From Pseudovirgaria hyperparasitica (taxonomy: Eukaryota): a stretch of 64,000 nucleotides of DNA. The stretch lies in NCBI GenBank assembly GCA_010093815.1, contig ML996584.1; one strand, written 5' to 3'. A model generated the notes under the pieces. It was not told the DNA's origin. It worked only from the letters and a program-made list of their open reading frames with translations, and did no database searches. Both the position numbers and the translations under genes were made by a program. Of this stretch, positions 1-64,000 are shown in pieces (position 1 is the stretch's first letter; each line of letters begins with the position of its first letter).

Positions 1-831
1 GGAAGGCGGTGGCACGCGCAAAGATCCACAGAAGGCTGTGCAATGGTACAAGCGTGCCGCTGCTCTGGGTGATGTTGCTGCCATGTACAAAGTCGGTATG
101 GTACTTATGAAAGGCTTGCTTGGCCAGCAAAAGAATATGGGCGAAGCTGTCAACTGGCTCAAACGTGCCGCAGAACGTGCAGACGCGGAGAACCCCCATG
201 CGCTGCACGAGCTTGGTCTCCTGTATGAAGGTGTCTCGACTAACGCGTCTGGTCCGGTCATACGTGACGAGAATCATGCAGGTCAACTGTTTCGGCAGGC
301 TGCAGAATTAGGATACAAGTTCTCGCAGTTCAGACTTGGCCAAGCTTATGAATATGGCCAGCTTGGTCTACCAATTGACTCTCGAAACAGTATTGCTTGG
401 TATACGCGCGCTGCGGCGCAAGGCGAACATCAGAGCGAACTGGCCTTGAGTGGCTGGTATTTAACTGGCAGTGCTGGTTTGATCGAACAGAGTGATACGG
501 AGGCATATCTGTGGGCTCGAAAGGCGAGTACGGCAGAAGTTCCGTTACCCAAAGCAATGTTTGCCATGGGTTACTTCACTGAAGTGGGCATTGGATGTCC
601 AAGAAGTCTAGAGGAGGCGAAGAAATGGTATGGGAGAGCTGCAGGTATGTCGTGCGAAACCCCCCGGCGTTGCGGGATTTTATATTGACACTTTGCCTAG
701 CACATAAATTTCCGAAAGCACAAGAACGTCTCGAGGAATTGAAGAAGGGTGGCATGAAGGCACAAAAGAGTCGTGAGAGATTGAGTCGTACCGACAGAAA
801 GCAGCAAGACGAGAATTGTGTTGTCATGTAA
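1..831 (+). CDS. CHS4: Chitin synthase activator (Chs4/Skt5 family, Sel1-like repeats), 3' part only
   Basis: Sel1-type repeats (AVQWYKRAAALGD, AVNWLKRAAE, SIAWYTRAAAQG, AKKWYGRAA); intron 645-700 (GTATGT...TAG); ends in CaaX box CVVM*. 5' end is outside the window. Confidence 0.85.
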
Positions 832-1532
832 GGGACCATGTCCTACTTCCTGCTACCTTTGTATTATTGCCGACTGCGTCTGAAATGCCCTGTATTGAAG
901 ACCATCTCTCCGATTTGCGTGGAAGGCGTTTCATCTCGAAGCTCTCGCGATCATTTGAAAAGGCGTTATCCGGGTGTACAGCTGTATGTTTAGGACGTGA
1001 AAGGACCGAAGATATGTAGCAGGCTATGTCTACGTTTGGGGCGGAGTTTGGCGCATACAAGCCACCAGAAATGAATATATGGAGGTATGCACCGCAATGT
1101 ATGAGGCTGATTACGGGGTATATAACCTGCATCGGACTCCGTTCGTGCACTGACAGGGGCGAGTGCCAAGAGCCTGCCTGCACGTGTCAACAAACGAAGA
1201 CGCATCATGGATGCAACACGATGAGTTCGAGTTCATGTGGAATGTCAACACTTTCTTGCTACTGCCGACAGGAGTGAAGTCAAATGAAGCATATGATAAT
1301 CCTCGAAGCACTGAGATTGGATGAGCAGGTACCAAATTGTCCGTACATGGAGACTCTGACTTACAACCGCATAGCATCGAGCATCAAGTCGGCCACAGAC
1401 AACAAACAATCTGCAGCTCTCAAACTTCCTCCGCCGGATGATTATGAACCCGTGCACTTTCAAATCTGCAATATGCAGATCCCCTACACATGTGCTTCCA
1501 TTGACGCCCTCTCCTGAAGCAATCTTCCCATG

Positions 1533-1540
1533 TATATAAT
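1533..1540 (+). promoter_or_regulatory. Putative TATA box of the repeat-precursor gene
   Basis: TATATAAT ~170 nt upstream of ATG 1704, followed by a C/T/A-rich leader and CACAATG start context. Confidence 0.5.
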
Positions 1541-1703
1541 GAGTCCAAATCTACACCTGATGCTTTTCCGTCTCATCACACTCACTCACATCCACTCTAC
1601 AACACATTCACTTACTTTCCTTTACTACTACAACTTACTACATTCACTCTTTACAACACTTTCAAGCCTTTTCAAAGCCTCACATAAAACAACATCCTTC
1701 ACA

Positions 1704-3064
1704 ATGCGTGCTACTGCAGTCCTCATCGCCATCTTCGCGAGCTCCGCGCTTGCAGCTCCTCTCAACGCTGTAAGCTCCCCTAACGATCCCCCACCTTTTC
1801 ACAATTCTCCACTGCCTTTTACAGGTGGTCCATCTTGCCGGAATATGCAGCTAACTCAATACTACAGGCCCGCCAAGCTGGAGAGGCTGATGGCTACTCC
1901 TATGGCTACGGCCACGACGTGAAGAGCGGCCATGGCGAGCATAAGCGTCAAGGTCCCGGAGGCGAAGACTATGGCTACGGCTATGGTATGGAGAGCAAGA
2001 GCCAGGGCGGCCACAAGAAGCGCCAGGGCCCTGGTGGTGAGGATTACGGCTACGGATATGGACACGAGGAAAGCAAGGGTCACGCCGGCCACGAGAAGCG
2101 TCAGGGCCCCGGTGGTGAGGATTATGGCTACGGATATGGCCACGAGGAGAGCAAGAGCCATGCCGGTCACCCAAAGCGTCAGGGCCCCGGTGGTGAGGAT
2201 TACGGCTACGGATATGGCCATGAGGAGAGCAAGGGCCACGGTGGCCACGAGAAGCGCCAGGGACCTGGTGGTGAGGATTACGGCTACGGATATGGACACG
2301 AGGAAAGCAAGGGTCACGCCGGCCACGAGAAGCGCCAGGGCCCCGGTGGTGAGGATTATGGGTACGGCTACGGCCATGAGGGCAAGAGCCAGGGCGGCCA
2401 CGAGAAACGCCAGGGCCCCGGTGGCGAAGACTATGGTTACGGATACGGCCATGAGGGCAAGAGTGAGGGTGGCCACTCCAAGCGCCAGGGACCCGGTGGT
2501 GAAGACTACGGTTACGGATACGGCATGGAAAGCAAGAGCCACAGTGGTCACGAGAAGCGTCAGGGTCCCGGTGGTGAGGATTACGGCTATGGATATGGCA
2601 TGGAGGGTAAAAGCCAAGGCGGTCACCCGAAGCGCCAGGAGTCTGATGAGGCCAACCCTCTAGCCGCACTCGCACCAAAGAAAGAAGAAGGTGGCGAGGA
2701 GAAGAAGGAGCAGGGCGAGAAATCCGAGCCCCAATCCAACCCACTCGCAGCACTAGCACCTCAAGAGGAGAAGAAAGGTGGCGAGGAGAAGAAAGAGCAG
2801 GGCGAGCAATCATCCAACCCTCTCGCAGCACTAGCACCTCAAGAGGAGAAAAAGGGCGGCGAAGAGAAGAAGGAGCAAGGTGGCGAGAAGAAGGAAGAGG
2901 AGAGCGAGGAAGAGAACCCTCTCGGCCGCCGCCTTGAGAACCCAATCGACCCCCTTGCGAAGCCTGTCGCCGACAAGATGCAGGGCAAGGCTGAGGAGAT
3001 GAACAAGGCCCAAGAGGCTGGAAAGAGCCCCCTCGGGCCTCTCGTCGAGAACAAGGGTAACTAG
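1704..3064 (+). CDS. Secreted Kex2-processed repeat protein (KEP), peptide precursor
   Basis: Exon 1 (1704-1769) is signal peptide MRATAVLIAIFASSALAAPLNA; intron 1770-1867 (GTAAGC...CTAAC...CAG); exon 2 has one variant unit plus nine QGPGGEDYGYGYG(H/M)E...GH-x-KR units, then an acidic E/K-rich tail with NPLAALAP repeats. Confidence 0.9.
1949..2635 (+). repeat. Coding tandem repeat, nine units of 75-78 bp
   Basis: Units of 25-26 codons delimited by KR codons (mostly AAG CGY); differences in the core are synonymous. Confidence 0.9.
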
Positions 3065-3885
3065 AGCATCACTACGCTCTGGTCTACCACCGGCTCGGGG
3101 GGCTTTTCTCTTTTCTTTTCTTGCCTGATGCCGGGCCCTTGTTCTTCTCACTTCTGGCGGACTACCACTTTGTATGGATTGACGGCATTTTCTTGGTTCT
3201 TGGTGACGGTCACGATAAGCGCTACGTTTCTCCTTGCGTCTCTTCTTTCCTCTTCTATGTCATGATGTATTTTTACTTTGGCCTGCCTTGGCCGTATAAC
3301 ACTTCGCTTCGTAGCTTGCTGTAATGCTTGCGCTTGTATAGACATATATTCCTTTTAATAATATCTTCATGAACATGAGCTGTGAATCAAAATAAGAGGG
3401 TTCTCTCATCTTCCGTGTGAGTTGTCTTCTTCATTCCTTATTCTTATCATTATCACAACGTATGCTTTCTCGCTCTCAAAGTATTAATAACAAGCCAGTA
3501 TACAGTTTGGAATACACATAGGCGCATTACTTAGGTTTAGAGACTGTAAACGTACCGGGTACGTCTATGCGCCTGAGACTCCTCGGACGCTGTCTTTAAA
3601 GCTCTCAAGAGCTAGCTGAGGCAATGGCGAGCTTGTTGTAATGCTTAGGTCTTAGTATCGGGCCTTGGTTCTGCGTCACGATACGAGCTTCGAGCCTGCT
3701 CGAAATTTTGCATCAAGATCGGCAGTCTATAGTGAACAGGAGCAGTATTCAGCAAGAGATATCTCATATTATCCAGGCTCTTCTAAAGTTGGCATTGGGT
3801 CTATACCATGTATCTAACTAATATATCGTGTATCCGTATACAAATCTATCTATCGTATGATGCCTAAACGTTTTCATCCCACCAC

Positions 3886-6800
3886 TTACCACGGAAGCCA
3901 GTTCTTGACCGACTTGACGTAGACCCAAAGATACACTGACAGATAATTCGATACGCAGAACAATGCAAAGATGCCCAGATTTCTCCAAGCATTCGAAACG
4001 GAAATTTGCCTGGTGACGAGATACTGTATCACATATGAGTCTAGAGTCCACTCCCTGGAAGATAAAGACGACTTACATCCTCGCCCTTCGAGTACTGACA
4101 ATACCCGCAATCTTGAGTAGCGTTCGGATTGACTAGATATCCCGTCGTGCCATCCAACCATGCCTGTGCGTAGGTTGCGCATGTATCTCCAGGAGGCGCT
4201 TGAAAGCGGATGAGTTCAGAGTCCATGCAGTGTATGGTCAGATCGCCCAGGATCATTGCAACCACGCCGGAGATCCAATACATAAATGGACCGACATAGT
4301 ATAGTGTGTAAGCCCATACAGCAGGCATAAGAGATTGTGGCTGCAGAACACCATTGAAAAATTCGCCAACTATGATAATGAAGGGCATGATGTTCGCGGC
4401 CATGACTGCGTCGGCACTAAAGCAGAGTCAGTCGCGACACAAAGATGAAGCATAAAGGTAGGGTTGTAAGATGAAGCATACCTGAGTGCTGCAATCCACT
4501 GACCCCAGGAAGTGCTGAAAAGGTGAAACATCATCATCATAAGGAACGTATACCCAGCCGGAGTCCCAAGAGGTAGACCAACGAGGAAATAAAAAAGTAC
4601 GTAGAAGATGAGGCCACCAGCGAACGCCCAGGGAATTTCAGAAATGATCTGTGCGGAGGTGAAAGCTACCCAGCCATATATGCGGCTAGGATACTCTCGG
4701 CCAAGCCAGATATTGCGATTCTCGACAAACATCATCGAAGACGCGTTGATAAACTCCGGGACAATCATGAGGACTAGGAAACAGGAGAATATCCGATATT
4801 GGATACTCGCGACGCTGTTGTTCAGCTGTAGGAATGCCAAACCATTCAGGACGGAGTGGAAGAAGGAGCAGTAAAGTCGGGAGTAGATGTAATCCGGCGT
4901 GCGCCAGTACTGTGTCATGGTTCGTTTTGTTAATTCAACGATCTGCCTTGCCATAGACGATGCATATGTAACTTGTGTTCTGCGTCTCGTCTCCTTTGAT
5001 GAAGCCTCAGTGCCATCAGATGCTCCAGAGGTTGTCAATTCGTCAACCTTGCGAAGGACTGCTTCAGCTTCTGCCGATTCGCTCCAGACCTTGCTTAAAT
5101 CCAGTTCTTTTGTAGTCTTGCCAGATGCAACTTCTATCAAGAAATCTGCGACGTTTTTACCTGGTTCGCACACGATACCGTGCGCGGAAAAGTACTCAAT
5201 CACGGTTCGACCATGCGAGCCAATGTCGCCAAAATAGTACGGTCGTCCTCCGCGAGCCAGTGCAAGCACACGATCGAAAAGCTCGAATTGCTGTTGATCA
5301 GCTTGGTGGATGGTACAAATGATGGTCTGGCCTGCTTCTGCGAGTCTTCTCAGAAGCTTGACTATGTTAAGAGCACCTTGACTATCCAGACCGCTGGTCG
5401 GTTCGTCAAGGAAAAGGGCAATCGCTGGCTTTGAACAAAGCTCGACGCCAATAGTGGTCCGCTTACGTTGCTCAAGACTGACTGACTGAATGAGCGCATG
5501 TTGCAGTTCGGCCAGGCCAAGGATCTCGAGGACTTGATCAACGTAAACGAGCTTGTCGGCTTTTGATACATCGGCATTTTGCCTGAGTATAGCTGAGAAC
5601 TCGAACGCTTCTCGGATGGTTGCTGTTTCGACGTGAATGTCAGCCTGTTGACAGAAACCTAAGTCTCGAACGATTGAGGTGTTGACGTCCTGACTGCCAA
5701 TTTTGATGGCACCAGTCACATGTCCTGGTGCCTGTTGCGTTAGGACATTCATGACTATGGCTTTGTTAGTTCCTCTTCTGTGGAAGTCTGATGGCTTGGG
5801 TAATACTAACGAGTACTCTTTCCAGCCCCGGACACGCCTACCAAAGCTGTCAAAGAGCCCGGCTCACAAAATCCAGAGACATCATCTAAAAGCTGTTTGC
5901 TAGAACCAGCATGTTGGACGGTATAGTTCAAATTACGCCATGAGAATGCGGTCTTTGGCGCCGAGATGGTTCCCTGCGATATTTGATGTGGCGTTGTCTC
6001 ATTCGGGAGCTCTAGGGGCACAGTCTTCTCAGAGCAGTCTCCGTCGCTTTCCTCATCTTTCAGCACAGTCTTCTGTCGATCACAGGGTTTGTGTGAAAAC
6101 TCAAGGGAGCTTCCAGCTGATGCCCACAAAACCTTCTCGGCCAGTAGTATGTTAATTGTAACACAACCAATTAAGAACAGAATCAGGATACCAAAGTTCC
6201 TACCAACGTTGCTATAATAGAATCCGAAGGTTCCTTTGAGATATTCGTCACCATTGAGTGTCAGTTGCCCAGTACCTATTCCTTCGTAAGCACAGCTCTG
6301 ATATGCTACATTATCATAGCCCGGTCCGGAAGGTATCACGGATCCTTGTTCGCAGGGGAATTGACGTCCATGAAATTCCATTGCCATGATGATCTCGAAA
6401 GCGTACAGAGCCGGTGTCAGATACTGGCATCAAACGTCAGCGACTTTTCTGGAAGAGAGAAGAAGCACAAAATCCGGACGGGTGGAAATGGCGGAGTGGA
6501 AAACGGATCAGACTCACAGCAAGCCAGCCTACCCAGGGGACATCAGAAATGAGTTGGTCGACACCACGAACATAGCCTCCAAATATCATGGACACCAAAA
6601 GGTACAATCCGCTGTATCGTAAGGCAATCTCTAAGCGGGGAGAAGCGGCAGCGAAAAGCCGATAGCTGGCTGTGAACGCCATAGCACTCAACACAACCGC
6701 CAGATCGAATGTGAAAAAATTGCCTGACTGAAATCACTTATCAGCATTGCCCTTTTGTAGAGTATGCAACGTTAGTCTGCAATGACACTCTAGCTTGTAG

Positions 6801-8650
6801 GAACTGCTGGAAGTGCCGCCAGACTAATGTGTTTTATGGGATGGATCTCGTACCTCACGCTTCATACCTCCTAGAAAATATGCCACAAGCGAATAAAGTG
6901 TTGACAAGAAGACTGTAACCGGAATATCCATGATAGTTTTGGCCATGACTACGGCTCCAGGTCTCACCATGGCGAATCTTCTCTGTCGATTGACGACAAA
7001 TCTATCAGAGAAAGCACTTTCAAGCTCAGCGAGCTGAAACCAAGCGACCAATACTGCAGAATAGAAGCTGAATCCACCTCGGGAGTAAACACCTGCAGTA
7101 TCGTTTGGCATTTTGTAGAACATTGATCCAATGAGAAACGCAGATACGAAAATACACGTGAATCTTGTAATGAATGTAGCCATTTGTCCTTTCATCTGCC
7201 ATATCTGTCGTTGTAAACATAGCTGTACTTGGCGCGCGAATGACGTGTTGTAAGACGAGCCCGAAGAGACGAATCGAGACTTTCTTTCTTGTGCGCGTTG
7301 CTGAATGATCGAACCATTCGTAATTGACTCGGATGCACTTCTTTCGGAGGCCGGCCGAAGTCTATCTGTCCCACTCAATTGCTCGGCTTCGTAGAGACGA
7401 ATTTCCGTCTCTATATCTTTAAAGGTCTGGCTCTGCCGAAAAGCGTACTCAAGATTTTTGGAACCCCGCACCGCACAGGATTCGCAACCTGACCGAATGT
7501 TATCTCTGCTAGATGTGGCTACACTGGTAAGAAAACTGCTCATTGTTTGCCTTTGCTGTCGTTCGTAGCCGAGAGAGTTAAAGTAAGATTCGGCATCACG
7601 TGCTGGTCCCTGATAAAGCATTCTACCGTCTTCAATAAGCATGACTTTGTCAACAAGGTCATACATAGCGTCCGATGCCTGGTATATCGAAACAACCATT
7701 GCCCTCTCACAGGTATCAGTCATGATTCGGAGTGACCTCATATAGTCAAGTGCAGACGAGGAGTCTAGACCCCGTGTTGTTCCATCCCAGGCATTGACCG
7801 ATGATCCGGAGGCCATTGACTCGAGAATCGAAACTCTCTTCCGTTCGCCACCAGAAATTCCTCGAATGAAGTCGTCGCCGACAAGTGTGTCCATAGCGTG
7901 AGACATCCCAAAGATGCGCCCGAATTCTTCAAGAAATCGCGGCACTTCATGAAGTAGCTTTCTAGGTGTCTTATTCATGAGAGCAAAGTCGAGCGTCTGG
8001 CGGACGGTCAAGGTCGGTAAATGGGTGTCATCTTCAGGTATGTAGGCGACGGATCCTCGGAAATGTTTCATGACATTTGAGGGTGCCATGCCGGAGTAGT
8101 CCAGGTGGCCTCTTACTCCTAGGAATGAAGCGTGGTCATTTGCAATGGTACGTAGGAAGGTGCTACAGCCCGATCCTGGGTTCCCCAGCACGAGCATCAT
8201 CTCACCATTTCGAACGATTCCCGTAAAGTCACGAATCAGGGCCTGACCGTCTTCGATGCTCGTAGGAAAAAGAAGCGGCTGGATGGATCCCTCGTAGATA
8301 TCTCGAAGAGTGAAAGTCCTCCATAGAGCCTCCTTTAGTGTCTTAGCTTTGACCGGACCTCTAGCTCGACCGTATGTGGTGAGTGATTTGAAGCAAACGC
8401 TCAAAGGAGGAGGACGGTGGTTTGATTTGACATAGGCTTCGAAATCAGTGAAAGCGGGATCTATGCCCTGAGATTTTGACGACCTGTCAGTGACAGATCG
8501 ATACAATTCTGCTGCAGCCTCCTCAACTTGATCGTTGATCTGCACATGAAGCTGATTGTCATATTGTAGACGTCGAAGGTCTGCATTGTCGTAATCTGGA
8601 AAGTTGTTGTAAGCAGATACACGCCTAAGTGGAGCAACGTATGATGGCAT
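3886..8650 (-). CDS. Full-size PDR-type (ABCG) ABC transporter
   Basis: NBD1 Walker A GNPGSGCST and signature ISGGERKRVS; NBD2 GVSGAGKST, EQRKRTTIGVEL, LFLDEPTSGLDS; two TMDs; extracellular CGYCQY motif; several introns joining ORFs 6824-8698, 6437-6694, 5806-6387, 4370-5752, 4041-4403, 3886-4182. Confidence 0.93.
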
Positions 8651-9220
8651 GATGAAGTGAATTAATACCCATTCACAGGGAATTTTTGGAACGTGCAATC
8701 AGACTATGAAAAACGTCAGGACGTACGTACCTACACAATTATATGTATAGGTCAGTCAATCGCTTCAGAACGGAAATTTTTTAGATGCTACTTGACTACC
8801 GCATCGAGAAGCATACCGAGATCGTATTGCAAGGGTGGTAAGACGCCACTCTCGCAAACATCGCGGGCCATGCTTTGACAGTCTAAGTGAAAGTCGTGAT
8901 GCGTCATACTAAGTGGAGCAATAGAGTCGAACGTTACCAGATACGGGTGACAAAGTGCAGCTACCCACATCCGGAAAGGACCACACTCTACTTAGTCAGC
9001 CCTACTCTAACCCCGGCACAGGTACGTTCTCGGGGACGACAGGTCCAACTTCAGCATCAGCACAACGTCACTTCCAGCAACTTGTTTGGTTGAGTCGCTA
9101 TCGCTCAATTGTAGGTAGCGTCCCAGCGCCGAATCACGGTCACAGTCTATTGCATGCCTCCTCGGAGCGTCATGTCCTGTACTTGATAACGACTTAACGA
9201 GATCCCAGAGCTATGAGGAT

Positions 9221-10839
9221 ATGAGAACATGCTATACCTGTCGACGTCGTAGACTTATCTGCGATGGGGGTTCGCCACATTGCAAGAAATGTGAATTCAA
9301 CGGCGTTAAATGTCTTGGCTATATTAAGCCCTTGACTTGGATAGGCGGCGCGGCTACAAAAGGGCACCTAAAGCAATTATCGAACTCAACAGCAGGCCTG
9401 GCAGTCTCTGGTGTTTGCAAGAATAACCTACCTGCATCCCAAGCTATACCTTCACCACCCTTGGCCTTGACAGAACCAATTTTCCAAGATTTGAGTCCGG
9501 AGTCACGGTTTCTCGTAGACTATTGTAAGTCTACTGCTATAAAAGTCACTTCACATATGTTCTGACAAGTATGCTAGTCGAAAAACGAATTTGCCATGTC
9601 CTAGTACTCGTCGACACAGAGAGGAACCCATACAGAAGCCTTCTTTCCTTTATTGGCCCATCTAGGGGTGTTTTACATGCTGTGAGTGCTATTTCTGCAT
9701 GTCACATGGTGCACAGCATTACAGGCGTGCCTGTTCTCTCTATGCCTCAGGACGGGACCGCGAAGCTCTCAGAAGTCTCGCAGGGCTCGTCGTCAATAAG
9801 TCATTCCACTTTGGCAGTATCAGGTCTGCTCAAAAGTCTCTTCCAGTCTAAGCATAGAGCCCTGAGATGCTTGTACGATGCACTTTCGAATCCTCAGGAA
9901 GGACACGAATGCTCCACGTTGACTACGGCCATATTGTTGGTTGCCTTGGACATCTGGGAGAGCGGCACTCGATCGTGGAACGTTCATCTAGAGGGAGCGA
10001 AAAAGCTACTAGAGAGCTGGGCCGAGAGCGGCCAACTGGAGTCAGTGAATCTAAGGATGCTTACTGGCTTGATAACGTGGGTAGCTCCATCAGATATATA
10101 CTCCGATAATGCTAATCATGGCAGGTTGGAGACCTGCGGCTCAACATTGATGCTACCAGGGGGGCTCAAGACACCATTACGATCGCTTCTGGCGGATATA
10201 CCAATTCGTGATGCTCCTGATACCTCAATTGTTGGATGTCCTTATGAAATTGCATCTGCAATAGAAATAGTTACTTGCCAACGTCAGATGTATACATCAG
10301 CGCGTAGTGATTCGGATCAAGCAACGCAGCCCAAAGACGCAGATGTCAAGGTCCTTTTGCAGACTCTCCAGGATCTGGAAAAGTTCGATATCGATCACTG
10401 GGGTCACGAAATGGTGCAGGCAAGCTCCCATCATTTATCACTGTCGTTGAGTGATCTCATGCATGTTGGAAGGATATGGAAGCTTGCCGCCATCATCTAC
10501 GCCCAGCGTATCTACTCCAACGCAACAATGCAATTCGCAAGCCCTCAGTCGCTCGTGAACGACATCATCGCAGAGTATATCAGTGTTCAACATCTTGACG
10601 ACGCAACTAAAATACTCATGTGGCCTGCATTCATTGCTGGTGCTGAGAGCACTACAACACGTCAGAGACAATACGTTCTCCATATACTCGATCGCATCTG
10701 GCAAATCACACTTAGTGCCAATGCAAAGAATGCTGCTTTGACTCTTCAACAGTACTGGAAACAACGAGAATCTCAAACAGATGCCTGGAATTGGACCAAC
10801 GAAACCTCATTGCTGAATGACTACTGGCTATTCTTTTGA
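9221..10839 (+). CDS. Zn(II)2Cys6 transcription factor with fungal-specific C-terminal TF domain
   Basis: CYTCRRRRLICDGGSPHCKKC-x6-C cluster; intron near 9524-9578; C-terminal motifs NPYR, WxxHLEGA, WPAFIAGAE. Confidence 0.88.
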
Positions 10840-11928
10840 AGAGTTTCAGTAAATGAGCATATCTTCGTGTCGTAGACCATAAACCTTGCAATACTGGCGG
10901 TAACGCTGAAGCAGCACTTCAATAGCCATGACACCGATGTGCGCTATAGGGCCGACTTCAGTAGTACTCATAGCTCTCGTCGCTGGCCTTAAGCTACCAT
11001 GTACTCATTATCGAAATTGTAAGCTTTAAAACACGAGACGATCATCAGTAGACGCTCACAAGCAAGATACAGCATTCCGCTACTACGGCAGACCCACTTG
11101 TTAATATCATGGCGACTGGTCACACCTATAACCATTAAATCCTACGCTACGATGGCTGACAATGCCATTGAATCCCCATCGAGGCCTCCGGGCTCCCGGT
11201 GTCCACCTCCAACTCCCTCAAATTTACCTGAGAATTGATTCATGGACGACTATCAATTGTATACATTCAAAACACCATGCGTCTGACGAATATGATGCCT
11301 ACGTGAGGCTATTCTATTCACGTACATGGGTGAAATTGAAAGTTCCCATCGATTGGCTCAGCATGAGTGGTTGGCGATGGACAAGTGTGGCTGGCTATCG
11401 GAAATCATTCATGATCCTGTAGCCTAGCGATTGGGGGCGGTAGTGTGGCGTTCGCTCGCCTCTTATTCTCGTCACTGCCTAGTCCGGACTGGGTCTCTTG
11501 TTTATACAGAACTTCACTTCAGCCTAATTTGATCATCATAGCTAATCGTTTCCCTAAGTGCCACTTTTCTATCTACCTGGAGACAAGAGTTGATCTCACC
11601 GAGTGAATGTGATACATCCAATTTAACGACACTCCATGTCTCCGCGCGCACAGGGTTAAACCCCCAAACAACCCAGTCACTCTGCCGTTCCAGGTGGCAC
11701 AGCACCCTAACCGAGCGAGTTCACTCGACCCGAGCTCATCCATTTATGGAAAAACCCATGTACAAGCCCTTGCATCCCTCAAACGCTATGTTTCCTAACC
11801 TCCCAAGATCGCACGGAGTCGTGCGCTCGCGTTATCGTCTACCACAACCCCCAAAGACTGCGCTCTTGCCTTGACGGCACTAGAGCACCATATAAATAAT
11901 ACACTGCATATACCTACGACACTGCGAA

Positions 11929-12483
11929 ATGCACTTGCTATCCACCCTCCAGCGCACCTCACGCCTCTTCCAGCGCTCCATCTCAAGCAGCAATTCCTCG
12001 CAAGCCCCGCCAGAATCCCCAGAAGCAGCACCTCCAATGCCATCCACGCCCAGAATCGCCAGCACCACCACAATAGGTATCGGAAACTCCCTCCACGCCA
12101 ACATCCGACCCTTCAGCACACCTTTCTGGGTGCTTGTCAGTCTGAGCACGCCAATCCTGATCTTCGCGATTTTGGGCCTGTACTTATGGCTCATGCACCG
12201 CGTGCGCGAGAAGCGGCGGCTACGGAATGGGAATCGTGTTGGGACGCCGAAGAGTGTAGAGGCGGGAGCTGGGGTCTTGCGACCAGCGGTGCTGGGCAGG
12301 GACGCTGGGGCGTTACAAGCAGGCGGTGATGGACATGGAGAGGTGCGGGATAGCCTGGATATTTTGAAGGAATCTGATCTCGGCGAGAAGCAGAGGAGGG
12401 CGATGAGGAAGGAGAAAGGGGAGAGGAGGTATGGGAGGTATTTCTTGAGAGGCAGCGATGAGGAGCTGCATTGGATGGGATGA
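11929..12483 (+). CDS. Hypothetical single-pass membrane protein
   Basis: Ser/Pro-rich N-terminus, hydrophobic helix FWVLVSLSTPILIFAILGLYLWL, then a basic cluster; TATAAA near 11891. Confidence 0.5.
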   Translation: MHLLSTLQRTSRLFQRSISSSNSSQAPPESPEAAPPMPSTPRIASTTTIGIGNSLHANIRPFSTPFWVLVSLSTPILIFAILGLYLWLMHRVREKRRLRNGNRVGTPKSVEAGAGVLRPAVLGRDAGALQAGGDGHGEVRDSLDILKESDLGEKQRRAMRKEKGERRYGRYFLRGSDEELHWMG

Positions 12484-12818
12484 TATGGTGCTGTCGACGA
12501 CGCTGGCGTTCATGTCAGCACTGTGGTATCTTTGTGAGGGCTCTCTTTGTTGCTAGGTTGGTGTGAATATACCAATGCCAACGGCCACGCATTGTAAATG
12601 GACATAGTGCCTGAGCAGGAAAATGCCATACAACATGCGAATTACTTCCAGCACCACGAGCTACCATTCCCTTGTAACGCCTATCGAGTACTCGAGCAAT
12701 TTTTCACGAGGCACCGCAGCAGCACTGTGAACAGCCAACAGGATGTACATATACAGCACTACCCGGCCCTACCTCTCTGCCTCTCTTCCGCCCCTCGAAA
12801 TCCTCACATTTGAACAAA

Positions 12819-13304
12819 ATGCCCCCACCAGCCATTCTCGAAAGAGCCGCGAGCACCGAAATCACGTCGCTGTCTCACGACACTATGGAAGGCTCCAACA
12901 TGCTCGGGACCCATGCTTCAGCCTTCACCTCGGCGCCGTCGTCGACCAGCGTACCCTCTAATGTGCCATCCTCAGCACCGCCGCAGATCACAATCGCCAT
13001 CATCACCCCTACACAACCACCAGCATCCGAGCCAACGTCGAAAGCCTCGTATTCAGGAAGTTCTTTCAGGATTGCTCACGTTATCATTGTTGCTGCCGTG
13101 CTGGGCACGCTGGCTGTTCTATCGGCAATGTGGATAAGGCGCAAGCGAAAGAGAAGAGCAAATCGTGCAGAGGCAGCTGCAGCAGAAAGATGGCCAGCTC
13201 TAACTGTGGAGGAAGATTTGCCACCGTACAGGAGATATGCAGAGAGTATCAAATCTGGGACTGGGTCATTCCTCAAGAATTGGGTACCAGGACGCAAGAA
13301 CTAA
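12819..13304 (+). CDS. Hypothetical single-pass membrane protein with LPPY motif
   Basis: Ser/Thr/Pro-rich N-terminus, TM helix IAHVIIVAAVLGTLAVLSAMWI, RRKRKRR, then EEDLPPY. Confidence 0.6.
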   Translation: MPPPAILERAASTEITSLSHDTMEGSNMLGTHASAFTSAPSSTSVPSNVPSSAPPQITIAIITPTQPPASEPTSKASYSGSSFRIAHVIIVAAVLGTLAVLSAMWIRRKRKRRANRAEAAAAERWPALTVEEDLPPYRRYAESIKSGTGSFLKNWVPGRKN

Positions 13305-13436
13305 TAGGTCGAAGCCAGGCACATCAGAGATACAGCCCATTACCACTATGATTATTATTTCTTCTCCACCAATGGCTTATCACGCAGTGCTTTCAAGTTT
13401 GCTGTGATGGTGGAATCAATACGCTCTAGGGATACT

Positions 13437-15344
13437 TCATGTAGTGCCACTGCCTTCGCCGTCTCCCCTATCATTACCCTGCCCATCTCTTCTCCTCTTC
13501 TTCCACCATCGCAGCTTAAACCATACTCCTGGTTCCTCTTGCCTTTGACCGTCTCCACTTACTATCCGCGACTGTCCTATGCTTTCATCAGTATCATCTC
13601 CGTCGCTAGTGGCAGCCTGGTCATCATCACGGAGAGCGGTAAGTTGTTCACGTAAGGGCGTCTGAGTTAATCCTTCCCACCATGATTTTCGACGCCATTG
13701 ATCGAAAGTGCTACTTCGAGCTGGGCTCCTGATGTTGGTCCGCAGGGGAGGCAGGGTTCCACTCCTGGGTCGCTTATACCCTTCAGCACGTAAAGATTGC
13801 GGAGAACGTGGTGCGTGTGCAATCGAACTTCTCCTCTGTTCCGATGCATCATTCAATTCGTCCCATATCTCCTCGGCTTCGGCGCTAATTGTAACATTGC
13901 GCCTCACCGTGCGCCGTGGACTGAAACGGCCAGGACTTTTTCTACCTCTTACAGCTCCAGATGGCGCCGTAGGCGCACGAAGTAGAGGAGTGCGTTCATC
14001 CAGACTAGACTTTCTCCGATTTAAGGGAGCTGAGAATTGGTGCACTGCTTGGGGAGGACTGAATCCATGCTCTTCATCAAAATCCTGCCGATAATGGTCT
14101 TCAGAGAGGAACGGCTCGATTCCTTCCTGATCGTCCCCAATGGTCGCACTCACAATTCCCATCCCAGGTGTCAGCGCTGTGACCGGAGGTTGGACGACAC
14201 CGGACTGTGACATGTGTGACGTTGGAGAAACTCCGGGATCTTGCTGCTCCAGTCTCCAACTGAGCGCTAGTACGCCAGCGAGTAGAATGACGGTACCGAC
14301 TGCAACAAGTCCGGCGTGTAGAGGTGTTAATCGAGAAGTCTGGTTGAAGTAGATGAGTCCATCTATGATCGCGATGATGTTGTAAATGCAAAAAACAAAG
14401 GGGTATAGAACACTGGTGCTGCAGAGCTTAAGTCCGCGGTGGAGGTACCAAAGTTGGGACAGCGCCAAAAATATAAGACCTAGAAGAATCATCCACGACT
14501 GCCAACGGTCAAACTGATTACGCCTGTCGACAATGGTACGGACGAGTAGTTCGACGGCTGATTTGGCTAGGAGGAGACAATGGGCTGACAGAACGCCGCT
14601 AACGAAGCCGAAAAACATTCCTCGCAGAAGACGGGTACGTGTGGACTGCCTCGCCGAGAACCGTTTGACTGCCCACGCCGCTACGATTGACATAAGCACC
14701 ATGACCGCGGTACCGATAAGCCATACAATGAAGTGAGGACGAGCCAAGAGGTTTAGAAGTTCGTTGAGAGTGTGAGAGGGTTCATTCATCGAGCCGTAGA
14801 TGCCGATCAGGATGGCTCCTCCAGCCACCAGGACAGTCCCAAACAGCGAATACCGCGTGAAAGGTTCCTTGAGGATTACCGCAGCGCATATAGAGTTGAA
14901 CACGAGGCCAGACTGGTTCATCCTGTCAGCACAGAATATATCGTACACATAGACACTTTGCAACTGACTGCTTGTAATGTTGAGAGCACTGGTAGCGGTA
15001 GAGTCGTAATCTGAATGGTACTGCCAACAATATTGCTCAGCAAGAACATTCCCATGCCAATCTGCCACCGTCTTCTCCGGTATGGGGGCCTTCTTTGTTC
15101 GTATTCATCCTTCTCTTCTTCCAGTAAATGCGACTTTCGCTGGAGGGTCAGGCCGACACCTTGAATAGCCGTAGATAGGAGTCCCACGATAACGCCGAGC
15201 TACGAGTTGATTAGCGGTGTCGAGGGTGAATGATTGGAGTAGTTGTAAGTCCCTCTCCCGTCGTGATCAACGTAGGTGGTTCAGGCGGTCTTGCGGAGGA
15301 AGGGTGCTCACCGCAAAGCTGGCGCCCTGAGAAAGGTCCACCAT
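13437..15344 (-). CDS. NIPA/DUF803-family putative Mg2+ transporter
   Basis: Exons MVDLSQGASFA / LGVIVGLLSTAIQGVGLTLQRKSH...RRRWQIGM...LPVLSTLQA / SGLVFNSICA..., multiple TM helices, disordered C-tail. Confidence 0.82.
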
Positions 15345-15854
15345 TCAAGTGTACAACAACCAAGACTTGGTAGCAAGGCCTTCTTGCTACCGAGCCAACA
15401 TGGGCATTGTGAGCGTATTTGAATCAGTTTTTGGTCGTCTTTCAGTTTGAGCGAGGCGGCGCAACTTCAACAGCTTCTTCGATAATGAATAATACTAGGG
15501 ATTCAACAATGGCCAAGGTTGAACGTGTGCGGCGGAGAAGGCGATGCTGGTAGGTGAAGGAGGTTGGATTTATATGCAGCTCGTGGGTTGATAAGGTACC
15601 TCGCTGCCAGTATTCAGTCACCTGGGCAGTTGCAGTTATGCGGTCTATTGCGTTTCGTGACGCCGTTTCGCCATAGAAGGGCTTGGCGTCGCGCTAAAGA
15701 TCGGGTGGTCCTGGACAACAGGGCCCTGACCTTGACCTCGATCAACCTCGTGGATAGGAAGCTGCAGCTAACGTCTACTTCATACACCCGATCCTCTGTT
15801 CACCACATCTGCGTTAACTTGCTCTTCATATCATCCTCGTATCACACGCCCGTC

Positions 15855-16657
15855 ATGTCTCAGGTGCACGCAATGTCGGACGACCAGGTATGCACCTCAT
15901 GATGCTACGGAGAGAGCTCAATGGACGGCCACTAATTGGGTGCAGGTCTCGGCGGAGTTGAAGAAGATGACTGCGTTCATCAGGCAAGAAGCTCTCGAAA
16001 AAGCCAACGAGATCCAAATTAAGGCCGACGAGGAGTTCGCCATTGAAAAGTCCAAGCTAGTCCGTCAAGAAACCGCCTCCATCGACACCGCATACGAAAA
16101 GAAGTTCAAGCAAGCGTCGATGTCTCAGCAAATCACAAGATCTACCGTTTCAAACAAGACCCGCCTCCGACTCCTAAGTGCCCGACAAGAGCTACTAGAC
16201 AAGCTGTTTGAGGAGGCGCGGGGGAAGCTGCCCACAGTGACCAAGGACAAGAAGAAGTACCAAGAGGTGTTGAAGGGTCTGATTCTTGAGGGACTGTATG
16301 CTCTGTCGGAAAACAAAATCCAGTTGAGGGCACGGGCATCCGACTATGATATCGTCAAAAAGAGCATAGACGACGCGCAGAAGGAATACAAGAGCAAGAC
16401 TGGCAGTGACGTCAAAATAGAGATTGATGAGAAGGAGCCGCTCCCCAAAGATTCGTAAGGTCCATTGTAGCTCAATATATTGATACATAAGCTAACGAAG
16501 TGACAGGGCTGGCGGTGTAAGCATTATTGGTGGAGGTGGAAAGATTGATATCAACAATACCTTTGAAGAAAGGTTACGGCTATTAGAGACTGATGCCCTA
16601 CCAACTATTCGAGCGACGCTGTTCGGCGAGAACGAGAACCGTAAATTCCACGATTGA
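15855..16657 (+). CDS. VMA4: V-type ATPase V1 subunit E
   Basis: MSDDQ/VSAELKKMTAFIRQEALEKANEIQIKADEEFAIEKSKLVRQE; last exon GGV...KIDINNTFEERL...LFGENENRKFHD*; two introns. Confidence 0.96.
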
Positions 16658-16932
16658 GCGCAAGGTTCCATACGGCTTGTGTGTAACTGGCCCTACGAAT
16701 ATAGAGATAGCGGTCATAGTGGAGTTGACGAACCAAGCTTGCAAGAACGGTCTAAAGACCACAGTGTAGACTATACATTTTGTGCAAGCAACCCAAACGA
16801 TGTATTTGGCCATAAGATGCTGAGAAGTCTCATCTAGTAGTTCCACGTTGCTACAATTGGAACGCCATATGTCGTACCTGCTTAAGTGATGTGTCTCAAC
16901 ATCACGTGGCGTCATCGTCTACTCCAACGTCC

Positions 16933-19101
16933 TCACAACCTCGCACTCGAACGTGTCTGATTGAGTTTTTCAGCATCCTCCTTCGTAAACTCAATGAACG
17001 GCTGTGATTCCTTCGTTGCAACGCCTGGGTTGTTCACCGCTGCAGGGCACCAAAGCAACCTATCAGGCGTGCCACCCTCCGTCATATCCGCCTCAATCTT
17101 TTCTAAATCAATACCCGCCTTCTTATACGGCACCTTGTTCGGTTTGTTATTGTGCATGGGCTTGTAATCAACCATGATACGCAGGAAGACCGGCACAGCG
17201 TACTTCGGCAGCTTTTCGTGCAGATACGCATGCAGCGCCTTGAAGTCGAAGTTACTTCTCCGGGAAGGCTCAATGTAGATTGCAGCACAACCGGCGCGAC
17301 CGTCATTTCCAGGCACTTCGACGCCGTATACCATAGCCTCACCGATGCCGGGGTAGTGGCCGAGGGCCTCGGTCACTTCTTGAGTTGATACGTTTTCGCT
17401 CTTCCATCGGAATGTATCGCCAAGCCTGTGATCATGTTAGTATAAGGTTTTGGGCCAAAATTTGAAGATTAAGCTGACCTGTCCATAAAATACCATAGGC
17501 CGTCTGGAGTCCGCCGCAAGGCATCACCTGTTCTATAGTAGACATCACCCTTTTCGAACAGGTCCGACACGAATTTCTTATTCGTCGCTGAGTCGTTCTC
17601 CCAGTACCCGACAAAGGCCTTTTTGTTTGGAATCTTGACGACAATCTCCCCGCCTTCTTCGTATGGTTTCCTAATTCCCCAGCCGGTCTTTGGGTCTCTC
17701 GCGATCTCCTCAGTCTCCGGGTCGATTTCCACAGGGATGTAGACGTTGCGAAGCATAAACCGTAACAGCACACCATGGTGTCCGACCGCTGTGGCTTTAT
17801 AGGGACCACCCGCCAAGTTGAAGAGACCGAACATGCCCTCAGTGCTATTAAAGAACTCGCCGATTCGCGCGATACCGAAACGCTCCTGGAACCTCAGCCA
17901 CACGTCCGGTCGCAATCCGTTTCCATACATGAGCGAGATACTGTGATCTTTGTCTTGGGAACTTGGCGGTTGATTCAAGAGATATCGTGCTGTTTCGCCA
18001 ACGTACACAAAGGCCGTCGCGTGTGAAGCTCGGACATCGTTCCAGAATCCTGACGTGCTGAACTTTTTACCAATGCAGAGAGTCATGCCTCCAGAGACGC
18101 AGGTCACGGCCATGGTGTTACCAGTACCGTGGTAGAGTGGCATACAATTGTACCAGCGGGTCCCGTTCGGGCCTGTCTTTAAGTCTAAAGCGCGGATTCG
18201 ACTCGATCCTAAGTCGTTCGCTCTTTGCATCTCGAATGCACATGCCTTGGGATGGCCGGTTGAGCCACTTTATGTTTGATCAGCGATTTCGACGAGTCTT
18301 TGTTCTTTTCTTGAGTGCACTAACCTCGTGTATAGGAGACACATTGGGAATTCTGGCTTCATGTCTTCTCTGAGATGGTCACCTGGTCTTTCCGGCTTCA
18401 ACGCATTAATCTGGCTTTTGAGGGTACTATCCAGAACAATGATGCGGATCCCTAATTCTTGTTCGATCCCCGAGCGCGATTCGTCGATTCTTGCTCGACA
18501 CCCATCATCCTCATCCACGATCATGATCTTGGTGCCGCTAACCTTCAAACAATGTATCAGAGCATCGCCAGCCAGATTATAGTTGATCAATGCCGGTGCA
18601 CAGCCCATAGCCCACGTCCCTAGCTGGGCAAATACGAACTCCGGATGATTCATAAGGTAGAAAGCACACAGCTGTCCCGGTTCCATCCCAAGGTTGATGA
18701 AGAACTGTGCATAGCGACAGGATTGGTCGTACGCCTCCGACCACGAATACACTCCATTTCGAGACCAGATGCAATCCATGTTTGAAGATGCTAGGAGCCG
18801 CGCTTGCTCTTCGAATTGGTACCACACATCGACTCGCTTGCTCTTGACTGCAATTGAATCAGATCTTTCTCTGCAAGCATGGCTATGGAGTCAGCGTAAC
18901 TTACTTGCTCGGTTAAGCTCCCATCCCGCGCGCTTCAACACCGACAGCGTCTTCAGATCCTGTCTCACGTGGTATTTCGCATCGAGATACGAGGTCGCCG
19001 CCGTCAAGCCTGCCACGGCCGCAATGCCAGTTGCTGAGCGCAAATATTAGCATCAGTCACCTCCATGATCTCAATCCAGTGAACCACTCACTTATAGCCA
19101 T
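16933..19101 (-). CDS. FAT1: Very-long-chain acyl-CoA synthetase / fatty acid transport protein (FATP family), peroxisomal
   Basis: AMP-binding YTSGSTGHPK split by an intron, FATP motif YFMDRLGDTFRWKSENV, YGVEVPGNDGRAG, C-terminal PTS1 ARL. Confidence 0.88.
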
Positions 19102-19739
19102 GCTTACGGACTCTTGAAGCCAAGGAGAAACAGTAAACAGTGATACTGCCGAGCAAACAGCTATACAGATTGTACCGCCGCGCGAGGTCGAATGCTACGG
19201 CTGCTACCCTACCCGTTATGCCGTGGAGCCTCGGGCCATCACGCCTGCCTGCCAGCTAGTGACAGTTGCCATGATTTGCTGCCGACGTTTGGGGCCCCAC
19301 CTCCGCTCAAGCCGTCCATAGCATTGCCTGGTCGAACTGCCGACTGGTGACTGCTAACCCATGACAGAGACATAACCGGCTGGGATTGGTATTCGCGATG
19401 ATGGGCTGAGCCGGCAATGTCCCTGAACAATAGGCCCTATTATGCAGCTTTACTCACTCTATGCAATGAATTCTCCGGCCCCATCATGGCCACCCAATCA
19501 TAAAACCCCAAGATGCTATACTTTAAGCCTAATGTGGACTAGCAAAACCATTCAAACCCAACCATCCTTGAGATTGTCCAGGTTTCTTAAGCATCAATCA
19601 TATATATTATCATCCACTTCAATCGCCATGCGACCAGTGAGTTCTCTGGTCTATTTTAACATTAAGTAGCCAGCCTCGTCACGCTACAAAACAGTGGCTA
19701 GAATCAGTCGCTAGACGTAATCGTCACGGTGTACCATAG

Positions 19740-19990
19740 CGATTTTCTATCTGTAACTAGACGCTAGATAATAACATCCTATAGAGATTATGATCTGTTA
19801 TCTACAACGTACTATATATAGATATATTGATCTAAATGTATTAATTCAAGTTTATCAGCTGTCTATCGTATAATACATTAAGATTTAAAGGTTTAGTCAA
19901 GATAAGAAATAGAAGTAGAGTAATAAGTTTATATTATAGAAATCTACTATTATAGACATCTACTATTATAGAATAGAGCATATGCAAGTC
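19740..19990. other. AT-rich RIP-like patch
   Basis: Visibly TpA-rich and CpA/TpG-poor; direct repeat ATCTACTATTATAGA twice near 19942-19972. Confidence 0.65.
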
Positions 19991-19999
19991 GTTAAACTG

Positions 20000-20820
20000 C
20001 TACCGGGTTTCGGGTTTCGGTTTAGGCGCCTACCAAGATTGGGAGACGGTAACTTGGATCTTGTAAAGTGCAGTAGCGAATCATATCGCACCATCCTCTA
20101 CTGAAGAGGTAGTACTGTGCACATCGTTGAAGTTCTACCTGGAAACGGGTTTCGCTTTACGGTATTTTGGGGTCTGCGTAAAGCTCAGTAGCGAATCATA
20201 TCATAGGGAACCCCTCTCAAAGAGGTAGTACTATGTATATATCGTTGAAGTTCTATCCTAAAAACGGGTTTTCAATTTAGGTGCTCACTAGGATTGGAAA
20301 ACGGTATTTGGATCACTATAAAAAGCAGTAGCGAATCATATCATAGGAACCTCTCCTAAAGAGGTAGTACTGTATATATCGTTGAAGTTATACCTAGAAA
20401 CGACTTTTAGTTTCAGCGTGTAGTCAGACTGGAAACAGGATTCTGTTCTGCTATGCATAGAGTGTAGTAGCGATTCGTATAGTAGCATTCTTTCGAAAGA
20501 GGCAATAATACATACATCGTTGAAGTCCCAACTAGAAACGGGGTTTTTTGGTTTAACTTTCCACCGAGACTGGGAAACGGGTTCTGTGCTGCTGTGAACA
20601 GAGCATAGTAGCGAATTACATGGTATTATTCCTACCAAAGAGGTAATAACACATATATCGTTGGTCTTCTGGCTCAAAAACGGGTTTCGGTTTTCGATAC
20701 TTCCTTGTAGGACTTGCGAATAAGGTTTAGATCTGCGCAGTAATTACCTGTGTAGCATATTGACCTATATCACAACGATACGCTCTTCCTCGTTACACTT
20801 ACTTCCAGAAAACGGATTCT
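20000..20820. repeat. Degenerate tandem array, 5-6 units of ~140 bp
   Basis: Anchor (C/T)AGTAGCGA at 20071, 20186, 20326, 20465, 20606 (spacings 115, 140, 139, 141), each followed by AAGAGG(T/C)A, ATCGTTG and AAACG blocks. Confidence 0.85.
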
Positions 20821-20834
20821 GGGGTTAGGAAGTC

Positions 20835-21470
20835 TTATCTTCGAGACGTGAAGTCGTTCTTCGATATTGAAAACTGGAATGAGTAGAAAAGTGTAGAGGG
20901 TTCTGATTGCCTGTTGAATATATATATATATGTGCATAGTCTGAAGTCATTGTATACGACAACAAGAACATCATAACCTCCCAGTCTTATATCTCTACAA
21001 GCTTTCCAACATGGCAATCGTCTATATACGTACTCGTCTCTACAATTGGTCTGGCAGGTATCACATCTGCATCTCCATCTACACTATCTTCACAGGACAC
21101 CCAATCCGCCTAGCCGTCGCACACTATTGCTTCGCCTGCTTGGCGTGATATTGCGCTCGGTATCGCAAATCGGGCGTCGCAAATCGCTTCATCCTTGGTC
21201 CTAGCCACTTTTTCAGGCCTATAAGCAATCTCGCTCGGCAAGGTCAGCATCCATGGCTGGAGAACGATTCTGTCTGGGCTGGTGCGGCACACTGGACTGT
21301 AATGCTTAATAGTTGTAGGCTTGGGCGTATCATCTCGGTTTCGGTTTACTAGTATTCCTTGGGTGCGGCGCGGTCGTACGGGGCTTAGTCTTGTCCTCCA
21401 GGGTTTTCCATCGAGCTTGGGAACGTTCGCAAGGGATCGAAGGTTGGTGATTGATGATTTGGGTGGGCAT
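20835..21470 (-). pseudogene. Possible decayed gene (F-box-like fragments)
   Basis: ATG at 21470 followed by stops and frame changes; fragments MLTLPSEI and LPCWKACRDIRLGGYDVLVVVYNDF resemble the LLxLPxEIR and LLxTCRQIxxE...LYxxNxF motifs of fungal F-box-like proteins. Confidence 0.3.
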
Positions 21471-22446
21471 GTTCCTTGATAGATACTACAGCTCTTGACT
21501 CAAATGAAATTCTACGTTGTATCCTTGATAAGTCAGTGACAGTGAATTGTATGGAAAAGCAGCAGACTGCTCGGTGGTGCTTGATAAGCTCTATTTTTAG
21601 ATCATGGGAGCTATTATTCTTGGCGGGGGCGGGCTTTGGGACGCCACAATATGCTTTTGGAGTCTGGTTCGCAACGGTTTGGCTGTGTTAAGGTGACAGT
21701 CGATCATGGTACGTCGTGCTTCGTTGAAAGATGTGCAGGCGGTCCTAAATGATAAACGCTGTCTTGATGTCGGCTTAAGCTCTACGACTTTGACGAGATT
21801 CTGTACCCTCGGGGTCATCGACAGACTGCGCCCTAACATGCGATATGAATTTCAGCTGCTCTTTTTGGGGAGATTGGTGGAGCTAGCGGTGGCTAGTGCG
21901 GATGTTGCGACTGTTGCGAATGCGAAGACCTGTGGCTGGACAGGTTGGCGGTCTTTCGGATGTCGTCTCTCCGCATCTCACAAGCTCCCAACTCTCATAA
22001 CCCAGAAGGCGCAGCACATCACAATATGAGAGATCCGCGAGCCAAGCTTTTGGACGAGTCAGATCTCACGAGATTCGCTAGGGCGTCCAATCGAGTCGCA
22101 TTCACCCTGGTTGAATCTGCGGTGTCAGATTCTAGCTGTCCAGATACATGCAATTATGGTGAACTCTGATTGGCTGAACGATGCGAATGCTTTCAAAGCT
22201 GATGCCCTTACCTCGTCCTTGAGGGCTATTTTAAGAGACCTTACACAATCTACTACCAGTTTAGCCTCTTCAAGCCCCTGGCGCGCGCTGCCCTGAGCTG
22301 CTGTTGTTATATCTTGTATCGATTTCCTGTGATGCCTATGGAATGTGTTATCTTCTCTATGAGCTATAATCCCTTTTCGGCCAAATAACAGTTTGCGCTT
22401 TCAGATCTTTATTTATCTTTGTCTATCTTTGTCGCTCTTCTTCACA

Positions 22447-23490
22447 ATGTCGTACGCAAGCCTCGGCCACGATACAGCATATCATGGCTCACACAGCCGT
22501 TCTGCTAGCGAGAGTCGTGTTAGTAGTGACCGTGAACCTCTTAATCGTGGTAAGTGCAACACCGATCATTGAGAGCATCTTATGCTGACAATCGCAGAAC
22601 ACTCCGACAGCCTCTACGATCCTCACACTCGCACGGGGCGCCCATCATTTTCCCGCTCAGCCCAGAACTCGCCTGCAATGAACCCCCGCATCGAAGTCAA
22701 TGTCCATGAGCCCGAGAAAATCGATCTCGACCGCAAGTTTCCTAACGAATCGGCTGGAATCATACCTACCCGCCCTCGTGGCCCGTCTGGCTGGGCACGC
22801 TTCCTCGCACGCATCCGCACCATCGAAATCGCTCTCCTTCTCATTGGGTCCCTGATCGTCGTCGGTGTCAACGCGGCAGTCATAGTGACGTACAATAAGC
22901 ACCGCGACACGATGAAGATCCGCGACAATGCTTGGACGGGTCATCAGGACAAGTGGCCGGTGTGGCCGTTGGAGGGTATGGACACAAAGCCTATCACGGC
23001 ATACCTTGCAGTCGGATCTGTCAACGCGCTCGTTGCCCTTTGTATGGTACTCTTGAGCTTCCAGAAAAGTTTTCGCCTTATGCAGGGTGTATGCACGGAG
23101 ATTGTCACGATGTTGGTGACAGGTGCGTTTTTTGTCCTGTGGGTTTTGTTGGCGGTGTTCTTGCAGTACCAAGCGGCAGGAAAAAGTGGGCACCACAGCT
23201 TCGTGTAAGTGTAAACAGATACTGTCTGGAGTTTTATGTTGTTACTAATGAAGTACAGGACTTGGTCGTGTTCGCATACGGGCGGGATGTTTAGCCCAGA
23301 CAGCTTCAGCTTCAAAAACATGTGCGCGTTGTCGAGGGCTGGGCGTGCCGGTGGTTGGGTTGCTGGAGCGGCGAACTTGTTGATCTTCCTCACGATCGTA
23401 TTTGGGCTTTGCGCACAGCGGAAGACTAGGGGTTACTCTCAGGTCTCAGGGGGTGCGTGGATGCCGAAATGGAGCCGTGGTCGCAAGTAA
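22447..23490 (+). CDS. Uncharacterised four-TM (MARVEL-like) membrane protein
   Basis: CACAATG start, introns near 22550-22598 and 23205-23258, four hydrophobic helices, WSC...C loop. Confidence 0.7.
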
Positions 23491-23839
23491 AGACGTCGAA
23501 GGCGACTATAGTGTCGTTGCTTGCAGAGATGTCTAAATTGACAGCCGGGCTGGCGGACGTGTTCAAGCGTATGCATGTGTACAGGAGAGGTGCCAGAGTC
23601 GCTTGTCTTGATTGCTTTCCCACTGTTCGAAGTTACGGTCCTGACTGGTATAAATCAACCAAATAGAATCCGGTTCTTTAGTAGTCATGATGCCCTTTCC
23701 TGAAGAATTTCATCCTGCCATGCATGAATTATATTCGAGTAACAAAGAATGTTCTCGGGTGAACTCGATGTTGGAATTGAAAGGCCGTGTTCAGGTGGTA
23801 CCCTCGTATCCTGGCGACCTATCAATTTCCATCATTCAT

Positions 23840-24945
23840 TCATTCGTCGACGAAGTCGGCCATCCCGTCAGATACGGCTTTTTTTACCTGCACGGAGGCT
23901 CGTCCCATCTCCCCTGCCTCCCTTTGTGCTTGCTGAACCCCTTTCGTGATTGCGTTTTGAAACAGAGCATGGAAAATACGCTGTCGATCTTCTCGGTCTT
24001 CGTACATTTCTGTATCCTCATTCCGGGTTGCACCGTGAAGGCTCAGATAGCTAAATGCATTTGAACGCCCCGAAATCAGATGCGACTCGGTATTCCGGAG
24101 GGGGAACCAAGAATCTGCATTCTGAATACCGTCTGAGTCACGGTTATGTGGGTGCAATCCTGCTCTAATGAAGGCAGCTAGTGCTTGGAGCTGTTTTGCC
24201 ATGGCCTTTACATCAGATCCAGCATTGCCGAAGGATAGTTTAGGGCCCGTCCAGGCGCCAGTGGCAGTATGTTCTCTCCAGCCAAGTAAACTAACAAAGC
24301 ATTGAAGAGTTTTGACCCAGCCTCCTTGCGACGATACAGCTCCGGTTCCGTCGACTTGCAGCAGCCACCCAAGAAAGTCGAGGGATGAGTTTCTTATTTC
24401 ACTCGAGAGATGAGTCATTGCTGCTCTGATGTACAATAGTAAGCTTTCGCTGGAACGGACATCAATCTCTGTGGGAGGCAAGCTTTGATACAGTTTCAAC
24501 AACTGTTCTCTAACCGAGCGAGTTCCGTCCAGAATAAGTTGCTGCGACTTCTCGATTATGACCGAGACGGGCTGGGGAAGTGGCTGATTTGGGGGAGTCG
24601 ACGTCACAGCTGTTGTCAGAAAAGCTACGGCGTCTCGACGCTGTGAGTCTCCTTTGTGTGTTACTAGTGCTAGGTAGTGGGCGAACTGTGAGGATGAGTT
24701 TGGCGCAGTTGTACTGAGGGCCTGTTGTTTGACAGTGATTGCTTTGGTTTGTTAGTATGTGACGTAGCTACAAATGATGTGTCTCAGTACATTTCGCTTT
24801 GAAGCTTGTATTCGTCGCATTTGTGGGCTTCGGCTTAGCTTTGCCGACTCTATGCTTGGTTTTCTATACGCACGACTTAGGATTTTTCTGAATATACGTT
24901 CGAAGTACGTACCTGGAAATCTTTCTTTTTCGTGCTTCCTGCCAT
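23840..24945 (-). CDS. IPI1: Pre-rRNA processing protein Ipi1 (Rix1 complex)
   Basis: MAGSTKKKDFQ / KTKHRVGKAKPKPTNATNTSFKAK / AITVKQQAL; LYIRAAMTHLSSEIR; GGWVKTL. Confidence 0.88.
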
Positions 24946-25202
24946 GGCTTTGTATCAACCTAGAAAGGAAAATACTATATTCGGTTATAATCAGTACAAA
25001 TCCTGTCTGTCATGGATGAGTTGAAGAAATCAAGTAGACTAAGTAACTTCTGGTTAGCTCTTGCTTGCGGCAGGCGCACGGATCCCCCGAGCTCTTTCCC
25101 AGCTACTGGAATGAAGAGTACCCAGGTGCTACTGCTCGAATCTCCGTCCTCCTCAAGCATCGCTCTTCGAATCAGATCGGAAGCCGAAGATTGAAATCGA
25201 CA

Positions 25203-25729
25203 ATGTCTCAAAATGCGGTAAGATGCCTAGGAAACCTTTCAAGAACCTTCACTGAAGCCACAAATAGCCAGCCGAAACCCTTGCGCTTCTTACGCGTTTA
25301 AGCCAGAAACCTGGAGTTCAAAGCACTCTCATCCTATCTCGAGAGAACGGAGCGATCGTACGGACCTCTGGCCTAATATCGAGCAGCACATCGGCGAACG
25401 GCAACAACACATTACCAGCCCCTTCCGATAGCGCCGTGGACTTGTACAGCAATGGCAAACCAGAAGGGGGCATACAAAGTGCCGAAGACGTAGCCCGCCT
25501 GGTCTGGTCTTTTGTTGGGTCAGCCAGTACGCTTGCATCCGGACTCGACAAAGATGACGAAGTCAAGCTATTGAGAGTTCGGACCAAAAAGAACGAGCTA
25601 GTCATTGTCCCTGGTATGTAGACTGTCTGCCTTGGGTTCTCACGCCCACATGCTTGCTAGATTAGATATTGACAGTTTCTAGATCCCAAGTTCGTCCTGG
25701 TCGTCATACATGATACTCCTCCAGCATAG
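25203..25729 (+). CDS. Roadblock/LC7 dynein light chain-like protein
   Basis: LTRLSQKPGVQSTLILSRENGAIVRTSG and EVKLLRVRTKKNELVIVP/DPKFVLVVIHDTPPA*; two introns. Confidence 0.85.
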
Positions 25730-25744
25730 AAAACGACGCCTCAC

Positions 25745-26244
25745 TCACCAATGGGCTTCGCTTATTTCCACCTCATTGACATCGATACCTTCTTTGTACC
25801 ATCGTTGCTCCTCGGTGATATCGACATCGTTACCACTCATCTGCCGCTTGCGCATCCTCCCGTCTGCGGCGAAGGTCCAATCCTCCAATCCATAACATCT
25901 CTTCCACTTCATACCATCATGGGCATCTTGATACTCATACCAGAATTGAACGGCAATTCTGTCGTCGTTGAACGCGAACAATTCTTTGCGCAATCGATAG
26001 CTCTTCTCTTTCTCCCACTTCTTTGTCAAGAAGTCTACGATTGCCTCTGTTCCTGAGAAGAAGGTCGCACGATTTCTCCAGATACAGTCCGGCGTGTATG
26101 CCTTGACTACGGCATGAGGATCCCTTCCCCCGTGAGCATGGTCATACGGAGCTTTCACTCAACGCACTGCGCATTCCACAGGTCCTGAGCCTTCTTGACC
26201 TTTGCGTGGGCCGTTTCGGCTGTGAATGGAGGGACCAACGACAT
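25745..26244 (-). CDS. DUF1348 (NTF2/SnoaL-like) protein
   Basis: PPFTAETAHAKVKKAQDLWN, AYTPDCIWRNR, YRLRKELFAF, IAVQFWYEY, YGLEDWTF; one intron. Confidence 0.9.
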
Positions 26245-26804
26245 TTGTTTGAGTATGGTCCTGTAGGATTGTGAATGATAAGTCAAAATTAGGGGATTGT
26301 CACAGTTTTGAGTGCGAGAAAATATATTGTCTTTGCCTTGACAGGATGTTAGCAAGACAGTTGTGCTGTAGATCTATTTAGCTGGCAGGATCGGGTTTAT
26401 GAGCGGACAAGTCCCACATGGGGATAATGCAAGTAATCAAGAGTCAGAAGGGCGCACAGTGAGATTAGCAGTCTAGACTCGCATGCTTATCACCAAAATG
26501 CAATTGATGTCGACCACCGGTGCTATTCCGAGCTTACGTCACAGCATTCATTCTGGCCGAAAGACACCTATGCCCCGCTGCAGGTGCCCCGCATCAAATT
26601 GAACCATTCGCGCTGACCGATAGGCCGCGTGAGTCTCTCCATGCCAGAGAGTTTTCCGGGCCGTTTCTTTCCAAACACTTGCACGACCGATAGTTATCAT
26701 CGCCAACACTTGAATCTCGACTCTGCCACAACGAACTTCACTATTTCGTACAACCACAGCCACACAAACTCTAGGTCAATATCAATTGCTACAAGCCCAT
26801 CATA

Positions 26805-27472
26805 ATGGCTCCTCTCAAAGCTGGTGACAAGTTCCCCGAGGGCGTCAAGTTCGAGTGAGTTTCTTCTCCGAGTACACAGCTTGACACGTTGCTGATACAA
26901 TTTACATCAGGTGGGCCCCCATCACCAACGCCGACCCGACATCCTGCGGCAAGCCCCAAGAATATGACGCCAGCAAAGAGTTCGCGGGTAAGAAAGTTGT
27001 CCTCGTCGCTGTCCCCGGCGCTTTCACTCCCGGCTGCCAGGCCATGCACTTGCCCCCATACATTCAGCTCCAGGACGAGCTGCAGTCCAAGGGCGTCGAC
27101 AAGGTCGTCGTCATTGCGTCCAACGACTCGTGGGTTATGAATGCTTGGGGCAAGGTCAACAAGGTCACTGGTACGGACTATCTTGTGAGTTCTCTGCAGT
27201 CTAGCAGCATGCGGCAATCCGGCTGACGCATCGTAGCTTCTCATGAGCGACTCCAAGACCTCGTTCGGCAAGACACATGGCTGGATGGCAGGTATGGGCG
27301 ATCGGCTGGGACGCTTTGCAATTGTGATTGAGAAGGATGGCACGATTAGCTATGCCGAGAAGGAGGACAACCCGAGCCAAGTCACGGTAAGTTCTGCTTG
27401 ACAGCTCGAGCGGGATTTGGTTCTGACATGTCATAGGTCTCCGGTGCGGACGCTGTTCTTGCGAAATTGTAA
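26805..27472 (+). CDS. AHP1: Prx5-type peroxiredoxin (Ahp1/Pmp20/Asp f3-like), peroxisomal
   Basis: KKVVLVAVPGAFTPGCQAMHLP, NDSWVMNAWG, N-terminal Cys in TSCGKP, three introns, PTS1 AKL*. Confidence 0.9.
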
Positions 27473-29012
27473 GATGGCCCTATGCCAGCCATAGCTGAGA
27501 GAGCAGCGGGCTTACAAGTGCACGTCCAGCGGCGAGCGCCACCGCCTGTAGCATCTGCCTTTATCATAGTAAAGAGCAGGCCAGACATCAAGCTAGACAT
27601 AGTGTAAAGCGAGTAGGATAGAAGACAAAACAAGCACCTGCACGCACGTACGATCCACCGAAAACAGTGACTTGAATATTCAAATTGGTTGAAAATGTAG
27701 CGTCACAAACGACCCATTCTTTCAGGTTATGAAGAAAATCCAGAGTGGGAGATACAGGACGTTGTAAAAGATTTGCTCTGCCGCGCATTGGAGAGATAAA
27801 CAACGACGGGCAATGAAGCCTGTCGCATTGAGCGTGATCGCGCCAGAAAACTGTGTGTGTGCGCGACCGGCTCAATGTGTGCGGATGAAGAGAGAAGAAT
27901 GAAAATTATCTCCGGCTCGGGGAAGTAGAGCGGGTGCCCAGGACTACGGATGACAAAGCATGCGATGAGTACTAGTAGTACCTTCTTAAGGTAGGTACGG
28001 TACCTACAGAACTACCACTACCACCTACCTGAGCGGGCTAGAGTCATTTGGGTGATGGTCTAACTCTCCTGGGGTTTCTGGCACTTTAATGCAGCCTCAG
28101 GCCCCTCACACCAATCAGGACGTCTGATACAGCTGAACTACCACCCAGAGCACCCACAGCCTTACACGCCCTGCATAATCACGACTCTTGACTTCGACAT
28201 GAGTAGCAGGCAAAGTAGTATCGATACAAGGACACGGACTACACGGCAAATCGGCACATCTCGGGGTTCCGGACAGATGTACTACCTCTATCTTCTGCCT
28301 ACGCTGCTGCAGATGTGAGAGACCTCGGCAGTCTCTGGCAGATCAGCATCATCATCACCACCATCCATCGATATCATCATGCTGCCAGCTATTACCACGA
28401 CCTTCAAACACCCATTGCGACGTATACACAGGTACCCAGAGCTTACAGAAGGATTCATCTGCAGTCTCGTGGATATGAACGGTACTTTTCCGCTGTCAAT
28501 CCTGCGAGTCGATGGCTGCTGGCGTCGGCACAGGCCCTCATCGCGGCTGTGGCTCCCTCGTCCCCACTCACCAGCACGACTTAGCATTTTTTCCGTTTCC
28601 ACTCATTCATTCGCCGATTGCGCTGTGGATCTGCGTCTGAGAGTCATGCGTGCTGCTAATAGTTTCCTTGCTGTCTTAATCGTCATTCTAATATTCCTCC
28701 GTGCTGTTTCTGCTTGTCCTGACGTCTATGCTGTCTCGTCACTCATGCTGTGCTCACTTCTAGCTGCCCCAAGTTATCTGCCTCGTGGTCCTGTAGAGAG
28801 TCATCACTGCGTCGTCGATACCTCCGAAGCCGTTTCTGTACGCGCGATAGAACGCTGTGAAACTGTGCGTATGTTTATGGGACAGCATTGAGCAGGCTTT
28901 ACCATCTACATATAAGGAGTATCCTCGCATGTAGTCCGGACTCATGCCAATCTGAAGATTCCCATATCAAATCCTCGGCAGACCCATCGAAATATACAAA
29001 TCGGCAGTCAGC

Positions 29013-31064
29013 ATGGTCGATGAGAAGGAACACCGTACCTCCTCCACCTCGACACCAACGCCACCCTCCCAGCATTTCCTCGAAGATGTCGACCCGGAGC
29101 GCAAATCGTCCAAAAGCACTCAAGACTCTGCATCTGATATTTCATCCTCAGACGACGAAGAATACGTAGAACGAGCCCAGTCAGAACATGCAACACAAAC
29201 GCAATCCCGGAATTTCGAGCTTCACAGAAATGCATCACACGTCACAGAAACCAGCGCAACCCCTGAGCTTGTTCATATCCAGACCGGGAGAAGCGTTGCC
29301 ACAAATGCAACAAGTGACCCAAGATTCGAGGTCGATTTCGAAGAGGACGGCTCAGACAATCCAAAGGAATGGAGCCTGGCACACAAGAGCATGGTTATAT
29401 TCTGCACTAGCTATTCCACCGTTATAGTGTAAGTGGACGCTTGACTTTTGACCTTTTGACCTTTGCCACTGCCGACCAGCATACAATGTTGCATTGTCGT
29501 CCATTGCCGCATGTCAAATGTGGCTGAACGTCAATGGCTAAACTGACGTCGTACAGCGTCTTGTATTCGACTTCATATGCATCCGCCATCCCGGGCATGA
29601 TGGAAAGCTTCAACATCGACAACGAGACCCTCGTCGTTCTCGGCCTCACGACATATCTCATGGGCTTGGCCACCGGTTCCGTGATCCTGGCACCGCTCAG
29701 CGAAATGTACGGTCGCAGACCCATCTACATCGTATCGCTGGCCTTTTTCATCGTTCTTGTCATTCCATGCGCTCTGGCGAAGAATCTAGAGACCATCCTA
29801 GTCACCCGCTTCTTTGGCGCCCTCGCTGGGAGTGCCATGATTTCCAACGCCCCTGGTACCGTTGCAGACATTGTCACGGACGAATACCGCGCCCTCGCAT
29901 TTTCCATCTGGAGTATTGGACCTATGAACGGTGTATGTTTCTATATATATCCTCCTTCTTTCTTCGCAGTACTGACTATTCCAGCCCGTCCTTGGCCCCA
30001 TCATCGGCGGCTTCGTCTTTCAATCTCTCGGTTGGCGCTGGACAAATTGGGTCGTCCTCATCGGTGCCGGCGTCGCACTGCTCGTGATATCGACGGTCAA
30101 AGAAACCTACGCACCCGCCATCCTCCGCCGCAAATCCGCTCTTCAGCGGAAGAAATCAAACGACGATCGATACTGGTCCCGCTATGACGAGCGTCTCGGC
30201 CTTCGCTCCCTCCTCGCCGTCAACCTCTCCCGGCCCTTCGTCATGGCCGTCACCGAGCCCATCTGCATCTTCTGGGACATCTACATCGCCATCGTCTACG
30301 GCATCCTCTACCTCTGCTTCGTCGCCTACCCCATCGTCTTCTCCCAGCAACGCGGCTGGTCACCCGGGCTCACCGGCCTCGCCTACACCGGCATCGGCAT
30401 CGGCGGCCTCATCACCATCCTCTCCGAGCCCCTCCTCCGCGCCCTCATCAACTCCTACCGCCCCAACCGCAGCATCCCCGCCAGCCCCCTCAACGCCGCC
30501 CCTCCCGAGGCCATGCTCGCCGTTGTCTGCATAGCCGCCGTCCTCGTTCCCATCGGCGAGCTCGTCTTCGCATGGACTTCCCCACCCACCGTCCACTGGG
30601 TCTTCCCCATCCTCGCCGGCATCCCCTTTGGCGCCGGCAACTGCGCCGTCTTCATCTACGCGTCAAACTACCTCGTCCACTCGTACGGCATCTACGCCGC
30701 CTCCGCGCTCGCCGGTAATGCCGTGCTGCGCAGTGTCCTGGGCGGCTGCTTGCCGCTTGCGGGCCCCGCGCTGTATGGTGCTCTTGGGAGTCGCTGGGCT
30801 GGCACGTTGCTGGGCGGGCTGGAAGTGTTGTGTATTCCGATTCCGTGGGTGTTCTGGCGGTATGGCGCGAGGATTCGGGGGAGGAGTCGCATGATTGGGC
30901 TCATGCGTGCGGATCAGGAGAGGTTGGAGGCGAGGGCTCGAAGGAAGGCGGTGGGTGTGGTTGCTGGAGGGGGAAGCGCAGGCGAGGATCGAGCTGGAGG
31001 GATGGAGTACGTGAGCGCGCAGAAAGAGAAGGCTGGGCTTGTAGAACGGGATCGTGAGGTTTGA
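29013..31064 (+). CDS. MFS drug:H+ antiporter (DHA1 family)
   Basis: DNPKEWS, APLSEMYGRRP, GP-x-LGPIIGGF, ETYAP, RPF...EP, YAASALA; two introns. Confidence 0.92.
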
Positions 31065-32236
31065 GATAGTTGTTTGGAAACTTGGGGACTTTATGAGACT
31101 CACGAAATGACATGAAGTAGCTTTCAAAGCCATCATCTCCATAATGCCGTTATGACCCTGTGTGATGGCGTCTGTAGCTTCGCGTATGTTTTGACGCGTA
31201 CCGTTGACGTTTTCACCTGCAGCTTATACAGGACCACTGACCACGTCGACACTGGCAAAGAGTCTATCTGCCATGTTCGGGCATGCAGCTGCTGGTCTCT
31301 TTCTAAAGATTGCGCGGATGTGTAGTGGATGCGGTTGTTTGATCAGCGCGGTCATGGGCCCATTCGAATAGTGTAAAGGTGATTCACTTTGCTCACAGCG
31401 AGTTCCGAGAAGGTCTATCTATCAGGACGAAATACCAAGGCGAAATCTTGTAAGACCGGCGAGGCCAAAAAAAAACCTGCAGACGCGTTGCTTATCAATC
31501 CAACAAACAGTGTTCAGACGCGTGACCCCTGGCTCAGCAACACCACACACCGCACCACACCACACCACCACTTTATCAATTTTCTCGCCCTTTATAAACA
31601 ATTTTACTCCAGCTACAATCAGTACCAGAACTTCGGGGCCATGGCTTAGTGGTCCCACAACAGGATAAAAAAGCGCGGTTTGGTGACGGCTTTCTCGGTT
31701 CCCAAACGATTGAGCTCCCGTTCGATCCGCGCGATATGAGTTTTGTTTTGAGTTTTTTTTTTCTCAATTTTTTTTTGGAGTTTTTGCTCATAATGGCTGC
31801 TGGAGGCGTGCCTAGAGGTTTGATTTTGGGTAGGATGTTACCGTACTTGTGTAGAGGAAGTTAGAGAGTTGCTTTGGGGTAGGCTTTGGTTGTTGTTGAT
31901 GGTGTTTGTGTAGGTTTTGGTAGATTTGTCTTCGACGTGGCACTTTGGACGCGTTACAGCAGTTCCTCTTACTGTGCGGGTTGTTGGGATGCGTATTGTT
32001 CATCGAGCTTGCGAAGTCAGAAACTAAGCACTTATATAAAGAGACAATTAGCTTTACAATTATGTATTCAAGAACTGGGTCCGGCATGCATTTTTGCCAA
32101 ACGTATGTATAGCACACTAGTTATTTGCATGTATGACGCTCCGATGATACTTAATTCACTGCATGAAAGCATCTACTCCAAGCGTCTGACCTTCATCCTT
32201 CAATAATCCTTTCCAGAATGTATGTAGGGGAGGCGA

Positions 32237-33004
32237 TCAATGCTCTTCCTCCTTACACGATGCAATGAGAGCAGTGCTTGCCGCAGCAGCAACACTCACC
32301 ACAACCACACTGATGAGACTGCCAAGAATGATACCACCGAAACCACCCATAGCAGCCGACTGAAGGAGAGAAAACAAGCTTCCTGCGGGAACGTCACCCA
32401 TAGAGGCCTGCACAGCCGCCGCAATAGAACCTTTCGACTGAGTCAGTACATATAACCCTCCAAGTATGCGAATCACACCCCAGCAGCAGGCCCGACAGGC
32501 GTAAAACCCAGGATTCCAAGGAGAGGCATGAAGAACAGTCCCGGCGCCGCGATGATGACGCCGCCAATCACACAAAGTGCAATCTCATGCGGGTGCTCCT
32601 TGACGAACTCGAACGTGGCTTCCGGGAGGTTATTCCAGTCGAAGTTGAGCATATACTCCTCTGCTTCTTCCTTGCTTTTCCACGCGTCATCGCCGAACTG
32701 CTGAAGTGCTGGCATGGTCTCGTTCTGGTACGTGTTCTGGAGGTCCTGCGCTCGCTTGCGGAGCTCTTGGAATGCACTGTCTCCCGCTTCACTGAGGGCT
32801 TGCATGGTTCCGGTGGCGCTGTCGTTAATGTCTTGCATGCCTTTCTCCCCGGCTTTCGCCATCTCTTCACCTGTTGCAAATCAGTCTCGTCGTTCATAGC
32901 TTTCGCCGTGCAATGCTCGTACCAGCTCTTGTTGCATGGCCTGCGACGGCTTCGGCGGCATGGCCGGTATCTGCGATTGCTTTGTCAAACCAGCCAAAAT
33001 CCAT
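32237..33004 (-). CDS. IFI6/IFI27 (ISG12)-like small membrane protein, copy A
   Basis: Three exons; spliced C-terminus LGILGFTPVGPAAG/SIAAAVQASMGDVPAGSLFSLLQSAAMGG matches the ISG12 motif. Confidence 0.75.
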
Positions 33005-33497
33005 GATTGTTTGCGGGCTGATGTACAGAGTGTATTAAGCGGTAAGAGCTGTGTATTGGCTTCGCAAGGACTTAAGAGTGCTCTGGGAGATTGACCGATC
33101 AGTGATGGAATCAAGGTCTCATAGTCTGGTGAATATATGGGTCCGTGTAGCTAGTGCTACCGTGAAACACTGTGGAATACTGTGCAAACACACAGCTAAT
33201 AATAACGCTAGTCGTTTTCGTGCCTTTCTGACTTCAGTTGATAGGTACTCCGCGAGGTGAAATACAGACCTAAGTCAAGACATAGCTTATATGTATCAAG
33301 GAGAAGATAGCATGCGTCACTTCACTCGTGCACACGATTTTTAACACCAAAGAGTATATCTTTGCCTAGCTTTGTCAAACTTGACCGTTGTAGCGTCACA
33401 CAGCCATACAGTGCCTTTGATAGCCAACTCAGATGAGCCGTACGATCTCAGTACAAGCATTTACAGCTCTCTTTCCAATAAATATTCTAGGCACACC

Positions 33498-34123
33498 CTA
33501 TTCTTCATCTGGTTCCAAAGTGTCAACACCCCTTTGTCCCTCGCTTATCGCCATGTTGCGGTTTGGATTTATAGCAGCCTTGATTAGCTTTGCTGCTTCG
33601 ATGGCGACAAAAGACACAGCTCCAGTTGTAAGCACACCTCCTACGATTACTGCACCATACCCAGCCATAGCGGCCGACTGAAGTATTGCAAATAGTGAGC
33701 CACCAGCCACAGTTCCGAGAGAAGCCTGCCAGGCAGCTGCGAGTGAGCCTTGACCCAAGTCAGTCAATGTAAAATAAAACGTGCAAAGCGTGGTGACTTA
33801 CCAGCCGCCGGACCCACAGCTGTGAAGCCCATTAGACTGAGTAGTGGTCCGAAGATGAGTGCTGGTTGGAAGATCATAATGCCAGTCGAGACTCCGCCGA
33901 CGATGTAGAATATAGTCTTGAACGGATGTGCCTTGACGTAACGCCATGTACTATGAGGCAGGCGCCTGAAGTTGAAGTCAAGTAGTTTCTTCTTGGCAAC
34001 GAACAGATCTTGCTGCAGGCTGTCTCCCAGCTGGTTCACAAGCGGAACGACGCCGTATTTGTACCAACCGTTCAGTTTGGTGGCCGTGCTAGCCACGGAG
34101 GAGAGAAAGTCGGCAAAGGGCAT
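33498..34123 (-). CDS. IFI6/IFI27 (ISG12)-like small membrane protein, copy B
   Basis: Two exons; LSLMGFTAVGPAAG/SLAAAWQASLGTVAGGSLFAILQSAAMAGYG. Confidence 0.78.
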
Positions 34124-34896
34124 GTTGAGGCTTTGAGAGATGTTATAGGTGCGAAAAGTAAGGCAGTGGAAGACTATATATCAGAGCCGTTAATCCTGTG
34201 ATTTTGAGTCGAAGCATTTGTCTTGGATACTGAGAAGTGAATCGAGTTAGTAACTTCGATATGTGCGAACACTCGTCATGTTTGATTGAATGTGTGGAGA
34301 TAGGTCCGCGAATCGGCCATCGCAAGTGTAAAGTGATAAGTTGTGAAATTTGCATACTGGAAGTAGCCGGGTCGGCGCTGGAGAAAAGATATTGTGGTGG
34401 GAAGTGAACGCTGAGTGCTCAAGCACGACCCCCAACCGAGAGACCTAAACACAGCCTTACGGAAAGCAGTTAGACGACAGACTAAGCGGTTATAATATAA
34501 ATATGAAGCTCAACGTCATCAGAAGGCTAGATTGGTTGTCTTTTACGATATCAAGAAATAGAAAGAGCTTTGAACAGCAATATAAGGAGAGAGAGAGAAA
34601 AGAGAGGAGAGAAGTGAGGCTCTACAGCCCAATCGCTAGTCTCGATTAGGCTAGCCCAGTCAGTACGTCTCCACTTCGTGTTCACAAGGTTAACTATGGG
34701 GGCATGGAGCAAAATAGATTACAGTATCAATCCACCAAGTAACAGGAATACCGACTTCAAAGCTCTTCATGGAAAATATCACCGTGATATAGAGTCATCA
34801 GGACCCACTGCTATGTCATAGGTATCTTACAACGTGCTTATATTCTCCTGTTCATGTATGGCGTGACCACTAACATAGTATTGAAATCATATGTCA

Positions 34897-35533
34897 TCAG
34901 AGTCTTCTAATCCTTCCCTGTTCTCTCAATAACGACTTATGGAGAAGCATACCCACCAGCCAACCAGAAATCATTCTTATCATAGAGGCCGAGATCACCA
35001 CCACGAAGATGACCAGAGACCAACCCCAAGCCGACTGAGCCACATCTACGAGAGAGAATTCCGGGACCGTCAAATCACGCGCACCGATCTCCCCATAGCC
35101 TACAAAGGTTCAGCACTATTTAGGAGCCACGATATGACGCGAGAACTCACCCGGTCCGGTCAAATCAACACTCAACTCAGTCATATTCCTCATTGCGACA
35201 TATCCATCAGACCCTACGGAGGAGGTTAATACTATTCCAAAGCATATCTCCCATGATACGTCTAGATATCTCACGAATAGCACGCTGGCGCACAGGTCCG
35301 AAGGCAAGCTTGGGAATGTTTATGGTAAAGACACCACAGACAGCCAGAATGATCAAGAGGATGACAGTCAAGCTGCTGACAGAGAGGCCAAGGTACCAGG
35401 GGCCGATGTTGACAAGGGAGCGGTAGAAGGCGCGAAGTTTGGTGTTCAGAGATGCAAAGAAACTGCTAGATCTTGGAGCCGAGCTGGTTTCGTCCGGGTT
35501 GTAGTATAGGGGAAGAGCGTGGTTCTCGGACAT
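34897..35533 (-). CDS. Hypothetical two-TM protein (three exons)
   Basis: Introns GTATCA...ATTAAC...TAG and GTGAGT...TAG join MSENHALP...REISR, RSDGYVAM...LTGP and GYGEIG...WSLVIFVVVISASMI...RIRRL* in frame. Confidence 0.6.
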
Positions 35534-36307
35534 CTTGGAGGAGAAAGTCAGGATCTATCGTGTATGCGATATGGAACGTTAACGTGCAGGGCAATGCTGG
35601 GTCGAGGTGAGCTTTTCTGGTTTGTAAGTACTGCCGGTTGAGGAGCTGTATAAAAAAGTAGAGCGACAGGAGCAGATTTGCTGTCTTACATGAGATGTAT
35701 ATGATTCTGTGTAGCGCCATATCTAATGCCTTTGGATAGTGATGACCAGTTTTGCCGGGAGTGGATCTGAGGTTCGGCGAGTGGGTCTGAAGTTCGGCGA
35801 CTAGAGCCGGAGTGGAGTTTGTGGGACGGGTAATTAATGATGGATGTCGCAAAACATGTGCTCGATACTCCGATGAGATCTCGATCATGTTGGCACTAAT
35901 AAGAAAGATGTCCTATGCCACTGTTATGTTTAAGATACCTACTACTTCGCGTGGGCAATGACTCGCCCGTTCGTGACTCAACTGGAAAGTGGAGAACTGC
36001 AGCCAGAGGCTATCTCGCTCACTGTATGGCTGCATCCATTGATCCACATTGACTTTGCACTGTGTTGGGGAGACATGACGAATCAAGTAATTAATTAGAT
36101 TATGTATGATGGAAGGGATATAACAGGGGTAGTTTATGGAGTGAGATCCTGACTAAGGAGTAGTGCACAGACACTAGCGTGAATGTGTCCACCATTGTAG
36201 TTCAACGTCACCATGCTCCACCCCAAACTTGGTCACAACTCAAGTGACGCCTTGCTTAGCCATGACAAAAGAGATGGGTATCTGATCCTACTTTGATGTT
36301 TCGCTGT

Positions 36308-37756
36308 TCACAGTCCAACAGTCCTTAAAGTATGTGACAGTGAGTTCCCGATCGGCTGCAAGTTCGGGAGCATGGCCGCGACGAATCGATCTGGGAATCT
36401 GCTACTGCCATGAATCAACAATGGCAGCACAGCTATTCCCCACATGAAGTATGTCAAGCCGATCGCCATGTTGATGCGAATAGCGATGATGATGGATCTG
36501 AGACGCGCAGCAATCCAGTTGCGAATGGGTCGATTCTTCTTTGCTGCTTCAGCGGCTGCGAGCGCTTCAGAAATCTTCAGCGCAACCTTGTTGTTGATCT
36601 TTTGCCAAGTAGTATTGAGCGCGATCGATCTCGCTGTCTGCGACATTTGTCTTCTGAGCTCAGATGACTGGATAAGTCTCTGTGTCTTCGCAACGAAGTT
36701 CCTAACGTCGTCTGGTCGAATGAGATGGCCAGATTTCTCATCAACTACAATCTCAGACGGCCCTCCTTGATCCCGTGCGACCACTGGCAAGCCACTCGCC
36801 ATCGCTTCCAAAACAACCAGACCAAAAGTTTCGGTGATGGAACAATGCAGGAACAAATCAGCTGAAGCGTAGACGCACGCCAATGCTGCACCCTTACGGA
36901 ACCCTGTGAATACAACCCTGTGCTCCACACTCTTGAACAATTTTTGCACATCTTCTTCCACTGCGGGATTCTGGTTGCCACCTGTAATGACCATCTTGAA
37001 ATGACTTCCTGCAGCATCCAACCGCTGGACGACCTCAGCCAAAAACCCGAAGCCTTTCTCTGGAGCTATTCTCCCAACACATAGCAAAATGATCTCGCCA
37101 TGAGGAGCAATCGTTTTGCGAAAGTTCATGTCTCTCGCTTCTGGTCGGAATAAAGCCGTATCTACGCCTCTTCCTAAGTGGAAGGTCTTACTCATCGGCG
37201 CGCCTGCTTTCTCGAGATATTCGCGGACCATTCCTGACGGATAAAAGATGGTATGAACGGCACTATGGCTGAAAAGGAAGCCTTGTACCAGTGCTAGTAA
37301 CCATACGGCATACTGATCCATCGGCTTGGGAAATATGATCTCACTGTATGCGGAAAGGTCGGTTTGAAAGTTCAGCATCACAGGCGGTGGTGAACCCATT
37401 TGTCGAATCTGTAGAAGAAGCTGGAAGCCCACGGATGCAGGACTCGCCAGATATATCAGATCTGGGTGAAACGACTTGCTATATATAGTGTCGAGGCGGA
37501 GAGGATATGCGACTGTCAAATCTGGATTGTATGGTAGAGGGTATCCATCAAGTCGAACTTCCGGATCGTTTCTCGCATTCGTCACTGTTGTTGGTCCCGC
37601 GAACTTGGGCGCCACAACAGCTACCTGCGCTCCATTGTCGCGGAGATATTGGATCAGACTGCCTGTAGTCCTACTGACACCGTTGATTGGGCCAAGTGAC
37701 TCAGTCGCCAGCAGAATCTTTCGGCCCTTGAGGTCTTGAGGAAAGTTCTGGTCCAT
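36308..37756 (-). CDS. GT4 glycosyltransferase, SQD2/Agt/MgtA-like, with C-terminal hydrophobic helix
   Basis: Intronless 482 aa; KILLATESLGPINGVSRT, RGVDTALF, VGRIAPEKG, EX7E motif ETFGLVVLEAMASGLPVV. Confidence 0.88.
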   Translation of the reverse strand: MDQNFPQDLKGRKILLATESLGPINGVSRTTGSLIQYLRDNGAQVAVVAPKFAGPTTVTNARNDPEVRLDGYPLPYNPDLTVAYPLRLDTIYSKSFHPDLIYLASPASVGFQLLLQIRQMGSPPPVMLNFQTDLSAYSEIIFPKPMDQYAVWLLALVQGFLFSHSAVHTIFYPSGMVREYLEKAGAPMSKTFHLGRGVDTALFRPEARDMNFRKTIAPHGEIILLCVGRIAPEKGFGFLAEVVQRLDAAGSHFKMVITGGNQNPAVEEDVQKLFKSVEHRVVFTGFRKGAALACVYASADLFLHCSITETFGLVVLEAMASGLPVVARDQGGPSEIVVDEKSGHLIRPDDVRNFVAKTQRLIQSSELRRQMSQTARSIALNTTWQKINNKVALKISEALAAAEAAKKNRPIRNWIAARLRSIIIAIRINMAIGLTYFMWGIAVLPLLIHGSSRFPDRFVAAMLPNLQPIGNSLSHTLRTVGL

Positions 37757-38472
37757 CTTCTCAGTAGTTGAAGGCTTTCAAAATTGCGGCTCAAGCGATG
37801 GCACGAACGTTATGTCACTATAATGTCTGCGGTGCGTTGTATTGACCAGGACCAATGTTTGAAGCAAATTCCACGTAAGAAGAACCTGCGACGTGGAGGA
37901 ACTTGAAATTCCGAAGTCGCCCTTCCCATGATGTAGTCGCTGCAGAATTATCCTCATCATGCGGGGTATCTTTGTGAGGTGGGATGCTCAGTGTCTAGCT
38001 CATGACAGAGGGTTGAGATAGGAAAGTTGATGTTTGTCCCACGAGACGGCGGATTCACTTCTGATTGGCCGGTAGCAGGCATCACTTGAACCACAGATTC
38101 AGGGTCCACGGCAACATCAGGGCCTGGCATCTCGCAACGTGCGACGGTTGGACGTCAACACTCGAGCAGAATATAATATTGATACGATGACTCCACGATA
38201 AAGAACCGCGTCGCACGAATGGACTGTTTGCTGCCACCACGAGATCTCCACCGCGTGCTTATTGCCACTCTTTATTTTCGATGCAAGCTTGTCCGGGGAG
38301 GATGGCCACTACTATGTACCATTCACTCGACACATGACTTGGCTTGTAATAATGGCAAACGCGAGATTGCAAAGCGGGCCTCGGCCGTTGCTGTCGCACT
38401 GCCTTCATCTCTTGTCCCTATATGTGCGTGACCATACCTCCACTTTGACTGCGACAGCACACGACTTCCAGC

Positions 38473-40530
38473 ATGAATATGGTTCAATTCAGCTCAAGTG
38501 CCTCAGATGAGAGTACATTTGATCTATCTATGCGGTCAACACCTCCGGAAAGAAGCCTGTTGAGTGGCACTGCGCAATCAGATGCCACCATAGAGACTCG
38601 TTTTACAAGCCTTTCGGATCTTATCTCCCTCGAGGAGTCGTCCTCACCACAAGACAGGCAGCGAATACTGCCAGATATCCTCAATCCTGCCAGCGCCGCG
38701 GGAATTCCTGTGAGGAATGTTTGTTTCGTGGGAGCTGGGTATGTAGGTATGGACCACATTTCCTCTCAATCTCATCGATCCTATCTCACGTGTGCCTTGT
38801 AAACTACCGTCTGACCGACCTAGGGGTTCCAACTGCTGCAGTCATTGCTTTGAAAAATCCATCATTGCGCGTGACAGTCATAGACCGCGACGAGAGGCGC
38901 ATACGAAGGTGGAATTCTACACATTTACCACTTAGCGAGCCAGGCTTGAATGAGCTCGTTCGAATCACAAGAGATGGCTGTAAGTTTTCTTGGTCCCACA
39001 AGGAGAAGCCGAAGGCGGTCACAGCATCCTTCGAACAGGACGTTGAAGAACAGGCTATAAGGACCCCCAACCTAAATTTTTCCACGGAAACCGCGAAATG
39101 GATTGCGACTGCAGATATGATATTTATCTGTGTTAACACTGGAACAAAGACCTCGGGTGTGGGAGCCGGTTCTGCCACCGACATGACTGCATTCGAAGGC
39201 GTAGTACGAGAAATTGCAGCCAACTCAAAGACAGGAGCCATACTGGTCGAGAAGAGTACAGTGCCATGCAGGACTGCAAAGTTTGTCCAAGACATTGTCA
39301 GTTTGAGAACTCAAGCAGGCAGCGAATCTGATACTGACCATAAAATAGCTCGAGAATCTCAGGCCACGGGCGAGGATGCAAGTGCTCTCCAACCCTGAAT
39401 TCCTTGCGGAGGGCACGGCTGTCGCAAATCTTCTTCATCCAGATCGAGTAATCATCGGGTCTGCCCATACTGTTGAAGGCCATCGAGCTGCTGCCGCCTT
39501 GGCCAAACTATACACATCATTTGTTGATCCATCGCGTATCCTGGGTACTCATGTATGGTCGTCTGAGCTTGCAAAGTTAGCTGCAAACGCCATGCTAGCA
39601 CAGCGCATTTCCAGCATCAATTCTATTAGTGCAATATGCGAACAGACTGGTGCCGACGTCCACGAAGTAGCAAAAGCGATGGGCATGGATCCACGGATCG
39701 GAAGTCAGTTCCTCAAAGCAGGTCTAGGCTTTGGCGGAAGCTGTTTCAGGAAAGATATCGGTAGTCTAGTCTATCTGGCTCGTAGTCTGCATCTGGACGA
39801 TATTGCTGACTACTGGGAGAGTGTGACGAAGATCAACATGCTCCAGCGCACACGTTTCTCTAAGATGGTTGTTCAGCGTCTCAACGGCACGCTCGTGGGT
39901 AAGAAAATTACACTCTTAGGATTTGCTTTCAAGAAGAACACCGACGATACTCGTGAGAGTTTAGCCGTCGACATCATCAGCAAACTTCTCGAAGAACGCC
40001 CCGCCGAAATCGCAGTATTCGACCCTATATGTCTCCCGGAGAACATACAGCGCGAGATCAATACGCTTGGCCCTCAGTACAATAACACAGACAAGGTCAA
40101 GATCTATACCGATCCCTATCAGGCATCTATGTCCGCATCCGCAATCTTGATTATCACTGATTGGGACTTTTTCAAGAATTCACCTTCAAAGCGCCCTGCT
40201 TCGTGTTCATCGTCTCCCACGACAAAGCCAGTCGATCAACTCGGTCTGAACCTCTCCCCTGAGCAGTTTTTTCCTCAGCCCTCGTGCCCGGATGACTGCC
40301 CGGACTGCAAGATCTCTTATCAGGGGTACGGAGTCGGTTCGGACGACAGGATCGAGTGGGCAAGGATAAGCTACCACATGAAAAGGCCGCGACTGCTCTT
40401 CGATGGTAGAGACGTAGTCGACCCAGCAGAGATGGGGGCTTTGGGCGTCAGGGTCATCGGCTTGGGGAGGACTGAAACTGGTTATGGTGGTGGAATGAAT
40501 ATGGGCATGAGTACTGGTTTTGGGTACTAA
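38473..40530 (+). CDS. UGD1: UDP-glucose 6-dehydrogenase
   Basis: VCFVGAGYVG/GVPTAAV, VEKSTVP, LSNPEFLAEG, SELAKLAANAMLAQRISSINS, catalytic GFGGSCFRKD, FKKNTDDTRES; two introns. Confidence 0.95.
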
Positions 40531-41118
40531 TCGGTTCGCAGAAGTAAGACTCACAGTCTATTAGATCAGAAGGAGAGAGTGCATCGATAATATCCACGGA
40601 CAGATAATATTTGTTTTCAATCTCTGACTTCACACGTTCACAATCCTTCTGCTTGAAAGGGCACAGCAATATGCCACACCTGCACCACTATCATTGTATT
40701 TCTCTCTCTGTACACCGGATTTCGACTCCTCCATCGTGGAGATCTCCGAACACAGACTGCTAGGCATGGCGCATGAGAGATTTTCACCAACTATATCCTC
40801 CATGCATAGCGCGTCAACTGACCTACCCGAGTTTCCATAGCTGCGGAAGAAACGCAAGACAGCTGTATGATCCCACAGCCTTTCTCTTCTGCCCCAGCCC
40901 GCGGAGCACCTCACTCTCTTCCCACAGCTTCACCATGATGAGTGTCTAATCTGTTATTTGGACAATGCGTTTCGCTAAGTTTTGACTAAGTGCTGCCCTG
41001 CTCTTAAATCTTGGATGTGAATATGGAACTTCAAGGATAATAAGTCCATCACAAAACGCAAAGGCGATGATATCTCAAAATGTTCTTAAAGTATCTTGAT
41101 TGGGTATCTGAAAAATGC

Positions 41119-42566
41119 CTACTTCTCATGGAGACAGCCGCTAATATTGTCATTAGCTTCATAATGCGTGATCCAGCCGCTACCTAACACTCTCCGCAGT
41201 CCATTCAGTCTATGCATCTTCCACCATTTGTTGACTTTGTACTGTCCAAAGTTTTTGATACGCAGACGGGACCCCAGGCGTTGCCCTGACTCCTGGTCGA
41301 TGGCATTCGAGTGGCGAGGCCCTCGGTAAGGGTATTCCACGGCGTTAACGAAGTCCGCGAAATTCTCGTGCAGAGCCTTTTTGTCCTTTTTGGAGACGCC
41401 ACGGCCACTGGTATTGGCAAGAGAACTGAGAAGATCCTTCAGTTGATCTTCACGCCTGTAGACTTGATAGCGCTTAATCATTCTTGGTGCGGTCTTATCT
41501 TCTATGGCGTCATTCTCATCGTTATCTTCCTCACCACTCGATAGGTCCTCATCCTCCTCTTGTTCTGTGTAGCTATATTCGTAAAGGAGGGCAATATTTT
41601 CTCCAGCAGCGATTTGAACGCTGACATCGCCACTCTCCAGCTGGTCGACGAACGTATCCATGGCAACTTCGGTGATATCTTCTGCTTCGTCGAGGAGGGT
41701 CGCCAGGAAGCCCCATTCTTGCAACGCTGCAGAAACAACCTTTCCATCGTCAAGTGCACCAACGGTCTCGCCGTCCGACTCGGAAATTTCGAGGAGGAAT
41801 TCCATCATTTCCATGGTACCCTCCTCAGATGATCCTCCAAAGAAAGTTTGGACTGATAACGTACGAATAGCGGCGGCCTTTACAAGTGGTGAGTCAGAGT
41901 CAGTTATTATATTATTCAATGTCTTGTCCATGCCTATTTGTGCATCATTGTCAGGGCAGGTTATAATAGTCATCGTGAGTGCTACCGACTGTCAGTTGGA
42001 TTACAGCCATACCACAAGTCGGCGCCAGACGTACCCTTCAAAGCCAAAGTAGCTTCCTTCACTTCACCATCCTTTATACTCCTGAGAAGCGACCCTTGGA
42101 TCTCAGCCAGTCTTGGCGCAACTTCTGCTGTTCTATATCCATTTTGCAGAGCATTCGCAAACCTTGCGATGCAGAGCTCTCGGCCTGCTGACGTGCTTCC
42201 TTTCCGAGTAATCAGTTCCTCGATCAGATTATTGAGATTACTGTAGCTGTAGTCCTCCGCAGGCGCGTCCCCGACGTCAAGGACACCACCGTGGTATTCA
42301 TCAAAGGAGCTATAGCTAACAAGAAGTCAGTTCGGGTCACTGCAAGCTGTCGGGACATATAAAACTCACCTGTATGCTCCTTCGCTGCGTGAGTCTTCAT
42401 CGTCAGAGGGCTGCCTGCTCGGAGCTCTTGAGTTCGATGTTGAGCCAGTAGGAGAGTTATTTGTCGAGTTTGCTGCTGAGCTTTGTCGCGATAGTCTCTC
42501 ACGAGCCTTACGAGAGACTGTCTTTCCCGGAGCGAGAGCCTGCCTTCGGAGGTCTTTATCGGGCAT
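41119..42566 (-). CDS. IFRD (interferon-related developmental regulator) domain protein
   Basis: DLRRQAL...KTVSRKAR start, AALQEWGFLAT, VQIAAGENIALLYE, WWKMHRLNGLRRVLGSGWITHYEAN; two introns. Confidence 0.85.
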
Positions 42567-43987
42567 ACTGCAAGAAAAGAGATTGGGCTTGGCTGACCGC
42601 TGAGCGCACGTGAAACTGAGTGTGTGGTAACGTCCTGAATAAATGCCGGCATATAAGTCGAGCGGCTGAGCGATCGAGTCGATGCTATCTCAGTCCTTCA
42701 GTCAAAGTGGAGTGAGTATTGCGTATTGATCTCAGTTCCATTTGGGAGGTGGGAGGGGAGGTATTTGTGGCTAAGTGTGGATTTCCAGCACAGGGTGACA
42801 ACAATATCTATCTAAGTGAAGAAAGTGGAGGCCTGCCAGTTGTCACACAGCCTTGATCCGGTGACGAGAACCCGGCCGAGGTGTGGCGGGGTACCACCTA
42901 ATTAGTGAATATCTGAACCTGTCATAGGTATATATGAGCACACACACTTGCGACGACTGGACTGGTGTGAAGTCTAATGAATTGATACTCCCTACCCTCC
43001 ACTTTCCGCAACAATGACTCCATGACCGACCTCCTGTTCAAAGACTCAAATCTCCTGCTGAGTCCTGTCCTTTCCTAATATTTATGGCCCGATTGGGTGG
43101 TAACATTAGCCTTGCCTTGATATATAGCACTAATCTGAACACGTTCAAATGTAATCTAGTGAGGTTTGGTGGTGCTAAAAGCATCCATCAATGCACGAGA
43201 GACTGATACCCAACAGCCTCGTTGAAGATCATTGGGGTCATTCAAAAAGACATACTCGAAATAGCATAAGCACAATAGGAAACGACATGGATTGCAAGGT
43301 CTACTGTGCCAAAAGCAGGTCATGAATTCGATCAGCACGCACTGCGTTGTGGAGAACATTGATGGTATCAATGCCGTCTTGAAGCCTTCGTATAAACATG
43401 TTATCATGATCGATGCAGGACTCTCCATTCGGTGAACGAAGATCAGCGTCCATGAATGCGGACCGGATTCATGCGAGTCAGTGCGGATTATGAATGAACG
43501 CAGGGCGCTTCGGCAGTACCTTAATCGTCCGGGAAGCGCGAAGGTATAAATAGAATAACACTAAGAGAGGAATGACCTTACTAGTCTTATAAGAGGGTAT
43601 CAGAAGTAAACAATGCTATATTTGGAGATCCCAATAAAATGATTGCATCCATTCACAAGCCCAGTTCTGAAAACGAAGTAGTCTATGTCCTAGTGGTGTA
43701 CTATAGCAATGCCATACCTTGAATGAGGTAAGGCCAAAAAATGGCTTAGAACGCCAAGTCTCTTTGTACGTCATCAATCGTAAGAGTCGTTATACAAACA
43801 TAAGTGTAAATATGAAAGGGTGGGAAAAGCATGTTCAACCCGACGCCGTCTTTGTGTGCCCAAACCAGCGACTTGTTTTATCGATTTGTCGGAGTTCAGA
43901 CATCTCCTACTTCACCGAAGTGTCATGCTTGCGAATATCTTGCTGTCCTTTCAAGGACCTCGAAAGACATTGACAATGCAGACAACC

Positions 43988-44863
43988 TCAAATGTCATAT
44001 TGGTTTGTGTGCTTGCGTTTTTGGATTTCCTCTCCGTGGTAAGCGCGGCGGTGTTCTATAAGATGGTCTTTTCGGGTGAATGGACGAATGGAACGATCAC
44101 ACGATCTGTGAGGGCAAGCAAAGCTCTTTCGCTTCTCGTGAACTGTGTCGGTATGACGATCAAGGTCGGCTTTGCGTCCAAATTCCGCAGTTGATGAACA
44201 GCCAGGACGTTCGCATCTCCAACTACGTTCTGTTAGCCAGGATCTTAGATCATGATGGCGTGACACCAAACTCACATTTTTTTCGACTTTTTCGGCGGCT
44301 TCGTGGTTGAAGTCCTGGAATCTTCTTCGCACTCGGATGCAGGAGGGTACAAAGACAGGTTCTGTTGTGATGAGACATGATGTAAAAGCTGGAGTGGCGG
44401 ATGGATTTGCTGGTAAGCTGGACGTGCTCCATGTGGGTATACGATTTGATAATTCAGGTAAGGTTGGGATTGATAGTAGATAGGCTGGTAAGTCATTGCT
44501 TGCGACGAAGACAGCGTTGGATACTGGCCGCAATACGAGTCGTATGCACCACGTGTATGAGATGACGTTCCATATTGGACTTGATTGTACGTTTGGTTGG
44601 CGTCGAACTGTGAAATACGCTGGAATGTCATGACTGGCAAGATGATGTGGTATGGTAAAGAAGATAGCTGAGGGCTGGAGCAGTAGGGTGTAGACTGTTG
44701 GATGTTATCCGCGTACGTCTTTTCACAATCTGTCCCTTTCATAGAGTCTTGACTTTGCTGTTAAGAAGTACTCAAAGGATAATAAAGACGCTGGATGGGT
44801 TTTAGTACAGGACATGCATGGCTCTGCAACAAATAACCATACGTTGTTGTGAGAGGGATCCAT
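43988..44863 (-). CDS. C2H2 zinc-finger protein (two fingers)
   Basis: CERPGC...FGRKADLDRHTDTVH and CPHRSC...FTRKDHLIEHRRAYH; intron GTGAGT...CTAAC...TAG joins ORFs 44272-44742 and 43988-44533; first exon MDPSHNN is tentative. Confidence 0.75.
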
Positions 44864-46578
44864 GTCACTAACTTGTGTGAATGGTGGAGACAGCTTAGTA
44901 TCCAATGAGCAAGGATTTGTCTGCTTGGGCCGAGCCAACGCAAGATTCATCAAATTCACTAGATTATGGTTAGCGGTGCGCCTAGATGAACCTGACTGGT
45001 GCTTACAGTGCTTATAAAATGATCCCGCTTGTCTGAATTTAGTTCATCGCATTAACATGCTTGCTGACTTGAGGAGATCATATCCTATGCCACCAAGGGC
45101 AAGGCTTTTACTTAGACCACTGTGCACTATGTGCTCGCCTTTTTGGTAATGGAGCTGTAGGATGTGGAAGACAACAATCTTATTCTTCATGGTCACAAGG
45201 CCTTCTTCCGCCTCAAGAGCTCGTCAAATAGACCACGCGGAGAATACTATAAGCGAACTACCGACACATAATAGTATTTGCCCGTTCGTGCTATGATCAT
45301 GCGTTGATGAGGCTTAGAGGGCAGATCAATGAACAGACCGATGAGCCTTTGCACAGAATGTTGTATATGTAAAATACTGACCTTCGCGTGAATAGCTGGT
45401 ACGGTGTACGGTACGGCTTCGTAATGAATAAAGCAGCAGAGCATGAAAGACAAAGAAGCGTATGAGATATGGATGACGTTTCTGAAGTATAGACCATGAC
45501 AAAAGGGGCCATCGCCGCAGGAATGAATCATGTAAGTTATGTAGCATTGAGCTAACAATTGCCTGAAGGCTTAGTTTCGTTCAAGCTGTATTTTCTTCGA
45601 AATGAGCTATAGATGCCTGTAGTTCTTTGCAATCCTTGAGGCTCTTAGAAAGTCTGTCACGCATGCGGGCTATATTTGATGTATCGGGAATATGTGATCA
45701 TGGCGGTCGAAATCAGTAATGGTCTTAGATTACAGCGAGATGGTCGAAAAGCCTAACAAAAATCTGCCTGTCCGTTAACCCAGCTTGTCGGAGAAATGAC
45801 AGGACTGATTGTCTTCAAAGAGGATCGTGCATATATTTGGAGCCGTTACGCCAGACCGTGGGAACTATCAGCCACTTAGCGATCGGTAATGACAGGATTC
45901 GATTGCTCTCGATGGGTTCTATCTGGACGATGGTGGCGGCTGACCCATCCAGCCTAAAGCCGTAGTAGGACAATCAGACCAGAATACAATTCTGTCATAT
46001 TTAGAAGAATTTCCTTCATCGGGTTAGTGCATGCGCTTATGGTGGAGTTGACAGATGCAGATGCATTGCATTCACTCTCTTGCAGAGAACAATCCAGCTG
46101 TGGTCCCTGCATAGTCCTATATGTGGTCGGGCAAACAAAACTCATTATACTCGTTTTGGTATAGCAGAGAACTGAAGATCCAATCAATTCTACTGCGCTG
46201 ACGGAAGATATGCCTTGCAGCTTCCTTCTTTCTATTTTTAGAAACTGTGCACGGGTTTTACGATCGCTGATGTATGCTCTCCTCAGCTGCAGTATTCTGG
46301 CAATTACACCCTTGAGATGGCGATGGCGTCGCTGATTTACTTCAGCAGAGCAGGCAGTAATCCCGCATTACACCCACAGGCATTCGACCTTGAAAGATGC
46401 TTTATCATCCCTAAAGCTGTATACTGTACAATGCACGCATTATGATCTTCCAAAAATTGAGCAGTTGCCATGCATTGGCATCTTTCACAGTAATGTCTTC
46501 TTGGAGAGCTAGCTTCCATCAGAAGCACACGCACGATAACTTACACAACAACACAAAATGAGTCCTCTGCCTGGCGAA

Positions 46579-48681
46579 CTATAGATCGTCCTCGAGGAAC
46601 TTGTAGGCAAATTTAAAGTCTGCCTTTCTTCGATTCATCCTGGAGATGATTAGCATGCACGATAAGCTAGGTGCAGGTAGGAGCCGATAGTCAAATGCGT
46701 TGCAAGTAGGAGAAAAACTTACCAAGTACTCTCGTAATCGAAGAATCGATATGTTCCCTGCTCATAGTCCTCCGTGATTGACTTTGGCTCCTCATGTCTT
46801 TGGAACCAGGTCTGGTACTGCTTATGAAAGCGCCAACTCTGAGCCTTGAGAGCTTTGGCCGCAAGAAATTGTTGATATGTGCCCTGCCGATAATAGAAGG
46901 CATAGAAAAGCGTATCAGTGTCAATTTTCTGGAACAGCCTGGGATCATCGAAGATAGGTAATGGCTCCTGCGGGTAGTGTTCAGGAGTAAACGGGTAGGG
47001 ATTCTGCGGCTTGTAGTGTCGTGGTCGTTCAGCGTCCACTGATTCTGGGAAAGACGCATGTGCCGCATTCAGAAGTCTTTCGTCCGTCTGCTTGGAGTCC
47101 GCATGGACCTCGGCTTTCGTGGCTTCAAATGACTCCAAGAGGTCTTGTAGGCTGGAGGGTAGAAAATAAACCGACTCTGTATCGTCTGTTCTTTGATGTG
47201 CATCTCCATTGGTCACCTTGGCCTGGCGAGTGTTTTCGGTGCCTGTACTAGGCGTTCGCTCCGTTGACATCGGCGGTTGAGTCTCACTCACGTCCACTTT
47301 CTCGGAGGCTTGTGGTATCGTGGTGAGTGACTCTGCCACAGTTTGAGCAGCACCTGTGTGGCTGAGCGCTGGAGACTTCGATGTTGTCTGTAGTGCGGCA
47401 CCACCATCGACAGACGGTGTAGCGGATACTGTCGGTCGCTGTTGCGCAGGTATCGACGCTGAGATATGCGGAGAAGCTACCGAGCTTGTTCTTCTTACAG
47501 CAGCGGCAGGGAGTGGAGCCAAGCCACTCGTTGAAGACGTAGAGGTGGCATTTGGCAGTGGTGGTAGGGGTGCTATACCTACACCATTCTTGTCGCTAGC
47601 AGCCGCAGCTGCTGCAGCTGAGGCATATTTAAGGCCCTCACCAGGAGCGCGAGCTGGTATGGGGGCTGGCTTCATGCTACTAGAGGTCACACCATTTGAG
47701 GGACTAGGCAAAGATGTATGCAGTGTTGCCAGCGCTGGTAAAGGCGACTTCATTTGTGTCGATGATCTTCGTGCTGTGGAACTCGATATGTCCGTTGATG
47801 ATGCCGCCTTTTGCTTGCCGACCCCTGTGCCGATAGGTTTGCTTTCCACCTCAGGTATGTCGTCTTGTATTGATTGTGCATCCTGTGAGGATACTCTGTC
47901 CATCTCGTTGTTCATACCAAAATGCTCTTCATCCTCTTGCAGATCAAGTTCATCGTAGATGCTGTCATCCTCCATGAAATCCACTTCCTGATTGTTTTCC
48001 ACATAGTACTTGATCCCCTCTTCAAGCTCTTTGACCTGTTCCGTCTCCACAGTACCGTTCTCCAGCGCACGCAATACAAGTTCGAGTTTCCCATTGTGCC
48101 ATTTATGCCGTTCTATCACGCGCTCCAACTCTGATATTCGATCTGCTTTCGCTGTGTCTTTCTTGCTCTTCTTGGCGCCTACCTGCAGAGTCTCCACTTC
48201 GGCCTCCCGGCTCTCGATCTGTTGATATAGCTCGTCCATCATCGCTCGTAGAAATTCTGCCATTTCTTCTTTCTCTTGTTCTTTTGGGTCTTTCTTGGCA
48301 GCCGCCGATAAGCCTTCTTTAGAATACGCCTTGGTTTTCATTTCTTTCTCTACTGCTTTAAATCGCTCCATTTGCTACACAGACGGTAAGTAGCGTGGCG
48401 TGTAGACGGAGTGTTAGACCTCTTACAGTTTCAATCAGCTTCCGGTTATCTTGTAGGGGCTTCTTGTCCTTGATATCACCCATTTGCGCCCACGTTTTGA
48501 TCTGATCACGCATTCGTTGTAGCTTCTTGATCTCCTTCTTTAATTGATCTTCTAGCTTCTCTTTCTGGGCTGGATTGTTGCAGGACATAATTTTCTCGTG
48601 TATCCCTTCGAATGCCGCAACGCCCTCTGAGACCTTCTTGAACGTTCGGTCCAGCTCATTTTGAAGCTTCCTTGCGGCCAT
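46579..48681 (-). CDS. NOT3: CCR4-NOT complex subunit Not3/Not5
   Basis: [57 protein letters not shown] box TLFYAFYY...[19 protein letters not shown], final exon [19 protein letters not shown]. Confidence 0.95.
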
Positions 48682-49005
48682 CTTGAAGCGCTGTGAGTCC
48701 CGATATCGCGGTGTGAGATTCTGCTCAGATCGTGAAGTGTCCGTCACGCGTTTGCGAGGATTTTGGGCTGGTATTCGATGCTACTGGGTGCGGCGGTAGA
48801 GGCCTATGACAATGTTTGCTAAAGCAAGATCAGATCTGTCCAGCCTCGCGACACTGAAACTGGCAAACGTGAGGTCGGAGCTGTAACGCCGAAGTTGCTG
48901 CCTGGCGCGTTTCTTTCGGTCCTTAGGCCGGTATTTCCCCACACGCGTCACGTCAAGTACTTGAGAATTTAGGCTGATGCTCACATCATATGCCCGCTAT
49001 TCACG

Positions 49006-49803
49006 ATGAAGGGTATGTTCACGGTCTTATCATACCACAGCATGTGCTGACAACTCAGCGGTGCTGCAACGTGTCAAATCTGCCTCTGTGACAGTTGATG
49101 GCCAACTGGTCTCGTCAATTGGCAAAGGTGTATTAGTACTCGCTGGTGTATCCAAAGAAGATACGATCAAAGACGCGCAGTCGTGCGCAGCAAAGCTGTT
49201 GAAATTTAAGTTGTGGGATGACGAAAATGGGGGCAGGGTATGAAAAGCCATCTGGATCCATTCTAAAGCTGATCGTCTTCAGTGGAAGAAGAATGTGACT
49301 GAGATTTCGGGTGAAGTGTTATGTGGTACGCCATGATACTACCTTCTAGAAGGCTATGAATGACCTGTCTTGGAGTTTCACAATTTACTCTCCTCGCATC
49401 CACGAAGAAAGGCAATAAGCCGGACTTTCACAAGTCTGCCAGCGGTGACCAAGCGAAAGAGTTATACACTGCATTCTTCAAAGCAGTTCAAGACCTTTAT
49501 CAGTCCGAGCGAGTGAAAGATGGCATTTTTCAGGCTATGATGGATGTAGCCCTCATTAATGATGGTCCGGTAGGTTTGGAATACCGCTGCGAGGACAGTG
49601 AGGTACACTACCTCGCCTCTCGGCAAGTTCTTCTTGCTCACATCGTACGCTAGGTAACGATTGAGATCGATACGGACCCTCCCAAGCTCGACTTACCGGG
49701 AGGAGGTGGGTCCACTCAAAGCACCTCTGTTGGCTTAGATGACTTAGTTGGACAATTCCAGAAACTCCAGAGGCAGTACGACCTCACCGAACTCTTGGCG
49801 TGA
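49006..49803 (+). CDS. DTD1: D-aminoacyl-tRNA deacylase
   Basis: MKAVLQRVKSASVTVDG, CVSQFTL, KKGNKPDFH, GIFQAMMDVALINDGP/VTI; four introns. Confidence 0.93.
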
Positions 49804-51595
49804 GCGAGACAACTGTTTCAGTACCTTCATCATGAAGCGTAAGCAACATCAGCTAAATTCATCCAGCTTCGGAGCGATGAAACTTGATAGTTTCCTTTCC
49901 GGGTGAGACAGCTGGCGACATCACACGAGCGTGGTAGCTGGCATTCACAGATATCTTGGTAAAAGGGCAGCTCTATCCCGCGACCGACCGACAGCCGTCG
50001 AGAATTAAGACAATCACAACATCGGATTCCTGTACAAGAGTTGAATGAGGAACTCTGGGGTCAATCACTGAAGGCGCTTGCATCCAGCCCAAATGACTCC
50101 ACAAAATCCGTCCAGTGGCTCTAGCGATGCATCTTTAATAGACATCTAATCAATATGAGACCTGCCATTTGGAGAGCCCTAACCCCCTGCGCTTTTTGAG
50201 AAACTCGTGACTCTACCTTGCAGTCACACTATACGTGGAAGATATTAGCCACCAGAAGGCTTACCAGAAGCTCTGTCTATCATCTGTATAAGACAGATGG
50301 CGCTAGAAGTACCAATGTTAAGTTTAGAGGTGCGCCCGCAGGTATTCGCACGTCCATTGAAGAGTGCATGGTGGTCGCCAACGATGGACCCCTATACCTG
50401 GAGTATCCTGTATGACTTTGGCTGTCTTTGAGACTGTCTTGGTCTGTGTTCCCTGATGTAACTCGATCGTTGCGTCTATTGAGCCATTGCCATGTTGGTG
50501 ATCTATAAGGATTCCAAAATGATAGCTGTCAGGACGGAATAGAGACAGTCAGGTCGTTGGCGCCTGTCGGTAGGCCAGATGCAGAATCAAGGTTGATTTC
50601 TTGTGCAGATGATATCTAGTTTCTCTTCTCCCCCATCACTAAGCATGTACGACATATTGCCATATGACGAAGTCTCCAGGACGCCGTCTCTCATTTGTTG
50701 AAGAGGATCCTGTTGCGATGAATTCAGGAATTCATTGTCTCATCACTCAATGTACCATCGTTTTGCAACCTTTCGAGCTGCCTAATTCGCCCGCTTGAGG
50801 TCTTTCTGACAAGGTAATCAGCGTACCAGCTTGCGAGCGGTGCTAAGGTATGCCACAACTAAGTTCTCATCAAATTCGATCATTAGCCCTAAACTTTAGT
50901 GGTTCCTAGCTCAGTCGAGCATCGTTACCCTAAGCATTGAGGCTATTGTCTCGACGTAATCACTGAGTGCGATCACTGAACTCTGTGGGATCCGAGTACT
51001 GTTTCACAAGATTCACCAAACCGTCCGCAGGAGGCCTATACTTACACACGTGCTGTAGCCCTTCGAACATCATGTCTGATGAAGGTGATAATTCGAACTT
51101 GCCCAAGTCGAAGCGAGATAGTCGACAGCCGACAACGATCAATAAGTGACACTAGGTCGAACAGATCCACCAATGCGGGTCTCGTATACTCTCTAGTCAT
51201 TGAATTATTACTTTGAGCTCTTTTCCATCTCGCGAGCTTTGTTATGCCAACAACTCAAAGTCGCATCGATCATGGCCATACCATACATAGTCTATACTAT
51301 TAGCGCAACCGTGAATTTACACATTGTCCCATGGTGTTTTCCAGATTACATATTAGACACCATCGGATCTAAACATGCTAGAATAACTCATGAGGCCAAA
51401 TCAGGGTAATCAGTAATCTACTAATCTGGACTGTATTTAGGAAGCGCCCAATGCCCAGCTTGTTAAGGTTACTTAGTGAAGGACACCATGCCTAGGCGTT
51501 GCTTTCTTCGTCTATCAAAACGAATAAGGGAAGATCTACGCAGAAAGAATTTGGAGTGCAATATAAGCAACCTTAGCGGTCTACAAAAACGCAAA

Positions 51596-51714
51596 ACATT
51601 CAACAGTAGGTATTCGCTAGTAGTCACCCACCTTACTACTAATCTACCCCTAACCAGCTTAAATAGGCGGGAGCGAACGGGACCGCTTGCTTTCTGGTTG
51701 GTATGGCCGAATGT
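51596..51714 (-). rRNA. 5S rRNA gene (divergent, probably RIP-mutated)
   Basis: 119 nt ACATTCGGCCATACC...TTAGTAGT..GGTGGGTGACTACTAGCGAAT...GTTGAATGT; ends pair as helix I; TTTT terminator follows; TATAAT about 25-30 nt upstream. Confidence 0.9.
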
Positions 51715-51819
51715 GCTAGAACTGATGTAACGATTCATTATAATCGTACACAATTAATGGTAATATTGCTAAGGACTTCCTTCACTCGTCCAAACCGGAA
51801 TGATAAGGTCGCTTCCCTT

Positions 51820-52330
51820 GATTTATCATATAGTCTAAATCTATAACTTAGAAGCGTCGTTCTAAAAATATTAGTATAAGTACCTATCTAGCATGTTAGT
51901 ACTAGACGTTAGTAATTATTCTTATAGAAGGACACAGGCTAGATGTAATAATATACTCCACTCTCTATTCTTATGAATTCAAATAGTACTAGTAATAGAT
52001 CTTACTAGACACGCATATATAGAGCTATAGATACGGCCTTCTATAATAGCTATAATATATATAATAGTAGTAATTACTAGGTAATATTATTTTTTCTACT
52101 TCTTTGTTAATCTTTACTAATAGTAATAGATTTAGATTTCTTTCTCTATACTAGTACTTACTAATAGTATTCTATAGAAACATTAAGATTTCTCTACCTT
52201 ACTAGCTAAAGAGTTACTAATCTAATAATAATAGCTTAGATATTAAGAGTACTTAGGCTTCTATAGAGATGTACATTTTCTTACTAATTTTTAGTAATCT
52301 ATACTAATTCTTACTAATTTTAGCATGCTT
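51820..52330. other. Strongly AT-rich RIP relic
   Basis: Dense TA, TAG, CTA and TAA with almost no CA/TG; no ORF. Confidence 0.8.
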
Positions 52331-52394
52331 ATTTTTTCACTGGCGCGCCTGGGTAAGGATCTACCAAGATTAGATTAGTAAAGCGCTTCAAGGC

Positions 52395-53856
52395 CTATAC
52401 ATTGATTAACTTACCCGATGAGCCTGCGCTAAGGTTAAGCCGAGCCACGACGACTCTAAGGTTATACAGACACCTTGGGAGATTGGTTCCCTCCACAGGG
52501 GTTAAATCCCGAAAGTGGTCACCTTTAGTGGACAAGGCACACTCAACGGCATTCTGATAGATCTCCTCGAGCGTTATGTTATACTTCGTATATAATTTGT
52601 CTGATCTTTCTGGCGCAATGGGTTTGAAATGAACGGCGCCCTCGGCGTTACATACTTCATGTATTTCCCCGATTCTGAGACAATGCTGTATGACGATGTC
52701 AGTAAAAGGCATGAGTATACACGTTGCAACAAACATTATAGTACTCCGGCCATCCAGGTCTAGGATGTTTGGTGGTAACATTCATCCAGCGCCCTTCTGC
52801 ATAATGATGGCAGATTGCCTCATCTGTCACGGCAGGTTCTTCCCCCTTTTCATTAAGCTTCCAATGAGTTTCTACAAAGATACCCATACCGTATTGGCTC
52901 AAAGCCTGTCCAACTATGGCCTTTTGCTGTAGACTTTCAGTATTGCAAACCTCTTGTCGATGCGAAGAACATACCAAGTTTCTACCAAAGATTTTTACCG
53001 TTTCCTCAGCTCGGACACTTGTCGTTGCCTTATCTTGAATCCAGTTACTGCTCGAGAATATCATTGCTATACGCTGCGCATCATGATTCCAATTGCCTTC
53101 CTCTGGCAGAAGCTTGTCCAGGGGGGTCTGCGGCACGTCTATGCCCTTAAATATGGCAGACATAGCTGACCTTATGTCTTGGTTCTGCTCTTGCCATATT
53201 TGACGCAGGTAATGTTTTATCTCGGCTGCTGGGAATTCCTTGGAAGTCTTCTCGTTGAGCATGTCCAAGCTCCTCGCCGTCCCAAAAGCAGCCATCGCTA
53301 GGGAAAAGATTGTGTCTGCGGGAAAGTCCAGTTTAACCGCATAGATGAAAAACAGCAAGTTGTTCACGATAGACAAGGCGAGCGGTTGCTTGTACTCTTT
53401 AGGCTTGAGATCTTGCATGATAGAGTCAAGTTCGAGACCCTCCTGGCCGAACAGTGTATCTATGAGCGTCCCAACCAGCGCATGAAAAGAATACATGCTA
53501 GCCGCCGCCATTCTTATGAAGTAAACCTCAGGAGGGGTGAAGTCCGTACAACGTAGGCTTGGGAAAGGACATACGTCCTGGGCAGGATATTGATCGCAAT
53601 GTAAGCTCGATGATCCTTGGGAACCTCCAGCGGTTGTCGCAAGGTCCATATTGTGCAGCCAGTCTACCGGCCCATTCTTGCGCAAGAAAGCCTCCAGGAA
53701 GGCGGATGCATTTGATTTCGTCCAAATGTCTGGGTCGTTTTCAGAGATAGCACATTTTTCGGTTGCGTTAGTGGACGGCCACTGCTCTGCTCGAGTGACG
53801 TGCGCATCGATTGCGATTGAGGATATGAGAAACGTTAACAGAATATTACAAAGCAT
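52395..53856 (-). CDS. Predicted secreted Cys-containing protein of unknown function
   Basis: Signal-like MLCNILLTFLISSIAIDA; spaced Cys (LHC...VCPFPSLRC); probable in-frame intron near 52924-52972 and a second intron joining to ORF 52395-52781. Confidence 0.65.
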
Positions 53857-56674
53857 CCCGAAGAGCAGCCAAAAGCGATGACATAGGCATTGGCTAGTGA
53901 TGTCCACGAGTTACTGAAAAGAGGGAGAGCCAGATGTTAACATCGGGTCTAGATCACGTATATATACGCATGCTTGTGTGTATTGTCACATTGATATGCA
54001 GCGTTCCCCATGTTCGCTCGGGCATGTGATGGGTGCATCATCAACGGCTTACGCTATGAGGAAATATGGCCTCATCCCTGACGTTTCATGGAAGCCCCCA
54101 CTATCGTAGTCTGTAATTAGAAGCACAGGCACAAGCATGCACCTCCCCACGCCATCGATCATGCTAATAGAACTGACTCTTGACTGAGAATGGATGATTC
54201 GTGACATATACACTTGCAGCCACCCCTTTAAGTCATAGGTCTTATCCTCCTTCCTATCATCCTTATTTTATGTCTACTACCAGTCGAGATGATGGCCAGT
54301 TTATAAGCTACATTGTCAATTGAAACCTAGTATAACATGGTTCATATATTGTACTGCTGTAAACAAATATTGATGCGTTTACGAACTATAAAGACATTCA
54401 TAATACTGTGCTGTAAGATGCAACCGTCCGGTCCTAGCTGTCAGCCTTACAATGCTTAGCCCATTATGCCATGCGGGTAATATACCGGCAAGGCTGAGTC
54501 TGTTTGAGCGCTAGATGTAACCCTCTCTCAGATTGGTGACTTGCGTTCTCTAAACTGAGCACCGAGTACGACATTGTCGTACTGAGTGGCGTCAGAGCCA
54601 TGGATGTGCCTACAGGACACATACAACACCGCGCTGAGAACGGCATCGTCATAACAAATACTTTCAAACCAAGTGTGCGGTCTTTCCAATGCATACAACT
54701 TTCTGCCGTACTATTACCCTATCTCTCATAACCAAGATGGACAAGATTCCATCGTCTTCTCCGCCCATCTCCCATTCAGAGTTTACAAGCTTTGCCAAGA
54801 GTGTGCATTACCATACCCACCCGAATGACATTCCGGCCCCATGGGGTTGCATCTACAAGAGCGTTCGTTGCACGACAGCTTATCTTTTCCCCTGCAAGCC
54901 ACGAATCATATCGACGACATATCACGCCTAAGGGCTGGGCTATGGTATGCGAATATGGATGTCACTCTTCTGTGGCATCGCTGAGAACTCGACTCAAGTC
55001 AAGCTTGGTTTCAATGGTTTCAATGGACTCGAGTCAGCAGCTCGACGTTGTTTCCTGCTCCTATTTCGCCACTATCGCCTCTGCGCTTCGCTGTGCCCAC
55101 GGCAGATCGATTTGGGGCGTATGAGCCCATATCTACTCATGCGTTCATGGTTTGTGGTCTGTCAAACGCCTGTATGCTCACGGTTGTGAAGGTGCTCGTT
55201 GCTCGCAGGTCGACGCGACGGTTGGCGGGCCACCGACACATATCACTACCAGCGTGTGCTTTTATGTGGTATGTCAAATAATACTTGGTTCTACGTCTCC
55301 ACGGTCCCACGAGGAAGCGCGGGAGCTATCTTATCAGCTAATGTACTATGTATCCCTATATCTGAACTTAGCTTGTTTCATACACTTCGTGTCTATTTTC
55401 TAACTCTATATCTAGTTCTGTTACTAGCTTTTGTATTTTAAGCTTATTATTAGAGTTAGGCCCTGGATTGGAAACAGATAATTTAAAGATGCCTAGCCCG
55501 GCTGTTCACAATAATCACGAGCGAAAGCTTAGGGAGTTGCTGTTGTGCTCTTGTGCCACACACGCGCACGTACCACAAGCTACACTGACAACGCAACGAC
55601 ACATGATTGGTCAGGAGCCTAATGCTTCCCATTTGTTAAGCTCGTTCAGGCGTAGCTTTACTCTTGGCAGGGGTAACATGAAACTCTGCTGCCACGTCGT
55701 TCTTCCAGACTTCCACGTCCAGGTCCGCGTCGACGGCCAGGTCCACGGACACACGTTATTTCAAACGACTCCATTGTCATTAGCCACATCTTCGATGCCC
55801 TTTCATAGCAGCCTGAGGTATCTATCCTCACTTGTGCCCTTTTCGCTGCCTTTGTTCCGAGCTCTTGGAGCACCTCACACGTCTTCTAATCTTAGGCATG
55901 GCACGCACCTGCACCTCATGCCTGCAATGACTATCCAGGAAATCCCGTAGCCTAGCGCGGCGATCGCGCAGTGTCGCGAGCGTATTGGATATGTATGAAT
56001 TGCATCATACTCCATGATCACAGCACTTTTGGCATTGAGCGATTGATAGGCCGGGTATCTGATGCTCACGTCTACAAGGGCAAGAGTCATGGGCACGCCG
56101 ATAGCTGTAATTACCTCTTGTGTTTGACAGAGGTCCGCCCAAGTCCTTCAAATGGGGTGTGGATCGTGTTATCTAGGAATCAGACGATGACGACCGGGTT
56201 CCTGGGTGTCGCAGTAGAAACAACGTGGACCCACGTGAGTCAGGTATCACAGCAGCAGTCGCGTGGTCATGGGCCTCTTATGAATTGATTGTTTGATGTG
56301 TTCCTGGTAATGTTTCAGGCAGCCCAGTACGTTGTGGCTCTATCACTATCGACGTCATATGATCAGCTCCTTCGATTGTATCGCAATGCACGTCTCACGA
56401 TATTCCTGGGTGTCTCGCATCCCTCAGACTCGTGAATGACGCACGGTGCATTTCATCGCAATGATCTTGCGAATCACGTCATCATCGAAGCCTTAGGCTA
56501 CAATGTGTCTTCCGAGTGGCCTTTCGGGTTTGGCACCACCATTAGTTGCTCAATCGTTCCTAACGAGACCTATAAGCTTCGATATATCAAGAGCCCATCG
56601 GTAACAAGCTTTGTCATTTGCCTTTCCGATTCCGTCCATGTCGGGCAGCGCTCTCTCTCGTGAGTACTACGTCT

Positions 56675-58435
56675 TCAACCTCCGGATATCAGTTGTGGAT
56701 AAAAGTCGTACGCCAAGACTTCAGGACCCTCCCATTGCTCACCATACGGGTTCGTCGACGTGCCGGCGAAGAATTCGTTATGCGCTTGTTGCAGCACGTC
56801 TAGCCACGACGATGGCTCAGGCTGTTTTGCCCACTGGTTGTGGATGTGGTAGGCGTATGAGCCCCGATAGAAATTTTGCATAGTGCGATTGCTTGGTGCA
56901 AATCGATCACGGGTCGCGTCGTAGTTGGCTACGATGCCTACATTGCGGAGAGCAGTTTTCAGATCGGACACTGAGCTACTGCGATCGGCCAAGATGGATG
57001 CAAGAATAGCGAGAGAGCTCCCTTCTTGGACTGAGTCAAGTTTGGTCTTTACGTTCTGTGGGCGGGAAAGATCGAGGGTCTTCAATGGCGCGCCCTCGAA
57101 CGCGGACCATTCAGCGTCAAACTTTTGCGCTCGAAACGCATCGTCTATCCAGGTGAGGCAAGGTACAGTGCACTGGCCTTCATATCCTTCAAATATTGTC
57201 CAAACAGGATCGAAGGCTGCATCGTTGAGCTTGAGGAACTCCTTGTCACGACCATCGGTGAGAGCCATCTTTCCAACTACCCGTGGGTGGAACATTGATC
57301 CCATCCGCACAGCACCTAGTAGGAAGTAGGTCGACAGACGTGACTGAGGACTTAGCGACATTACGGCCGTGTTATAGTCCCCTGGTGCGACCGCAGTGCC
57401 CCATCTTTCGGCCCAAGTGTGGTTTTTAGGAAGCAGAAGCGGCCTTAAATCGCGCAACAGTAGCATATCAATATCGAGATACACGCCTCCGTGCATGTGA
57501 AGCATAATGAATCGCACCGCGTCAGACAGCGCGGCCGGCTCGAAGGGCATGAGCTTAGGATCGATATCAACTCCAGGAAGGTCGAAAGGATGTTCATCAG
57601 GAGGTAGCGGCACCCAGGACGGGAACTTCCACGGCTCGACACGTAGATCCCCTCTCTCGACCAGTGGGAGGAATCTTGCGAAGATTGGATGACTCAATGT
57701 ATCTCTGACAGCGTTTGGATTACTATCCGCATCAAACCACAGCCATAGCTGCGAACAGGGGATGTTCTGAGTGAACAAATAACTTTTGATGAAGGCCTCC
57801 ACGCGCCATGTCACACTTCCCGACCAGTATGTGTGGTATGGTATTACGGGCCCATGGCATGCTCCGCGGGAGGTGCTTGTGGGGGCCTGGTACTCTGGGT
57901 ATTGCTGCATTGTGTTGTGATTGCCATCAGCGTTATCATATTCGGCATGTTGAGGATTCTGTGCGCTCGCTCGTAGAGTGATATCCGGGAGGCTGTAGTA
58001 AGAACTTTCGCCCTCTGCCAGAAGCTTCATACAGCTTGCAATATCTCTTATCTTTTCGTTCTGGACATAGCTTCCCCGACAGGTTTCGACGATAAGTTGT
58101 ATGTCGGCTTCGGTATCGACGTCGGGTCGAGGTCCTAGGTAGTCAGGGCGATTCTCGACGCTGTGAGTAGGTCGATTGAATACATTGGCAGCGGGGTTAA
58201 TCTGCATGGACCGGAGAGGATACGCCGCCGACGTGTTTACCAACAGCAAGAGCTCTGCTGGAGTGCTAGGGACATAATGTCTAGCGTCGCCTCTGTACCA
58301 TGCTGCGAGTATCCAGACGACCCGGATGAGGAGCTCTGTGACAAGAATATTTCTCAGGATTTCGAAAACCTTGTATGCCTGAGGAGGTAGGTTGCGTTTC
58401 ATCGCAGAGTCAGAAACCAGCGTGTCTGCACACAT
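56675..58435 (-). CDS. GT32-like DxD glycosyltransferase
   Basis: YHTYW, FIKSYLFTQN, LSDAVRFIMLHMHGGVYLDIDMLLLRDLRPLL, YNTAV, AYHIHNQW; N-terminal hydrophobic segment. Confidence 0.82.
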   Translation of the reverse strand: MCADTLVSDSAMKRNLPPQAYKVFEILRNILVTELLIRVVWILAAWYRGDARHYVPSTPAELLLLVNTSAAYPLRSMQINPAANVFNRPTHSVENRPDYLGPRPDVDTEADIQLIVETCRGSYVQNEKIRDIASCMKLLAEGESSYYSLPDITLRASAQNPQHAEYDNADGNHNTMQQYPEYQAPTSTSRGACHGPVIPYHTYWSGSVTWRVEAFIKSYLFTQNIPCSQLWLWFDADSNPNAVRDTLSHPIFARFLPLVERGDLRVEPWKFPSWVPLPPDEHPFDLPGVDIDPKLMPFEPAALSDAVRFIMLHMHGGVYLDIDMLLLRDLRPLLLPKNHTWAERWGTAVAPGDYNTAVMSLSPQSRLSTYFLLGAVRMGSMFHPRVVGKMALTDGRDKEFLKLNDAAFDPVWTIFEGYEGQCTVPCLTWIDDAFRAQKFDAEWSAFEGAPLKTLDLSRPQNVKTKLDSVQEGSSLAILASILADRSSSVSDLKTALRNVGIVANYDATRDRFAPSNRTMQNFYRGSYAYHIHNQWAKQPEPSSWLDVLQQAHNEFFAGTSTNPYGEQWEGPEVLAYDFYPQLISGG

Positions 58436-59059
58436 TAAAGGAACGCGTGCAGAGAAGAAGCGAGAGAGCAGGATGGCTGAGGGCCCGAATGAGCGTGTCC
58501 GTAATGAACGTGCTGATTAATGCGCCTCCGTTGGTTGCCTAAATTATATTTTTCTTAGTGCTCATCCAGCATACCCAGACGCTCATAACATGTATATGGG
58601 TATTCCTATATGCTACAAAATTATCATGTAGCCCTATTCCATCGAGAGTAAAGAGTTTATTGAAAGAAAGTAAGATGGTCTATATGAAAAACATAGAGTA
58701 TTACTACCGAGGAAACATGTCCGTCTTCTCTTTCTTAGCCTCTACAATAGACTTGATAAAGAACAAAATACTTATGAGCTAGATATGACTAACTATCTCA
58801 TCTTAGATAGTATAGACAATATACTGTATCAAGGTTTCATTCAGAGATGTAAGTAGAATTAGTGGTAGAGTTGTGCCAAGAGCATAAACGGGTGCCAAGA
58901 GTGACAGGATCTAGCACGTGTCCGTATCGCCATCGCCCCCGAATTCACGATCACTTGGGACTGGCATCAATCTGAACACGCCGATTCTCTCACAGTCATC
59001 GGAGTCTATGTATCCATGTACAAATCCGTGAAGTTGCATGGTCACAGATAGATAGAGGC

Positions 59060-60377
59060 ATGTCCCCTCATCACTCCTCCCTGGCAGGCCTTCTCCATCG
59101 TGTGACCTCCGTTTTAGCTTCTGTCGGCTCGGGAAACCTGAAGGCTCAATCATTTGCTGCACAAGCTGTTGCGGCGGTATTGGCCTGGATCCTGATATAC
59201 GCTGGATACTGGCTCACTTTCTTGAATCAATATGTTCTTGCGAGTATGTGATGTTTTCCGGGCCTTTCGGAGAGACTTCTAACTCGTACGCAGCTGGTCG
59301 TTTCAAATTTCCATACCCTCTTGCCGCAACCTTGATACAGCTCACGGTGTCAGCCGCCCTGTATACAACTCTGCTTGCCATAAGTCGACTCTGGCGCCCC
59401 GATTCAAGTGATCGCTATCAGCCGTTATCTTCGTGGAATCAACATGATGGTGCTGCTTCCATCGGTAGTGTTCTCGAAGAGTCTCGACAGAGACACTCGA
59501 AAGGGCCCACGCCCGCAGTCATCATACAACGAATCCACTCTTGGGGAAAGCAGTATATAATGCTGGCCCTCGTGCTGTGTGCGAAGCTCTACTTCTCGAA
59601 TTGTTCATTGGCGTAGGTCGACCTGACCAGCTACATGGCCATGGTCTGAAGGGCATACTATAGCTGCTAACACGATTCAGATATTCCGACGCCCACAACT
59701 ACGAACTCGCTGAGATCATCGCGGCTTCTCTCCTAATGACATACACCATCGCTCACGCCAATGACGAACTATCTTCCCTTAGCATCACTACGTTTCTAAT
59801 CGCTACCATGAACGCCTTTTTCGCTGACATCAAACCCAACATTCGCCTCCCATGGGAGGTCATATTGTCATTGGTATTTTCATGTCTTCTCTCTGCCGCC
59901 TTTCCCGCAATCCTCATACGAGCGTATGGATTCCACGCGGAGCCTGCCACAACATGGTCTCAACGTTCTGAAGACGGAGATCTTGCTCCTGCGCTGAACC
60001 ATGTTTCGTTGACTGAACGACTTCGCATTTCACTTGAACTACTACGCAACGCCGTTTTACTGTCGCTGCTACTTGTCTTGACACTGTTCATTGTAACAGG
60101 CGAGATATTATCTGTCTGGCGGAACTACTACTTCCTCGGCGATCAATCCTTTATCCTGATAATGGCTGCTAGTGGTGGCCTCACGGCGCTGACGATCTGT
60201 TCAACCCTTCTCCTTGTACAGGCTACGAGCCCATTATTTGTGGTTTTTGTGCCAGTAATGAAGATTTTGTGGCGGCTTTGGTGGTACGACAGTAAGCTCG
60301 ATGGTATGAGCCACATTCGGGTTGTTGTGGGTGGGTTGGCCGGGCTCTGGTTTTCTGGGAGCGGCTCATGGCCATGA
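59060..60377 (+). CDS. Divergent nucleotide-sugar/triose-phosphate transporter family (SLC35-like) membrane protein
   Basis: Three exons; LTFLNQYVL...FPYPLAATLIQL, SNCSLAY, LLVQATSPL motifs; many TM helices. Confidence 0.62.
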
Positions 60378-60656
60378 AGCGGTGAGCACATGTCACGCAA
60401 ACACGAACACCAATCTTGCTCCCGCCAACTCGAACACAGCGTTTATTGATCAACGGTGACCTGATGTCGTGGTTTGGTGAAACAAGAAACAAGAGATAGT
60501 CTTGGCATTATCAGCAGATCTCAAACGATGCATGAAACGTTGCTGTGAGATCCGCTATGGCTCGAGAAAGCTACGTTCAGGACCGCTAAGGCATAAAAAC
60601 GGAGACCGACGTAACTCTAAACCTATCATTAATCTAAGCTTCTACTGCGTCTACCA

Positions 60657-62918
60657 TCACTCGAGCATCATGTGATGTGCCCTAAGTGCTCGCTGATACA
60701 GCGCTACCATTGGTCTTGGGTGCACTCTCCTCAAGTCCCATAATGACACCATCAACCTCCCGTCCCTAACAGCCCCATGTATGAGTGCGACCCAACTCCC
60801 AATCGTCCTCTTCTTCCTCCCGTCAATAACGTTCTGATCCACATCGAATACGCCAGGATGCTCCACCAAACCACGATGCAGTGGCACGCCAAGCACACCA
60901 CGGACAAACTCGTAGCAAGCCTTCGATGCCTTACCTAGATACGCAGCTGTTGTGGGCGCGCTGAAGAACGCGTCACGATGAGAAACGTAACGCGCGAGCA
61001 ATGCAGCACCGAGCTCTTCGCGGAAGCGCTGCGTGTCCGAGAGAGAAACAGGGCAGGCCTGCGACGCGAGATGTGCAGTGAGCACAGGGACCAGTGCAGC
61101 GGCAGTTGCGTCGCAGCGCTCACGAGCATCGAGTGTCGCACTTGCGTACCAAGTCGCAGCGAGCGTCTTTACGAGCTCGGCGTGTAGCTCGTTTGAGACG
61201 GCATCGGCCAGAGCAGGCGTCTGGGTGATGAGTCCTCGCAAGGAGGTATTGAAAGAGGCGAGGAAAGAAGCGTGGAGGACGCGCAGGTCGAGGGCCTGGC
61301 ATGTGGTGTAGAACATGCTGGCGCACATCAGTTGCATGACCTCGACGGCCTGCATGGTGTAGCGCGAAGTCAAAAGAGCGAGCGAGTTGATGGCTTGGTT
61401 GTGCATCTCGGCTGACTGCACATGGCTGGAAACAGGATTTGCGAGGAAGCCGAGCTCGGATTGGTACGCAGCCATGTTGACATCGATACCCTTGAGACAG
61501 AAAGACAGGCTGGGGTCGTCAGCGGCAAGATTTGGCGGGAGGCCATTGTTGAGTGTGTTGTTGATTATCTCGGTGGCTTGAGCAAAGACGAGCTTTCCGA
61601 GCATCTGGAGACAGGAGCGCGTCTTTTCGGATGCGAGGGTGACGGCGGCGGCTTGGAAGTTGGCACCGCTATAGATTTCGGAGCGCTCTGAGTCAACTAT
61701 TGGATTGTCGGAAGTGGAATTCAGCTCTGTTGTGATCTGAACTGAGGCCGAAAGGAGGTCTTCCAGTACAGGGGACATCCATTGCGGGGCGCTGCGGAGG
61801 GCATATCGCTCCTGAGCGAGGCCCGTCTTGAAGCGGTCTTTGTCTCCTGACAGACCGACAACGAGCTTGGAGCCGGCAAGAAACGACCGAAAATTGCATG
61901 CGGCTTCAATCTGGCCACTGTGTGGTCGAACGTCGGCTATGAATGGGTGTGTCCATTCGACATTGGCTGCAAGGGACTCGGACGCCATTGCCGTCAAGAC
62001 CTGAGAGACGACGGCGAGATTGTTCGCTTCATATACGGCTAAGCTGGCTACCGCAGCAGAGGCTGCCGTTCCATTGATTAGACCGAGCCCTTCCTTTGGA
62101 CCTAGGATGACTGGTTCCAGGTTCAATCTTCGGAGAGCATCGTCTGCGGAGGTAGTCAGACCACCATATGCACTCCCCATCCGGACATGAGTATCTGGAC
62201 AACCCATGATGGCGCTGGCAACGTAGGACATAGGCATTAGATCCCCAGATGCCGATACAGACCCACGGAGGGGAACAAGCGGCGTGCAATCGTTCTGGAT
62301 CAGCTGGATCACCCTTTCGGCGACCGGCATGGACACTGCTGAATGGCCTCTGATGTTCGTATTTGCACGAATGAGCATAGCTGCCTTCATCCAGACACTA
62401 GGCATTACATTGCTACCATATTCATCATGGATTTTGCCAGCGATATCTGACTCGGTTACGACTGCCGAAGTTGTGTGCTGAATCAGGGCTCGCTGTAAGG
62501 CAAGAAGGTCTGTCGTTCGAACATCAGCTGATCCCCCGAAGCCGGTGTTTACACCTATGTTCCCAGTCAGCCGATCTAGCCTTTAGGTTGGAGACAAGAA
62601 TGTACCATAAAGATAAGCACCATCAGAGAGATATGACATCAGCGTTTCAACGCTTTCGTTCACCTGGGCCAGCACATCGGGCCGTTTATCGATGGTAGGC
62701 GTACAACGATGTCGTGAAACTGCCACTACACTGGCAATGTCCAAAGAACGACCATCAATGCTAAGCTCTCCCTGAGCAATGAGCTGCTGTAACTTCGTCT
62801 AAGCTCTTTTTGTTTGCTCTGCGTGTGGTCGAGGCCGCGCAAACGAGTCTAGTATAGGCATCTGTGACTTCTGGATGTCTATATCTGGCACGCCTTCAAC
62901 GCCTTCAGCAGTCACCAT
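60657..62918 (-). pseudogene. PAL: Phenylalanine/tyrosine ammonia-lyase with a premature stop at codon 40
   Basis: YG/VNTGFGGSAD across intron 62555-62605, MIO motif GSVSASGDL, KEGLGLINGT, QERYALR, SDNP, GANFQ, AEMHNQAINSL; in-frame TAG at 62799-62801. Confidence 0.85.
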
Positions 62919-63349
62919 GGCGAGGTTTATTTTGCGAGAGCAGAGTGTGTCTTGCCGTCTGGTAGATGGGAGATGAGTCGAGTCTGCAGTTCTCGGGGTG
63001 CAGCCAGATTACTTAACATATCACCAGTCGCCCATTTCCTCACATCCATGTTAATTCAATAGGGTGATGAGCGGTGGCACCATGTGTTCCTCCGAAACTG
63101 TTGAGGATACGTACATATTGCACTAGGTGCTTGCCCAACGTCCACAACTATTCAGCTCGTCAGGCGGATGTGAGCACATTATCCTTGTTGAAAGGTTGAC
63201 AGTAGAGTAGCACTAAGACTGGGACTTCATGGTCAAGGGCATCTATCGCAATTTAGGCTGTTGATTCGATGAGGTTCTAGCACGGGGAGGGCTGCGAAAG
63301 GAACGACGAAGAAGTACTAAGTACACCTCCATGTTTATGGAGGACGACC

Positions 63350-64000
63350 GGTAGGGATCAAGAAGGTTTCGTCACGCGCTAAAGCAGGCTGTACTTCATA
63401 TAGCCTCATACTATAGTATTCGATGTAATACTTATCCAAATAAGGGATGCTCTCCCTAATAGGTTATTCCGTATGCTCTTAGCCGAGTTGCTCCGCTCGT
63501 GCTAGGGAGTTCAGGGTAGAGATGATATATATACTAATGTTTATGAGATTCTCAAGATTCTCTACTCTAGGGCCTAGATTCGAAGTCATTTTGATTTCAG
63601 TCATGTTAGTAGACTGAGCGTCAGAAAAGCCTCTCAACCGACAGAGTTATGACAAAGAGTTATATATCATGCGTATCAGGATATGTATAGAAAACTAACT
63701 CTAAATTACAGTTATAGCCGAAATAAGGATGAGGTATATAAGACGGATCGATTTCGGCGAAATAGGTGCCCCTTCCATGGATCTATAGACCCTCTTTTGT
63801 ACCTAGTTATCTCCTGTTGTTATAGTATACTCTTCATACTTCTCTGTTTTCTCGTTCTATACGCCTATTCTTTAGTATATTGACGAGGGACGGATTCTAT
63901 AACATACATATAGTCTTGGCGTGTATATTGGGAAATGGGTTTTACGGACTTAATCTAATAAACCTCTGTAGGACCTATGGATCTACTACTTTGAGACAGG
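63350..64000. other. AT-rich RIP-like region running off the window end
   Basis: TpA-enriched and stop-rich; no recognisable protein. Confidence 0.6.

What the first reader, a model, noticed from the sequence alone, without database searches (positions are those of the whole stretch)
1704..2635. Secreted Kex2 polyprotein predicted to release ~10 Gln-started Gly/Tyr/His peptides
Seen: signal peptide, one variant unit (QAGEADGYSYGYG...KR) and nine units with invariant QGPGGEDYGYGYG, a variable His/Glu/Lys tail and terminal KR. Base changes in the core are synonymous, so the peptide sequence looks selected. Known: Kex2 cuts after KR; N-terminal Gln can cyclise to pyroglutamate; dikaritin RiPP precursors such as ustiloxin UstA carry an ED-Y core in KR-delimited repeats; Ustilago Rep1 is a KEP giving structural surface peptides. 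Inference: either a new RiPP with a three-Tyr core (YGYGY), or self-assembling, cross-linkable or metal-binding surface peptides (GPGG and GYG motifs recall elastomeric and low-complexity proteins). I do not recognise this repeat as a characterised peptide.
Basis: partly seen in the sequence, partly recalled or inferred. Interest (0 to 1): 0.8.

Follow-up and report, generated by a model that had tools for sequence, protein, structure and literature searches.

The report
Orphan fungal Kex2-cut repeat peptide precursor
A mould gene encodes one secreted protein that is probably chopped into ten near-identical glycine/tyrosine/histidine-rich peptides; such precursors are common in fungi, this sequence has no known relative, and it most likely makes plain surface peptides rather than a new cyclic toxin.

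Summary
The gene is a single-copy, two-exon ascomycete gene (1704-3064, 420 aa); its 98-nt intron is spliced out in contigs of two public runs. It has a signal peptide, one variant unit and nine KR-ended units. The 13-residue core is identical in 9 of 9 units while all 13 third codon positions vary (pN 0, pS 0.63).

It is a Kex2-processed repeat protein (KEP). The RiPP reading is weak: the nearest UstYa/DUF3328 gene is about 396 kb away and the contig has no tyrosinase, whereas the same genome keeps three other KR-repeat precursors beside UstYa genes. No homologue was found, but a third of catalogued KEPs are also stand-alone, and close relatives seem unsampled.

Best reading: linear pyroglutamyl peptides that self-associate at the cell surface through the GYGYG core, with His/Met tails as a pH or metal switch (about 0.4; all inferred). 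The AlphaFold solenoid failed its control. Verdict: new member of a known kind, interest 0.35.

The parts
1533..1538 (+). TATA-like box upstream of the gene
   Evidence: consensus match only
1704..1769 (+). Exon 1: start codon and predicted signal peptide (22 codons; cleavage probably after residue 17)
   Evidence: cleavage site inferred
1770..1867 (+). Intron, 98 nt, GT..AG, phase 0, with branch-point-like CTAAC
   Evidence: predicted; joint 1769>1868 in one contig of each of runs X1 and X2
1868..1948 (+). Start of exon 2: Ala-Arg, then the variant unit (Gln-started, GYSYGYG core, 3 His), ending KR
1949..2635 (+). Nine 75/78-nt units: invariant 13-aa core, His/Met-Glu-Lys-Gly-His tail of 10-11 aa, KR. 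Predicted products 22-24 aa, pI 4.65-5.26, 3 Tyr each
2636..3064 (+). C-terminal 142-aa acidic segment (pI 4.7) with three NPLAALAP..EEKK repeats and four further [NDS]P[LI] motifs, 7 KK, 1 RR; stop codon
3065..3401 (+). Probable 3' UTR (contig cover ends at 3401 in X1 and 3365 in X2)
   Evidence: weak, one sample at most
1..830 (+). Upstream neighbour: 3' end of a Sel1-repeat gene ending CVVM (Chs4/Skt5-like label recalled); not a RiPP enzyme
4041..8650 (-). Downstream neighbour: ABC-2/ABC_tran transporter (exons from about 4041 to 8650), divergent from a Zn2Cys6 transcription factor at 9119-10839; link to the KEP untested

Best explanation
A stand-alone KEP gene. SHOWN: the gene is intact, spliced, single-copy and under purifying selection on core, tail and KR. 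INFERRED from known KEP processing (about 0.75): the precursor enters the ER, Kex2 cuts at ten KR sites, Kex1 trims the basic residues, and N-terminal Gln cyclises, giving ten linear, acidic 22-24-mers plus a 142-aa acidic fragment that may be cut further at KK/RR. INFERRED, weaker (about 0.5 given processing): the peptides act in bulk at the cell surface or in extracellular matrix. The identical GYGYG cores pair with each other, which would explain why no substitution is tolerated. The His/Met-rich tails neutralise the charge near pH 5 or bind Cu/Zn, and Tyr may be oxidatively cross-linked by general secreted oxidases rather than by a dedicated cyclase.
For: Splicing joint at the predicted intron. 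Core pN 0 / pS 0.63, KR pN 0, tail pN/pS 0.34. Kex2-type gene present. No UstYa within about 396 kb, 0 of 19 tyrosinase matches on this contig, and no double HxxHC in the window or 50 kb upstream. No Trp or Cys and no XA/XP run, unlike alpha-pheromone precursors. 21 of 30 Tyr sit in [GS]Y[GS]. Net charge goes from -2 to -4 at pH 7 to about 0 at pH 5. The 10-small-plus-1-large layout matches Ustilago Rep1, whose peptides form surface fibrils (PMC4617103, passages). His/Tyr/Gly 20-25-mers can phase-separate with His as the pH switch (PMC6884462, passages).
Against: No peptide, localisation or assembly data exist. The units are strongly hydrophilic (GRAVY -1.6 to -2.0), unlike amphipathic Rep1 peptides. 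The GHGxY motif that drives squid-beak coacervation is absent. Strict invariance fits a receptor ligand or enzyme substrate equally well. The prime side (Q-G-P-G) lacks the acidic residues over-represented at cleaved Kex2 sites (PMC2515848, passages). Six KEP knockouts in Coprinopsis had no phenotype in culture, and the authors favoured biotic interaction (PMC9769878). The His/Met count varies between units (His 1-3).
Confidence: 0.4

Rival explanations
1. Linear, diffusible signal, effector or antimicrobial peptide: the invariant pyroglutamyl 13-mer is the recognised part and the tail is a soluble carrier or follower.
For: Strict core invariance with a looser tail; polyprotein amplification is how alpha-pheromones are made; Vogt et al. 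favour biotic roles for linear KEP peptides (PMC9769878); Ustilago Rsp1 has 11 hydrophilic Kex2-separated repeats and a virulence phenotype in a double mutant (PMC4617103).
Against: No Ste13 dipeptide run, Trp or Cys. The peptides are acidic and non-amphipathic, unlike membrane-active peptides (general knowledge). The variant unit changes the core but keeps the Tyr spacing.
Confidence: 0.22
2. Dikaritin-like RiPP: the ED-YGYGY core is cyclised by an unlinked UstYa and/or tyrosinase, and the tail is a follower.
For: ED precedes the core Tyr as in UstA; the asperipin-2a core has three aromatic-rich positions (FYYTGY) and needs one UstY only (PMC6514808). GigA has 27-aa core-plus-follower units, so length is no obstacle, and gigB lay on separate scaffolds in two Aspergillus assemblies (PMC10540207). 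9 of 12 UstYa loci here showed no repeat precursor within about 10 kb in my simple scan, so unassigned enzymes exist.
Against: Nearest UstYa about 396 kb away; no tyrosinase on the contig. Neighbours are mostly housekeeping. 3 of 12 UstYa loci have their own KR-repeat precursor, one with a tyrosinase too. DUF3328 genes lie on average 3.09 genes from their KEP (PMC7329392). No YxIx core.
Confidence: 0.12
3. The protein is secreted uncut or partly cut and acts as one hydrophilic low-complexity polymer (adhesive, hydrophilin or matrix protein).
For: Some predicted Kex2 substrates remain uncut in vitro (PMC2515848); prime-side residues are not the favoured acidic ones; the C-terminal 142 aa has no KR.
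Against: KR is kept in 10 of 10 units with pN 0 and is followed by Gln in 10 of 10, the pattern of processed KEPs. The only structural hint for an intact fold, an AlphaFold solenoid, failed its control.
Confidence: 0.14
4. Soluble metal-scavenging or metal-buffering peptides (Zn/Cu), recaptured or left outside the cell.
For: 9% His in the repeat region; His or Met, both copper ligands (general knowledge), alternate at the first tail position (7 His, 3 Met); H at -2 in 9 of 10 units.
Against: The most conserved part has no His; no metal transporter among the 26 neighbouring ORFs scanned apart from a NIPA Mg transporter 10 kb away; 0 matches to two recalled Zn/Cu-response motifs upstream (weak).
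Confidence: 0.1

Closest known systems
KEPs without DUF3328, stand-alone type (Le Marquer 2019, PMC6339444; Umemura 2020, PMC7329392)
   Same: Signal peptide, tandem repeats, KR between repeats, Tyr with Asp nearby, no homologue, no cyclase gene nearby.
   Different: Specific Gly/Tyr core with His/Met tail, and a second repeat type at the C-terminus. Whether a catalogued type matches could not be checked, as the supplements held give accessions, not sequences.
Ustilago maydis Rep1 repellent precursor
   Same: Ten short Kex2 products plus one long C-terminal product (PMC4617103).
   Different: Rep1 peptides are 35-53 aa and amphipathic; these are 22-24 aa, hydrophilic and acidic. No sequence match found.
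Ustilago maydis Rsp1
   Same: About ten hydrophilic short repeats separated by putative Kex2 sites.
   Different: No sequence relationship shown; Rsp1's own function is unknown.
Dikaritin precursors (UstA, AprA, PhomA, GigA)
   Same: Signal peptide, KR-delimited repeats, ED before a Tyr-containing core.
   Different: No linked DUF3328, tyrosinase or methyltransferase; no YxIx core; the long non-core C-terminal segment.
Squid-beak histidine-rich proteins HBP-1/2 (analogy only)
   Same: Gly/His/Tyr-rich low-complexity sequence, about 23-mer scale, His-dependent charge switch.
   Different: Animal, not Kex2-released; depends on GHGxY repeats, which are absent here; these peptides are acidic.

Membership tests
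KEP (Kex2-processed repeat protein) | N-terminal signal peptide | tested here: met
   Hydropathy peak 3.3 over residues 5-12, small residues before the likely cut; no SignalP available
KEP (Kex2-processed repeat protein) | Tandem repeats separated by dibasic Kex2 sites | tested here: met
   10 of 10 units end in KR
KEP (Kex2-processed repeat protein) | Kex2-type protease in the genome | tested here: met
   One P_proprotein match on C17 in an ORF that reads as a kexin; Kex1 not searched
KEP (Kex2-processed repeat protein) | No Kex2-delimited piece over 100 aa (Umemura's pipeline filter) | tested here: inconclusive
   142-aa piece if only KR counts; under 100 aa if KK/RR count
KEP (Kex2-processed repeat protein) | Actual cleavage in vivo | not testable with these tools
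   Needs peptidomics
Dikaritin RiPP | DUF3328/UstYa gene near the precursor (class-defining per PMC12048977) | tested here: not met
   Nearest about 396 kb; no double HxxHC in window or 50 kb upstream (misses intron-split motifs; 1.5% of upstream DNA reads N)
Dikaritin RiPP | Linked tyrosinase (ustiloxin/phomopsin subtype) | tested here: not met
   0 of 19 matches on C20
Dikaritin RiPP | Tyr-containing core flanked by ED and KR | tested here: met
   ED-Y in 9 of 9 core units; UstA description
Dikaritin RiPP | Tyr-ether macrocyclic product | not testable with these tools
   Needs chemistry
Ascomycete alpha-pheromone precursor | XA/XP Ste13 dipeptide runs after KR; Trp-containing core | tested here: not met
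   QG follows KR in 9 of 9 core units; no Trp in the protein (features)
Rep1-type repellent | Amphipathic 35-53 aa repeats | tested here: not met
   GRAVY -1.6 to -2.0; 22-24 aa
Rep1-type repellent | Amyloid-like fibrils on hyphae | not testable with these tools
   AlphaFold uninformative
Squid-beak HBP-type coacervating protein | Two or more GHGxY motifs | tested here: not met
   None in the translation (motif)

The most novel reading that the evidence does not exclude
The fungus has independently evolved a peptide-based hardening or glue system like those of animal cuticles and beaks: a Kex2 polyprotein releases Gly/Tyr/His peptides that condense at acid pH or with Cu/Zn, stack through the GYGYG core and are cured by Tyr oxidation into a wall or adhesive layer, with the acidic C-terminal repeats keeping the precursor soluble until cleavage.
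Probability: 0.15. Interest if true: 0.72.

Novelty: new member of a known kind. Interest (0 to 1): 0.35.

Why it matters
Most KEPs lack a cyclase neighbour and have no known function, which is an open question. This one gives short, synthesisable peptides with exact masses and a strongly selected core, so assembly, metal binding and signalling can be tested cheaply. If it forms a cross-linked surface matrix it would be a second structural KEP type beside Rep1, with different chemistry. As it stands it is one orphan among thousands, with no relatives to compare.

Tried and rejected
Homologue searches found nothing usable. Word-based searches of exon 2, the first five units and the C-terminal region each scored 8000 candidates with 0 hits. 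Exhaustive phmmer gave 3 hits, all unrelated low-complexity proteins on reading. Pfam 0 families, PDB sequences 0, Atlas no usable hit and one sub-threshold 0.79 hit. No paralogue in the own genome.

Limits of those blanks: the protein itself was never returned, although 1 of 2 neighbours tested by exact sequence is in the collection, as a one-member cluster, and 0 of 4 alternative ORFs are. So the gene is unannotated or withheld, and close relatives seem unsampled.

The metagenome pattern gave 2 hits, both single matches in bacterial-type genes, rejected as chance.

The AlphaFold beta-solenoid (mean pLDDT 53) was rejected: a non-coding frame of the same DNA gave a more confident all-beta repeat model (pLDDT 80), the bias is published (PMC11795689, abstract), and Foldseek found 0 of 63 matches at E<=0.001.

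No RNA holder is listed as such. Contig depths were not used, and parts without cover were not interpreted.

KEP catalogue supplements gave 0 hits for five motifs, but they list accessions rather than sequences, so this is uninformative. Literature searches for the motif gave 1 unrelated paper and only English-word hits among the 15 of 50 listed; two searches showed no matching peptide in their listings.

Glutaminyl cyclase: 0 matches for the bacterial/plant-type family; 14 M28 matches were not assigned, so this is unresolved. A recalled pheromone-end pattern gave 3 matches against 4 in the control, inconclusive. The promoter motif look showed nothing beyond TATA. AA9 gave 13 matches, which does not fix the lifestyle.

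Full report
1. The gene. The window is fungal (Pezizomycotina by the look of its genes; my reading, not a call result) and lies on contig C20 of a 35.4-Mb genome. The ATG at 1704 opens a 22-codon exon with a hydrophobic stretch. A 98-nt GT..AG intron follows (1770-1867), and exon 2 runs to a stop at 3062-3064, giving 420 aa. One contig in each of two public runs joins 1769 to 1868, exactly the predicted splice. The runs' kind is not on record and they are at most one sample; I infer they are RNA-derived because both joints seen are GT..AG. Overlapping contig pieces match the repeat array with 0-2 differing letters each, so the array is real.

2. The repeats. Exon 2 begins with Ala-Arg, then a variant unit and nine units of 25-26 aa, all ending KR. 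The 13-aa core is the same in 9 of 9 units; all 13 third codon positions vary and none of the other 26 do. Over 36 non-independent pairs the core has pS 0.63 and pN 0.00, KR has pN 0, and the tail has pN/pS 0.34. The array is therefore old and selected at the peptide level, tail included. This is not unusual for such precursors: another one in this genome gives pS 0.75, pN 0.02 over 11 units. Predicted products after Kex2/Kex1 are 22-24 aa with 3 Tyr, 1-3 His and pI 4.65-5.26.

3. Relatives. None were found in three word-based searches, an exhaustive profile search (3 unrelated low-complexity hits), Pfam, PDB or the Atlas, metagenome DNA (2 chance hits) or the own genome. These blanks are weak evidence of uniqueness. 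The protein itself never came back, and a neighbouring glycosyltransferase that is in the collection forms a one-member cluster, so close species seem unsampled.

4. Is it a RiPP? UstA cores are flanked by ED and KR (PMC6514808), so the resemblance is real. But DUF3328/UstYa is the class-defining enzyme (PMC12048977) and lies on average 3.09 genes from its precursor (PMC7329392). Here 27 UstYa matches fall at 12 loci, the nearest about 396 kb away, and 0 of 19 tyrosinase matches are on this contig. Window neighbours include Sel1-repeat, ABC transporter, Zn2Cys6 factor, NIPA transporter, V-ATPase E and AMP-binding genes. The 50 kb upstream reads as tRNA synthetase, PRPP synthetase, helicase, sugar transporter and chitin synthase (labels recalled, not scanned). 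As an internal control, 3 of 12 UstYa loci carry their own KR-repeat precursor within about 10 kb, and the C19 one has a tyrosinase too. Against my reading, 9 of 12 loci showed no precursor in that simple scan, which misses intron-split or short repeats, so action in trans is not excluded. Unit length is no argument either, since GigA has 27-aa units (PMC10540207). I put the RiPP reading at 0.12.

5. How it most likely works. A kexin gene is present. KR followed by Gln in 10 of 10 cases fits processed KEPs, whose Gln-started peptides were found pyroglutamated, spontaneously in Pichia and probably enzymatically in Coprinopsis (PMC9769878). The prime side lacks the acidic residues favoured at cleaved Kex2 sites (PMC2515848), so cleavage is likely, not certain. 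It is not an alpha-pheromone precursor by its features: no XA/XP run, no Trp or Cys. The layout of ten small products and one large one matches Rep1, but the chemistry does not, as these units are hydrophilic. The composition (31% Gly, 12% Tyr, 9% His; 21 of 30 Tyr in [GS]Y[GS]; charge near zero at pH 5) points to self-association by Tyr contacts with a His switch, as shown for squid-beak peptides, though their GHGxY motif is absent (PMC6884462). That [GS]Y[GS] motifs promote such assembly is recalled knowledge. Stacking of identical copies would explain a core that tolerates no substitution, but so would a receptor. I commit to the surface/matrix reading at 0.4, with signal or effector 0.22, uncut polymer 0.14, RiPP 0.12 and metal scavenger 0.10. 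Every step after splicing is inference.

6. A false lead. AlphaFold built a two-strand-per-repeat solenoid at mean pLDDT 53. A non-coding frame of the same DNA gave a more confident all-beta model (pLDDT 80), the bias is documented (PMC11795689), and Foldseek found nothing significant. The model carries no weight.

7. Novelty. KEPs are a named class: 7878 in 1345 of 1461 genomes, 2560 of them stand-alone and 78% without DUF3328 (PMC7329392). This is a new member with an unusual composition. I found no description of the peptide in searches, which cover open-access text only. The catalogues' sequence lists were not among the supplements I could read, so a match to a catalogued type is not excluded.

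8. What I saw of each paper. PMC7329392: parts 1-5 of 8 and a supplement search. PMC6339444: part 1 of 7, passages and a supplement search. PMC9769878, PMC12048977, PMC6514808, PMC10540207, PMC4617103, PMC2515848 and PMC6884462: passages only. PMC11795689: abstract and outline. All others: search listings only.

9. Verdict. Observation confirmed and extended; interpretation partly supported; new member of a known kind; interest 0.35. The most novel reading not excluded, a fungal peptide-based hardening or glue system, has probability about 0.15 and would deserve about 0.7.

Noticed in passing
G000:C19:548321-555667 (L048/L049; precursor repeats at 552262-552735): A complete-looking dikaritin-type cluster outside the window: two UstYa genes, a tyrosinase, and a signal-peptide precursor with 11 or more copies of a 14-aa unit with a VVYPDY core ending KR. 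A better RiPP candidate than the finding itself.
   Followed up: partly
G000:C11:510278-510643 (L038) and G000:C29:14714-15427 (L034): Two more KR/RR-delimited repeat precursors beside UstYa genes: a 16-aa PPLFDGG unit with no Tyr (C11), and a 40-aa unit beside three UstYa genes (C29).
   Followed up: partly
window 1329-1374: A 46-nt GT..AG intron is spliced out in both runs in the non-coding stretch between the Sel1 gene's stop (830) and the KEP start; it may lie in a long 3' UTR or read-through. One contig spans both genes, which does not show a single transcript.
   Followed up: partly
window 32473-32984 (-) and 33764-34180 (-): Two tandem, paralogous-looking small genes, each with a hydrophobic stretch ending GFTxVGPAAG; no Pfam family on the exons scanned. 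The motif recalls ISG12/IFI27-like proteins (from memory, untested).
   Followed up: no
window 36308-40530 and 56675-62582: A divergent glycosyltransferase family 4 / UDP-glucose dehydrogenase pair, and further on a DXD glycosyltransferase, an unassigned membrane protein and an aromatic amino acid lyase; possibly polysaccharide or surface-glycan genes.
   Followed up: no
window 20186-20443: A 137-bp tandem duplication (1.9 copies, 80% matches) in an AT-richer intergenic stretch.
   Followed up: no
window 52699-53910 (-): A 403-aa open frame with a signal-peptide-like stretch and several cysteines, no Pfam family.
   Followed up: no

What the first reader, a model, noticed from the sequence alone, without database searches (positions are those of the whole stretch)
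36308..40530. Head-to-head GT4 + UDP-glucose dehydrogenase: candidate fungal glucuronosyl-diacylglycerol module
Seen: an intronless GT4 with N-terminal ATES.GP.NGV motif, EX7E and a C-terminal membrane helix shares a ~715-bp divergent promoter with UGDH; an AACGTG (CACGTT, Pho4-type low-affinity box) lies at 38136-38141. Known: UGDH makes UDP-glucuronate; the GT4 enzymes plant SQD2 and Agrobacterium Agt make glucuronosyl-DAG as a phosphorus-free anionic lipid under phosphate starvation; a glucuronic-acid glycerolipid has been reported in Aspergillus fumigatus. Inference: donor supply plus transferase for phosphate-sparing membrane remodelling. I am not aware of a characterised fungal synthase for this lipid. 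The single 6-mer is weak evidence.
Basis: partly seen in the sequence, partly recalled or inferred. Interest (0 to 1): 0.72.

Follow-up and report, generated by a model that had tools for sequence, protein, structure and literature searches.

The report
Fungal glucuronic-acid lipid gene pair
This is a real, already published two-gene pair of filamentous fungi, in which one enzyme makes an acidic sugar donor and its untested neighbour most likely attaches that sugar to a membrane lipid, so the neighbour is the best candidate for the missing enzyme behind a known fungal glycolipid, while a role in phosphate starvation has only modest support.

Summary
An intronless 482-aa GT4 (36308-37756, minus) faces a three-exon, 642-aa UDP-glucose dehydrogenase (38473-40530, plus) across 716 bp, and both are transcribed. 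The pairing is conserved: consecutive gene numbers in 16 of 27 testable assemblies, same contig in 9 more, Aspergillus fumigatus among the 16. It is not new. PMC4059230 (2014) reported this cluster and named the A. fumigatus partner as UGD1, needed for its acidic glycolipid. My ten paper searches found no test of the transferase. Best reading (0.6): it makes alpha-glucuronosyl-diacylglycerol. It fails the Agt-clade motifs (Gln and Glu where Agt-type enzymes have His and Asp). Its nearest relatives are a Chloroflexia protein and, with moderate support, the actinobacterial MgtA group. MgtA mannosylates GlcA-DAG rather than making it, which is the main rival. The 6-mer alone is chance-level (34% of windows), but its extended form GCACGT[GT] recurs upstream of all three relatives with promoter DNA. 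Phosphate control is therefore plausible (about 0.45) but not shown.

The parts
36308..37756 (-). Intronless GT4 (GT-B fold) glycosyltransferase, 482 aa (P0001); single member of its subfamily found in the genome
   Evidence: covered without a joint by spliced contigs
37676..37708 (-). N-terminal motif, residues 17-27 (ATESLGPINGV)
   Evidence: E19, S20, G22, G26, V27 invariant in 51 of 51 aligned rows
37364..37366 (-). Gln131, at the place of the His that most GT4 enzymes use to bind O6 of the donor sugar (GTcp His104, MshA His109)
   Evidence: Gln in 120 of 120 homologues; His role from PMC8231724 passages; equivalence of position from the alignment
36806..36832 (-). EX7E donor-binding motif E309-E317
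   Evidence: 118 of 120 homologues
36407..36475 (-). C-terminal hydrophobic helix, residues about 428-450, probable membrane anchor; absent from the nearest bacterial relatives
   Evidence: (114 of 118 homologues have a tail window above 1.8)
37757..38472 (.). 716-bp divergent region holding both 5' leaders; CCAAT-type sites at 37852 and 38064
   Evidence: in run X2 the GT4-side contig reaches 38023 and the UGDH-side contig 38117, in run X1 one contig spans the region (contigs do not show starts)
38133..38143 (-).
38473..38746 (+). UGDH exon 1
38747..38823 (+). UGDH intron 1, 77 bp, GT..AG
38824..39296 (+). UGDH exon 2
39297..39348 (+). UGDH intron 2, 52 bp, GT..AG
39349..40530 (+). UGDH exon 3; whole protein 642 aa with NAD-binding GAGYVG (87), Lys325 and Cys381 (catalytic roles recalled)

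Best explanation
A two-gene module that makes alpha-glucuronosyl-diacylglycerol. Shown here: the two genes, their transcription and splicing, the GT-B fold with an intact EX7E motif, intact UGDH motifs, conservation of the pair across three fungal classes, and that this UGDH is a paralogue apart from the genome's two others, which lie beside GT2 genes. From print (second-hand): the A. fumigatus orthologue of the paired UGDH is UGD1, required for its acidic glycolipid, which is alpha-GlcA-DAG. Inferred: the UGDH oxidises UDP-glucose to UDP-glucuronate in the cytosol; the GT4, held at a membrane by its C-terminal helix with the catalytic domains facing the cytosol, transfers GlcA to diacylglycerol with retention, giving the alpha link; the shared 716-bp region co-regulates both. 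The His-to-Gln change at the residue that binds O6 of the donor sugar may suit a C6 carboxylate (speculative). Control by a Pho4/NUC-1-type factor under phosphate shortage is a further inference, which I put at about 0.45 given the rest.
For: Gene models and RNA. Head-to-head in 2 of 3 metagenome loci with upstream DNA. All 14 UGDHs I labelled GT4-linked fall in one 16-row clade, SH-aLRT 97, apart from the genome's two GT2-side UGDHs. PMC4059230 section 15 and discussion passages. Alpha-GlcADG compared with the A. fumigatus lipid in PMC3586718 passages. GT4 enzymes are retaining and several make GlcA-DAG. Hydrophobic tail in 114 of 118 homologues. Best NCBIfam match is a lipid glycosyltransferase, though far under its cut-off (113.6 of 480 bits). 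GCACGT[GT]: 5 sites in 2903 bp upstream of three relatives against 0.67 expected.
Against: No assay or knockout of the GT4 was found. The UGD1 identity rests on one sentence in PMC4059230; Fontaine 2009 was not held. The nearest characterised group, MgtA, uses GlcA-DAG as acceptor and adds mannose. The Agt-clade His and Asp are not met, and the Asp-to-Glu change cut GTcp activity by over 90%. One Penicillium-like locus, L007, has the GT4 with no UGDH within 5 kb upstream or 8 kb downstream. The sordariomycete partner in L009 is closest to a different UGDH clade. For phosphate control: no exact GCACGTG in the 716 bp; only 2 of 6 phosphate-type control promoters in this genome carry GCACGT[GT], against a 27.5% background; neither Neurospora UGDH is induced by phosphate starvation, though neither appears to be paired with a GT4.
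Confidence: 0.6

Rival explanations
1. MgtA-like elongation: the GT4 adds a hexose (mannose from GDP-Man) to a glucuronosylated lipid that another enzyme makes from the UGDH's product.
For: Best trees put the fungal clade beside 15 actinobacterial rows that include the Mycobacterium genes lying by menD and menG (support 80/95; 0.915; 90; context; that this is the mgtA position is recalled). Shared LASP, [FY]QTD and APxGE motifs. Some Aspergillus orthologues carry the automatic name GDP-mannose-dependent alpha-mannosyltransferase. MgtA activity from PMC3229680 passages.
Against: Identity to that group is only 29-35%, no higher than to several other bacterial GT4s. The sister branch is not starred. 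No second transferase travels with the pair in the loci seen. The A. fumigatus lipid is cited as GlcA-DAG without mannose. The gene is tied to UGDH, not to a GDP-mannose gene.
Confidence: 0.15
2. A glucuronosyltransferase for another membrane acceptor (ceramide, inositol-phosphoceramide, sterol or a small lipophile); GlcA-DAG is made by some other enzyme.
For: Caulobacter Sgt1, a GT4, glucuronosylates ceramide and not DAG (PMC6445935 passages). Acceptor choice cannot be read from the model.
Against: The only UGD1-dependent lipid cited for these fungi is the DAG one. Arg196 and Trp384 are conserved and probably match the DAG-binding Arg163 and Trp320 of GTcp (equivalence inferred).
Confidence: 0.13
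3. The same lipid is made constitutively or for development, wall or host-interface roles, with no link to phosphate (a rival to the regulatory part only).
For: Both genes are transcribed in runs of unrecorded condition. These fungi already have BTA1 for phosphate-sparing lipid (induced by log2 7.65 in Neurospora). GCACGT[GT] could serve other bHLH factors, such as NUC-3. Two of the three relatives are Penicillium-like and not independent (P rises from 0.0006 to 0.003-0.015 when one is dropped).
Against: Only 12 of 3904 patterns of the same form from the 716 bp recur this often in all three relatives, and 6 of the 12 are this one element. CACGTT is a stated Pho4 site (PMC10437122 passage). The genome's best PHO84 match has two such sites.
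Confidence: 0.35
4. The GT4 works on a non-lipid glycan (wall or secreted polysaccharide, or a soluble metabolite).
For: GT4 is a very broad family; the best solved-structure matches are MshA and sucrose-phosphate synthase.
Against: Those matches are about 20% identical. The GT2-side UGDH paralogues are the better polysaccharide candidates. The protein has a conserved hydrophobic tail.
Confidence: 0.07

Closest known systems
UGD-GT1 two-gene cluster of Wangiella (Exophiala) dermatitidis HMPREF1120_03278/03277 and A. fumigatus UGD1 (PMC4059230; Fontaine 2009, not seen)
   Same: Same gene pair; this UGDH groups with the A. fumigatus and E. dermatitidis proteins; GT4 44-66% identical to fungal orthologues.
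   Different: That paper saw one Dothideomycete member; here the window (nearest relatives Glonium, Lepidopterella) and Baudoinia have it. The passages I read give no enzyme test, origin or regulation for the transferase.
MgtA (Rv0557 / NCgl0452), actinobacterial GT4
   Same: Sister group in the best trees; shares LASP, [FY]QTD with Gln for His, APxGE; works on a GlcA-DAG lipid.
   Different: 29-35% identity; the fungal clade is not nested in it; MgtA adds mannose to GlcA-DAG; no C-terminal hydrophobic helix in the aligned rows; ugd within 4 kb in only 1 of 60 Actinomycetota loci.
Agt (Atu2297) and GTcp, bacterial Glc/GlcA-DAG synthases
   Same: GT4, retaining, proposed same product; GRIAPEKG resembles GRVAXEKN.
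   Different: His104 and Asp256 are Gln131 and Glu309 here; 27% identity to an Agt-type proxy (L190) against 46-58% within that clade.
SQD2 (plant sulfolipid and GlcA-DAG synthase)
   Same: GT4 needed for GlcA-DAG under low phosphorus.
   Different: Proxies (labelled from a recalled motif) are 26-30% identical and form their own clade; SQD2 is chloroplastic and also uses UDP-sulfoquinovose.
BTA1 / DGTS synthesis in fungi
   Same: Phosphorus-free lipid made from DAG; one copy in this genome.
   Different: Unrelated enzyme, zwitterionic product, phosphate induction measured; unlinked to this pair.

Membership tests
GT4 retaining glycosyltransferases | GT-B fold and GT4 profiles | tested here: met
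   Pfam over cut-off; model pLDDT 88, Foldseek TM 0.65 to MshA 3c4q
GT4 retaining glycosyltransferases | EX7E motif with Arg and Lys phosphate-binding residues | tested here: met
   E309, E317, R229, K234 invariant in 51 of 51 rows
Published UGD-GT1 cluster (PMC4059230) | UGD adjacent to a group 1 glycosyltransferase | tested here: met
Published UGD-GT1 cluster (PMC4059230) | UGD orthologous to the paired A. fumigatus and W. dermatitidis proteins | tested here: met
   one clade of 16 rows, SH-aLRT 97, quick tree of 36 rows; the E. dermatitidis row was labelled paired from the paper, not from a gene number
Published UGD-GT1 cluster (PMC4059230) | Production of the acidic glycolipid | not testable with these tools
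   needs lipid analysis
Agt/GTcp clade | Asp in FPSXTDTFG (Asp256) | tested here: not met
   HCSITETFG, Glu309
Agt/GTcp clade | His104 of the catalytic dyad | tested here: not met
   Gln in 120 of 120 homologues
Agt/GTcp clade | 46-58% identity within one clade | tested here: not met
   27% to the proxy L190; a sister position is still not rejected, p-AU 0.229. Agt itself was not available.
SQD2/SqdX | Falls in the SQD2 clade | tested here: inconclusive
   apart in the best trees, p-AU 0.201 for joining them; proxies L033, L080, P0201 labelled from a recalled motif
MgtA | Nested in the actinobacterial MgtA clade | tested here: not met
   sister, not nested; the actinobacterial clade is 100/99, the joint branch 80/95
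MgtA | LASP and [FY]QTD motifs | tested here: met
   119 and 120 of 120 homologues; present in the Mycobacterium rows. These motifs are my own diagnostic, not a published definition.
MgtA | GDP-mannose donor, GlcA-DAG acceptor | not testable with these tools
   needs assay
UDP-glucose 6-dehydrogenase | Three Pfam domains, NAD-binding motif, catalytic Lys and Cys | tested here: met
   residue roles recalled
PHO regulon (Pho4/NUC-1 target) | NUC-1 consensus GCACGTG in the promoter | tested here: not met
   5 matches in the window, none in 37757-38472; present upstream of the GT4 in L007 and L008
PHO regulon (Pho4/NUC-1 target) | Second Pho4 site form CACGTT, conserved in relatives | tested here: inconclusive
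   one site; GCACGT[GT] in 3 of 3 relatives; controls in this genome not above background
PHO regulon (Pho4/NUC-1 target) | Induction in low phosphate | not testable with these tools
   no data set for a species known to hold the pair was found

The most novel reading that the evidence does not exclude
Filamentous ascomycetes took a bacterial lipid glycosyltransferase related to the MgtA group (nearest relative seen: a Chloroflexia protein), added a membrane anchor, coupled it head-to-head to their own UGDH paralogue and placed it under a Pho4/NUC-1-type element. The result is a second phosphate-sparing lipid system, the anionic counterpart of BTA1/DGTS, and a GlcA-DAG synthase lineage independent of Agt and SQD2, with Gln for the usual His.
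Probability: 0.27. Interest if true: 0.72.

Novelty: new member of a known kind. Interest (0 to 1): 0.47.

Why it matters
The enzyme that makes GlcA-DAG in A. fumigatus has not been tested in any paper my searches found, and this work points to one single-copy gene (EAL91033 there) that can be assayed directly. Alpha-GlcA-DAG is a CD1d antigen for type II NKT cells, and the tested C18:1/C16:0 variant is said to be representative of the A. fumigatus compounds (PMC6868179 abstract start and passage). If phosphate control holds, fungi would have an anionic phospholipid substitute beside DGTS. The gene pair and its link to the lipid are already in print, which limits surprise.

Tried and rejected
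Agt and SQD2 as the closest kin: motifs not met, trees apart, but not rejected by AU tests. NCBIfam named none of 44 near relatives over a cut-off. Longer homologues P0020, P0042 and the oddly named P0120 hold no extra Pfam domain. Neurospora data (PMC12506109, passages and supplements 1 and 2; file 1 was cut when stored): NCU08228 log2 -1.02 (padj 0.057) and NCU04936 -0.20 (padj 0.068) in 0 versus 7 mM phosphate, neither marked NUC-1-bound. NCU08228 lies with gt2-4, and NCU04936's numbered neighbours are a dynamin-family and a near-silent hypothetical gene, so no pair was identified (ids recalled, then found in the tables). Colletotrichum data (PMC4859067, supplements only; file 8 cut): no pair could be placed. 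My recalled A. fumigatus locus ids brought no usable paper, so none is quoted. Wangiella supplements held no row for the two genes; file 1 could not be searched and figure S5 is not held. No run was listed as RNA; the two laid runs proved spliced but are one sample of unrecorded condition. Earlier scan notes: nothing. Codon GC3 of the GT4 (0.52) equals its neighbours', so no sign of recent transfer. No complex prediction was sent, since binding is not claimed.
Full report
Observation. The minus-strand ORF 36308-37756 encodes a 482-aa GT4 with ATESLGPINGV at 17-27 and E309-X7-E317. Facing it across 716 bp is a UDP-glucose dehydrogenase spliced from three exons into 642 aa. An identical 642-aa protein is on record. 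Contigs of two runs (one sample, kind not on record) skip both introns and cover the GT4 without a joint, so both genes are transcribed. The AlphaFold model (pLDDT 88) is a GT-B fold followed by a long helix at 414-450, and 114 of 118 homologues examined have a hydrophobic tail window above 1.8. The genome holds one GT4 of this subfamily (next match 26%) and three UGDHs; the other two lie near cellulose-synthase-like GT2 genes.

Conservation of the pair. The N-terminal 220 residues found 779 proteins at E<=1e-20 among 1429 candidates; the named ones among the best 120 are Dothideomycetes and Eurotiomycetes, plus one filed under a plant. I compared gene numbers by eye between the GT4 lists and the UGDH lists. 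Of 27 assemblies with both, 16 have consecutive numbers (for example A. fumigatus EAL91033/EAL91032, Baudoinia EMC97072/EMC97071, Z520_05037/05038), 9 share only a contig length, and 2 differ (Glonium, Pseudocercospora eumusae). The listed UGDHs of those two fall with the GT2-side paralogues. Five species whose two entries came from different or unknown assemblies were left out. The lists were cut at 120 rows and seeded with paired UGDHs, so this is not a random sample, and numbers do not show orientation. Directly, 4 of 80 metagenome loci were fungal orthologues: L008 and L009 are head-to-head with a UGDH (gaps about 348 and 1839 bp), L007 has none within 5 kb upstream or 8 kb downstream, and L010 starts inside the gene. 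All 14 UGDHs labelled GT4-linked form a 16-row clade (SH-aLRT 97) with two rows of unknown linkage. The L009 partner is nearest to a separate sordariomycete clade whose relation to it is unresolved.

What is in print. [quoted passage not shown] It states that the A. fumigatus orthologue, UGD1, is essential for an acidic glycolipid, and suggests these fungi make it too. The source, Fontaine 2009, was not held; passages in PMC6994554 and PMC3586718 give the lipid as GlcA-diacylglycerol and compare it with alpha-GlcADG. Ten searches found no test of the transferase; most subscription papers are not in the library.

Kinship of the GT4. Among 50%-identity representatives, the fungal-type proteins are followed by a gap down to bacterial proteins at about 35%. 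In a 54-row tree, nine fungal rows, an unplaced protein (P0127) and a pair including a Chloroflexia genome protein (L095, 38% identical) form one clade (100/100). Its sister is a 15-row actinobacterial clade (100/99), joined at 80/95, not starred, with the bootstrap not fully settled. A 170-row FastTree gave 0.915 and a 34-row quick tree 90. The Mycobacterium and Rhodococcus members lie by menD, and one also by menG, the position I recall for mgtA. Both groups share LASP, [FY]QTD and APxGE. The Gln replaces the His that binds O6 of the donor sugar in MshA and GTcp (PMC8231724 passages and section 5) and is present in 120 of 120 homologues. The Agt clade's His and Asp are not met, and an Agt-type proxy is 27% identical. 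AU tests nevertheless do not reject joining the fungal clade to that proxy (p 0.229) or to SQD2-like proxies (p 0.201). A bacterial origin is likely; the donor is not fixed. A ugd gene lies near the GT4 in 5 of 76 other metagenome loci and 4 of 80 genome loci, 1 of 60 Actinomycetota, so the pairing recurs in bacteria but is not the rule; the fungal UGDH has introns and groups with fungal paralogues.

The phosphate box. The 6-mer is common: 213 of 633 windows of 716 bp hold one, and the NUC-1 consensus GCACGTG (PMC12506109 passage) is absent from the region. The same 11 letters stand in the L009 gap, and GCACGT[GT] occurs twice in L007, once in L008 and twice in L009. That is 5 sites in 2903 bp against 0.67 expected from this genome's density (P 0.0006; 0.003 or 0.015 if one of the two Penicillium-like loci is dropped). 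Only 12 of 3904 same-shaped patterns from the region recur as often (a binned count that scored this pattern 6), and 6 of them are this element. The seventh letter was chosen after looking, though it matches the published consensus. Against this, only 2 of 6 control promoters (best PHO84 match, two sites; one PHO89, one site) carry it, with a background of 531 of 1930 windows, and BTA1 has none (gene starts approximate). In Neurospora neither UGDH is induced, while BTA1 rises by log2 7.65, but no GT4 partner could be identified there.

Mechanism. Most likely the UGDH supplies UDP-GlcA in the cytosol and the membrane-anchored GT4 transfers it to diacylglycerol with retention, giving alpha-GlcA-DAG (0.6). 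Genes, expression, fold, conservation and orthology are shown; the UGD1 requirement is second-hand; donor, acceptor, location and regulation are inferred. The main rival is MgtA-like chemistry, mannose onto GlcA-DAG (PMC3229680 passages; 0.15), then another lipid acceptor as for Caulobacter Sgt1 (PMC6445935 passages; 0.13), then a non-lipid glycan (0.07). Phosphate control I put at about 0.45 if the lipid reading is right.

Verdict. A real feature and a further member of a published but enzymatically untested cluster. Interest 0.47. Papers seen only as passages: PMC6540932, PMC12722247, PMC6912366, PMC3922861, PMC8662359, PMC6868179, PMC10437122. Semeniuk 2014 on Agt was not held.

Noticed in passing
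window 1704-3064 (+), intron about 1770-1867: Signal-peptide-like start followed by nine KR-separated copies of a Tyr/Gly-rich core (eight in the long frame, one just upstream): looks like a KEX2-processed repeat protein or RiPP-type precursor (family label recalled). No Pfam hit; the nearest UstYa match on this contig is about 400 kb away. An ABC transporter and a transcription factor gene follow.
   Followed up: partly
L087 2640-9947 and L089/L090 (G000 contigs C2 and C27): The genome's two other UGDH genes each lie near a cellulose-synthase-like GT2 and a probable GH12-like gene (GH12 label recalled); Neurospora NCU08228 likewise lies with gt2-4 and is repressed by NUC-3. A second, polysaccharide-type module.
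   Followed up: partly
L095 1030-2244; P0133; P0127: A Chloroflexia genome protein (38% identical) and two unnamed proteins are far closer to the fungal GT4 than any other non-fungal hit and lack the hydrophobic tail; no ugd seen in the 6.2 kb held.
   Followed up: partly
L014, L032, L037, L108 (actinobacterial type); L020, L130 (Bacillota type): GT4 followed directly by ugd on the same strand, an independent bacterial version of the pairing.
   Followed up: partly
L100, L126, L157; L013 9147-9947: MgtA-type GT4 frames of 683-728 aa in Microbacterium and Agromyces; the Atlas lists an actinobacterial cluster of GT4 fused to a GDSL lipase, and L013 has a GDSL-like gene just downstream. The fusion was not checked in these loci.
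   Followed up: no
Neurospora NCU00244 (PMC12506109 supplement 1): A gene annotated 'glycosyl transferase' rises by log2 2.0 in phosphate starvation and is NUC-3-bound; whether it is an unlinked orthologue of this GT4 was not determined.
   Followed up: no
window 56675-58435 (-): 586-aa DXD-motif glycosyltransferase-like ORF (PF04488, E 3e-8) next to an aromatic amino acid lyase gene at 60657-62405.
   Followed up: no
window 52699-53856 (-): 385-aa ORF with a signal-peptide-like start and Cys-rich ends, no Pfam hit.
   Followed up: no
window 35098-36086: A spliced minus-strand transcript just downstream of the GT4, with two alternative joints at 35596/35611-35690 and one joint with non-canonical ends at 35911-35966.
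   Followed up: no
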